Shown here: piece by piece, positions 1 to 64,000 of the stretch
How positions within the stretch are numbered: position 1 is the stretch's first letter
Layout of the letters: every line of letters starts with the position of its first letter
NCBI GenBank assembly: GCA_907165135.1
Contig: OU015566.1
Coordinates: 4,588,001-4,652,000 of the forward strand
Direction of reading: 5' to 3'
DNA length: 64,000 nt
Origin: Oikopleura dioica
Lineage: Eukaryota; Animalia; Chordata
Position numbers and translations under genes: made by a program
Notes under the pieces: generated by a model
Seen by the model: the letters and a program-made list of their open reading frames with translations, nothing else
Databases searched by the model: none
Told to the model about the DNA's origin: nothing

Positions 1-730
1 TCGTCATTTGTCTGGTCTTCTGTTTCCATTCTCAAGAATTTAATTTTTTTAATTAAAAAAAATTGATTTTTTTTTAGATGAACCACAGATAAATATTTCT
101 CTTTTGAAGATATTTCAGATTTTCAAAAATATTGAGATTTATCAAGATTTGGAAAATTAGCTCTTTCTCTCTTGAGAAATTCCCACCGCTCGGGGAGGAG
201 CGCGCCGCGCGGAGGACCTCGCGCGCTGGAAGACGAGACTAAAAAATGCTTTTTTTCTAGAGAAATAAAGAAGCATGTGTTTTTCTTGTTGTTGTTTATT
301 GAATTGGTTATTCTGACGATAAATTTGTGTAGACAGCTATTCCTACAATCATGATGAGGAAGATAATGACAACTAGCAGGAATTGAAAGTTTTTCGCGCT
401 GTCTTCAAAAGAGGTTGAAATATTATTCCACTTGATTTTGAGCAGAAAGATTATTTGATTAAAGCTTTATTGACGTGTCTTTTCGTAATAATTTTCGGAC
501 TCGAAGTGTTATGATGATAAATAACAATAATTTTTGTTTAAAATTTGTAATGCCACATTTTTGCTCTGTTAAAATCAACTGAGAATAAATTCATAATTTC
601 CTTCATCGAGAATGAGGATTTCTATGTGAAATCACCATTCTCGATAAAAGAGCTTACGGGTGCTCATGAGCGCGCTCAAAAAGCGCTCAAACTCGCTGTT
701 TTTTCTTATGATAACGAAATTTCCTCTTAA

Positions 731-1131
731 GGGGGGTAGAACTAGGTTTTGCGAAAAACCGTGATTTTCGTAAGGCATTTTAAATAAGAAAAATCTATTT
801 TTACTTATGATCACGCAATTTCCTAAAAAATGTTGCTAAATAATGGGTAATACTAACTTAACATGAGATTTAAAAAGTTTAGCTAGTTACGTGAGTCGAG
901 AAATTTGAGGACGCGAATACGCTAAAATTGCTATTTTCGAAGAGGTGGGCTGATGTTTCGCTCTCTAGCGCCAAAATGTGTTGACGAAAAAAAAATTTAA
1001 GAAAAATATTGTTAGATCTAAGTTTGTTCTATCTTCAGCCGAAGAGAGAATTTGAAAATCTAAGCTCTCCTAGCTTTGAGCGCCGGTCTAGAATCGGCTT
1101 TTTTCGAAAAACCTACAGTAGTTCTACCCCC
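731..1131. mobile_element. MITE-like element with GGGGGGTAGAACT...AGTTCTACCCCC termini flanked by TTAA
   Basis: ttaa|ggggggtagaact at 727-743 and agttctaccccc|ttaa at ~1120-1135. The right ~250 nt are repeated again in tandem at ~1190-1434. Confidence 0.65.
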
Positions 1132-1719
1132 TTAAATGTTGCTAGAAAAAGTATTCAACTATCTTTAAATGGATTCTAAAAATTTGGCAAGTCATATGAC
1201 TCGAGAAATTTGAGGACGCGAATGGGCTAAAATCGTTATTTTTGAAGAGATGGGTTGACATTTTGCTCTCTTCCGCAAAAATCTGTTGACGAAAAAATTT
1301 TTAAGAAAAATGTTGTTAGATCTACGTTTGCTCTTTCTTCAGCCGAAGAGAAAATTTGAATGTCTAAGCTCATCTGGCTTTGAGCGCCAGTCTAGAATTG
1401 GCTATTTTCGAAAAATCAAGTTCTACCCCCTTTAGGCCCTTATTGTTAGAAAATTACGCTTCTCAGCAAAATACATCGCATTTTCCACCATCCGCTGACT
1501 AAATTTTCGTCGTTCAAATTTCAACCCGCTTATTTTCGAGAGCTACAGAAGTTCAAACCAAATTTTTGCGGTAATTAATTCTCACATGTTGTTTTGAATT
1601 TCCATCTGCCGGTTCTGCATTTGTCTCTTTCCCAACGAATTCGCTTGTGAATTATTCCATCTGCCGGTCTTATAAAATCAGATTTAAGCTCACTCACAAT
1701 TCATCAAAACAAAAAAAAA

Positions 1720-2337
1720 ATGAAGGTTTTTGTCGGACTCGTTCTCGCCGTCCAGGCCAACGTCAGATCCAGCAACATCTGCAAGTGGGAATGCGACAAA
1801 GCCCACGAAGCCGATCTCGAAGCCTGCGTTCCCTCATCGACGACCACGATGCTTACCACCAATGCCGAGTCGAAGCGGACGAGAAGCAGAAGGTTTGCAC
1901 CGATCCCTGCGGCGACTGCCACAAAAACTGCAACGTCGCGCACCACGAAGACAAGCTCAAGTGCGATCAAATTCAAAACCACCAGGAACACCAGAAGTGC
2001 ATGAAAGAGGCCAACAACGCCCACCACGCTTGCAACGACAAGTGCCACTGCATCGACTCCTGCGAGCATCGATACGTCACCGAGCACAACAGATGCGATG
2101 TAAGTTACGAAAGCTTTGTTTTATTTCCATCCCCTTTTTCAGGCGATCGATAACGACCCCGCCCTGGAGCAGCTTTGCCGAGACAACGCCTGGGAACTCC
2201 TCGATAACTGCATGAAGAGCAACTGCGGACAACCAGCGACGACTACCAGCTTTCCAACAACCACCCAGCCAACCACCACCACCACTGGAGAAGGAAGCGG
2301 AGACATGTGGTTCGAAGAAGAACCGCTCTTTTTGTAA
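1720..2337 (+). CDS. Secreted Cys/His-rich repeat protein with Thr-rich tail; one apparent 1-nt frameshift
   Basis: Signal-like MKVFVGLVLAVQA. Three C-x3-C-x10-C units (CKWECDKAHEADLEAC, CHKNCNVAHHEDKLKC, CIDSCEHRYVTEHNRC). GT-AG intron ~2100-2142. The frame switches at ~1827 (tgcgttccctc where tgc cgt tcc ctc would keep the frame). Confidence 0.7.
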
Positions 2338-2549
2338 ACTGATTTTTGGATGCTGCATCTGATCTTTTTCAATATTTTGAAATAAAAAAGTAAAAAATAC
2401 ATTCATCAAAATGTTTTTCTCCATAAAAAATCAAGAAAGAAAATGATTTTTGCAATTTTTTTATTCGAAATAAAAGTTTTTTCTTGAAAAGTTGTCGTTC
2501 AATTTTCACCCTGCGAGAATCAACATCTGCTTTTTGACATCATTAAAGA

Positions 2550-3420
2550 TGGGAATTTACACAGAGCAGAAAAAGAGATTGACACTGTATTTACTCAACG
2601 CTGCTATAATCGAGGTCATCCATGTTGTCATCGGCACAGTATTCATCGCAGTCGTTCCCGCAGTCGTCATTGTCCTCAGATTCTTCGCAGTCGCCTTCAA
2701 GAAAGGCCATTTGTTGCTCCAAATCTTAAAAGTTCACCGACAAGTCTCGAGAAAACAAACCTTGTAAATAAGCAATTTCATCTCTTGTCAAAGCGAATTC
2801 AATTTCACTCTCGTCTTCTGAGCCACCGCTGCACTCTTCGATATCAATGCTGATTCGCTCGTAACATTGGAACATTCCATTTATCTGCCGCTCTGCTTCT
2901 TCAATTTCTTCGTCCTCAAAATCACCAAGATCCTCTTCGTCTTCGTCATCGTCTCCTCCATCGTCGTCATCGTCGAAGTCGTCAACGTCGTTTGCTTGAT
3001 CGAGCTCAGCTGTAACATCTGAATGAGAAAAAAAATGAAAGACAAAATCTTCAAAAATATTTTCTTCCAAGAAATTTTTTTCCCATTTGTTCTACAAATT
3101 TTCCGTCTTCAATCATTTTATTGAAGACAACCAGGACAAAGAAGCTACCGAAAATTTTAATAAGAAGATTACCGAGTATGTTTTCGCCAAATTGAAAACC
3201 TTGACCGGCATCGATCGAAATCACACCAAAATTTTTCTCTGATGATTTATTCGAAAATCGATTATCATATTCTTTGAATAAAAATTACCTGCATCATCAC
3301 CATTTGGAGATCCGCCATCATCATCATCATCAGAAGAGCTTCCATCGTCCTAGAAAAGCCTGAACAAAAAACCGTCAATGAAGTACCTCTTCCTCGTCAT
3401 CGTCATTACGGAGCTCCGGA
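2550..3420 (-). CDS. Multi-exon highly acidic protein of unknown function
   Basis: Asp/Glu-rich exons (2726-3020 ORF; 2550-2725 exon ...DDLDYSSVE*) joined by short introns. The 5' structure is uncertain. Confidence 0.45.
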
Positions 3421-3830
3421 ACCTGTGTCCAAACCCTGAGTAAGGGCGTGAAAAACGAAGCCGCAATGATGAAAACGGCTACTTTGGAGAAGCGGAGTTT
3501 AGTTTAGTTTAGTTTACTGAAAACTAAACCGCAACCTTTCTCTCGCCTAAGGGCTGGGCTCGGCAACCTGTGTAGAAAACCTGAGTCAGGGTCTGAAAGA
3601 ACTAAAATGAGAGCGGCGCAGCGGCTTTTTAAAAACGAAGCCGCTGCGCGGCTTCGGGAATACTACCAATAAAATCTATAAATAATTCTAGCGAAGCCGC
3701 TTCGCGGCTTCGTTTTCAAAAGCCGCTGCGCGGCTTTTCATTAAAGTTCTTTCAGACCCTGATTCAGGTTTTCTCCACAGTTTGCCGAGCCAAGCCTCAG
3801 GGTTCTCAGACCCTGACTCAGGCTAAGATA
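3420..3830. repeat. Dispersed repeat family carrying ccctgagtcaggg / gaagccgc..gcggcttc palindromes
   Basis: The same motifs recur at ~10790-11036, ~27460-27490, ~33210-33255 and ~39860-39970. Confidence 0.6.
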
Positions 3831-5771
3831 CAGGTTCTTGAACTCATCGTCGTTATCCCGATCTTTCTTCATGAAAAGAACTTCCTCTTCATCAGAAAAC
3901 TCTTTTTCTCGACAAAATCTCTGCATATGAATCATATCTTCATAACTCTGCTCCGAGGGCGTCCTATATCGACAGAGAAAAAATACTTGAGACTGATGAA
4001 AATTTCGCCAAAGCATTTTTTCAGTTTCATTCAATTTCGAGGGCTAAAATGGCGAGTTTCATTTCCAAATCTTGGACAATGCAATTTTCAATTTTCCAAA
4101 GAATGGATAAACGCACGGATTATTTTTAAAACGACTGTATTTTCTTCAGCAGAAACGAGGCGGCCTCTTCTAAAGCGGTATTCGTAAGTCAGGGGCGTTG
4201 TGGAGAGATAAGAAGAGGAAAATTATGTTATCTAAGCACCAAAGCGTATTCTGTTTGCGAAAATGTCTTATCGCGTTTCCGCTTTTAATTTTGACGAGCA
4301 CTCGTTTGAGTATAACTTTCAAGGAAATATGATGTGGATGGCTTTAGGGGTATTTTTATCAAAAAGTATCAATGACTGCAGATTTCCTTTTTTTATCGCA
4401 GTGACACCCTTATTCTAATTTTGTTGTTTGATTTTTCTTTGAAATAATTGACTAAAAACTTTTTAATTTTACAGAAATTTGACAGAATTCCAAATCATAA
4501 ATTTTTTCTTATCGTAGTGACACCCTTATTCTCGTGATGGTGGCATCTCGCGACAAAACTCAACAAATCAAATCAAGACAACAAGTTTTTACTAAAATTT
4601 GACCAAGATTTTGGTCAATTTTGTCACAATTTTTGTCGATTTGTGCCATCATTTCGATAATAAGGGTGTCACTACGATAAGAGAAGAAAATTTAAATGAT
4701 TAGGAATATTCTGCCAATTCCTAATCATTTTTAAATTCTGTCAAATTCGAGAGTTTTTATTCAATTATCCAATTATTTCTAAGAAAAATTGAACAAGAAA
4801 GTTCTTTGGCGCTTTTTTGAGAAGATTAAAGATCGTGTCATAATCTGGCGATTACACAGGTCGAACATTTTTCGCGAGGACGCGCTTCGAATCCCTCTTA
4901 ATTCCTCCTGGCATTAACCTCTTTCTAGGATCTAAAATATTTACGGTTCGCCTTTACGTAATCGTGATTTCGCGGCTTCTCGATTTCGGGAAAAGGCCTT
5001 TTCTTGACGATTTTTTCTAAAAAACGCTTCGTAAAAAATGGAGAAGATCTTCTTGAGCCGAGATGATCTGTCGGATGATCCGGTTCCGACAGTTATCTGA
5101 GACCTGGGCGCGTCATTCAGCAGAGGTCGTCTTCCGGAATGCGTTTCGGAAAGAGACACTTCGTCCCGCTCCTTCACATCAAGAACGGCGGCATCCAGGG
5201 AAGAGTGACAACACTTCTTCTCGTTTTAGAAATGATTATATAAAGTTAAAGTTAAGGGTATAGTAATCGCTCAGGCCTACTTTGAGCTTGAATTCCTCTG
5301 CACTTGTAAATAGTGAGAATGTCCTTCAGTGTTAGAATTTAAGATCTATCTTAGATCTTACTATTGACAAGAGCTTTTTAAAAATTCCTTCACTTTTGCC
5401 ACGTGAGGACCCCTCAAAATTGGCATCTCGGCCAAAATAGGCTATATAAACGGCCGAATTCCTCGAAATTTTACAATAAGGTCTAGAATCTTTTTAAGTG
5501 GATTATGTAGGTCAGACCCTTATCTTAAAATTGACAAGAGCTTTTTCAATTATTATTTTTTTAATTTAAAATTTCTTCTTATAAAAATTTAAAAGTTAAA
5601 ATGAGAACTCTTCGAACTTTCAAGCCGCAATATTTGAAAAATTAAATAATGAATGGATGGAAAATAAAAGTTCTTGAAGAATGAACTTGATTTGGCGAAA
5701 ATGGCAAAAATGTTGAGTCACTTATTCTAAAGAGGAACCCCTTCAAATCACGTGAACCCAGTAATGACGAA

Positions 5772-6347
5772 TTTCAATAAGGATTTCTGAGTGAAATCCT
5801 TACCCCCTTTTTATTGGCTCATCTGAAAAAGCGTAAAAATTACCCTAGTTGAGTCGGAAAGATTGGCGAATTTTCGAACTTATGACGTCATAGCACGTGA
5901 CGGAAGTTACGAAAGTACCAAACTTTGGACGCTTACCATTTTCATGTCGCTTGAGCTATCATGACATGCAATACATGAAAATGATCGTCTGATCGAGATC
6001 TTGGTGTGCATTTAGGTTTCATCCCTCGAAAAAATCTCATCCCTTTTATGAAAATCAGGTACTAGTGATAAAGGGTTGAAAAAATTTTGAAGGGATGAAA
6101 CCTAGATGCACGCATAGCTCTCGTCGCGACAATCATTTTCCACTATCACATGCCCTGATAGCTAAAGTGGATCGAAAATGCGGAGCGTCCAAAGTTTTGG
6201 TACTTTTGGAACTTTGGTCACGTACCATGACGTCATTTCGAGGGAAATTTCATCCTTTTTTGGGCGAATCTAAGATAACTTTTAACGCTCTTTCCAATGA
6301 GCCAATAAAAAGGGGGTAAGGTTTTCACTCAGAAATCCTTATTGAAA
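5772..6347. mobile_element. MITE-like element with ~60-nt terminal and additional internal inverted repeats
   Basis: tttcaataaggatttctgagtgaaa..ttacccccttttttattggctca at the left is mirrored at ~6290-6347. Internal arms gtaccaaactttggacgct / agcgtccaaagttttggtac. Confidence 0.65.
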
Positions 6348-7289
6348 AGTTATGTGTTTGTGGTGGCTTAGAGAGGATGCTTTATTCGCCAGCTTTGAAT
6401 AACTTTTGAGTGCCTCTGCGTGTGCTGCTCTTGAAATTTGAATTTCAACGCACACGTTTTTCATTTCAAAAAATGAAGTGGAAAATGAGCACAATTGCCA
6501 ATTCGTGGTCGATTTGTCATTTTACCTTTTGAAAGAAGCAAAATTGCAATTAGAAACTTCCTAGCTGAGAAACACCGCGGACAGTTTGATTTTGCTAAGC
6601 TGACGCGGCACCACGCAGATTGCAGAAAATTTTGCGTTTTGCAAATTTTATTAAATTTGAAGAGCAGTTATGCATATTTTGCAAAAACGAATTATGGAAT
6701 GAAAATGAAAAACGAAATTGATTTTCATTTTTCCCATTTTCGATATTTTCGAGAGGAAAAAATTGAGCCTTAATTTCGGGTCATAAAGAAAGAGCGCCCT
6801 CTGAGTCTTTCATGAACATGGCAAAACCAGCATTTACCGAATTTTGCGGTTGTTAATTAAAGTGCCCCTGACGCGCCCCACAAACATCAAGAGTATGCTC
6901 GCAAGGTGCTTCTATGAATTCGAAATGAGCCATTTTTTTGTGCTGTCACTCTCGCCCTTCCAATTACGAAGAGGAATTTTGCTTGCGAAAATAATCGCCA
7001 CTGTGGTTGGGGCGAAGCGATTTGGGATTTTTGGCGACGTTGATTTGTGTTTTTTTCTAAAAAGGGGCGCTAGAAAGAATTGTCAAAAACTTTCATCGGT
7101 ATCCTCTTCGGCCTGGGGTCGGCGCCGACCACCCTTTTTCGCTTTCAGATTGCCGAGTTCAGCTTTTTTATTTCCGCTAATTTTTATTTCCTCTCTCTAG
7201 ACTCAGGAATCCTCCATTTGCCTCTAGCCAAATTCAATATTGACTCTTTTTGCAAAGCCTCAAACAAGTTCAGAATCTGCCTAGAGAAA

Positions 7290-8539
7290 ATGCGAAAAGT
7301 GCTCGTCGATTGTGATCCCGGAGTTGATGACATCTGCGCGTTGCAATTTCTTTTCAATAGAAAGGATGTCGAAGTCGTGGCAATTACAGTTGTTCATGGA
7401 AATTGCGCTGCTTCAATTGGCGCGAAAAATGCTCTCAAACTTCTTACATTAAATAATTTGCAGGTAAACCCCAAAATCACGGCCTATTCGGGGATGTTGT
7501 CTTGAACCGACAAAAAAAATTCGACAAATTTTGCGTGGGCGGCTTCTTGGCTGCTGATTGGCGGGTTTGCCGAATCCAGGCTTCTAATTGGTTGAAAATT
7601 TCCACGTAAATTTTGTCGGTTTCAGACACCTCCCCCTTTTCGGCCTTTTTTCGATTCGAAAGCAAGAATTTTCAGGAAAAATTCCAGTTTTTGTCGGATC
7701 CGACGCTGTTTTGGTCGCTGAGAATCAAGATTGGAAGAAAACTCCTTTCCACGGGAAAAACGGGCTTTGCGACGTGACCGAAAACGATGTCGAAATCGAC
7801 GAATCCCTCATCAAGCCAAACGCCGTCCAGGGCATTTGTGACCTTTCCGCCGAATTCGAGGGCGAATTGGAAGTTCTAGCGATTGGGCCATTGACGAATC
7901 TGGCCCTTGCAATGACGCTCGATACAAATGTCGCGAAAAAGTGGAAGTCGTTGACGATTATGGGAGGAACGAGCTGGGGAAGTGGAAATACTACCGCCGC
8001 GGCCGAGTTTAATTTCTACCACGATCCAGAGGCGGCTGCTTCTGTTTTTGCGAAGATGCCGGCTTTGCTGGTTCCGAAAATCGTGACTTGGGAAACGACG
8101 CTCAAGGGACAATTTCTCGGGGAAAAGATCAATTTTCATCCTGACCAAAAAACGACAAAGGTGATTTTTCTTTTCGAAAACTCTTTCCTAATTTTTTCTA
8201 GGGAAAGTGGCTCTGGGAGCGCTGCAAAAAGATGGGGATCTTTTCAAAACCTCTTTTACCAACTTTTGCATTTGCGATTTCGCCGCCGCCGCAGTATTAG
8301 TCAACGAAAAAGTCATCAAGGCTTCAAGAATCGCCCCTGTTGCTGTTGCTACCCAGTTTGGCATTGCCCGAGGCGCGATGATCATCGACAACCGACCGGT
8401 GGAGGCGCAAGGGGTGCAAACTTCCAATGCTGGTTTTTCGAAAGCGATGATTATTGATGAAATCGATATGCAATTGGTTCATGAGATGGAGGGTGTAAAA
8501 TTGGAGATGAAAAAGTCTGCTAGACAAACTGTCTACTAG
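7290..8539 (+). CDS. Inosine-uridine preferring nucleoside hydrolase
   Basis: N-terminal DCDPGVDD motif, VHGN, LAIGPLTNLALA and GNTTAAAEFNFYHDPEAA. Introns ~7464-7675 and 8161-8200. A probable 1-nt frame discontinuity lies in the homopolymer run near 8230-8250. Confidence 0.9.
7490..7640. repeat. Dispersed ~150-nt ATTGG/CCAAT-rich repeat
   Basis: Near-identical copies at ~14615-14770 and, reversed, at ~16740-16890; the copies here and at ~16740 lie within gene spans. Confidence 0.7.
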
Positions 8540-8992
8540 ACATTTTCTGTTCACGCTTCTCAAATAAACAAATAATTCATGTTGAACGCCCTTTGAGAAT
8601 TTAGATGACAAATTTTCTTGACATTTTGATAAATAGTTTTTGTTGACAATGTCGACATTTTTTTCTTTGTCGGCACTTTGTCTAAATATCGACATTTTGT
8701 TGACAAATTTTACTGACAATTCTCGTTGACATTTTTGCTGACATTTTTCATTTGACATTTTCTGTTGACTATTTTCTTAAATATATTTTTCTAATATTCA
8801 TTTCTTAAAATCTGCTTTTGTTGACAATGTCGACATTTATATTTTTTGTTAGCAAATTGCATCATTCATAATTTATACCAGACAGTTTCTTGGGCCTTTA
8901 TCAAAAACATGAAAAAATTGTCTGAATTCTCAATTTTGATTATTTAATTTTTACAGTTGAATGTATATTTGTACAGATGGAGGAAACCGTTC

Positions 8993-11900
8993 TCAACTCT
9001 CCGAGGAGTCCTTCCTCACGATCGAATTTCCACTGTCTTTGGACGCGCTCGAATTCGACAAATCCTCACTTGAGTCGCGCTGCTTGATCTGCCGTGTTCC
9101 ATAAGTTTCGCAATAATCGCGAAATGCCGCTTCTTGCTTCAAAATCGATGAAACGCGAAACTGTACCAAATCGTCAGTAAGCCGAAAAGAATCAGGAGAA
9201 ACGCTCATTTTGGGTTGGAAAAGTAGCGAAAAAGGAGCTTAAAAATTTCACGTTTTTTGACCTCAAGACTGGCTTCTCCGACCGCGAAAAAGAAACAGAG
9301 TCGATTTTGAACTCCGCCAAGAAAGAAAAATAGAAGAAATGGAAAAGAATGACAAGTTCCGATTGCGGTGGAATGAGGCACGTGACGGTTAGAAAACGGA
9401 CGGAAATAATTTTTAAGCCGCGGTATTTCATCTTAATGTATTATTTGAAATAGCTTTCTTTTTCCAAACAACGATTAACACGTGACTACAAATTCGACAA
9501 TTGGACTTGCTATCGACAATTTTTGACGAAAAACACGGATTGTTGTCAATATTTTCTATTGTCAATATAAACATTTTCAATCGACAATGTCGACATATTT
9601 TGTTGACAATGCCGACATTTTGTGTAGACGATGTCGACATTTTTTGTTGATGATGTCGACATTTTCTGTTGTCAATGTCGACATTTTTGTTGACAATGCC
9701 GACATTTTTGTTGACAATGTCGACATTTTCTGTTGACAATGTCGAGATTTTCCGAATTTGTCGTTTTTCTCTGCAGTTTTGTCAGCATTGTTTTTTCGAC
9801 ATTTTCACGTAACAATCTCACGTGACAAAAACTCTTTTCCAACCCCATTCCTGAAGCAAATATAAACGGCAAGAGAAAGTCGCTCCTTTGCCTGATAAAA
9901 TCTACAAAAGTAGGAAGACATCCCACCGCGTGCATTCGCCGCCCCACCCTTCCAGATCGTTCTTCAAGAGCCAAACACACGTGCTGCTCAAAATAGCCTT
10001 CTTGGCCCACGTCAGCTTCGTTCAGGCAACACGAGTCGGGGTAAATTGGATTCGCGAAGTATCCTTTTGGCGAAGCTGCAAAATTAATTTAAAATTAACG
10101 AAATTTTTCTATGAAAAATTGAACTTTCAAAAGCCATCTTATTCGAAAAATAATTTCGAGCTCGAAAATTTTCGATTTTTCTTTTGAAAAAATTTTTTCG
10201 AAAATTTTCGATTTTTTTGAAAAATAAATTTTCTCGAAAATTTTCAATATTTCTTGAAAAATTAATTTTCCCGAAAATTTTCGCAAATTTTATTATTTTG
10301 AATTTGTCTGTCTAAGCAAAAACGATTCAAATCCTCTGACTCGAAAGCTGGATTTATTCGTTGGCGATAAGGCCTTCTGCATAAAAAAGAAGCAGTGGGC
10401 GTTATCTGTTACCTCAGCTGGGACGCGCTCCCAAGTCCAATCCTGATGATCCACCACGCCGCAGCAGCTCAGCTCGTTTTGAAGAATGTCTTGAAAGAAA
10501 ACGAAGTTACGAGAATTCATCATGATCTGTCAATTTTAGAAGAAGCCCTCTTTATTCTTAAATTAAGCAAGGGCACTTGAAAAAGAACGTCCGTGTCGTA
10601 GAACGTCTCGAGAGAAAGGGAGAGTGAGACAAATTGGATGGCAGAAACAAGAGTACGCTTCCGCCCTTTTGAATAACATAACCGGTCGGCGAGACATGGA
10701 AACGTAATCGACCTTCCAAAGCGAAAGATGATGAAACTAGAGAAAAATTTAAAGGGCCAAAACTCTCTCCAAAAGCCGCGTAGCGGTTCAAAATACGCTT
10801 TTGGCGTTATCGAAGGTAGTACCCTTAAGATGTTTCAAGACTTATCACGAATAGCCGCGTAGCGGCTTTTAAATCGAAGCCGCGAAGCGGCTTCGCCAGA
10901 TTATCAAAGGTAGCTATCTTTTGACTCTGGCGAAGCCGCTTCGCGGCTTCGTTTTTAAAAGCCGCTACGCGGCTTTTCGTGATAAGTCTTGAAACATCTT
11001 AAGGGTACTACCTTCGATAACGCCAAAAGCGTATTTCTGCTTTGAATTTTTCGTCTTTTTAAAGCAAAAATTGAAGGTGTACAAACTTATCTCCAAAAAC
11101 GTGACGGGTTAAATATTAGTGCCAAGCGACAAGTACGGGTTAATCGTAGAAATACGAGTGCCAGTCCGACGTGTGAATAGCATGTCAGACCTGTCTTTTC
11201 GCGTGTCTTTTCGTCCCTTAGACGCTTTACAAATATTTTGGCAGCCGAAAATTGGGCAATTTTAAATTCTAACGAAGCGTCTTTTTCTTACCAAAAGTAT
11301 GAATCTTCGAATGCGGCTCGTAGGTCGCCATGATCTTCCTGAAAATTTTGTGAAGATCTGCGATGTCTTCTTTTGTCTCCGGCGCGCTTTTGATCAAGAT
11401 GTTCCTGGTGACGGATTGCACCACTCCAGCGAATAGAAGAACGACTCCTTCGGCGACTAAAAGGGAGAATTGCAATTATGGACACTTAGTATCTAATTCA
11501 AAATTGTTTTGACATAACTAGGAGTTATTAATAGAGACGTTGTCATTTTCCGAAAGAAGGAGAGGAAAATAGAACGTGGCTATTGATTGTTATCGCGATG
11601 TTTTTGTACGTGTTGATGAAGGCTATTTTGGGTATAAAGAGGATTTATGTTTGAGGAGCCTTAGGCTGATAGTATCAGCCGATAAGATACAATATACAAT
11701 TCTTGATTTTCTTATCAGCAGATATTTACATACAGTACTTTTAGAAAACAGTATATCTACAGCCGTAAACATCCAAAAAATCGACAAAAATACGATAATT
11801 TTGTCAAAAATGAAGATTAAAAAAAGGCCAATCAGATTGCCTTATTCGACTGAAAGGCAAATCAGATTGCGTTATTCGGCTAGGGGCCAATCAGATTGCC

Positions 11901-14240
11901 ATATTTGGCTGAGAGGCCAATCAGAGTGCCTTATTCGGCAGAAAGGCCAATCAGATTGCCTACTTCGGCTGAAGGGCCAATCAAATTGAAGAAACATAAA
12001 AATTCGAGTTTTGCTTTTTAGATGAATATTTTTTGTCGAAAAATCGACAATTTTGAGAGAAAAAAAAATTTTGACCCAAAAGCTCTGTTATGTACTGTAA
12101 ATTGCTCTTTGTTCAAAACAACGAAAAAAGTATTCGCTCGTTTGTCCCGAGCGCGACCTACAAATTGCGACGACGTTTTCCCGCGCCATGCCGAGCACTC
12201 CAATGCCGAACGAAATGAGCAGCAGAAATCCCGAAACAATCCACAAAATCGGCGTCGTGAAGAAAATCAAGTCCAAATATTCGTGGCTGAATAAAAAGAA
12301 TTGAGCTGTTGTTTCAATTTTCAATAAATGACAGAACGATTAATCTGATAAAAATATCGTCGCGTCTTTTTTGATAAGCGCGTTGCCGTGAACGAAAATT
12401 TGTCGGAATAAATCAATGATTCTGAATCATTGATTCAATTTTTATGTCGATTTAGAGAAAAAAATCTGAGTAATTTCGGAAAGAGCACTTGAAAGTGGCA
12501 ATTTCGCCGTGGACCGGAAGCTTCTTACGATCTCTCCGGACGAGATTTGGCAGTCTTCCTAGCATTCCTGACATTTTCTTATCAAATGGATGGAATTTCC
12601 TTCATTTGCGATTTTTGCAAAATTTTAATTTAGTCAAAAATGGGGTGATAAAATTTAATTAAGAAATTTTTCATATAATAATTTTTAAACCGTTATTTCT
12701 AAAAATATCATAGCGACACCCTTATTTTTTCAAGTCAAAAGAAGGGCTGCACCCTTATCTTTCGTGGAAAGATAATTTTGGCTGAATAATTAAGGGTGTC
12801 TCTATCAAAAAATTGGAACGTTAAATCTTTTGCGAATTTCGTAGTGACACCCTTATTTTTCGAGTCCAAAGAAGAATTGCACCTTCATTTTTGGTCAGAA
12901 GTTAATTTGGCTTAAACATTAAGGGTGTCTCTATGTAAAAATTGAAATGTTATAACTTTAGCATATTTCATAGTGAAACCCTTATTTTTCGAGTTAAAAG
13001 ATGGGTTAAGCCTTCATTTTTGGTTAAAACATTATTTTGGCAGAAAAATTAAGGGTGTCTCTATGATAAAAAAGGAAAAATCTCTGTAATTCCTCTGGAG
13101 AAGCTAAGAAAAGGGATGAGCTCGGGGGATATAAAAATGATGGAAATGCATATTATGAAATTTAGAAAGATTCGCATGGCGATTTGGCAAATTGGATCGA
13201 GAAGTTGATTATGTTTCTTTTGGAAACATCGGCCGACACGGCCGCTCATATATCCGATTTTCATGAATCCGATTTCCTTCTTTTTTCTTCAGTAATTTAA
13301 TATAAAAGAATGAAGTTCATGATTTCGAAATCAATTGAAAAATGCGGTTATAACCTTGTTTTTGCCAAAAGCTTGTTTTTCCATGTTTTACAGCTGTGGC
13401 GGGAGTTTAGAGACATCGATTTTGAGATGATCCAAAATTTAAACATGACTCACTCAATTTTCTCGGAGATCATTACGTGCATGTGTTTTGTCTAAAAACA
13501 CCGCCGTTTTGGGCTGCTCAACAACGGATGCTCCAATGTTTAGTTTTAGCTCCGTGAAAAATAATCTCGCGAGCAAAAGAAAGATGATTGTCTTTGTGTA
13601 AATCATGTTTCTGAAATTTTTTTTCTATAAAATTTTTAGGATAAGGGTTACTCCGCAATAATAAGGGGATGGCCATTGAATTAGTTTTATTCATGAATTT
13701 TTGCATAGAAATCCCCTTTTTTGGTCAAACAAAAAAACGGGAGTGATTTTCTAGATCAGGGTTTTGATTGGCTGTTAGGCATAATGCAGCAATTTTATTG
13801 GTTATCCGAAAATACATTTTTATTTTTTGGTTTTGTCCCTTATTTTTGCTTAATTTTGGAGTTGTCAAACCTGTGCATTTTTGGATGACCAATAAGATTG
13901 CTGTATTAAGCTTACTGGCCAATCAAAAGCCTGATCCAGAAAAATCATTGCCGATTGTTGATTCTGCCCTTGATTTTTTGCGAATTTTTTTTGGCCAGAA
14001 AGGCTCGAAATTTATAAAAAAATTAAAACTGATTAGAAAAAATGGCAGAAATATCATCATTTTTTCTCACCTGAAAATGATCATCTCACTGAAGCCAGCA
14101 TAAATAAACATGACTCCGAACAAAAAACTCGCAAATTTGACCACAAAATTGATCGTCTTCAAAACTCCGACTGTATCTATCTTCTTTATCTCTCCTTTAA
14201 CAATTTTTAAGTAATCTTCGATTATGTAGAAATCTCTCAT
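8993..14240 (-). CDS. Tetraspanin
   Basis: TM1 exon (TINFVVKFASFLFGVMFIYAG) splices in phase to HEYLDLIFF..GIGVLGMARE. The large loop has DILQNELSCCG..DW, PDSCC and GC motifs. Confidence 0.8.
9520..9760. repeat. ~21-nt tandem repeat (tgttgacaatgtcgacatttt)
   Basis: Tandem copies here and a related array at 8630-8840. Confidence 0.85.
10791..11036. mobile_element. Near-perfect ~245-nt palindrome (fold-back MITE)
   Basis: aaatacgcttttggcgttatcgaagg...tcgccaga is mirrored by tctggcga...ccttcgataacgccaaaagcgtattt around a ~25-nt spacer. Confidence 0.85.
11824..11987 (+). repeat. Six ~30-nt tandem units, five with a GGCCAATCA box
   Basis: The unit aaggccaatcagattgccttattcggctga is repeated, inside a tetraspanin intron. 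Confidence 0.85.
12710..13065. repeat. Tandem units of a dispersed acacccttatt / aagggtgt inverted-repeat family
   Basis: The same motif pair occurs at ~4400-4680, 22500-22800, 24490-24535 and 33300-33580. Confidence 0.6.
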
Positions 14241-15769
14241 TTTTTTTTCTTCTAATTTTGCGATTCGGTTAAAAATGAGCTTGTTATCCAAGTGTCGTTG
14301 CAAAACTAGAAATAGAAAGAAAAGCAGCGGTGGATTGCGGCGCGACGCACGGTCGAGAAAATGCTATGCGCGAAATTGGTGGCGCGAGAGGGCGAATCTT
14401 CTAGCGCGCATCTGCGCGCCATGAGTTGTCATGATAAATAAGTGGTAATTTTATTAGGATCAGTTGTAGTTTTTTCTGAATAAAAACGAATCTCTTGGCA
14501 GAAATGGTTCTTCGCAATTAGGGCATATTTTTAGGATCCATTAACATCAACAAATCCGTGTTTGGGTGTATTGAAATAAGGGTTTCATCAATTTCGGAGA
14601 CAAACTTTAAGGGGGTGGTATCTTGAACCGACAAAAAAAAATTCGTAAAATTTTGCGTTGGCGGCTACTCGGCTGCTTATTGGCCGGTTTACCGAATCCA
14701 GTCTTCTGATTGGTTTAAAATTTCCACGTAAAATTTGTCGAAATTTTTGTCGGTTCCAGATTCCTCCCAATTTTAAGGGACCTTTTTGTAAAGATAATGT
14801 TTTATCTTTTTAAGCATATTTTCGTCTTGACATTTTTTCGAGTCTAAAACGCTCAATTAATCTTTGAAGCAATTAATTGTAAAAAAGTGACATTTTTATG
14901 AAAATAATCGGCATTTTAGCGCGTTGATGATTTAATGATTTCAGAGATCTTAAATCGAGTACTGAACTCAAATCGCCTTTCGAAAAGGAAAATTTTCGAC
15001 GTGTGGTCCTTAATTTGACAGTCTGATCTAATCACCCCTTCTCCGAAGCTCCTTTAGTACAGTCAAAGAAGCAGAGAAAAAAGAGGGAGAAATTTGGCCA
15101 AGAGAAAAGATCGCTCATTATTTCGTTCGATTCTAGAGTATATTTCCAACTTGCTTTTTTTGGGATAATTTTCATTCATAAAATTTAGAGAGAAACTTCT
15201 AGGAAAAGCGATGAAAAAGGGGCCTCCTATAATGCTTTTTTCGTAAAAACGCTTTTATTTTTGACATCGTAAAACTGTGTAGCTTTTCTTCCGTCTTCCT
15301 TCTTTTGTATCACCTTGCAATTATGCTTTTAAATACTCATACTCGAACGTAAAAAAAAACTCTTTTCAGAAAAAAAAATTGGAAGGGAAACAAAGAAAGT
15401 GAGCCCGTCTGAAAAATTGAACATTTGAAGATTCAACAATATCGTTTTGACCTTTTCTCCGCGGCGAGAGATCAAATATTCGCGAAATTCTGGAGAATTG
15501 AAACAAAAAACCGAGAAAATGTGAAAAGGAAAAATAATGAAAATTTATAGACGACTGAAACTTTCTTCTCTTATTGGCTTGGCGGCTACAGGAAATTGGT
15601 TGCTTACATTTATTGAATATGAGTTAAATAATAATAAATAAATTATTTTTATGATTTTTTAGCAAAAAATTATTTAAAAAATTTTTATACAATTTTTAAT
15701 TGTTATTCTGAATAACTTATTCATAATAATAATTTATAATTAACAACTTATAAATATCTTTTAAATTAA

Positions 15770-16071
15770 GGACCCCCGTCAGCTCTTTCCTTCAAAAAAT
15801 GGAATTTTTCAAAAACACCATATTTTTGGTTTTAAATGCATCCTCAGGTTAAACTTGTTTCAAAAACTTGATAGGAGGAATATTTGACCAAGAAAAATCA
15901 ATATTTTTGCCAAAATAAGGGCGAATTCGTCATTTTTCGACGAAAAGTCCAATTTTCAAATGCGATTTTGGGGGTGTTAGAGTCGAGATAGACCCCCAAA
16001 AAATGAAGCCCGGGGTCAAAATTTTAAAATTCCGAAATTTGATTTTTCGAAAAAAGCTGACGGGGGGGTCC
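15770..16071. mobile_element. TTAA-flanked ~300-nt MITE
   Basis: ttaa|ggacccccgtcagct ... agctgacgggggggtcc|ttaa. Confidence 0.75.
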
Positions 16072-16199
16072 TTAATGAATAAAAATTTTTATTGAGTAAA
16101 ATTTATTTATGAATATTTTTTATTTCAAATTAAACAGAATAATCATCGTTAATTGAAGTTGATAGTGATGATTTCTCGATTTTTGAATATTAAATTGAC

Positions 16200-18095
16200 C
16201 ATGAAAAAGTCTTCCTCTTCACAAAATTCGCCGAGTTTTGCAATGAACAAAAATTATTCCAATTTCAATTCACAATTTACGATTTCTACGGCGAAAATAA
16301 TCCCGAGCAAAAAGACTACGGGCCAATTTGGTCGAATTCGCTTGGAGAGACGCATCTTCTCATCGGAATTCCAACGGTCAAAAGAGCTGCAGAAAGCTAT
16401 CTCAAAGGTACAGAACATTTTTGAAATCAACAATGACGATTTTCTTCTTCTAGATACGCTGAGCTCAATAAAGACTGATCTAAAGAACTTCAAAGAATCG
16501 GAAACGTTCAAAATTTCGATCGTTCTTTTCGCAGGAAAAAGTGACGAGGAATATTTCGACGAATTGAAAGAAGAGTATCAAGATGAACTTGGGGAAGATT
16601 TCGCGGTTTTAATGGCTCCCGATGATTATTACCATGAATACTTTGACAAGCCAATCAGGAAGGTTTTGCTTATTTGGATGCGCTGATAGAGGTCGTTTTC
16701 ATGAGTTTTCACGATAAAAACTGGGAGTTGTCAGGGACCACCGAAAATCCAGACAAATTTTGCGAAGAAATTTTCAGCCAATCAGAAACCTTGATCCGGC
16801 CAACCAGTCAATCAGAAGCCGAGTAGCCGACCACGCAAAATTTGTCGTGATTTTTTGTCGATTCGTGAGACCACGCCAAAAAATCGTTCAAAAAAAAACC
16901 TCGAAAATCTCGCAAATCTCGAAAAACAAAGCCAAAAAAGCCCAACTTTCGGCGATTCTGTCGAGCGAATGTCCTGGCGAACCATGCAAGCTCTCGACTA
17001 CATTTTCCTCTGGGAAAACGCCATGAAATTTCCGCTCTATTTACAACTCGAAGACGATGTTCAAATCAACGCCGGTTTCTTCAATTTCATCAGCAATCAG
17101 TTAAAAAGTCTCGAAAAAAAAGACTGGTTTTCGCTGGAATTTTCACCGCTTGGTTTTATTGGAAAATTGTTCAAAAGCGAGAGTTTGCAGGCGCTGACGC
17201 ACTATAGCAAGTTGTTTTTTGATGTAAAGCCGATTGATTGGATCTATTGGAGTTATATAAGAATGAAAGTTTGCTCCCCCGAGGTAGAAAAACAGCAATT
17301 TTTCTTTGATAAGAAAACGAATCATTTTGAAGTGGGACAAAAAAAAGTGCCAAGCAGAAATTCGAAAAGTCGCGATTTCCTGCACCTCGAAAACTCCGCT
17401 CCTCAGTCATATTGGCTCGATTTCATCGCTCGACGGAAAAGTCCAGCATCTGGTGGAAAGGGCGCAAGGAAACCCTGATGCCTCGAAAATCTGGTGCACT
17501 GACAACATCAATTTATCAGACTTGGAAGCGATTTACAAGTGCGTTTTCTTCCTTGATTTCAATTTTCAGAACCATTTTAGGTCTTCTAAGACAATCGAAG
17601 TTGTTCCAGTAAAAGATAAGAAGACAACAATTAAAATTTCTTTCCGCCACCTTCAGTCGCCAAAAGACTTTATTTTCTACCACGGGACGAAGGCCGCCGG
17701 CCAGCCGAGCAGTCGATCTCAATCGAAAATTCCGACAACAACGAGGATCTTTGCGGATGTGAATGGAGAAGGATGGAAAGATGTTTTGGATTTTTCTCAG
17801 TGTTATCATGGGAACGGGTTTACTTTATACTGACACTTATAGTTAGTTACGTTTCAGTTCCAAATTTATGATAAAAATAATAATTTTATAGTTTTTTCTT
17901 TAGAAAATCTTGCTGCAAATAATTTCTTTCCAATTAAACCCGCTGAAAAGCGCGAAAACAACAAATCTTGGCGTAAAAACAACCTGTTCAATGAGCAAAT
18001 ACAGTTCTGGAGAAACAATCATCAACGCCTTCAAAATCGAAGTCCCAAGTGGCCACGAAGCTTTTCTTCTTCATAAAATCGACATCCATAGATAA
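16200..18095 (+). CDS. MGAT4: Alpha-1,3-mannosyl-glycoprotein 4-beta-N-acetylglucosaminyltransferase-like (glycosyltransferase family 54)
   Basis: RMSWRTMQALDY, YLQLEDDV, WFSLEFSPLGFIGKLF and KPIDW motifs. Multi-exon; the ends are approximate. Confidence 0.85.
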
Positions 18096-18261
18096 CGTTT
18101 TTGCTGTTTTTTTTTCTTTTTAGAATTTTTATTTTATTTTCTGTAGTCTTCAAAGCTAAAGTTGCGAAAAGGATAAAAAATCGAAAAAATAAAATGTTTT
18201 TTCACTTTTTGAACTTGAAGTTTTTTTATATTTACAGCGTTAAATTATTTTCACTTCTTTT

Positions 18262-20545
18262 TTATACAAGCAAATTGTCCGGAACAGACGGAATTCTTCC
18301 CAATAAGCTCTCATCCTCTCTAGAGCTTACGATCGATTCTGCTTTCTTCCTTGATTTCACGGACTGAGAATCAGAGTTTTCCGAGGCCGATTTTCCGACG
18401 AAACTTGAGTTTGTCAGGACCGAAGAGGCTGTCGAGCTGCCCCAGCGTTCTAGAGACTTTCGATTTGCCGCCCAAACGAGGGGAGCGAAAGCGGGAAGGA
18501 GGGGGAGGAGCTTTTCGAGGAGGATAAAGGCGATTCCTGATGAGTTTGAGCCTGAAAAAGAAAAATTAGAAATGCGCGTTTCTGATTGGCTGGACGCATG
18601 TTTTCTGCTTCTTGATTGGTTGAAAATGAAGAAAAGGGATTAATTACCTTCAAGAACAGCCATTTCCCAGACCGCTTTATGATCCGCTTCGTAAAACTTG
18701 ACCAACAAAAAGGCAGATTTCGGCAACATGAAGAAAATCGTAAACAAGATGATTCGATGAACAACAAGAGCAGATTTCGACTTCGGAGCAAGATCTTTTC
18801 TCAGCGCGTATAAACCCGCCATGAAGATTGCTGAGCCAGTGAAGAAAAAACCAACAGTGGGGAAGAAGAGGAGGACCCAGTTGGCGAATGTTGAGGTAGA
18901 TAAGGCGCAGGAGTTGAGGTAGGCATCGCCGGTAACGAGTCGGTGGTACAGAGCAGTGGAGGTCAAAATGGCGGGAAAAGTCCAAGAAAAGAGATGGAAA
19001 AACGGGCCGATTTGGGAGATGGATTCGGAGGACCACTTGAGAATGGCAGCCAGGGCCCAAGAAATCATCAGAATTAGCCACCAGCAAAGTGCAGCACCTT
19101 CAATTTTCAAGTAAAAATAACGAAATGGCAAGAAAAAAAGTACCTGTAAAATAAAACTTCGCCATAAAAATCAGCGTGCAGAAGTTCTTATCAATTCCAT
19201 TCACCAGCCCTTTTTGCTCAAGAACTTCCCCCGTGGCGAGATTTTCGAGCCTGTTCTTTGAGCAGCCGATTCCAGAAGGACTGACGATTCCGAGTAAAAT
19301 GAACAAGCAGATTGCAGAGTAGCAGATGGCGAAGTAAACTGCTGGCTTTTCCGGGTACTGGAATCTGAAAAGGGAAATGAGTGGTGCTAGAATCTCAAAA
19401 TCTTAATGGAGCGTGGTTTATGCTTCGGTGAACAGAATATTCAAGAAACGGAAGTTCCTCGCGGAGCTGGAACTACCGACCGGAGTTCCGGGAAAAATAC
19501 TAATTGGAGAGCCCGGGTCGTCGATTTACCTTTTCTTGTCGACGAAAAAGCAAACGACGCAAAAGCAAGAAGAAATCGCTCCAGCTGCAGCGACGATTCC
19601 GACAACTAGCCGAACCAGCTTTGTCTCTGTTTCCGTCGTTTCTTTCGGCTCACAAGGGCCGGTGCATCCAGCGATTCCGGCGTAGGAGATTTCCAAGTTT
19701 TCGGTAATCTGCTCTGCCGGGCAAAAACGAGAGTGCTCATCAGCTTCTTGGGAGTTCTCTTCGTTGATTTCAGTCGACGTCCAGGAGAGTTGGAAAGGAA
19801 GTGGTTTTGAGGAATCGTGAGGAGGGATGCACTGAGCTTCGGAAATTCTTGGCAAGCGGTCGCAGGAGAACTCGGCAGGCCATTGGATGTCGAATTCGGT
19901 GATAAGGGAGGCGCAGGAGGAGGTGACGAGTTCGCACAATTCTCGGCAGGGTGGCACGGGGACGAGATAAGGAAGTGTTCCTGAAAATATGTTGAAGGAG
20001 GGTTAGGGTTAAGATTAAGGCTTTTGAGGGTGATTCATCCTTTTTTTGAAAATCTTTCGAAAAAAAAAATCGGCGCCAAAACAAAATATCACGAAAATGT
20101 CATTTCTGGTTGCAAAGTGTGACCACATTTGGAGATAAGCCAGAAGTAGGGATGAACTTCCGGCGGGGGACACGTGTTGTTTGGGAAATATTTGGCGCCG
20201 AATTTTGAATTTTGTCTTTGGCGGGCGCTCAAATTCTGCGTGAAAAATTCAATTTAATTATACACCCTTAATTCGCTTTTTACCTGATAAATCGCTGTCC
20301 ACGCATGCAGGGGAAAGTGAGGAGCAGAGGAATAGGTCCAAAAGAGGGGAGCATTCCATTTGGCGAAGAGGGTAAAAATGGCCAAAAGTGACGTCGACTT
20401 CTGTACTCGACCATTGACCGAGAAGATTTGGCCAAAAAGAAGAGCTGTAAGCGGCGAAGTTTGAACCGCATTGTTTGTGAGTTCCTTTGGTGCAGAATGC
20501 GGCGAAGGATGTTTGGAGGAAGATCAGGGTTAATCTGAAAAACAT
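18262..20545 (-). CDS. FZD: Frizzled-family Wnt receptor (divergent)
   Basis: CRD (WPNLLGQ..CSPLLDLFLCS..PPCRELCE..WP..SCDRLP), multiple TM exons (KWSSESI..FHLFSW), KTxxxW variant KSLERW and C-terminal ..NLLV*. The first exon was not located. Confidence 0.85.
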
Positions 20546-20584
20546 TTCGTCAAAAATTGTCGACAAATTAAGATTTATGTCTTG

Positions 20585-20860
20585 TAGACAAAAACTGTCT
20601 ACCAGAAAAAAATTGTCTACCAGACAAAAATTGTCTACCAGACAAAAATTATCTTCCAGACAAAAATTGTCTACCAGACAAAAATTCTCTAGCAGACAAA
20701 AATTCTCTAGCAGACAAAAATTGTCTAGCAGACAAAAATTCTCTAGCAGACAAAAATTGTCTAGCAGACAAAAATTCTCTAGCAAACGATAAATGTCTAG
20801 CAGATAAAAATGTCCAATTTTGTCTTGTAGACAAATAAGCTGTCTACCAGACAGAAAATG
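20585..20860. repeat. 18-nt tandem repeat (agacaaaaattgtctagc)
   Basis: About 12 copies, each internally palindromic. It generates the spurious ORFs 20258-20834. Confidence 0.9.
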
Positions 20861-21265
20861 AGGTTTTTCAAATTTTTTATGGCCAAAAAACTCATTTAGC
20901 TAATATGAAGGCTTCATTATGTAAAAGTTTGCATTCAAATGACTGTCAAAATGAGAAAGGAAAAGGTCACGTGGGAGAAGTTCCACCATCTGTGCGATAT
21001 TTAAAAATATGCGCGATGGGGAGACAGCTTCATACACTACTTTGGCATTTAGTTCTCCTCTTTATATCGATCGGATAAGATGGGATCGGTGAAGTGTGAT
21101 TAAGGTGATGAGGGTATTTAAAAAAGTAGTTTTTAAGAGTTTTATTAAGAATTTAAAAAGCTCATAAAAATATGCCGATCAAAAAATCTGTAAAAAACGC
21201 GAAAATAAAGATAATTTTCAAAAATATTATCAATTTTGAGGCAATTATTTTTGACCTTGAAAGTA

Positions 21266-21998
21266 CCGTGGTTTTCCATTTTAAGAGCGTTTTTTGGATG
21301 ACAGGCCTCGCTCAAATCGCTCTTAGATTGGAAATTTTTCAATCAAGGTAGGATGACAGTGGGATTTTTAATTTTTCCGTTAAACAAATTGTAAATGTAG
21401 CTATGTCATTTTCAACCCTGTGACAACCTTGTGTTCTGCAAGTACAAAAAAGATCCGATGTTTTCTTGACGATTTCATCGTCGACCATGATCATCTGATT
21501 ATCAAGGAGGAAGATCTAGTGAACAAAGCCAACGAAATCTTCATAAACATGAGTCCAGCAATCTTCAAGCGCTCTTGGATCAATACTGGGCTGATCAAGG
21601 AGGAAGAATTCGAAGGAGCTGTTGAAGATTTTGAGGACTTGGATGTTTTGGAAAGTTTGCTGGAGAAAGAAGACGAGGAAGAGCTGGTCGAGCATTTTCT
21701 GGCGCTTCAAATCGATGAAACACGAGCCGCGACCCCGATGGAGATTGAAGAGGAACCTCAAGTTCAAGTGATAGAGAGTGCCGACACTGCGAAGCCTTCG
21801 ACTTCAAAATGACCAGAAAAGCAGTGAAAGATTACAAACTTTTTTTATAAATGATTCACTGTCAGTCTGAAAATTTTTTGATTTTTAATAAAAATCTTCA
21901 AAAACGCTCTTAAAATGGAATTTTGGCAGATGACAACATTTTCAAATTATACGAAAAAACGCTCTTAAAGTGGGCGCTCTAAAAATGGAAAACCACGG
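21266..21998 (+). mobile_element. Non-autonomous Tc1/pogo-like element (copy 1) with a transposase-like C-terminal remnant
   Basis: TA|CCGTGGTTTTCCATTTT...AAAATGGAAAACCACGG|TA termini. The internal ORF 21420-21812 (..AIFKRSWINTGL followed by an acidic tail) resembles DDE_1-type transposase ends. Confidence 0.75.
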
Positions 21999-24900
21999 TA
22001 TAGAAAAAAATCGTCTGTCAGACAATTTTTGTCTGGTAGACAAAAATACTGTATTGATTATTAAAAGATTTCGAATTACCTCATTTTCTCGAGTTCTAGT
22101 TCTTCTATTCCATCAATTTTCAAGTCTCTTTATTTTTTTTGAGTTCTCGGGCTTGGCTTGTTTCTTTCTTTTTTCAAAATTTCGTACTTGTCGTACCAGT
22201 GTTCAAATTCAAGTGATAAAAGCAGCTCGTCGTTCTTGTCCGGGTGTCGGCGGTTGCGCGCGCACCCGGGATAGCGCGGCGCACCAACGCGCAGAAATAC
22301 CGTTTGCGCCACCTGTACTGTTTTTCTTCCTTCGGTTTACCTGCTATTTTGCAGCTGCTTTATTGGAATATACAAGTACAGCTTATTATTATTTCTTCTC
22401 TCCTGGGAATCGGTCTATAAAAATTTTTTCAACTCATTAATGCTCATTTCAGCATCAAAATTTTCGATAAAAATCGCAATTTTTTCCAGAATTAACCTAG
22501 TAACACCCTTAATTTTAAGATTCAATCGAAGATTGGTCGTCTTTTTACGTCAATTTATTAATTATTTAATTTATTAATTATAATAATTGATAAATTGACT
22601 TAAAAAGAGAACGAATCTTCGATTGAATCTTAAAATTAAGGGTGTCACTAGTTTAATTCCGGAAAAAAGAGTGATTTTATCGAATAATTTTTTTCTTGAT
22701 TGAATTATTTAAATTTTCCCTGCGAAAATTTTCCATCAAAATCCCCTTCTTGGCTTTTATAATAAATATTGCCCTTAGTTTTGGTCTGAAACACCCTTAT
22801 TTTTCGAACACCAAGCTAGAAAGAGAGAGACATCTTTCAGAGTCCGAATATTTTGCTTTGATCCAATCATTACCGTACTGAAAAAAACCTCATTAGCAGC
22901 GAAGCAGGCGGGGAATTCATCTTCATTACTAGCACGCGCACAGTGCCAAGACCGAATCAATAAGGAAGCCAATCTTTTGTCAATTAAAAATTCCTCTTTT
23001 GTCATTTCCAAAAATTTAAAATTCATTTGGAAGTTCCCTCCCTCGGGAAAAGACCTTTTTCTTCCTTGTTTTTGGCTTTTTTTTCAATTTAATTTTTTAA
23101 TAAAAACTTAAAAATAATTAATTTTTGGTATTTTGAATTCCATGTTCGTCAATTGAGGTGCCCAGCATTTAGTCCGACAAATCTCAATTATTCACGGATA
23201 AACCGCTTTAGCATGTCTGTTTTGGAAGCAAACATTTTCAACTCTCTGGGAGAGGCTTAGGTGAATGTCGTGTTTTTTCAACCTCTTGCCAGGCCGCGCG
23301 ACCAGTTTTTTCCTCGTGGGAAAAGATGGATAAAGACTTCTATTTCTGAAAAGGAGGATGAAAGTCAAGAACCCGCTGATTTGATTTTTGAGCTTTTGAC
23401 TTGGCAAAATTTGAGTCAATTTTTCTGATAAAGTTGAAAAAGAAAAATTAAGGGGGTAACCGTCGAATCTTGATTTTTTCGTCGAATATTTTTTGACACC
23501 CTTTAATTCAGTGAAATTAACCTACGAGCGTAGGAATGTCATTTTTCGGACCGAATCGAGGATTTCGAGAGATTTTTCTTAATAAAAATTTGTTTGCGGA
23601 TTGTTATCGCTCAGCAGGTTATCTCCAGCCTTGTCTCTTATCGCCAATCACCATCGCAATTAGCCGAGTTGCCCAAAATAGGACACGGAAGTAGGTTATT
23701 CCCTGCGTTATCGAAAATCACGCCCCGGTGCTTATCGACCCAAAGCTAGAATTTTTCCAAAATTGCAAAAACGGATCAATCTCGGATTAATTGTGGGGTT
23801 TTCAGGAAACGGATAGGAAGAGCTCTTATTGACAAAATATTGGGAAAAAACGGTTGTTTTGAATTTGAAATTGATTTCAGCCAAAATTTTGATTACCGCT
23901 TGGATACCCTTAAAAATCCTCTGGACAGAAATTTGGCCCGACTTTTCGCCTCCAAAATTTCATAATTTTTGGTCGTTTCGAAAACCATAAGCAACTGAAA
24001 ATTGCATAAGCCCCCTTTGTCATTTCCAATGTCAAAAATAGAATTTGGCGCTTCCCAAAATATATAAATACCGGTAGCAAATTCAAATATTCGATCTTGA
24101 GTTGACCTAAGTGAAGGGATAAGACGGCGTCTGCTCGGCGGGGGCTTTCAATTGAAATAAGGGGATCACCTCGTTTTGAATAAATGGGGATTAGGTTTGC
24201 TCTTTTGTTGAAATTTTACGGTATTGAAACGGCCTCGTTTTTTAGGTAGTATGTGGTAATTCGTCGGGCTATGACTCATAGCAAAGGAATGACCCCGACG
24301 AATAGGTGTGTTTTTTATCTTCAATCTGTCGGGATCGACCCCGACGAATGACTGTTATTTCATCTTTCATTTGTCGGGGCGACCCCGACGAATTACCACA
24401 GACTACGGTTTTTTAAGCAAATGAAGAAAAATATGACTCTTTTTCGAAGTAGCTACAGAAAAGTGCATTTTCATCAACGACTCCCTCTTTTGAAATAAGG
24501 GTGTCAATACGTTAGTTTCCATAAGGGTGTCCCTTATGATTTTTTGAAGAAAATTTTCGAGAAATAAGTGATCACTTCTGATCACAGTCAAAATTTCAGG
24601 CAACTAGTCCTGATAGTAGTATATATCATAGCATAGGGTGGTGTCACGTGGCTTAGAGATGTCCACTTGATAAGATGCGCGGATACTTTATGGTGTTAAT
24701 TTTACTCGATCAAATTCTTCGAGTCGAGGTTGTCAGAAAGAAACCATGTTCTCAGTGATTTTAGAGAACTGTATAAAGAAAACTGGCGCGTTTCCAAAAT
24801 ACAAACTCGTTTCCACCACATTAGAGCAATCCTGCGCTAAATCTGCTGAAGCGCATCCTTTGAAGATCACGTGTTCAGTGTTGTTTCGCTGTTTATGCTT

Positions 24901-26195
24901 TCTTTTTTGCGCTCCAAGGTTTTGTGTTTTTGTTTCAGCTGTGATAGAATCAATGACCTTTTGACCAAATCACCTGAAATTAAAACCTTATTTTGCCCGA
25001 TTTTGTGAATAAAAAATGACATTTCAAATTTCCATAATTCGGAAAAAAGGTACTCGAAACGCTTTGAAAGAGCCGAGTATGTTCAGCTTAAGACTGACGT
25101 ATCTAAAGATAAAAAATGCATGTTTGGGATGATGAAAAAGCGCAGGTGACTTTTGATGAAGCAAAAACCATGTCTTATATGAAAATTCAGCGGTCAAGCT
25201 TGAATTTCGTATAAAAGCGTAATAATTTCGTAATAAAGCGGTGAAGAGCTTTAAAAAACTCTACAATTTCAAAAATATTGCATAGTATTTTTTCGGCATT
25301 TTCAGTCGTTTTTCAGTCGACGCATGTCTAGCCATTCGCATGGTGGCACTTATTTTCGCATTATCTCAAGAAAATGTTTTTGGGGGGCTTGCGCAACTTG
25401 ACTTCTGTGAACGAGAGAGACAGCAAATTAAGCCGCATAGAAATGCGCCCCGTGTTTGTCAAAAATGTTCAATAACATCTCATTTCAAAGCGTCGTTTTT
25501 TCAATGTTTTTACCAAAATTTTATTTATGGGTAAATCTCGGACCAGGCAATTACTACGCATGCAAATTTTAATCAAACTAGTTTTTGATCAAGAAAATTT
25601 ATTATTGGCTTTTTGGCATCAGATTTTTGGGGAAATAGATGAAATTTCGTAATATTTTTGAAGCAGTACCCTTGATTTTCCGAAATCCTCGTTGTTTCTA
25701 CGAAGGATTTTTCGGACTCACTAAAAATTTTTGATAAAGCGAGCGAATTTATTAGGGGATTTCAAACTGTGATAATGTTGCTCGTCAATTTTTATTTTTA
25801 TTCGAATTTGAACAGTTCCTTTGAAAATTTTAATAAAAAAAGCTTCAGAATATCTTCAAAGCAGTATTAGAAAATTCCCTTATAAAAATTGCGCAAACAT
25901 AATTTCCATTTTTTTTTCTTTTAGACAACGTGGATTTTGTCTCGCGGATTCGCAATAATCTCCAAAAAGAAGCCTCGTTGTGTTTTTCATCGTTATGCTG
26001 ACGTGCGGTGGTGGTGGAGGAGAGCACCACCTAGGTTACGAAATGCGTATTTATGCTCGGGTTACTGGCGGAAAAATCATTCACCAGAGAGAAATCATCC
26101 GATAATGAAGGTAAAGCAAGATTTCGGAAACAATAAAAAACCAATTATTTTTTCAGTAAATGAGGAAATCGATTAAGCATTTTGTTTAGATTTCA

Positions 26196-27871
26196 GCCAG
26201 CCTCATCGCCTTGACAAACTTGGCCACGAATGCTGCCGCCAGCTCGAAAAAGAATCCGACCAATGCCGTCGAAAGCATCGACGCTCCCAGAACCGTCTGT
26301 GGCGGCCTTATCACTGGCGACGGCATCATCACCTCTCCTGGATTCGACGATCCAGGACACTACGAGAACTACCTCGACTGCACCTGGGAAATCAACATTC
26401 CCGGCGTTTCCGGCTTCACGATTCACCCCTAGTATTTCGTCGTCGAACAAGAGCGTTATTGCTCCTACGATTCGCTGACCATTACTTTCGGAAGCTCGGA
26501 ATTCACTTTCTGCGGATATGACGATGCAGATTACGACGATAGTTCTAGCTACAGCTTAAGCAGCTCCGGAAGCTCCGGCTATACCTCAAGCTCATATTAC
26601 AGCTCCAGCTCAAGTTTAAGCTCGAGTAGGTCCGGAAGCTCTGGCTACAGCTCAAGCTCAAGTTCCAGCTCATATTCTAGCTCAAGCTCAAGCTCTGGTA
26701 GAAAACGAAGAGCTCCAGTGGAGGGTGTCCTTGGCGCCTCAGGCAACGGAAGAATTGATTCTTCTAGCTCCCCATACCTTGGGGACTTCCTCCAGCCTCT
26801 ACGGGTTAGAAATGACTCATACGGTATGAGTCATACCGTATGAGTCATACGTTCGTCTTATTTATTTTTTTCTTCGTTAGGTAGAGGGAAACACTGCTAC
26901 ACTCCACTTTACAACAGATGGATCTCGTGTTTTCAAAGGATTTAAGCTTCGAATCGAGAAGGACAACAACATCGGAGAAACGGGATGTGACCAAGTCCAA
27001 TCCGGCTCTGGATCTTTGAGCAGTACGAATCACCCGGAAAATTACGGAAACAATGAGCTTTGCAGGTAAATTAATCTTTGCGGAATTCTAGCTCTCATAA
27101 ATACCTGGATATACTCTGAATGCAGAGCCAGGAAAGATAATCAAAATCGACTTCGAACACTTTGACGTCGAGAACAACCGAGATTGCGATTACGACTCCC
27201 TACGAATCAACGGCCGAAAACACTGCGGTAGAAAACAACATGGATTCGGCAACAAGCGAAATCCACCGCAGACCGTTTACGTTTTTGCTGAATCGACCGA
27301 ACTTGAGTGGATCACCGACGGCTCCGTGACCAGAGGAGGTTTTGCTCTTTCCTGGGAGTCTGTTGTAAATCCCAATGGATCTGCTGCTTCTGGTCCTTTG
27401 GAAAGCGCCGCTGGATTTCATGAACATATGGAGGTGAGGAATAAAAGGCTATTTAGAGCAGGGCTCTGTACTGAGTCAGGGTCTGAAATATCGATTGATT
27501 GATTGGATCTTATTTTTAAGTCTTTCTACAACCAACTCATCTACCAAATGGAATTCCGTCGGCCCTGGATGTCCAAAGCCCTGGCTCGATTCTGGAGCAA
27601 CATCCAAATCGCCAAAGACTACTTCCAAAGCGAAGGAGAATGCGAATGGGACCACGCCAAGCCTTCATACAACACATTCGATTTCAAAGAATTCGATGAT
27701 TCCGCCTCGAAATGCGACAATTTAAACAATTTCGCAACAAATGCGAACGCGTTTCTGAACAATTTCGTGTGCATGGACGGTCATGAGCTTCCGAAGAGAA
27801 CATGGATGAAATGGAAGAATTCGGCTTCGAAGATTTTTGACATCGGGTTTGCTTTGGCAGACCATTGTTAA
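26196..27871 (+). CDS. Two-CUB-domain protein with a Ser-rich insert and an in-frame TAG (possible null allele)
   Basis: CGGLITGDGIITSPGF..YENYLDCTWEI, CSYDSLTI..FCG, GN..LHFTTDGS..GF, and a second CUB (CDYDSL..CG..WITDGSVTRGGF). TAG at 26430-26432. Confidence 0.8.
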
Positions 27872-28048
27872 ACAACTTTTCCTGCCAAATGTACAATCAT
27901 CGATTATTCATTAATAAAATATAATTTTGAAAAATTCAATTCTCTTTCTAATCAGCATTTTTTATTGATAAAATTATAAAAAACAAAACAAATCAAAGAA
28001 AATGAAGAAGATCGAATTTTGATATAAATATCATGATCAGTATCATAA

Positions 28049-30100
28049 TCACAAGATAGAACATGCTCTTGATCTTTTTTTCTTCTTCGGATTCTTTTTC
28101 GTCGGCGCTTCCTCCAGTTTTTCGATTTCTTCGAATTCGACCGGCAAAGGCTCCTCTTTGATTTCAGTAATCGACGAAATTTCTTTCGGAATGAGAGTGA
28201 GAGTGTATGCTTCTTGGAAGAGATACCATTCATCAAATTGAATCCGTCCATTCGCCAAATTTTCGTCAGTAAAATAAGGGTTGAACTGAGAAATTCGAAT
28301 CACTAAAAGACTGGCTTAGATTCTCTGTAAGGTTCAAAATTTAAGACTTGGAGAGTCAGCTGAGAATTCATTATTTTGGAGAACATATTCGTTGTTTTCA
28401 ATTCGGTCCATGGTCATTTGGTGATAAAACGTTCTTTCGTAAAGATGTTCGCTATCTCGGGGAAAAACCATGGCGGCTGTGACTGTGACCGGTCGAGTGA
28501 ATTGAAATTGTTCGCCCAGAATAACTGAATTTTAATAAAGGATTTATGTTTTGTTTTTAAGCTTTTTTATATCTGCAGATTGATTCAACAGGTTTTGGAT
28601 TATAATCTTCTGGTCCACCAAGAAGTCTGATAATATCCCAGCCACTTTCCATCAAATAAGTTTTCTGACAAAGTCGCTTCAGAAGAATTTCGATTTGATT
28701 GATTTGTGCCTGCTTTTCTTCTTTATTCGGGTTCAAATTAAGCCCAACCATGCTTCGTGGATAAACGATCATCGTCAGAGTTGACAATATGTTTTCAAAT
28801 GAATGAGTAGGGTATTTATCAACAAAACCAAGATCTTTCTTGATCGCATGTCGTAGAAGCGTCGTAACAGAAATCGGCACGCAAAGCTGACTGGTCTTTT
28901 GATCGAAAATATTTTTTGTTAAATTTTTCATGTCTTGGTTGGCACATTTTGTGATGTCTTGATTTAAAGAAGACATTTGGCAGGATGTGGTTAAGTTTGG
29001 ATCGTCGAGGCAGAAAGAAGAGTCAGCATCGTCTAAGTCGATGATTTTTGTGATTTCATCGAAAACTTCAAGGCTTCCATCTTCGATTTTATGAACTGTC
29101 AACGCATTACAGCTCTTAATTGCAAAATTGTTAATTTTAATAATTTCATTTATTAACTTTAACAAGCTGATCGATTCCACTGCGCTCTTCGTCATCAATC
29201 GGTTTATAAAGCAGCGACCAGGTTGTTTTCCAAGAACACAAGAAAAAATACCAAAGATTATCGATTCTGTAACCTTGACCATTTGTCAATTGACTTTGAA
29301 AAGAAAAACCGGGCAAGCCAGCAGCTAAAACAAATTATTTTCTTACTTCGAGGTTAACTTACAAAGAGAACAATTAATTCTATTTTTTGACCCTCTTCTG
29401 CAGTAGCCCATTTGCCTGTAACCTTCTCTTCCTGTCAATTCGTAAACGAGGCCGAAATCAATGATTCGAGGAACTCCATCAAGCAGAAGAATATTTTCCA
29501 ATTTAAAATCAAAGTGATTGATTCCAATTTTCTTCAAATAAACGAATCCCTTCGAAATTTCCAATCCGATTCTCTTCCGCTCATCAATGTCAATTTTTTT
29601 TTCTTTCAACAAACTTCTTAAATCTTTTTCCGCTCTCTCCATTATTGTGATCCATCCAAGACAATCTGCTTGCTGCTCATCGACTAAGAAATATGTTTTC
29701 GAGAGATGAATCTGATTGCAAAATCATTCGATGAGTTGAGGTTTGCTCAAAGCTTTCAATCTCTTCTTTGTTTACATCAAAAATAAATCCTCGGTCACCG
29801 ACAAAACCACAATATTGCCAGTGATAAGCATTTCTATCATCTTCAAAATCCATCCGTTCAACAGCCGAGATCAATCTGCATTTCTGAGTCCTCGTTGTTG
29901 TCCTCTTCAATTTCGGCAGAAATCCAGCCAGCCATTCCTCGATCTTATCTCTTTCAATCTCGGGCGGATGATCATCAATTCTCTCATTATCCATGATCGC
30001 AGAATTCCGTCGAAGTAGAGCCAAAATCCTGCATTTAAAGAGTCCTTCTTTTTCGATGATATTTACGTTGCTATCGTAAAAATAGCGCTAACAGATATTT
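28049..30100 (-). CDS. Divergent protein kinase fused to an additional C-terminal domain
   Basis: MERAEKDL..HFDFKLENILL..IIDFGL (subdomains V-VII) in ORF 29343-29642, with flanking exons at 29677-30024, 28557-29282 and 28049-28303. Confidence 0.75.
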
Positions 30101-30594
30101 TCTTCCGTTTCTGACACATGGCCCAGTGATGCAACAAAGTTTGAAATTGATGAAAGAATGGCTCTTTTTCTTGCGAGTTCAATTCTTTACAAAAAGAACC
30201 ATTCTTTACAAAGGATGGAACCCCCTCTACCATTTTAAGGTGACTGTCAGCTCAGTTTAGCTCATCTCAATGATTCTTTGAAATGAGCCAGCTCAGCTCA
30301 GCTCAAAAAATGGCCAGTTTAGCTAAGCAAGCGCAGGTTGTAAAATCCTCAGCTGAACTCAACAATTTTCAGAAAAGTCTCAGCGCAGCTCATTTATTTT
30401 TTGAAAAAATCAGCTTACTTTTGAAAGAAGCCAGCTCAACTCAGCTCAGCTCAATTTCGACCTCAGCTCAGCTCAGAAAAATAAAACTCAGAAGATAGCA
30501 ACTCTACCCTGAAGTTCTGCTAGTTTTTTCATTTTAGCCAGAAAATAACGGAGCATTACCTTGTCCACCAAAAGGTCATGTTTTGTTAAAAATA

Positions 30595-31328
30595 CCGTGG
30601 TTTTCCATTTTTAGAGCGCCCACTTTAAGAGCGTTTTTTCGTATAATTTGAAAATGTTGTCATCTGCCAAAATTCCATTTTAAGAGCGTTTTTGAAGATT
30701 TTTATTAAAAATCAAAAAATTTTCAGACTGACAGTGAATCATTTATAAAAAAAGTTTGTAATCTTTCACTGCTTTTCTGGTCATTTTGAAGTCGAAGGCT
30801 TCGCAGTGTCGGCACTCTCTATCACTTGAACTTGAGGTTCCTCTTCAATCTCCATCGGGGTCGCGGCTCGTGTTTCATCGATTTGAAGCGCCAGAAAATG
30901 CTCGACCAGCTCTTCCTCGTCTTCTTTCTCCAGCAAACTTTCCAAAACATCCAAGTCCTCAAAATCTTCAACAGCTCCTTCGAATTCTTCCTCCTTGATC
31001 AGCCCAGTATTGATCCAAGAGCGCTTGAAGATTGCTGGACTCATGTTTATGAAGATTTCGTTGGCTTTGTTCACTAGATCTTCCTCCTTGATAATCAGAT
31101 GATCATGGTCGACGATGAAATCGTCAAGAAAACATCGGATCTTTTTTTGTACTTGCAGAACACAAGGTTGTCACAGGGTTGAAAATGACATAGCTACATT
31201 TACAATTTGTTTAACGGAAAAATTAAAAATCCCACTGTCATCCTACCTTGATTGAAAAATTTCCAATCTAAGAGCGATTTGAGCGAGGCCTGTCATCCAA
31301 AAAACGCTCTTAAAATGGAAAACCACGG
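30595..31328 (-). mobile_element. Non-autonomous Tc1/pogo-like element (copy 2, inverted, near-identical to 21266-21998)
   Basis: Reverse complement of copy 1 with the same TIRs, TA flanks and an identical ORF translation (30781-31074). Confidence 0.8.
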
Positions 31329-31383
31329 TATTTAGTCAAACCGTTTCCAGAAACATGATCGTTTTTGAACGATTGGAATTATT

Positions 31384-33097
31384 ATGAAAGACGCAATTTG
31401 TTCATTGATGTTTGAAGTCCAAACACTTCGTGTTCCTGACTCTCTGAGCCACTTTCTCCCAATCCAGAATCGAAAACGGTACTAAAAAGATCACGATTAA
31501 AAATATTTGTTTTTCAGTTTTTCTTCTTTTTTCCTACTTTTTGGTCGGTTATTTTTCGTCGCATGGATTCGACGAAATTGCGAAAGAGCTAGAGAGAAAG
31601 AACAACGGCTGTAAAAACGACGTAAAAATCGGAGAACCGGGGCAATTCAACTGGATTCTGATTCTTTCCGTTCAAGGATCCGGGAACACCTGGACGAGGC
31701 AGCTTTTTCAGTCGCTGACGGGCTACTACGCGGGAGGAGTCTATCACGAGATTCATGAGGCGCTCGATACTGACGAATTATACGAGCAATCGCCCTTTCC
31801 CGGAGAGCATTTTTCTCCTGAGTCTGGCAGAGTTTTAGGTAAAGAGAGACGTTTTTTCGTGCTTTTTTTGGTGTCAGCCAAAGGTGAAAATAAATTATCT
31901 TTATGAAACACGCAGAGAACTGTTACGAAAATAGTTATGATGGCGTTAACACGTTACGTTATTAGTACCAAGTCATTGAATTTAAAACTAAGGGCGTAAT
32001 TGAGGATTATTATTCCTCGATCAAGCTTTTAACAATTTTTGATCCGAAAAATAGTTGGGTAAGAAAAGGGTTCACGATATTATTCCCATACTGACGCACT
32101 TAATATATTTTTCGTTTGGAAAATTGAGACCAAGAGCTAGAGAAATAGGCGCATGTTTGTTTTCCTTTTTTTAAATCATCTTTTATTTATCCTTATTCGG
32201 AAATGACAACAATTTCGAGAATATCACGCAATAATAAATTGCTCTTGGTTGAACGAATATTTAGTGAAAACAAAAACTTCCAAACGGAAAAGCCAATCAG
32301 AGATGTCAAGTGCTCAAAAATGTTGTCAGCAATGTTTTCATAGATAAATCATACATGCCTAATCATATAAAAAAATCATTTCAAGAATCGAATTGACTTT
32401 ACTAAAGTCTTTTTTTTCAGGAATCAAGTCGCACGCTCGAGGACACATCCGAAAAGCCCACGCCGTCGTCCTCGTCATCCGAAACCCCTACGACACCATC
32501 AAAGCGAATTTCAACCGAATCATGGCGCAAAAAGAAACCGGCGACGGCCATGGCGCGCACACTGGCACCATCGACCCAGCGCTCTTCAAATCGCTAAAAT
32601 GGCGACGATACATTCACAACACCGCGGAAATGTGGCGACAGTACTACAAAGACGCGGTCCATCTGGCTGTCAATAGCGAGAAAAATTTTCATTTTCTCTG
32701 GTACGATTTGCTGAAAACAGAAAAAGAGGCGCAAATGCGGGAAGTTTACGCTTTCTTGGAAAACGAAGCGGTTCCAAATGAAAAATTCGAAGTCGAAAAC
32801 ATCGACGAGCGATTAAATTGCATCAAAAACGATAATCTGGACAAATTTAAAAGAAAAAAAGTTGAACTCGACTTTGACATCTACAAACCAGGTAAAATTG
32901 GCCAACGCTCGCTTTGTTTTTTATCAAAAATATTTTATGAAAAAAAATATGGAGCACTTGATCAATAATGAAATTGGCTTGACTTTGTTTTAGATGAAAT
33001 AGAGATGATCAACTCTTACATCCGAGAATATATCGAATTCTTTCGCGAAAATGATGTTGAATTTCCAGAAAAAACTGTCAAAAGCTGGCTTAGATAG
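31384..33097 (+). CDS. WSCD: WSCD-like sulfotransferase-domain protein
   Basis: SVQGSGNTWTR (5'-PSB loop), TGYYAGGVY, KSH, LVIRNPYD..ANFNR, and RLNC..FKR. Multi-exon. Confidence 0.8.
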
Positions 33098-33967
33098 CAG
33101 ACCCTTAATTATTTTGTTCATTGAGTTCACAAAAATAAAAATTTTATATAACGCTCAAATCGAAGTTATTCGCTTAAAAAAAAAATTTATTCTTTAAAAA
33201 AAAGGTTGAGATCCTGGCTCCGCAACCTGTGTTGAGAATCTGAGTCAGGGGTTTATATCAAGAATCGGATTTCTTGTCAGTGTTTTCTCAAATTTTTAAC
33301 ATAGTGACCCCGTTATTTTACTGCTCAAAATTTATTTCAGACAATTTTCTCTTTCCTATCGAAGCCAAAAATTTGGACTTCTTGAGCTTTCGAGGTGCTA
33401 CAATGCAAATCGGGCATCTCCGAATGTCGTCAAAAAGCCTATTTTAGGAAAGTCAGCGATCTTTGACGAAAAATTTTGTTAAAAATTTTCTTGAAAATCG
33501 AAATTTCGGCTTCCATAGGAAATAGATACAGGTCTAAAATTTTTATTTCCAAAGTAAAATAAGGGTGTTACTATTATAACTTTGGGAGAAAATTCTGACG
33601 GAAAATCACGATTCTTGATATCTACCTCCTTAAAAAGCTTTGAAAAAAATTTGATGAAAAGTGAGTGTTTTTCGAAGCCAATGACTTTTGACGCCAATCT
33701 GCAGCATCGAATCCGCTGCATAATGCCTGTAATCCAGCGATACAAATGCATAGAACAAACATCAATTCAGAATAGAAGTACTAAAGGCCAGTTTTATAGA
33801 TAGAAAACAAACACTTCCCCCATTACGAAAGGAGAATAAATAGTGAGACAGAAGTGAGAATTCAGACACATTCCTTCAATTTCTTCAATTCATCAATTTT
33901 TCTCTAATTTAATCGGAAACCAGAGGCGCTGGAGAAATTCAAGACAAAAGAAAAAAGTTGAAAAGCG

Positions 33968-34998
33968 ATGGAAAAAGAGGCCGAAAAAGAGGAAAAGAAG
34001 GAAATCGAAGAAATCAACGAAGAAAGCGGCAAAATCAGCTGTTCAAAAAGAGTCGGAAACGCGAAGCGAATCGGGATATTTTTCCTTCTCAATGCAGTTT
34101 TCGTCGGAATCGGGACTTTTTCCTTCCACGCTTTGGAAGGCCCAAATGAAGACAAAATCTGCGCGGACTCCCGACAAGCGCTGAAGAATTTCACCGACTC
34201 GCTGATCAAAGAGCCGGACGGAACTTACAAAGTTACAGACGAGCAGCTTCTCAATTTGGTCAAAACTGCGGAGATTTACGCGGAAGAAGGGGTCCCGATT
34301 TCGACCTTGATCGACCCGGAAAACGAATGTCCAAAGTTGTGGACTTATGGCGGCGCTGCTTATTTTTGCGGGACGATTGTCACGACTGTTGGTTATGGAG
34401 ACACAGCTCCGAAGGTTTGAGAGCTCTAGAAAATTGAGGAAAAAATTTTTTTAGACAAATGAAGGAAGACTGCTGTTTTTGTTTTATGTCATTCCGGGAA
34501 TCGCCATTTGCGGCGCTCTTCTTGGCGAAATCGGACTTTTGGTAATTTTTTTCTTATTTTTGAAACAAAAAAAAAGACGATTTTTAGATGGCGAATGTTT
34601 CCTACAGAACTCGAAAGCGGCTGAAAAACGTCCCGACCGCTCTGTTTTGGACGCTGAACAGTTTGTTTGGAATTGGATTTTTGATTTTTCTCCCTTCGCT
34701 GATAATTTTCCTCAGCGTTGAAGAGTGGACGTATTTTGAGTCGCTGTATTTTATGATGGTGACTTTCACGACAGTTGGTTTTGGAGACTTGACCATAACA
34801 GCTTATGATTGGAAATATGCGATCATGTTTTTCAGCTATCTTGGGTATTTGAGATTTGATTTGATTTTTGATGATTTTTGAAGACTCTCTTGGATCGGTT
34901 ACATTATTGGGACCATCACTGACAGCGTCAGAAATCGACTAGCAGCGGACAAAAACGAAGAAAAAGACGAAGACGAAGAGATTTTCTCTGAATTTTGA
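33968..34998 (+). CDS. KCNK: Two-pore-domain potassium channel (K2P)
   Basis: Two pore loops, TTVGYG and TTVGFG, four TM segments and a cap-domain Cys. Three short introns. Confidence 0.95.
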
Positions 34999-35166
34999 AT
35001 GCAAAACTGATAATTGACGATGATGATGAAATAATAATTTGACACTTTCAACGCTTTTCTTTTTCGAGCCAAAAGCATTTTGCCAACCGAAAATGTCACT
35101 ACTTGACATTTACTCCCGCGCCCACGCTGAGCTGTAGTACCAGCCGGTTTTCGTACATTTTTTAAA

Positions 35167-36318
35167 ATGATGAAGAATGATTCAAACAACAAAAAGCTCC
35201 TTCCTCTTTTTCTAGCGCTCTTGGCCATTTTTCTATTTGACAGAGTTTTTGAAAAGTGCAAGGTTGCTGTTTATGACAGAGAAACACCGATCGTTTTTGT
35301 CGGAGGAGTCAAGGGCTCTGGGACAGAATACATTCGCGACTTACTGAACACTTCAAAAGACATCAATTGTCAAAAATCAACCATTGGTTCTCCAGCCCTC
35401 TTATGGATGGCATTCAACGAACTGCGGCGAGAAAAGGAAATGAAGCGACTTCATCTTGCTGGAATTTCTGAAGAGTTGATGTTCAAAGCCACTGGCGAGG
35501 GAATACTAGAAATCGTCTTTGGAACAAGGCAGGCGAAGATTCCTTGTTTGGAGGAACCGATGATTTTGAATCAAATGGAGTTTCTGGCGGAGAGTTTTCC
35601 GAATGCGAAGTTTTTACGGACGATGATAGACAAACTAATAATTGAAAAATTAAAATATTTATTATTTTATTCATGTTTCATCATCATTTTTGAGATATAA
35701 AACGAAACGCTTTTCAAGTCGCAAATGCCCTCATCAACGACCGGGAAAACATCTACCAAACCGACGCAAATCCGCCTGTTTTAAAACTCTCCCGCTTCCG
35801 AGACGGCCTGGTCTACTGGAATGAAACTGTAACAGTCGTAGACGAGTACTGTAAAAAATACCAAAAGCGATGTCTTACGATCGAATATGAAAATCTCCTC
35901 GACCATTCCAACGCGATCGCTAGAAAAATTGGGCAAGAACGAGTCTTGAAGTTATTTTTAATGACTTTTCTTCAGGAAATTCTTGAAAACAGATCTTGAC
36001 AAAAGCTGGAAGCCAAATCCGCTCAAAACTTTTTCTCCCAAAAACCGCGGCGCTTCAAAAGAGCTCAAGAAAGTGCTCCAAACTTATGGAAAAGAACTGA
36101 CTAATCGAGCATTCTTCCAGCTCGCGAATTTTGGATGGGAAGACAATTTGAAATACGAGGAAAATTTTGAATCATTCGAGAAGCCGAATGCTGAAATGAC
36201 AAAAAAAGAAAAGGAGATTGTAAAAGAACTCGTAGAAAATGTGAATTTGGATCGATATCAAAATATATTGAAACTGAGTAATTATGAAAAACTCATTCGA
36301 TTTTACAGAAATTTGTAA
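35167..36318 (+). CDS. TPST: Tyrosylprotein sulfotransferase-like protein (catalytic residues altered)
   Basis: Type II TM anchor, YDRETPIVFVGG..SGT, RL..AGISEE and FPNAKFL align with TPST by recalled sequence. Confidence 0.75.
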
Positions 36319-36461
36319 TAAATAACCTTTCGAGATGATGTAATAACTATTTTCTTCCTGCCCGTTAAGACGAATAAAAACACTCAAAGATTGAAGGCAT
36401 TGATTGACAGTTTAATTTACAGTTTTTTGCAATAAGCAGCTGGTTTTGATAGCAAGTAAGA

Positions 36462-38647
36462 TTAAGAAAAATCGTAAGAACTCGTGTTCTTGTTCGGTTT
36501 CTTTGCGATTTTCGGCTTTGGCTTCGGACTGGGAGTTACGATTGCACTGGAAATTTGCGGCGGTAGAGGCGGGAATGTGGGTTTTGGAGGGGCGGGCCAC
36601 TGAAAGGCGTTCGAAACAGCGGGAGCGGACGGGACAGGAGGAGCAGGGCGAGAGGGACGACCAGATTGATAGTTGATTTGAGCTTCTGATCGATTTGTTT
36701 GTTGGAAAGGCGTGGAACTGAACGCGATGAATGAAGAATGAAAATGTTTCATGGAAAGTACCTTGTTTCTTTGTCACTCTTTCGGAAGAATTTCAAGTAG
36801 ACGAAGACGCCAAGCGCGAGGATAATCAAGAAAATCGCGGCGCCGAAGCAGAACCAAAGAATGAATTTCCACTTGCAAAACTCTTTCTCTTCGCAATTTT
36901 CCCCGGTATAGCCGCATTCGCAGGAGCATTTATTATTTGTCAACGGCTCTCCCCTGAAGAAGGAATGAATAATATAAGTAGAATTGTAACTGATAACGGT
37001 CAGCTATCAAAACTCGTTTCATTATGTTACATAAAATGTTACATAATTTATGTACCTTGATGAGCAGACATCTTCTGGAATGTAAAACATGCATTTCGGA
37101 CTAAATCCATCGAAAACGCAAATCGTCTCGTCGTGGCAAGTTTGATCGCAAAAATCATCTTCGTATCCTTCTGGAAGCTCGACATCCTCGTCTTCTATCT
37201 TTCGCTCTTTTTTGCACTCGCCTTCGTAGCAATACTAAAACTCTCAAGACTAATTCTTCTTCGTTTTTCTTTACCTTTTTTCTTCCGCATTCGTATCCAT
37301 TTCTGAAAAAAGTCGCGACGGGGCAGTAAGAATCCTTTCCAGAGCAGTAGAGATCTGGCTCGCAGGAATTCGTACTTTCCCGGCAGAGAGAAGAGGATTT
37401 CTTGTACTCGCATGTTTCAAGATCACAGCATTGACCATCGGTACACTCAGCAGAGAGAGGTTTCCGGCAGGAGTCGCAACAAGGACAGATTGGCTAGGAA
37501 AAGTGGACATTCGCGAGATCAATGCCTAGTCGATTAAAAATACCTGTCCGCAGTCGCAGTCTTCTCCTTCCTCGACCACGCCGTTTCCGCAAACCGGTTC
37601 GCCAAACACTTTTTCTGGCTTTTCAAACAAGCTTTCGACCCTGTTCAAGTTCTCCCTCGCGTATTTCTTCGCATATTCGGACCATTCGTAGTCGCTTTTG
37701 CTTCCATGAACAGCACTCATGATGCACCCCGCCGGATCGTTGCAAGTTCCCGCGTGTTGCCGATCGTCTTCGTGACTCAGTCCCAAAATGTGGCCGATTT
37801 CGTGAGTCGCCGTTAGCGCAATGGACTGATAGTTTCTGCATGAGTCGATGATGCCGGCCATGCTGGTTCTTCCAAGAACATTTCCAACTGTGCCAGTGTA
37901 GGCGTATCCGACAACCATGGGTTGGAAGAACTTTGTGTTGATGAAACCGACGATGGCATCGTATTTTTGAGGAAATGATTCGTACAATTCGCGCCTAGGA
38001 AGATAATCAGTATGAAAATTCTTGAGCTAAATTCGAGAAGCTGCGATTCATATTTTCTTCTTTCTTCGAAATCGGATGCGAACTTACCTTTGAAAAGAAT
38101 TGAAATCGTTCAATGATTTCTCCGCGCTCCATTTCGTCAAAATCCGCTCCGCTTCTTCGCTCGACAAAAACTTGATGTCCAACAAGTGAAAGTCCAGATT
38201 CAACTCTTTGAAGTCCCGTCGCATTTCGTCCCTCACGATCGTGTTGAAAATCTTCGCGATCTTTTTTCGCCCTTCTTTGAGATCCTCCATCTTGTGTTTT
38301 CGCATGTGGTACTCGACGACATCGTCGAAAATGACGAACGCGACTTTTAGGTGCAAATTTTCGCCGAAACCGGTTCGAACTTTTTTCGTTACGGGAAAAA
38401 CTGATTCTTCTCCAGCCGGATTGAGGTATTTTTCAGGGCCAAGTTGGGTCCAGATTAAGTTTTTGGCGAAGCCAGAGATCGTGAAGTTCGACAAAAATCC
38501 GTCGATAGAAGAATCCTCGAGCAAAATGAAGAGTTTCCCATTTGGTGAGCTATATTTACAGTAGAAATCGGTTTCGGCAGATTTTTGGAAGGTTTGAAGC
38601 TCATCGAAGGGCGTTGAAAGACTAAAAATACGATAAGAGAATGTCAC
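36462..38647 (-). CDS. ADAM: ADAM-family metalloprotease (reprolysin, disintegrin, EGF, TM, Pro-rich tail)
   Basis: HEIGHILGLSHED zinc motif, CIM Met-turn, CGNGVVEEGEDCDCG, CECGYTGENC followed by a TM. The start is uncertain. Confidence 0.9.
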
Positions 38648-38967
38648 ATTCGGAATGTTGTTTTAACAACTTGAAGAAAAAGCCTTTTTTGTTTATTTTG
38701 AAAAAGAGGAGGCAGAACCAACTGTGCGCTATAAGAGCTCAGCGGGGTACGTTTGCCTTGTAAAAATTATTATACTGGTGACTGAAGTGTCTTTTCGTAA
38801 AAAACTGAAGTCAGATTGAGAGTCACATGATTCGAATCGGCTTCATTTTATGGTGCTCATTAGGCCGATTCATCGAAAAAATATTTTGGTACTTATTCAT
38901 TTAACTGAAACTTTGTCAAATAGACTAAAAATCTACCATTCTTTTCTCGGGGCAAACGCTTGAAATA

Positions 38968-39400
38968 CCAGGGAGGGTCCTCTAAAATACGACCAAATCT
39001 TAGTCCAGGGGGTCCCTAAAATATTGTTAAATCGTTGGAAAAGCGTCCCCTAAAATATGATCAAATCGTGTTCTGGGGGTCCCCTAAAATATGCATCCAC
39101 AGTCACGGACACAGAAACTTACTTGGCGCTTCCGTGCTCTCGGATTTGCCCGTTGACGATTATATAAGCGAATTTTATAAGATTAGTAATGTTATATTAC
39201 TCATTCGTTGTCATCGAAATTGAATGTTCCAATCAGAATACATAACACGCTTTTCTCGTACGTGACCTTGAATTCATATTTTAGGGGACACCAAGAACAC
39301 GATTTGATCATATTTTAGGGGACGCTTTTCCAACGATTTAGCAATATTTTAGGGACCCCCTGGACTAAGATTTGGTCGTATTTTAGAGGACCATCCCTGG
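38968..39400. mobile_element. TA-flanked MITE with ~125-nt TIRs
   Basis: ta|ccagggagggtcctctaaaatacg ... cgtattttagaggaccatccctgg|ta. Confidence 0.8.
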
Positions 39401-40130
39401 TACTCGGTATAAAGAAAGACCATTTGAAAATTCTCAATCAATATCTCACCTGAAACTTTCAACACAGCCATTTTCAAAATCGCCTTCAATTTTCAAACTC
39501 GCTCCACTTTTCTCTGCCCTATTCAAATGAAGAAAACAAAGAATAAGAAACATCATCCTTTCTCTTCTCTCTTGTTACATTTCTATCGTCTTTGAAGCGT
39601 AATTCTTTTACGAGAGAAAACAAAAAAATCAGCCTCAGCAAATATACGTTGTAAAAGAGTAACACGCCCGCTTATTCATGGCTGGGACACAGTTTCATGA
39701 ATAGACTCTTTCAAGAATTACTCTAAATTACTACTAATTCGAGTTGAAAATTAGTCCTTTGAGAATTGAGCTGCGCTGACTCATTTTTAAAGAGTTGACC
39801 TTGAGGCAGCTCAGTAAAGGGATGAAAAACAAGCATTTTGTGGGCTCGGAAAGCTGTTTTTAAAACCTGAGTCAGGGTCTCGGAAGAGTTCAAATATATT
39901 ATAACACATTTTTCAGACCCTGACTCAGGTTTTCGAAGGAGGTATGTGAAGCTCAGGATCCTGACTCAGGGTGCCGAACTCAGATATTTTTACAGTATAA
40001 ATTGATTTATTAATTTGTCAGTTTTTGATCAAAGAACCATGAAAGAATGGGAATTTTTCTGGAAGTTGCGATATAAAATATTGAATAATTGAAGAGAAGA
40101 ATAGCAGCAGAGTCAGACAGAATGGAAATT

Positions 40131-40975
40131 TTATTCATATCCCATGAAGTGATTGATTCCGTGGACGATCGATGTTATCACTGGCATCCAGCAGACCATG
40201 AATCGACACCAGTCGAGAAAGCCAGAGTACATAACGTAAACTTTCTGAAGGAAAAATCCGTTACAGTCAGCTTCAAGGCGGAAAAGAATACGATTGATAG
40301 GAATAGAAATAGAACATAAATATAGATGATGATTAACCTCCCAAGGAGTGGAAGAAAACTGCTTCAAGTCGACTTTTTCTTTGCACATCGGGCAGGTTTG
40401 CTTCTTTCCGACGATTATCCAGCCGCGAATACAGTAGTCGTGGAAGGAGTGGCCACAAGCAAGCGTATGCTACAGTTTGAATGTTAGTAAAGAGTTGAAT
40501 AGACGTCCCCTTACCTGTTTCTCTGGGACGCCTTTTTCGTCGCATCCGATGTTCGTTTCTCCACAAACGCCGCAAGTGTCTTTATTCAAATGCTTCATCG
40601 GCATTCCCTCGTCCGTGACAAAGCCCATCGTTGAAGCCATTCTATCCGTGCAGTAGTCCGCCAGGTCTTTCGTGACAACTCCTAAATAAGCAATTCTTAA
40701 TAACGCCATAAGTCGTCAAAACTCACCGAAATAGACGCCATAGAAAAGCAAATTCAGCGTCATTTCCAGCCACGCTTCGGCGTGCATCAGCAGCCCTGGG
40801 AAGCCAAAAAACGCGATCAGGAAGCCGAGATACCCAGCAGTTCCAACTCCGTAGGTCAACTTGAAGACTTTGAGAAAATATCCGTAAACGACTCTTGGCG
40901 TCCATCTATCCAGCGGTTTTCTTGTCGCTTTTCTGGTCAAAAAGGTTAGTAGTAATAAAAAAGCCCATGTTTCCG
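40131..40975 (-). CDS. RNF121: RING finger protein 121/175 (5' part not found)
   Basis: RKATRKPL..TPRVVY, LLFYGVYFG, MASTMGF, CGVCG, FHDYCIRGW.IVGKKQTCPMCKEKVDLK and LDWCR..W.P match RNF121. Confidence 0.85.
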
Positions 40976-40977
40976 GA

Positions 40978-41076
40978 AAGGTCACCGGAAGTACTACACC
41001 GGAAGTACTGACTGATAAGCCGAAAGTGTGAAATTGATCAGTCAGTACTTCCGGTATAGTACTTCCGGTGACCTTT
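40978..41076. repeat. ~100-nt palindrome with four CCGGAAGT motifs
   Basis: aggtcaccggaagtactacaccggaagtactgactga ... tcagtcagtacttccggtatagtacttccggtgacct. Confidence 0.8.
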
Positions 41077-41329
41077 TCCTTTTTTATTGTTATCTCCAAA
41101 AACACCGCCTTCCACGCTCATTGGCTCTCGCGGTGAGTGCGCAATATTTTGAACTTCTCTCGCTCTCACCCCAAGGTCTCTAGAACTTTTGTTGATTCCG
41201 GCTCGCCTGTTAGAAAAAGGTAATTATGAATAAAGAGAATTTATCGAAGAAGCATTTTATAATATATTGTTATAATTCATCTGCCAAGATTAAAAATAAT
41301 TATTAAGTAAAGTTCAAAAATAAAAGTTA

Positions 41330-41412
41330 TTAGTACGCCTAACCGGCGGAAAATAGCGGTTAGTACGCCTAAATCGGCGGAACATCATGCCAGTACGCCT
41401 CATCGGCGGAAA
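41330..41412 (+). repeat. Three ~30-nt tandem units (agtacgcct..cggcggaa)
   Basis: Directly visible tandem array at the transition to the compositionally different right part of the window. Confidence 0.75.
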
Positions 41413-42039
41413 GCGCTTTTATTTTGTCATTTTTACTATTTGAGCCCGTTTTCACGGGGTTCAAGTTCTAAATCTTGGGCTGCTAAGCTTTTAAGTTTGG
41501 GGTGGTCTTTGACACGATACCCTGCCTCTCACGGTATTTATGACGGAACTTACTTGCTCATAGCTTTTATATGGTAGGATCCCCATATTCTGCATCTGAG
41601 TTTAATTTTTTTTTTCTTTGGCAGATGCTTATAATAATGTTCCTCGACGAAATGTTCAAAAAATATTCGCTTAAATAGATTTTTAGCCCAGATGCTGGGT
41701 ATATTATGAGCGATCATAATCCACTGGAGCATCTTAGCACCTTCTTGATTTCGAAACGAAAGTCAGTTCTCAAAGGCAAAAACTACAACGATTGTATGAA
41801 AGATATTGGCTCTACACTGGCCAAGAATTCTGGAAACTTTACAGCTTCATGAAACGACCGATCTTTAGGTAAGCCATTTCTTTTCGATTCAACTGACACA
41901 AATGATCGATTTAGATATTGGGAGAACTTCATCATGGTTGAAGAGCAATTTCGATGAACTCTGTGGAATCATTCTTTCGCCCCTTGTGATCAGGTATTCA
42001 TTCATCAGATGAATCAAGAGTTTTATTTAATCGATAGCT

Positions 42040-43550
42040 TTCTTCAAGAAAAATCAAGAAGATTTCGGACTCGCTTAGAAGAATTTTGAATTTCGGGAAT
42101 GGTGTAAACGGACCAGAAATACTTTTACATTGCAGCTTCGTCGTCGATCCAGACAAATGCAAAGAAAACATTGATTTATTACTAGGTCAAATTCAAGAGG
42201 TATTTATTTGCTTTGAATTCCTTTCTCTGACAGAATTTCAGCTAAATCCCCAACCAGCTCCTGATGCATGTTTCCTGCCAGTCGTTCAAGTCGCCGCTCA
42301 AGCTTTTGATTCCTGCCAACGCGCTGGTAAATTGTTCCTGTTCCACTCTTCGCTGCCCACTGTTGCCGCTCCCGGAAAATTGCAAAACAGAGATGACAGA
42401 AAACTCATAGGTGCGGTCTTTCTTGCTTCTTATTTATAAAAACAAGTTTATTAGCCACTGACAAGGAAAAGTTCCTCTTCCAAGCTGCTGACAAAATCTA
42501 CGAAAAGGTTGGAAAAGATCTCGTTAGGCAACTTCTGTGGAACTCTTCCTCTTCCCATCTCAGTATGTTGACGTTGCTTCTATTCAAGTCGCACTGCTGT
42601 ACACTTCTGTCGAAAGACGACTTAGAATTCACAATTTACAGGTTCCTTAACTGAATACGTTTCGTTTGTCAACTTTCCTAGCTCGGCGTAATCAGCCAAC
42701 TAGCGGACGTATACAAAGTTGCAGAAACAGATGCGATGATGAATTTCTTTTCCAAACTGGCGGTCAGAAGTTGCAGAGACACCTCGCCACAGAAGCTCAA
42801 AGAAGGTTAGCGGCCCATCCCGTTTCAATTTTCTAACAGAAAGTCTTTAGGAATAATTCAACGCTTTCCTATCGCTACCTATCGAAAACATTGCGCTGAT
42901 CCTAGCTCAATTGGCCAGTTGATTCTCCCTGAAAGACTAAAGGTAAGTTCCTGTCCTTCTTTACTGTCTTAAAAATCGAATCCTAGGTCATGCCAGCATA
43001 TATGAACTCTTTGTTATGCAACGACGACATTTTCCCCCATCACGAAACAAATACGGACGACTGGGCTTATCTCAGACAGAAAATCTTGCAGATGAATGTT
43101 CGAGCTTCTTGCGCATATTTCTATGCATGTGTTTATCCTATTCTTAATACTGCGTTGGATCCCGCACTTCCAAAACTTTCTTTGAGATGTTCTATCGAAA
43201 GATTCAAACAAGAACAGGTAATATTCACCCTTTAGCAATTTTTACGCTTTCTAGGTTTATGTTATTGAAAATGGACTTCAATTGTACATCTGGGTCGGCG
43301 AAAATGTCACTCCAAACGGCGTGCAATCAATTTGGGAAGTCAACTCTTCCCGACACTCTTTCAAAGCTAGAAACCGAGCAAAGACGTCAAAATAACAGAA
43401 TCGCGAATGCAAAGACTAATGGTTAGTTTTGAGTAAGAAATTTGCGCTAACCGATTTTGTAGAACGAAGACAGTAAAGGCGCTGGCACGACCTCCTACCT
43501 TCCCGTTCACGTACACAAAGAAATCCATCAGTTACTAACTGCGAACTAGA
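42040..43550 (+). pseudogene. SEC24: Decayed SEC24C/D-like COPII gene copy
   Basis: GKLFLFHSSLP..APGKLQNRDDRKLI, TDKEK, ELFLFPSQYVDVA joined directly to QVALLYTS..RRLRIHNL (an internal block is missing), VIENG..IWVG and HKEIHQLL*. Frameshifts are present and introns are retained. Confidence 0.8.
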
Positions 43551-44197
43551 ATTTTCTGAATCGTGCAGCCTACGTATGATCCTCCTTATTCTCTATCGCT
43601 GTTGTATCTAGGCAAAATTCATTATTTGAAATCTCGAGCTTGTTAAACCCCATTCTATTCTGTGCTTTTGTTCATCTCAAACTCGCGTGCAATATAACTT
43701 ATATTTCCAAAAGATATCTAGTATAAGTAAAAGTTACGACTGTAAAAATTGCCAAATTATTTCGTCGCCGGTGAGTTAATATATACGGTGTGTACCATTC
43801 TATTTTCAGTTTATGTATCTTCAACACAGCTGCTCGCATGATCTTTTAGACTTACCTAATACCGAAAGGAAACAAAAAGGCATGAAAAACGTACTTCGCT
43901 TTCTTTCTTTCCAAGTTCTAGCTTTGTAGTCTGACGCCTAAATAATTGAACTTCTAGCTTCTTGAGCGCAATTCAACTGTAAAAATTCCTTTCTATACCT
44001 TTATTTTTTAGGCATTGAAAAACGAATTCAGAAATACGCAAAAATCCTTTTCAAACTTTCATGATAATTTTCTTTTATTGGAACTCAGTTTATTAATAGA
44101 TACAGGCTATCGGGATCTCCTTGACGACAAAGAACAACTGCTTAAATCAGGCGCATACACAGAACAAGACCAAGTCATCCAAGAAAACTCCCTCATC

Positions 44198-45874
44198 ATG
44201 CCTTCAAAGTGGCAAAATTTAAACAAGACGAGACTGCAAAAAGAGTGCAAGGACCGCGGGCTTTCAGTCGCTGGCAAAAAACAGGATCTCCTGTCAAGGC
44301 TTTTGAAACATCATGAAAATGATGAAATAAAAGTCAAGAGGTCATCCAAAGGCGCGTTTATGAAACGGCTAAGTGGATGCGACACCGAAGAGATTACTCC
44401 TGTGATGATATGTTATGCGCAGCTCCCCGAGATCAACCGACATTTATCTATAACGCCCAGCACTTTTGTATGCGTTATACATTTGACGTGTGCAGAAGAT
44501 GGCAGTGACGTGCAGACTGACTTTATGATTGAAAGAGCCGACCTTTGGGATACCCGAAACTACTATCACTCACGAAGGCACTTCACCAGCCTCAAGACAG
44601 CCCCACAAATCAGAGCACGGGTGTTCCCTGTTGCGTATTATCGATCAGTTACGATGAACGAGGAAACGCGTAATCATCGAATGACGAGAAAAAACACAAA
44701 GATACTCCGAAAATTCAAGCCTTTGCATATAAACGATCTGTTGTCACACTCTTTTTCGGTTTTGGGAAAAAGCAAAGAAGATCAAAAAATCAAGGAAATA
44801 TACGATTCACTACCGCCCGTGACCAACTCTCTCTTCTATAAACGATTAAATCGCTCGATGGAAGATTTTAATCATGCCTTCTCCGGCAATATTTTTTTTG
44901 CAGTTCTGATTTGTCTGTTGGTGATTTGCCGGGAATCGATGTATGACATTTAAATTGTTATAGCATTTTGATATATATTTTAGGAATTACAGGATTGTTT
45001 GTTCGACGAGGATGATCCATCTGAGGACGAGGGTGATGACGATGACGATCCATGGTACGTCCCGAGCGGCGCCTCTGATAATGACGAAGGTTTAGTTGAA
45101 ACTGTATTAGAATCGTTAGTAACATAATTTCAGATGGAAAAGGCGAGAAATCCGACACTCCATCAGGGGAGGAATCCGCTCAATCGACGGAGGAATCCGA
45201 CCCTCCATCGGAGGCGGAAGACTCCGATGCTCAATCGGAGGACGGCATTGAGCCGGAAAACGAAGAAGAGCCCGCTCCAAAAGTCGCAAAACCTTCCGTT
45301 GAAATCGAAACAGAAACTGAAAAGAAGGTATGAAAAGTTCTGGGTCCAATCTTGACTTGAGTAACAGTTTGAAAAGCCACAAAACTAGTATTTCCCGGAA
45401 AGCAGCTTTTTTTTTCTTGAAAAATACTAATTCAACTATTTAGGGAGGCGAGAATAAAAACGAGAGTTTAAATGCTACGAGTGCACCGATTCCTCTTGTT
45501 CTTCAAGCGCCAGCTGTTCCTTCTAAAACGAGTGAGCCCTCCAAACCATTGTCGAAAAAGGAGAGAAGAAAAAAGAGACGACGCGAGCAAAAGCCTCGAC
45601 TTCGCTCGACAACATCGAGAAAATATAATAAAAAAGGTTTGAAGTTTTCTTATTTCAATTCATTAATTCTGCTAATTAAGAGAACTCTGGCAACGACGCC
45701 GATTCTGAAGACGCTGACGATGTTCCTCCTCCAGCCCCCAAAATCGCCAACCTCGACTTCGACCCAAACGTCCCGGGGCCATCCCGGTTCATCAGAGCAT
45801 TCGTGGAAAAAGTAACGGGGCCATTCAAAAAACCGCAAAAAGGCTACGAAGAAGTTGGATCAGACAGTGATTAG
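44198..45874 (+). CDS. SAP-domain protein with a long acidic/basic low-complexity C-terminus
   Basis: LNKTRLQKECKDRGLSVAGKKQDLLSRL is a SAP motif. Open exon to ~44885, then acidic exons ending ..EEVGSDSD*. Confidence 0.7.
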
Positions 45875-46239
45875 GTCGCAGAAGAGCGCAATCACGGACA
45901 AATACGCTTTCTTTTCCGACCGATTCTTTTAGCTCGATCTTTTTGTAACCTCACTGCCCATTTATCGAAATAAATATAATGCACGACGGAAATAAAGAAG
46001 GAGCGAAAACTCCTTCCGACTGAGTTAGCATCAAATTGCCAGTTTTCAGAGCATCTACTCGTGAAGTTGATTAGTTAGGTTTGAAATGAAGTTGAAGCAT
46101 TTTGAAGAATTGAATTTTTATTTGAAAGAAGCGAAACGAGAGCTAAAAATGGTCTTTGAACACGCGAAAACTGTTTACGGTAATGTACCGAAAATATTAG
46201 GTCGAGCAAGAGACTCTCTTTGCCGAAAAATCGTCAAAA

Positions 46240-46395
46240 ACGAAGGCATGAGCTCGATTACGCAGAGAAAATCCGCGTGGTCGGGCTGGACTCGGAAGAG
46301 CCCTTCATCCAAGTCAACAACAATTTCTTCAAAAGAAACTACGAAAAGACGCTCGGGACGACGATCTTCTTCGACGGAAGGCGCAGAGCATAATC
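46240..46395 (+). pseudogene. GTF3C6: TFIIIC subunit 6-like fragment
   Basis: IRVVGLDSEEPFIQVNNNFFKRNYEKTLGTTIFFD resembles the conserved G-x-D-[TS]-E-x-P...YE-x-TLGT core; a stop follows shortly. Confidence 0.55.
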
Positions 46396-46544
46396 GGCCA
46401 GGAAATCGGAAAAACCAAAAGGAAACTACTGAAGAAAGTTCATTTGATCAAGAGGCGCGACTCCTTTCAGGAAGCAGGTTTGAGTCATTTTTGAAATTTT
46501 CGATTAGTAATTCTCAAAAGAGTGCGAAAAACGATGATTGATGC

Positions 46545-47445
46545 CCCATCATCAGCAAAAGAAAGAAGACGGTTTCTTCAAAAAAGCGCGAAAGAAGAAG
46601 TTTCCAATGTTTTCTTTCAACGAATGAAATGGGGCGAAATGATCAATCCAGACGACTACAAAACGCACGAGCTAATTCCTGAAAGTGATCCTTCAAATGA
46701 CGATTTAGCTGGAAAAGAACAGTCTGTTACTTTTGGCCGTCACAATCCTAAGAAAAAAGCTGAGGAAGAGGAAAAAATGCCGACAAAGTGTATCAAATCA
46801 CGAGAACAGGTTACTTTTCTCTATTTTTTCGTCCGGTCATTCAAAATTTCAGGTTTCAATTAGATGCAACTTCGAATTCATCGATTTTAAGTCGACGGCG
46901 AATCTTAACTTCACATCCTGTCGACTTTCAAGCCAAAAGAATTGATCCTTTTTCGCACGAAAGAAAAGTACAAGGACAAGCTCATCAAATAGAGAGTCCA
47001 GGAAATAAAAATTTATATGCAAGTGGTAAGTTCTTTCTTCTATCTGCCAGAATTTCATGGACACTTTTCTAGCATCACGAATTTATCGACGCGACAAAGG
47101 AAAGCTTCATCTACCAGCTGAAATCGAAGGATTCTCTTTTGAGCAACTTGAATTTTGTTCGTGTTGGAAGCAAAGATATCGAAGTCGCGAGAATTAGAGG
47201 AAGAGTGCCCGGTCGACTCGAGCTGCAGGAAGAGTCCGATGAGCCGAGAAAGCTGGAAATTGATGATATTCCAACTTTACAGGTAAAGAAAAGAGAAAAA
47301 TTGTCTGTTCTCAACTGTTTTTGTAGCCCGTTTCAAATACCTACTCGAGTGGGCACGATACTTTCTTCATAAAAGATACAAAGCTTACAGATCTCAAGTC
47401 AAAGCTAATCGTAATGGACATGCAAGCCGAGTTTATTTGTAAGAT
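46545..47445 (+). pseudogene. CPSF2: CPSF2/CPSF100 C-terminal-half fragment
   Basis: GFFKKARK..FPMF, (frameshift) KWGEMINPDDY, MPTKCI, FIDF, FIDATKESFIYQLK.KDSLLSNLNF, IPTL, and GHDTFFIKD.KLTDLK..L...MQAEF, then truncated. Confidence 0.8.
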
Positions 47446-47454
47446 GTGATCTTT

Positions 47455-47610
47455 ACAAGCCCACCGACGCTACTACCAATCCTTCACTTGTTCTCGCTGC
47501 AATGAAACTTGAAGATAATTTCTATGATAAGCACATCGAAGCCGCTGCCGAATACGCTAAGAAAGCCGAAGGAGACGACAAACTCGCCATTCCCGCTCTC
47601 GATCAGTGCT
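47455..47610 (+). pseudogene. TALDO1: Transaldolase N-terminal fragment
   Basis: YKPTDATTNPSLVLAA..Y..HIEAA..Y matches the transaldolase DATTNPSL signature; the rest of the gene is absent. Confidence 0.75.
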
Positions 47611-47639
47611 TGGCCACGTGGACGGTTACTATCCGGTCT

Positions 47640-48395
47640 TTCGAGGTTATCGAGTGAAAGTGGCTGATTTGAACACGCGCATCTCAAAGTACGAGCTAGA
47701 GAAGGAATTGGATCGCTATGGAAAGATTATTGATCTCATTCTCATCCGTCGCTGCCCAACCGTTTGCTTTATCGTCTACAAACACAGGTACAGTCTTAAA
47801 AAACCGTTTTGAAGTTAATTTTCTTGGTCTTGTCCCCTAAAACTCGCGTTTAGCAATGACGCAAGAAACGCTGCCAGAAAATTGCATAACCTTTCGATTT
47901 GGTCAACCCGTTTGCGCGCTGAACTGGCGAAACCGAGCGGCAAGTCGAGGTAAGGATTATTTTCTCGGCGGCAAAGCACCCAGAAATTAAAAGTGCAGGG
48001 GTGACGTTGATTTAAGAGTGAACGATTGCACGATCCTACGATTAGTTCACCACTTTACGAGAGCGATACTGTAGTCTCTGTCTGTCTAATTCGCCTTTTC
48101 GAAAACTCGCGCCAAATCGAAAAGCAGACACGCCACTTACGATTCTTAAAAGGGCGATACGAATTTACGAGAGAATTAGCAAGTGCCGAAAAGAGACGGT
48201 CACCGAAAGAGTCTCAAAAGTCGCCCAATTCACGAGTGTTCAATTATCTAATGGAAATTTTAGAGGACGTTCTCGCTCGCCACGGCGGAGACGATCTCGC
48301 TCTCCTCGGCGGCGGTCTTTTTCGGGGATCGAAGACGTCGACGCTCAAGATCACACTCTCGAAGACGGTCTGACTCACGGCGCCGCTCAAGATCG
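47640..48395 (+). pseudogene. SRSF3: SRSF3/SRSF7-like SR protein (RRM plus RS domain, frameshift in the RS domain)
   Basis: RVKVADL..SKYELEKEL.RYG...DARNAARKL..LRAELA, then GRSRSPRRRRSRSPRRRS and, in another frame, RRRRRSRSHSRRRS. Confidence 0.6.
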
Positions 48396-49478
48396 ACATA
48401 GTGTACTATCGATCACGATTTCTTCTGGACCGATCCTATGCCTTGAAGGTACCTACCATTGAAAATCTCAACTCACAAATTCCTAGAAACGCTAAGCAAA
48501 CTTCACAAATCGCTCTTCGACTTCTCCGAATCACTTCCTCAGCAAATGAAATACGCCCAGCATTCCGCCGCGATAAAGCCCGCTTTTACCAGACTTATCT
48601 ATCGAGTCTTTTGATTCTCAGCAAAAGTTCATTCAATTCTTCGCTACTGTAAATTGTTGCTTCAGTAAAACAAAAAAGCGAACATAAGAAACATTATCAT
48701 TGATAATAAACTTGACAGATACAACCTCAAAACTTTCTATAGAGTATATTTACACAACTTTATAAATAGAAAGACAAGATCATATCCATTTTGGCAGGTT
48801 TTCATGACTCTTAGATGCCCTAAAACTTTTTCTATTGAAACTTTTAAAACTTGCCCCCCAGTTCTTCGCGTTTTTCTTGGATAGCGTTTTTTTACATCAT
48901 CAAATCAATTTTCAAGGCATCCAAAAAGCCTTTGATGAATCTGCCTCTTTTTCTTCGCTAAATTTCTTTCCTGCGCTTTTAGTTCAATATCAGTCGGAAC
49001 TTGATCCCCCAAGAAGACGGAGATAATTCGCATTCATTAATAAGTGTATTTGAATTGCAGTACAGTGTAATCGCGATTGAATAATTACTTATTCAGCTTC
49101 ATTTGATTTTAAGAAAAATAATGTTCAAAATTGCTCTCTTTTTTTTACTTGCATTTGAATCATTTTCAAAAAGTACTCATCATGTTTTTCCTGCAAGTTA
49201 TAAAAGCCCCACTCACCAAAAGAGGGCGTCTAGAGCAGCTATTTTTAGAGCTTTTATATCCCACCAAGAGGTCACGCTATTTTTAGTAACATTTGGTTCG
49301 ATTTGCCTAGGACTTCGCCCCTTCCTTGGTCTAAATTCTATTCGCAATTAAAGTCGAAAAGAATAATACAAGATCAATTGAAATTTTATTACAGCTTTTT
49401 TGATTTAATAACTATTTGGATTGACAGGAAAGTCTCATTGTTTGGGACGTAGCTCTTCTGCATGCTAAGCGATTTAAA

Positions 49479-50464
49479 TTAACTTGATCGTAGATTTTGT
49501 CTTACTGGAAGCATCTCCTTGTACATTTGATGGATGGTAACTTCAGAAACACCAGTAACGTCACTGATTTCCTTGGCGGTTTTTCTTGTTTTTGATGTCT
49601 GAACCTCAAGAAGTTGTCTCAAATATAACTTTTTACCTGTGAGGCCATGTAAATTGCCGCTGCGGCAAGAGAAATCGGGGATCTACCTTCTGCCAAATCC
49701 AACTCGACGGATCGCTTGGCAATTTTAGTTGAAACAGCCTCGACTTGCTAAACAAGCGAGATATTGAAAAATTGATTGCAAAATATACTTTTGTGAGGTT
49801 GAGCGAAAAGCAAAAACGCATCATGAAGTCTTCTGACGAGATAGTTTTCACAGTTTTTTCGAGAGTTTTGATGATCCACTTGAAGCAGCGACCAATTTCT
49901 TTCTTCGAAACCGTACAAACAGCGCAGATTTCCTTCAGATCAATCAGGTTTCGATTTATTCTGATTATACCTTGAATGTGCGCGGAGCTCCTATTTGTCG
50001 ACAGGCAACATAAAGACAAGCTCCGGCGATAGCTTCGTGTGACTTTTGTCCTGCTTGATCGTAAATTTCCTTGAAATTGACTTTTGCCTGATCCAGAACT
50101 GATCCAGAAATATTCAAACGATGAGCCATAGCCCTTGATATTGTAACTTTTGCTCAAATTATGATTTTGTTGTACTCAATATTTCGATATGCCGCTAGAA
50201 GGGCTCGATCAGTAGCGTTCATGCGAGCTCGGTACTCCTCGTTGACAGTTCTCAGATCAGTCGACAGATATCGGTTTTCAATTTCACCGACTCGGGAAGA
50301 TCTCCATTCACTACTTTCTTGTTTTTTTTTTTCAAATTCTACTCAAACCTTTTCACATCAATCATTCTGTCGCCCACAACGAGTCCGCATTCAGTGCAAA
50401 TTACATCGCCTGCTCGGTAATCGTCAACTAAAGCTGCTCCTGGATGATACGGACATTCAAACAT
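49479..50464 (-). CDS. GTF2B: Transcription initiation factor IIB, intact ORF with in-frame internal deletions, 5 introns
   Basis: Zn ribbon [66 protein letters not shown] and [17 protein letters not shown]. Confidence 0.92.
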
Positions 50465-50598
50465 GCTGAAAAAAGAGGCGACATGATTCAAAAAAATTAG
50501 TTTATTTCATTCATTTTGCAGAGGAAAAGTGGTGCACAGGATAAAAAAAAACATTAATAATGTTACATTATTCTTCTTTGTCTTCGTTGTTGCTCTCT

Positions 50599-51006
50599 TC
50601 AGAAATCGTAGTCGTGTCGAATCTCGCCATTCATCAAGGCCTCTCTGATGAGCTCGTCCCGGGCTTCTGGCCAGTTAAGCGGTCGCTCAATCAGCATGAT
50701 GTCTGGATCGTTGAGGACGATGATCTCCATGTCGTCGTCGCTGGAAGAGATGATGATCACTTCATTGTCATCGCTGATTTCGATAACAGAGGAGTCGCTT
50801 GAGTCGGCGTCGTGATCGTGCTCGGTGTCGTTTTGCTCGGCGTTTTGTGTGTAGTCTTGACAGTCGCAGTCCATGTCATCAGAAGGAGGAGGGGTTGGAT
50901 TGTAGTCTACGGTCTCCAGAGAGACGTCGAGGTCAATGTCGACGAGTGATGGCGATTGAGCCGGGTAGACATACATATCGGAATCGGTTTCCCAGCGATC
51001 AGACAT
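50599..51006 (-). CDS. Acidic protein with tandem SUMO-interacting-motif-like segments
   Basis: Intronless ORF MSDRW.. containing VIEISDD, VIIISSSDDD, EIIVLND and DIMLIE. cag|aATG start context. Confidence 0.7.
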   Translation of the reverse strand: MSDRWETDSDMYVYPAQSPSLVDIDLDVSLETVDYNPTPPPSDDMDCDCQDYTQNAEQNDTEHDHDADSSDSSVIEISDDNEVIIISSSDDDMEIIVLNDPDIMLIERPLNWPEARDELIREALMNGEIRHDYDF

Positions 51007-51094
51007 TCTGGTTTGAAGGTTTTTGTTTTCTTGAAAGTAGAATTTTTTTTTTGACTGAATGACCATTTTTGGGTGTGGTTATATTCAGAAGCTC

Positions 51095-51145
51095 CAGACG
51101 CTTTGGCGCCAATCAGTTGGATCGATCTAAGCTGGCGCCAATGTA
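51095..51145. promoter_or_regulatory. Candidate bidirectional promoter with two TGGCGCCAAT (E2F-like/CCAAT) sites
   Basis: tttggcgccaat at ~51101 and ctggcgccaat at ~51131, between the divergent ORFs starting at 51006(-) and 51347(+). Confidence 0.4.
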
Positions 51146-51346
51146 CAATCGGAAATACTAATCTGATTTTAGTGAAGCGATCAGCGGGGGATTAGACTGC
51201 ATCTGTTCCCAGAATCGGCAGATAGGCCTTAGATTTCCGCCGGATATGTTTGTATAATTGACTTTTCACGGCTTAGCTTCACTCAACCATGGAGAAAATG
51301 GTATATAAGTAGCTCTTAACTCACTAATCTCATCAAATCCAGCAAT

Positions 51347-51622
51347 ATGCCTAAATTCGAAGTTTCTGGCTTTTCTGTCCGAGTTTCCAAAACCTACGGG
51401 TTTTTCGTCACCATCACCGGAACTTGCGCGAATCGAGACGAGCCTATCAAGCTCAAGAAATTCTTCAAGAAAGATGCCTTTGCCGAAGTTCTCCCCGACC
51501 TTGTCGCTGGAGAAATGAACGTGGTCATCATTGGCCGCCGCAACCAGACTGACTTCGAAGCTCGAAACAACATCCAGTACTACGACTTTGTCCTCGAAGA
51601 CATGGACTGGACCGACATGTAA
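51347..51622 (+). CDS. 91-aa beta-rich protein (possible OB-fold ssDNA-binding protein)
   Basis: Clean ORF with strong codon bias, alternating hydrophobic beta-like segments and an acidic C-terminal tip. The fold is a guess. Confidence 0.55.
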   Translation: MPKFEVSGFSVRVSKTYGFFVTITGTCANRDEPIKLKKFFKKDAFAEVLPDLVAGEMNVVIIGRRNQTDFEARNNIQYYDFVLEDMDWTDM

Positions 51623-51719
51623 CTCACAATTCTCTGCGAAACCTCCCTCTCTCTTGTCACGTGGTGTTTTTTCTTGCGCTTTTTTTTTGTGTGCTTTTAT
51701 TTCCAGAAATAAACTTTTC

Positions 51720-52265
51720 TCATTGTAATTTTTCAATGTATATGTTGCAGGTCAATAATTTTCGCAGTTGATAGCCAGATTCATTATAATGACTTTGATT
51801 GCAGTGAGATCTTGAAACAAGATCAGGAATTTCTGACATAGGAGGAAGTTCGTTGACGAATTTTTCAAAAGAGATATCATCTTTGATCAGATTGATGTCC
51901 ATCGGTAGACTAGTGCTGCGCTGCGCCCAAGAGTACCGAAATCTCGCCGATTCATCGGCAGCATCTGGTTTTTCAAGAAGAAAGGAAAAGTCTATCAGAA
52001 GACGAAATGGTGGGGCCAAAAACTCGATTAGTTCCATCAGGATTTCTTTCATGTCGAAATTAGAATCAACAAGGAAAATCAGTATTGCATTTTCCACAAT
52101 TCTGTTTGGTTTCGGCGGGTTGATAATGAGATAATTTCTCAGCTGCCGCAAATTTCCGATCTCTTCGAAAAAATCTAACTCGTCACGCTCAAGTTCGAGT
52201 TCTTGACTTCCAAAAAGAGAAGGCATTTTTTGCAACTCATTTCTCTCGGAAAAATTGAAAGGCAT
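51720..52265 (-). CDS. Orphan ORF immediately downstream of PolB, possibly related to Polinton PolB N-terminal domains
   Basis: Open 181-aa ORF. IDFSFLL..FRY.. and ESGYQLRKLLTCNIYIEK recall the E-x-SGW..I.I.KY motif of Polinton PolB N-termini. Confidence 0.5.
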   Translation of the reverse strand: MPFNFSERNELQKMPSLFGSQELELERDELDFFEEIGNLRQLRNYLIINPPKPNRIVENAILIFLVDSNFDMKEILMELIEFLAPPFRLLIDFSFLLEKPDAADESARFRYSWAQRSTSLPMDINLIKDDISFEKFVNELPPMSEIPDLVSRSHCNQSHYNESGYQLRKLLTCNIYIEKLQ

Positions 52266-52324
52266 TATATTTCAATTGAAAGATTTGAGCAGTTTTAAAG
52301 GAAATTCATCACGCATGAGTAATT

Positions 52325-55300
52325 TTAGAGAAGTTTACCGTCCTTTGAAAGTGGAGTGCACGTTATCTTATCGTTATTTACATACAGTTTAAAAAATACA
52401 TCGCTAAGAAGTCTTTTTGATGTAGAAGTTCGGCAAACTAAGCCGTTTGAAGGTTGACGCCGCAGAGCGGTCAGCTGGAACTTGTTTTCTTCAAGATTTA
52501 CTCCCTTGAGGCAATTCAGCATCGCTTCGAATTCGATTTCAACATTGTGTGGGATACCTTTTGATGATCGTTTGTTCACATCTTTTTCAGGATCAATTCC
52601 AAGATATAATTTATTTCCCAAAGCAATAAGAGCGCCGGATTCTGTTGACCATTCCGCTGAAATGATTTAATCTCTCTTAGTTATTTCGAAAACGCTCACT
52701 TTTCATAAGACCTGGAGTCTTGTCATTTCGCGTTGTATCTTCAATAACAAACCAATCTTGCCATTCCCGGAGAAACGCTTTTCGGAGATGCGGTTTGACA
52801 ATCGGCAGAAAGGTCGATGCAGTCTTTGATTTTCGAGTCTCTCCGGATGGAGCAGTCTTTGTCGTTGCTATCAAAATTTTAAGGGGATAAAAGCAAAGTT
52901 ATCTTACATATAGCGAGACTATCAGTATCGCAGTAGTTGAGCTTGAAACTGCCTTTTTCGAGATATTTGTGGAGGAAATCGTAAACGAATCTTAAAAAGA
53001 GCAATTTCGATTGCTGCAAAATGGCAACAGCCAGCACGACAGGCTTGTCGTCAAGAATCTTCGCTTTCTCCATCGTCACTTGAGAAAGCTCGTAATCTCC
53101 ATCTTCTCGGGTGAGCGGCTCCGAAAATTTGTAGTGCGGTTTCTGAGCTGCGCGCGCGACTTGATCCTCGTTGCAAAAATTAACTCGCGGACGATCCACA
53201 ATTTCCCCCATCTTTCCATACCCGCTTATTTGAACATAATTAACTACAATTTGAAGACGGCTTACCAATTCCCAACCGTTTTAAAAGCATTAGCAAGAGC
53301 GGCTTTCTTCTTCAGAATTGATTGTATGCGTCCCTCTGTGATCGACTCGCAAAATTCTCCAAGGCATTTGTCCGATCTATACTGTACAAATCGAGACACG
53401 TTCGAGATTTTTAGACCAAGAGACATGTAGAACTTGGCGAGCTTTGTTAAAATCAGCAGCTGCTTCCCATTGAAAGTCTGGACGACTGTCTCTTGTTCGA
53501 TCTTTCGATCTGCCATCTTTGCTCTTTCTTTCATGTAGGGCGAAACCAAATCTTCAGTTATTTTCATCCTTTGGATCACTGGCGGGAAATTCATGTGCTT
53601 GATTTCCGATGCGATGTCTTCAGGTGTATTTACATCGGCAACAATGAATCCAAAAACTTGATCATTTTTGATTTCATCAAGAAGATCACCCTCTGTATGT
53701 TGCTGGTACATTTTTCCCCAATGGCGAGAGCGCATCCGGATGTTCTGCTGTTTTTTACGTTTCCAAACGCATTCATGGATGAAAACAAGCGTGCCGCGTT
53801 CCATCAAGACATTTTTCTTTCGTTCCCAATTCTCATCAGCTTCTCCAGGCTTGCAATAAGGACAGCAAGAATGAAAAAAACAACCAAGAAACTCAAAAAA
53901 GTATTTCTTCTCGTCAACACAAGCGTATCCATCTATTGTCCAGTCAAACACTTGGAACTCACCGCGATAATATTGATGTTGAAGAGGAACACGTTCGCCA
54001 TTCTTCGAAACAAGTAGATCACTGTATTCATCAATATACGTAAGCCATTCCAAAGCCACCAGGCTGTTTCCTTTGGCCATAATTTGCTTACGGAAACTAT
54101 CACCTTCGCGAATCCAGCGTATTCCTTAATTTAAATTCTAAACCGTCGAACAATGATGATTACCTGGAGTTGTTGGCATTTCTTGATTTTGAGCATAAAG
54201 ATAGAGCGCATTGAAATCAAGAAATGTTATCTTTGTGAATCTGTCCCCGTTGGGCGCGTACTTTGCATTTTTCGGAGCAGGAACATCATCTCGTAGTTCA
54301 GTATATCGCGAGAAAACATTGACAAGGCCGCCGATAATGTTGCTGCGAAACAGTTCGTGTTCTTCAGTGCTCGTTATGCCGAAGGAGTCTTTATATATCT
54401 TAAGTCAAAATAAAAAATCAACTACTTACATGAAAACGGAGCTGTCTTTGAGTAGTAATTGAATAAGCAAATCATCGCATATTTCGGAAGGCTAAAGCAT
54501 AAAGACGGGTCGACTTTGAAAGCTTTAAAAAAGACTTTGAATTGAGATTCAATCGCTCTGGCAAATGGATTGACGTCAAGCATGTTGTAGTTCTGGAGCC
54601 AGTCGACCATGGAAGTTTGAGGGTTGTTTCTTTTCATTTCTTCAAATTTTCCTTTTTCTTCCAAGTAAAGATCGTGATCAATATTAACGTTCTTTAAATG
54701 AGAAAAGAAGCAGTCATAGTCGGGAAATTCGTGGCAGGTTTCAATCTCCGAAATTGAGTGAAACAGCTCGTACGGCCAGATTGACTTTGTTTCGCCGATT
54801 CCTGCTTGTTCCAGGTACTTTGCAAGTCCGATCGGCGAACCAAACAGCATGGCGTCTTTGAAAGCAAATTTATCCGTCGAAATCGAAAAGAAAGACGAGC
54901 CCTTTTTGATAACATTGAATGATTTTGAGTATCTTTTCTGCAAAAGAGGTATCAAATAAGGAGCCAAGACATTGCAGTCGAATTTGGCGGAGTTAAAGCC
55001 GTAAATATCCATGGAACAGTAACGCTTTAGTTCGTTAAGCAGAGACTGCAGCTTCATCTTTTCTTTTAGATTTTCTTCTTGAAATAAGGTTTTAGTCTGT
55101 AAAAAAAAATGTTTCTTACCGCTGTTGGTGAGTCCGTAAAGTTTTTCAAGAGCAACTGAAAATGCGGGTGGAAGAGACATTTCTGGCGACATGGTCAACC
55201 CTTCAATTGTAAGAACAAACTCTTCTACCATGTTCTCGGCATGAATTGATGAGTCTCCTTTACGCATGATGAACTTGTCGAAGCCAAAATTTGATCCGAT

Positions 55301-56355
55301 TCCAATCGACAAAAGTTTCAAAGATGAATGAATTTCAGTTTCTTGACGTTTATCTCCGAGTGGGCTCTCATAAGTTTCAATATCAAAAGTAACTTAACAT
55401 TATTATTTCAACTTATTCAGGCACGGCTTACCAAATTTCGTCTTTCGAAAAGACTTGTATTTTTCTTCGAGGAGTCCCAATTTTACTAGCTCGCTGATCG
55501 GATTGATATTCTTTCCATATGCTTTGAGAGTCGGTTCAATTTCTCGATTGGCTCTTTTCCTGCAGATAGCTTCATGTGCATCGCGAGTGTCAGCTTTTAC
55601 GAAAGTCATATTGCAGTTTGTATTGCTACATCGGTAGATATTTGACTTGAACGCTATAAATATGTCAGGAAAAGTCTCAAAGAAATTTTAAAAAAACCAT
55701 TTGTGTTGTAGACAACAAAGATTCGCGAGGGCTCATCTTTTTTCACAAACAAGTAAAGCGGTTCCTCGACCTTGGGATTCTTGACCCGAAATCGTCCTAT
55801 TCTTTGAAAGGCGACTCGCTTCTTCAATTGAAATTGATTCGAGTTTGTGTAGAGAATGATTTCACGCCTGATTTCTTTAGCAATGGTAAAGTAATTATCG
55901 GGAGAAAAAGGTCCATGATAATTGAAGAATTTGAGATCCGGCATTTCAATAGCAAAATCTGCTATTCGTTCAAATCGTTTTTCCATCATCTGTAATGATT
56001 TGACCAGCATAAAGTACGGAATCGGGTGGAATAAAACTTTTCCATTTGAGACAATCTCGTAATAGCAAGTCTTTGGTGACCAGAATGCCTCAAGCGTGAA
56101 TTGGTATTTCCCAGTTTTGTTTTTATCGTAAGCTTTTTCTATTTGAATAAATTTGAGGGTATAATGCTCTTCGAATTCTTGTTTTGTTGACAATGGACAG
56201 TCCCTGGAGAGATTACGAACGTAGTTTACAAAACCGGCGCTTGTAAGTAATCCATCGCTGTCAAAAAATATCTGGTAAGGTGTCTCTGAGCGTAAGAGTT
56301 CCCCAATTATCAAAAAAGGGGAAACATTCTCTACTGTTACATTGAATTTTCTCAT
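52325..56355 (-). CDS. polB: Protein-primed family B DNA polymerase, 8 exons
   Basis: Zn-finger-like CSNTNC..HEAIC, ExoI VTFDIET, ExoII GFNSAKFD, RSNIIGG..VFSRY, motif A DFNALY, motif B KTVGNCGYGK, motif C YCDTDS and KTPGLMK.E. Introns at 55654-55697, 55393-55431, 54389-54429, 54125-54163, 53225-53265, 52868-52907 and 52657-52699. Confidence 0.95.
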
Positions 56356-56566
56356 GAGAGTCTGAGCTTGAGAGATGCTTTTATTGCTAGGAAATAAGGT
56401 CAATTGTATCACCAGTGTTTATTGATAAAAGATTGGGAGCAGTCAAACAATAGGAAAAAGGTCAAAAGTGGCAGAAAAGAAAAGAAATCGCAAGAAAAGG
56501 AGTAACAAAAAAGGAGTGAGAATAAGAAGGAATGACAGAAAAAAGTGTTTCGTGGAGAAGAGTTTA

Positions 56567-57326
56567 TCATTGTTTCTTTGCTGGTGTTTCTAAATATCAT
56601 CAGTGTTTGAAAATAAAGAAAACGCTTACTTGGAAAGAGTCGTCGAGGCTTCATTCGTCTTGGAACAGGATTCTTTCGTTTGATTTTCCTTGCAGACTCG
56701 ATAGGGTGCATTGTGTGAGCTGTCTCCACCATTTGTTCGAGAACAACGTAGTCAGAATTGGATGGTTCAGTGGATCCTTCGAAGAAGACCTCGAGGTCAT
56801 CATCGCTCGGTATGTTGATGGCAATTGATGAGTTCGATGTTGCGTGAAGCCGTTCAAATCTAGGAACGACCATTTCCACTTCAGTTTGAGTTGATGCGTC
56901 TCGCATAATAGGCTCGTCCTCGTTGTCATCGTTACATTGCTCGCATTGACAGTCGTCTTCAGACATGGCAGAGCTGGAGTCGTCGGAGCTGTATTGCTCG
57001 GCGCTGTCTGCTACGATTTGCCCTGGTAATGGAGCCCATTCTGGATCAGCGGTCATGTCGGAGTCCGAAGAGTGGAGGGAGACGCTTTCATCATCATTAT
57101 CAGCAAGGATCATGTTCTCAATGAGTTGAACTCCATCATTATCGAAGTCGAGATTGTCTGCAAGCTCTCCTAAATGAAACTATAGAAAAGGTTTGAAATT
57201 ATCTAACTCACTTGTTAGTTTGTTGAAGTCATCAGCGTATTCAACTGGAACATGATCGGCTTCCTCAGCGTACTCGAGTGCTATTTCATACAATCGGAGA
57301 TTGTAAATTTTAGAAGTAGCAACCAT
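56567..57326 (-). CDS. Acidic disordered protein ending in an NLS-like basic stretch, RRLF and TPAK
   Basis: Two GT-AG introns join MVATSK.. / RELADN..MILAD.. / KTPAKKQ*. Contains CQCEQC and RDASTQTE. Confidence 0.6.
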
Positions 57327-57459
57327 TTTATCGGCTATTTTTTTTAGATTGTTCATTTCAACTGATGACCTGCTTTTGAAATTTGCGGTTAAATACGAGA
57401 GTTTATGGTTCAGTTGAATCGCAATTTATTCGGGAAAACAAGATTACAGGTCACGGTTA

Positions 57460-57622
57460 AAACGGAAGAATGGCAGCAGTCTGAGATCAAAGAAACAGTG
57501 TAAAAGGCACGGTGCGTTGGCGAAGCAAGAAGAAAAAAAACGGAAGAATGGCAGGAGTCTGAGATCAAAGAAACAGTGTAAATGGCACGGAGCGTTGGCG
57601 AAGCGTGAAGAAAAAAAAACGG
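57460..57622. repeat. Two tandem ~80-nt copies
   Basis: cggaagaatggcag.agtctgagatcaaagaaacagtgtaaa.ggcacgg.gcgttggcgaagc occurs twice. Confidence 0.85.
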
Positions 57623-57717
57623 CGGATGATTTTTGGCGGAAGTGTTGTATTTACATCGGATTGTCTTGAGGAAGCGGAGGTCTGAACATGTGTAAAATGT
57701 AGTAATCCGATTATTAC

Positions 57718-58033
57718 CTATTCGGATTTGAAACGTTGTGGGCTCTTGCGGGCGCGGAGAGATCGTCTCGGAAGTGCCTGAAAAAGGATTATTAGGATTA
57801 TAAAGTTTGAGCAATTACCTGTTGTCTAGCCGGGGCGCGTTGTCTAGCCGGGACGCGTTGAGGAGTCGGGGCGCGTTGAGGAGCCGGTTCTCGTGCGAGT
57901 CGCGGGATTCTTCGTCGTGGCTGTCGAATTGGCTAAATAATAAAGAAGATAAAGACTAAGGATCATTCTTAACCTCTGGTAGCGGATGACGTGGCCACCA
58001 TCGTGGAAGCTGAATATTCAGGTTGTTGTTCAT
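57718..58033 (-). CDS. ~77-aa Arg/Pro-rich basic protein with a 6-aa repeat
   Basis: Three exons in phase 0: MNNNLNIQLPRWWPRHPLPE / PIRQPRRRIPRLARE(PAPQRA-like x4) / ALPRRSLRARKSPQRFKSE*. Confidence 0.55.
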
Positions 58034-58091
58034 GAAGTCTGCGAAGCCTCTCGGGTTGACTTGAAAGTTATTAATAAATATTTGAAAAAAC

Positions 58092-58317
58092 TCAATTACG
58101 TAGGACAATCTTCAGGCAATACAGCAGCCAAGCCACCAGGAGGACCAGAAGAGTAATGCGCCAATCATAAACCTCAATTTGGCCAGAAAAGAGGTCTGAA
58201 AGAGACTTTAAAGAAAAAACATGGAGGATGTGGGTTACTTATGATTGACGAAAGCCCAGGTCTTGGGGTGGTTGGCGGGCGTGTTGGATCGTTGGGGCCA
58301 GTTGGAAAGGCAACCAT
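58092..58317 (-). CDS. ~60-aa single-TM protein
   Basis: One intron joins MVAFPTGPNDPTRPPTTP.. to ..WRITLLVLLVAWLLYCLKIVLRN*. Confidence 0.5.
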
Positions 58318-58487
58318 CTCTAAACTGAAAATGGTAAGTAAAAATATTTTTTTTTTTTGGACAGTCATAAATGGCTCAAATTGATCAATTGATCAAGATG
58401 GGCCGCTTACCACCGTCCGGCACTTTTTTTTATACGAAAACAAGAAAAAAGATCAGGCCTAAAATTTACAGAACTAAAACGGGCAAT

Positions 58488-58748
58488 TTATAAAAGAGGA
58501 GCTGGCGGGTGAAGGAATCGATGGTGAACGCGGAGAAAATCACGGCGCAGCAGTCGAAGAATGTGAGTGATGATGGATGTTAGGACGAAAATCGTCATCA
58601 TGAGGGCGGTGATCGTGGCAAGGAACCAAATGTCCGGTTTAAGTAAAACCTTCCTCTCGTCGAGGAGGATTTCTACCAAAACTTTTTGGAAATTCGGATC
58701 CGAGTCAAAATCCGATGGCAACGCATCGTCGCGTATGCAACTCGCCAT
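58488..58748 (-). CDS. 86-aa single-TM protein
   Basis: IWFLATITALMMTIFVLTSIITHIL followed by a basic stretch. tag|aATG start context. Confidence 0.55.
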   Translation of the reverse strand: MASCIRDDALPSDFDSDPNFQKVLVEILLDERKVLLKPDIWFLATITALMMTIFVLTSIITHILRLLRRDFLRVHHRFLHPPAPLL

Positions 58749-59038
58749 TCTAAATATGTAAAATGATTAATTCTTTCCCTTTGACTTTCTTCTAATTTCG
58801 TTAACGTTCGTCAGTAGTACAAAAAACAATCGTCATTCTTATACAGTCTACATTCTTATACAGTCGACATTCAATTTACCCCGCCAAGTTCACCGCTTAT
58901 AGAGCTATGCAATATAAATGGTCAAAATGACGGGGGAAACAAACTTCCTAAAGGCGGGCTTCTTCTCGGTTGGTAGGAGTGGCGGTCGGCTGCTGCTCAG
59001 CGGCTAAAATAACACTAAGTTGCCATATAAATTGAACT

Positions 59039-64000: not shown

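Follow-up and report, generated by a model that had tools for sequence, protein, structure and literature searches.

The window, that is the whole stretch of 64,000 nucleotides of DNA analysed here, encodes on its minus strand a homolog of the transcription factor TFIIB, designated type B to distinguish it from the canonical TFIIB (type A) described below. Exon limits were set from GT..AG sites together with the reading frame (Table 1), searches with the gene were run one exon at a time, and all TFIIB lengths were obtained by adding up the codons of the individual exons, which gives 263 codons for type B. Exon 1 affiliates to the Pfam family Zn_Ribbon_TF (PF08271; 2.6e-11), exons 3, 4, 5 and 6 match the TFIIB repeat (PF00382), and alignments to solved structures placed exons 1, 3 and 6 on defined parts of the human protein. 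For exon 2, no TFIIB match was obtained in Pfam or the PDB. These assignments bear out the zinc ribbon and the two cyclin repeats described in an initial annotation of the locus. The same annotation reported neither stop codons nor frameshifts; none was found in the exons, all of which are open.

Table 1 Features of the type-B TFIIB gene and its upstream neighbourhood; the sister copy is the colinear relative on metagenome contigs L001 and L002
Feature	Position in window	Strand	Remarks
Type-B TFIIB gene, ATG to homologous TGA	49435..50464	minus	7 exons, 6 introns of 38-42 nt
Exon 1	50349..50464	minus	Zinc ribbon, C-H-C-C ligands; exon residues 3-37 aligned with human TFIIB 14-48
Exon 2	50176..50310	minus	B-reader/B-linker remnant; EWR and SRVG kept; in-frame deletions of 10, 3 and 14 residues relative to type A
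Exon 3	49971..50133	minus	First cyclin repeat, first part; exon residues 2-54 aligned with human TFIIB 124-178; 2 residues fewer than type A
Exon 4	49789..49932	minus	End of first cyclin repeat and inter-repeat segment
Exon 5	49637..49747	minus	Second cyclin repeat, first part
Exon 6	49506..49598	minus	Second cyclin repeat with helix-turn-helix; exon residues 3-30 aligned with human TFIIB 266-293; His at the position of human R286
Proposed exon 7	49435..49464	minus	9 codons and TGA; splice position common with type A, stop kept in sister copy
Acceptor TTTCAG, candidate trans-splice site	50466..50471	minus	Two bases ahead of ATG; kept in sister copy
AATAAA 3' of the TFIIB stop	49385..49390	minus	Kept in sister copy
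Acidic 'poly-SIM' ORF	50599..51066	minus	Three SUMO-interaction-like motifs; no relatives, no family
AATAAA of the upstream gene	50501..50506	minus	Kept in sister copy
Family-B polymerase-like stretch (tentative)	52879..55321	minus	Two motifs in the right order, over three ORFs

Relatives were sought in the whole library with exon 3 as the query. The best match, P0001 (89% identical), is encoded on marine metagenome contigs that do not exceed 1.5 kb in length and include one from PRJEB4352. These sister contigs, L001 and L002, align colinearly with positions 50508-49061 of the window (1.45 kb, 87% nucleotide identity) and share both flanks of the gene as far as the short contig extends. The next matches, P0002 and P0008, led to the loci L003-L006, which encode type A, a TFIIB of 314 codons (counted exon by exon) in which reader and linker are complete, the introns are short and the ATG is immediately preceded by an AG acceptor. 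All six intron positions and phases are common to type A and the window gene, and the resemblance of the window to L003 extends over the TFIIB exons and no further. Type B shares 72.9% identity with type A and 59.3% with a bird TFIIB, and type A and the bird protein share 67.3%; these values fit a recent, lineage-specific origin of type B followed by acceleration.

The initial annotation counted five short introns and closed the gene at 49479; six introns were counted here and the earlier stop is probably intronic, with its TAA (49479-49481) falling within the intron ahead of the proposed exon 7. This predicted last intron of 41 nt runs from a conserved GTAAGA donor at 49505 to a TAG acceptor ending at 49465, both of which match the last intron of type A in position and frame. 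The 41-nt model was preferred over a read-through and a 48-nt intron, as the canonical gene has the corresponding donor, acceptor and frame. The homologous TGA stop then lies at 49437-49435 and is also present in the sister copy. Like the last intron, the trans-splice site in Table 1 is a prediction from the sequence. The C-terminal tail is short under either model of the 3' end, about 13 residues shorter than that of type A, as the earlier description of a clipped tail implied.

The main departure of type B from the canonical protein lies between the zinc ribbon and the cyclin core. Only 1 residue separates the EWR and SRVG motifs in the window, compared with 4 in the sister copy and 11 in type A, which agrees with the collapsed B-reader noted earlier; the shorter linker noted at the same time corresponds to 3 + 14 residues that are present in type A and missing here. 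In addition to the three exon 2 deletions of 10, 3 and 14 residues, type B is short of 9 residues at the N-terminal end, 2 in exon 3 and 13 at the C-terminal end, and it has neither a B-reader helix and loop nor a B-linker of canonical length. Both the B-reader and the B-linker are regarded as indispensable for choosing start sites and opening promoters. A further change affects the helix-turn-helix, in which V283 and R286 of human TFIIB are BRE-contacting residues: codon 49530-49532 in exon 6 specifies His in place of R286, as it does in the sister copy, where type A has Arg, while the counterpart of V283 is still Val. A shortened linker was also observed in P0129, a full-length TFIIB of 297 aa, and shortening of TFIIB may have arisen more than once.

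Comparison of the window with the sister copy by the Nei-Gojobori method, summed over exons, gave Sd 35.5 and Nd 24.5 over ~254 codons, corresponding to a dN/dS of ~0.19 (0.19-0.20; binomial p ~1e-9 against neutrality). Every exon is open in L001 and L002, all GT..AG sites are kept, and the sole coding indel is one of 9 nt in exon 2. The introns are unevenly conserved: three of the six, at 50134-50175, 49933-49970 and 49748-49788, reach 92-95% identity with the sister copy, which is more than is seen at synonymous sites, while the first and fifth introns share only 54-79%. Two lineages of type A, 86% identical at the DNA level, differ by 0 amino acids in 161 codons at a pS of 0.28, whereas type B shows in the same exons a pN of 0.04 at a pS of 0.21 (Fisher p 7e-5 versus type A). 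Judged by these substitution counts, type B is evolving much faster than type A, and the constraint acting on it is most likely relaxed but real.

Upstream on the same strand, the stop of the acidic ORF (50599) is separated by a gap of 134 nt from the ATG of TFIIB (50464). This gap, the AATAAA at 50506-50501 and the AG acceptor two bases before the ATG corroborate the operon-like geometry that had been proposed for the pair. The canonical TFIIB of L003 is arranged in the same manner, starting ~100 nt after the stop of another gene (L003 2100-2210) with an AG acceptor abutting its ATG; hence, the tight spacing is a trait of the genome and not special to the window gene. The upstream gene had also been called viral-type, a designation not upheld by an acidic ORF that has neither relatives nor a family match. 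A word search recovered no relatives of this ORF or of the SAP-domain ORF located elsewhere in the window. Hydrophobic, SIM-like runs flanked by Ser/Asp occur in three acidic minus-strand ORFs (50599-51066, 56409-57113 and 61566-61805), among which no similarity was detectable.

About 13 kb of further minus-strand ORFs upstream gave no Pfam, PHROG, PDB or phage match. Within them lies the polymerase-like stretch, whose motifs were read with short textbook patterns as regular expressions and represent a lead only. It contains at least two interruptions, either breaks or short introns. Four relatives of the polymerase-like ORF were found, all unannotated metagenome proteins; a profile of these four had no match in the PDB, tblastn against phages gave none, and two AlphaFold models (pLDDT 45 and 30) were too poor for a fold search. 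Neither a Walker-A nor an integrase pattern was found, and Rfam gave no match in the window.

Elsewhere, the window is a normal gene-bearing region occupied by ordinary host genes, with pieces of such genes at 7588-8457, 16855-17478, 32393-35700 and 44015-44953 (nucleoside hydrolase, MGAT4, two sulfotransferase-like ORFs and the SAP-domain ORF). A unit of ~10 kb at 21261-31333, bounded by ~740-bp inverted repeats that are 99-100% complementary and containing ORFs without Pfam match, looks like a recent mobile element. It is adjoined by a tandem array of an 18-nt unit in about 12 or more copies (20526-20829). Two direct repeats ~700 bp apart and 75-86% identical (58832-59801) lie near a collagen-like Gly-X-Y ORF.

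Type B is probably a lineage-specific paralogue of the host's canonical TFIIB that is kept by purifying selection, the two genes presumably residing in one genome. Both types were found as pairs ~86-87% identical, as would be the case were both genes present in each of two sister species. The ordinary host genes in the remainder of the window likewise favour a host paralogue. Their source samples are different, which would also suit type B as the sole TFIIB of a fast-evolving species, with types A and B being orthologues in different organisms. Such an orthology is improbable: type A shows no amino-acid change at the larger synonymous distance, while type B has changed at ~4% of its non-synonymous sites and varies in reader length, and, to our knowledge, a sole TFIIB bereft of its reader loop would be without precedent. 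Most improbable of all is a young host pseudogene, the alternative offered in the initial annotation. Its degraded reader and tail, and introns that are in part as conserved as the exons, are what a decaying gene might display, but neither lineage has a stop or frameshift, the sole coding indel has a length divisible by three, and none of the marks of a pseudogene or retrocopy (neutral evolution, disabling changes, intron loss) was encountered in a gene that keeps six introns. A dN/dS of ~0.19 (p ~1e-9), open exons and conserved splice sites disfavour decay; as read from its sequence, the gene is intact and under purifying selection, and so no pseudogene.

The position of type B, on the same strand as and in line with ~13 kb of ORFs without cellular homologs, speaks against a plain host paralogue in that it fits carriage by a mobile element too. 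A Polinton/Maverick-like element might have taken up a host gene with its introns, and the reader-less version would then bias or block Pol II initiation. Besides the common strand and tight spacing, such cargo would be in keeping with a duplicated segment that comprises the TFIIB gene alone, with upstream ORFs of no cellular family, one of which has only unannotated metagenome relatives, and with the two polymerase-like motifs in the right order. Mavericks have moreover been reported in Oikopleura, an organism of the same gene style (PMC5240408); introns of roughly 40 nt, the acceptor abutting the ATG, the tight spacing of genes and the marine metagenome relatives would suit an Oikopleura-like host. 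Nevertheless, we consider element cargo unlikely. No pair of inverted repeats encloses TFIIB or the 44-64 kb part of the window, although a partner could sit beyond base 64000, and the neighbouring ORFs match no viral family. Among the hallmark genes, a protein-primed polymerase, integrase, capsid, ATPase or protease gave no match in Pfam, PHROGs, the PDB or phages, leaving the two polymerase-like motifs, and the missing Walker-A and integrase patterns point the same way. The equally tight geometry of the canonical L003 gene and the two flanks shared with the sister copy, to the limit of its short contig, are further arguments against it. The capture by a virus put forward in the initial annotation finds no support in a gene that has six introns in common with cellular TFIIB and is closest to type A (73%) and to no viral TFIIB; no search returned a named viral relative. 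That a virus-like mobile element carries a host-derived, intron-bearing and reader-stripped TFIIB under selection, to take over or blunt Pol II initiation, is a distinctly doubtful proposition. The redirection of, or competition in, Pol II initiation that was proposed along with it is a reasonable suggestion and holds equally for a plain host paralogue.

Compared with known systems, type B resembles metazoan TFIIB (GTF2B; type A, L003-L006) in its zinc ribbon, EWR/SRVG motifs, two cyclin repeats and six introns at 73% identity. Relative to type A, it is smaller by 51 codons (with a reader loop of 1 residue instead of 11, a linker shorter by 17 and a tail by 13), has His for Arg at human position 286 and shows much faster protein evolution. 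The TFIIB-like factors of giant DNA viruses have the same ribbon and cyclin-fold architecture; unlike them, the window gene is closest to the cellular TFIIB of animals, the introns of which it also has. A precedent among animals is offered by stalk-eyed flies, which possess rapidly evolving, testis-expressed TFIIB paralogues; these, like the window gene, are lineage-specific extra copies that evolve faster than the parent gene (PMC4824122). In contrast to type B, the stalk-eyed fly protein P0083, which was among the matches obtained here, has a full-length reader and linker. Sulfolobus TFB3 is an archaeal alternative TFB without the conserved B-finger; like type B it is a TFIIB-family paralogue with a ribbon and without a reader, and it works beside the main factor (PMC6101591). 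Most of the core and the helix-turn-helix are missing from TFB3, whereas type B has both cyclin repeats, and the likeness is one of analogy rather than close kinship.

As a host paralogue, type B would have originated in a marine animal of compact genome, by a DNA-level duplication that copied the TFIIB gene with its introns and nothing else. It probably forms a two-gene transcription unit with the acidic ORF, in which it is the downstream member. In TFIIB, the zinc ribbon docks on Pol II and the cyclin folds bind TBP and DNA. With the ribbon retained, type B would still dock on Pol II, and with both cyclin folds retained it would still bind TBP and DNA. It may thus enter pre-initiation complexes and handle start-site selection and promoter opening differently: the reader stump, the shorter linker and the His at the R286 position could lead to a different start or opening of promoters, or to competition. 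Type B might serve a special class of promoters, a tissue or a stage, or compete with the canonical factor.

Were the gene borne by an element after all, this class of elements would have its first example of such a factor. As a paralogue, type B would add TFIIB to the general factors that animals have duplicated for special programmes. A natural TFIIB that lacks most of the reader and linker, retains ribbon and core and is under purifying selection in two lineages further represents a natural test of what these parts do.

Follow-up and report, generated by a model that had tools for sequence, protein, structure and literature searches.

Does an intron-split polymerase gene of a mobile element record recent insertions into a single copy, or an old property that its lineage has handed on from element to element? 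The question is raised by a gene for a protein-primed family B DNA polymerase within the window, i.e. the whole stretch of 64,000 nucleotides of Oikopleura dioica DNA that was analyzed. In the explanation that we favor, and that we regard as quite probable, the locus is an intact Polinton/Maverick polymerase gene whose eight short GT-AG introns are predicted to be spliced by the host; they were likely gained successively long ago by the element lineage and inherited afterwards.

A polymerase gene with eight predicted introns

The gene structure was obtained with a purpose-written spliced aligner, and the window was scored solely with the remaining seven proteins of alignment A1. Four of these seven are gene models themselves; independent support is provided by open frames from metagenomes and by DNA loci. 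From homologues alone, the alignment returns eight introns with GT..AG ends and neither frameshifts nor stops. After intron removal the coding length is 3702 nt, that is, 1233 codons and a stop in an intact frame. Intron sites are numbered by their positions on the database gene model g1235.t1, and the motifs in the exons are named ExoI-III and PolA-C.

52325..56355, minus strand: DNA polymerase gene (protein-primed family B), Polinton/Maverick; nine exons, ExoI-III and PolA-C, Vsr-like insert
55654..55697, minus strand: intron 1 (site 366), 44 nt, phase 1, donor GTTTTT
55393..55431, minus strand: intron 2 (site 440), 39 nt, phase 1, directly before ExoI, KF|VTFDIET
55078..55119, minus strand: intron 3 (site 531), 42 nt, phase 1, in frame, stop-free
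54389..54429, minus strand: intron 4 (site 747), 41 nt, phase 1, APFS|YSF
54125..54163, minus strand: intron 5 (site 822), 39 nt, phase 1, PTTP|GI, context CCAG|GA
53225..53265, minus strand: intron 6 (site 1108), 41 nt, phase 2, within motif B, GNC|GYGK, cut in the Cys codon
52868..52907, minus strand: intron 7 (site 1214), 40 nt, phase 1, behind motif C, DTDSLAI|S
52657..52699, minus strand: intron 8 (site 1270), 43 nt, phase 1, KTPGLMK|TE

The sequence-only reading of this DNA had described seven introns. The minus strand does carry all seven, with the lengths, GT..AG ends and restored frame that it gave, and the motif contexts it named for introns 2, 6, 7 and 8 are all correct, but it missed an eighth, intron 3 (55119-55078, 42 nt). 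In-frame stops occur inside the seven other introns, and intron 3 was probably overlooked because it is in frame and contains none. The introns have a mean length of 41.1 nt and an A+T content of 73%; exon G+C ranges from 37 to 46%, computed with the boundary of exons 1 and 2 displaced by 24 nt. At three of the eight junctions, the called GT..AG pair is the sole one within 15 nt that keeps the frame.

An exon search gave eight matches among 1481 candidates, including three metagenome proteins. The largest exon matches, at 100%, the model g1235.t1 on chr1 of the Oikopleura dioica assembly OKI2018_I69, which has the identical eight junctions, with an upstream acidic frame fused on; the model is itself a prediction and not proof. 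At least four diverged paralogues (42-56%) are present in the same assembly, on chr1, PAR and YSR. Among relatives, P0004, P0009 and P0010 match PF03175 above the cut-off, and the first Atlas matches are to PF03175 at 0.96; the nearest Atlas clusters with assigned taxa are from molluscs and cnidarians. Neither Pfam, run on the window's own polymerase and capsid frames, nor a PDB sequence search returned a match. Between polymerase motifs A and B, the window protein carries an insert with the motif FEFLGCFFH; the Pfam Vsr family has no match on the window exon and weak matches in two of ten distant relatives.

The host spliceosome is predicted to excise the eight segments: they have GT..AG ends, their removal restores a conserved frame, and they are kept in relatives, as is expected of U2-type introns. 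Four raw RNA runs hold between zero and six partial polymerase reads each, and the adjoining host TFIIB-like gene is equally uncovered. Four RNA contig sets contain polymerase pieces of only 19-73 nt, with no joints among pieces so short. The best evidence that splicing takes place in working elements is evolutionary, namely that splice ends and frame are kept while silent sites saturate.

The element and its neighborhood

Further genes of the element, as well as frames of conserved placement, accompany the polymerase gene.

62501..63790, minus strand: major capsid protein gene, three exons; the fold of a family member indicates a double jelly roll
63501..63545, minus strand: capsid gene intron 1, 45 nt, phase 2; common to loci L003, L005 and L006
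62786..62827, minus strand: capsid gene intron 2, 42 nt, phase 0; common to L001 and L006
51720..52271, minus strand: 183-codon frame behind the polymerase; same place in L001, L002, L003, L005 and L006
51320..51622, plus strand: 100-codon frame; homologue at the same place in L001
63825..64000, minus strand: 3' end of a likely adenain-like protease gene that the window edge truncates; matches L003:4958-4818 and L006:7507-7337

The loci named here and below are metagenome relatives of the window polymerase. The capsid gene lies about 6 kb from the polymerase and aligns to a family whose member P0012 was modelled from a 48-row alignment with a pLDDT of 86; this model superposes on the PBCV-1 capsid protein with a Z of 25.6 and an rmsd of 3.5 over 345 aligned positions, and other viral capsid proteins also match. 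The last 176 nt of the window, which hold only the 3' end of the protease gene, match protease frames of L003 and L006 that fall within PF00770 regions (above the cut-off in L003, weak in L006). Based on its polymerase, capsid and protease features, the element is assigned to Polinton/Maverick. Next to the polymerase, L003 and L006 carry genes for an rve integrase and an adenain-like protease, together with a P-loop frame and a capsid-like gene; the integrase was also found in L017, and the P-loop frames of L006 and L017 show only weak Pfam matches to NTPases. Within the window, which ends inside the element, neither an integrase nor a packaging ATPase was found, nor were terminal repeats around the element, whose second end lies beyond the window. 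Compared with four loci, the polymerase block is inverted relative to the capsid gene, and the window copy may not be mobile.

The remainder of the window is compact host DNA with Frizzled, ADAM, potassium channel, Sec24-like and TFIIB-like genes. In this part, a 747-nt inverted pair (21261-22001/30592-31333) encloses host-type genes.

A domesticated host gene would be expected to gain introns like any other gene of Oikopleura. The intact frame, the directly adjoining host genes and a window free of terminal repeats and integrase would all fit such a gene. Yet diverged paralogues are spread over chr1, PAR and YSR, the capsid gene is only 6 kb away, and the same introns are found in loci bearing integrase, protease and capsid genes; we hence consider domestication very unlikely.

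Shared intron positions in diverged relatives

A scan of metagenome contigs yielded 21 related loci from 493 pattern matches, of which 19 were tabulated; L020 and L021 were omitted from the intron table on account of weak alignments. The scan required two unbroken motifs, so that loci with introns inside those motifs are under-sampled. In the table, sites 532 and 884 were merged into 531 and 882, and the donor of site 678 was shifted by 15 nt to a GT. Three scans of the viral_contigs set found no relative.

All eight positions recur. Among the loci that cover a site, an intron is present in one of three at 366 (intron 1; L001 only), 4/7 at 440 (intron 2), 3/7 at 531 (intron 3), 3/17 at 747 (intron 4), 3/17 at 822 (intron 5; patchy and absent in L001), 6/10 at 1108 (intron 6), 5/9 at 1214 (intron 7) and 8/8 at 1270 (intron 8), which is the most widely common. 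L001 possesses seven of the window's eight introns and L006 six. Eleven further sites are confined to other lineages, for a total of 19 polymerase sites in 19 loci and the window.

These carriers are far from the window copy. Their proteins are 35-64% identical to the window protein, and even L001, the closest, differs at 21% of second codon positions and at 68% of 266 fourfold sites. The interiors of the introns show no trace of common origin: none of 33 orthologous pairs, and none of the 28 pairs within the polymerase gene, scores above shuffles at the 5% level. Elsewhere in the 64-kb window, the longest intron match is 13 nt exact, or 15 nt with one mismatch; a search for source repeats, suggested with the original description, thus found none in the window.

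These data bear directly on the possibility that the introns entered this copy recently, after integration, for example through a host transposon of the introner type. Such a course has precedents, given that Polinton-like elements of dinoflagellates obtain introners mostly post-integration (passages of PMC12166617), and that PMC3443670 lists transposon insertion as well as intron transposition for Oikopleura; furthermore, the lengths resemble those of the host's short introns. However, the sharing of all eight positions with relatives 35-64% identical largely refutes this reading, fourfold sites are near saturation against L001, and the 28 internal pairs and the 13-nt best exact match reveal no common source. 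Recent gain is accordingly left with hardly any probability. Judged from the shared positions, the introns are not recent gains in this copy, and their interiors are completely turned over, which is why their sources are unreadable.

Gain, loss and parallel gain

From a profile search of 1.84 billion representatives, the best 150 were taken, 149 of which were aligned. Of the 94 polymerases among these best 150 that have less than 30% identity, 65 cross the core unbroken in a single frame. All nine full-length read-through polymerases that were looked up are contig-level records, and the read-through genes of the outgroup are hence likely single exons, as judged from the records; a part of these proteins might nevertheless stem from spliced gene models or from RNA.

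Intron presence, counted from DNA alone, was mapped on a polymerase tree of 151 tips. One change each suffices for sites 366, 440, 531, 747 and 1214, while two are needed for 1270, three for 822 and four for 1108. A second tree of 22 rows, rooted on five read-through proteins and evaluated by SH-aLRT support, arranges the carriers in nested clades: the window with L001 (100) for site 366, joined by L004/L006 (97) for 531 and 747, by L009 (80) for 440, and by L002/L003/L005 (99) for 1214. According to this model, intron 1, shared only with L001, would be the youngest of the eight. Sites 1108 and 1270 reach the base of the tree, which is an open fork. The deep branches between intron-bearing clades have a support of 0.50 in one tree and form a fork in the rooted one; with support this weak, either of the two oldest introns may have come first.

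A clade is rejected for the carriers of 822 (AU p 4e-44) and likewise for those of 1108 (AU p 7e-05); a single group of all full-length read-through proteins is not rejected (p 0.35). In the tree of the capsid gene, 18 frames free of interruptions group together with 99% support, and their clade lies inside a set of interrupted frames (midpoint root, weak basal support), which points to intron loss as well. We read the polymerase record as a series of stepwise gains; sites 822 and 1108 probably underwent losses or parallel gains as well.

In principle, an intron-rich ancestral Polinton polymerase could have lost its introns in most lineages, with the eight as relics. Losses do happen, as the absence of 822 in L001 and the nested capsid frames (under the midpoint root) suggest, and site 1270 is occupied in all eight covering loci. 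But outside the smallest carrier clades the covering proteins read through, at site 747 in 134 of 142 covering tips, and core genes are intronless in the intact vertebrate and nematode Mavericks treated in the passages of PMC8097293 and 10.1101/2022.07.12.499685. Given that a single change accounts for each of five sites along the nested clades, and that distant polymerases show no break, we regard the introns as gains, and an origin as relics as highly improbable. The earlier claim of gains into a viral gene stands to this extent (65 of 94 distant polymerases among the best 150 read through; five single changes), but the gains are evidently old and belong to the element lineage rather than to this copy. 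The sharing of all positions by orthologous polymerases from distant hosts had been named as evidence against gain; this is partly the situation observed, each position recurring in at least one diverged relative.

More serious is the idea that several common positions are hot spots, i.e. independent insertions at favorable sites, so that sharing overstates age. At site 822, the context CCAG|GA is perfect in all four carriers, which are not a clade, and a single gain would demand five losses. There are also close but distinct site pairs at motifs (810/812 and 1212/1214), and a further case is 1108 against 1113, where open frames terminate (15 and 8 of the 97 fragment ends). Since 822, 1108 and 1270 need multiple changes, some of the position sharing may indeed be parallel gain. 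On the other hand, a single change suffices at five of the sites, within nested clades of good support, protosplice flanks are missing in the window at 747, 1214 and 1270, and parallel gain generally accounts for about 8% of shared intron positions (from passages of PMC3488318). As a general account, we assign hot spots a minority chance, though a real one.

Length, phase and choice of site

Intron length differs by lineage, with medians of 41 (26 introns), 49 (11 introns), 266 (7 introns) and 137 nt (30 introns); at site 1270 alone it varies from 40 to 214 nt among lineages. Since length tracks the lineage, it presumably tracks the host. The sequence-only reading had likened the narrow size range to that of the host's introns: the polymerase introns are short and narrow in range (39-44 nt), but their mean falls slightly short of the 49 nt that passages of PMC8008620 report as the host median. 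A motif scan of the window for the host's intron length spectrum gave no clear peak, and the adjoining host Sec24-like gene has eight candidate introns of about 34-56 nt, with hand-set boundaries that are uncertain and partly frame-consistent.

Phase 1 is found in seven of the window's eight introns (p 0.003) and at 13 of the 19 sites (p 0.002), against an expected one third. An exonic G precedes 15 of the 19 sites, and the excess persists when G| or AG| sites are allowed for (p 0.01-0.03). Five window introns lie at or next to conserved motifs, while those at 366 and 531 are in poorly conserved sequence. Conservation around the sites, taken over three window sizes, gives p 0.05-0.13 for the eight window introns and 0.01-0.06 for the 19 sites; a first run without site 1270 gave 0.14 and 0.05. 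As a description, the statement that several introns sit at catalytic motifs holds; as an enrichment, the clustering is marginal, and conserved regions also make sites easier to detect.

These patterns invite the view that the introns were selected as a control device, by which polymerase output is tied to splicing, and hence to cell state or host, or by which transcripts pass as host RNA. The stops in seven introns, the five motif-associated positions with their conservation values over 19 sites, and the corrected phase 1 excess in a host whose introns are evenly spread over phases (passages of PMC3488318) would suit this view. But stops are expected anyway in A+T-rich 40-mers, the motif enrichment of the window's eight introns is marginal and detection is biased to conserved regions, no sequence is conserved within the introns, and lineages have lost or never had given ones (822, 1108, and the 18-member uninterrupted capsid clade). 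A regulatory role kept up by selection is, in our judgment, distinctly unlikely. That an entire branch within the animal polintoviruses depends on splicing, with stop-bearing, mostly phase 1 introns at catalytic motifs being resized per host and used as a replication switch or host-range lock, is a speculative extension that we regard as doubtful.

A model of intron acquisition and its implications

Our preferred model of successive old gains can be put as follows. The element would be transcribed in the nucleus by the host RNA polymerase II, and splicing would be required for both the polymerase and the capsid protein. Polintons are copied from DNA to DNA. Each gained intron would in this way be handed to all daughter elements, and its loss would take either an exact deletion or recombination with a cDNA. 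Intron interiors would drift freely, and lengths would drift toward the size spliced by the host. Positions behind an exonic G would be preferred for insertion or would survive better, which might in part explain the phase 1 excess.

Because the gene began intronless and is copied from DNA to DNA, its introns constitute a rooted record of gain, loss, phase, context and length, spanning 19 polymerase sites in 19 loci and the window. The locus had been proposed as a natural dataset for intron gain; it serves as one for timing, phase and site choice, but not for source sequences, and losses or parallel gains are part of it as well. The molecular source of the introns is not revealed, their sequences being saturated. 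Intron length, being specific to lineages, may help to place metagenome elements with their hosts. Furthermore, surveys based on open reading frames would overlook intron-split lineages or score them as fossils or dead elements.

Comparison with known systems

What is new here, as far as the literature searched shows, is the presence of old, inherited introns in a core gene of a Polinton, the polymerase, contrary to the usual intron-free description. The finding contradicts a working assumption of the field, namely that Polinton core genes are intronless, as it is expressed in passages of PMC8097293 and PMC10120064. In the parts of these and related papers at hand, core genes are intronless in 134 intact vertebrate Mavericks (PMC8097293), introns of a nematode Maverick are found in cargo genes only (bioRxiv 10.1101/2022.07.12.499685), the core genes of virophage-like EMALEs are intronless (PMC8547959), and a large survey (PMC10120064) takes endogenous viruses to lack introns and accordingly called their genes with a prokaryotic gene finder. 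Passages of PMC8502044, PMC11296320, PMC12220804, 10.1101/2024.03.25.586562 and 10.1101/2023.08.22.554363 contain nothing on spliceosomal introns in Polinton core genes. The literature searched yielded no account of introns being inherited in the polymerase gene of an animal Polinton; earlier work on Polintons or larvacean transposons may already mention introns for Mavericks of Oikopleura. Mavericks as such are a known repeat class of O. dioica (figure legend of PMC5240408).

With the vertebrate and nematode Polintons (polintoviruses, adintoviruses), the element shares the protein-primed family B polymerase, the double jelly-roll capsid protein and the adenain-like protease, as well as, in its relatives, the rve integrase. 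In contrast to the intronless core genes described for those elements, there are eight introns in the polymerase gene and two in the capsid gene, inherited across diverged elements. By its motif, the FEFLGCFFH insert resembles that of pPolB2 Polintons with a Vsr domain, which bioRxiv 10.1101/2023.08.22.554363 describes from marine nematodes and molluscs; the passages of that work mention no spliceosomal introns in these elements.

The host offers a second comparison. Introns of Oikopleura dioica peak at 47 nt, are A+T-rich and are non-canonical in 11% of cases, according to passages of PMC8008620, PMC5240408 and PMC3488318. Both sets are thus very short and A+T-rich; the introns of the element, however, run slightly below the host's in length (39-45 nt), have GT-AG ends throughout and favor phase 1, unlike those of the host with their non-canonical share and even phases.

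The closest parallel is provided by the eupolintovirus elements of dinoflagellates, in which spliceosomal introns likewise occur in integrated Polinton-like elements. Following the passages of PMC12166617, their introners are repeated transposon families, acquired mostly post-integration and situated mostly outside coding regions. Within the 64-kb window, no families of similar-sequence introns at unrelated sites were found. Unlike the dinoflagellate introners, the introns described here are unique sequences in core genes, and their positions are kept across lineages.

Intron growth and a possible second site in motif B

In the locus closest to the window among the related metagenome loci (L001), the orthologue of polymerase intron 4 (L001:3585-3865) has been enlarged to 281 nt by a 12-nt tandem repeat, which occurs a second time on the same contig, upstream of the gene (L001:850-1130). 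Six metagenome polymerase frames (P0072, P0073, P0075, P0077, P0009 and P0010) stop just past GYGK, five codons from site 1108, the position of intron 6 within motif B; 8 of 97 fragment ends fall there. Read from protein frames, these ends suggest that motif B may hold a second intron site, five codons from the first.

Gene model and gene order

The public gene model g1235.t1 joins an acidic frame (window:56409-57326) to the polymerase and passes over the likely start at 56355. Because L001 has a start matching 56355, the two frames were probably joined by mistake in the annotation.

The interval between the polymerase and the capsid gene (window:56400-62250) contains small genes with many intron candidates of 36-45 nt, and a diverged tandem duplication lies within it at 58.8-60.1 kb. 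Short acidic frames are found at window:50599-51078 and window:61566-61874. Both carry repeated stretches, hydrophobic and then acidic, reminiscent of SUMO-interacting motifs; a Pfam search with these two frames gave no match.

A further repeat is present elsewhere in the window, flanking CUB- and kinase-domain frames:

21261-22001 and 30592-31333, inverted near-identical pair, about 740 nt each, 8.6 kb apart

Comparison with related loci

When translated, a palindromic repeat at window:5945-6316 resembles metagenome locus L006 at its far end (L006:10365-10613), a hint that L006 may derive from a related host. The capsid gene (window:62501-63790) and the polymerase block (window:51320-57326) point in the same direction, with the block downstream, whereas capsid gene and polymerase are convergent in L001, L003, L005 and L006; the window arrangement may reflect either an inversion or two adjacent elements.
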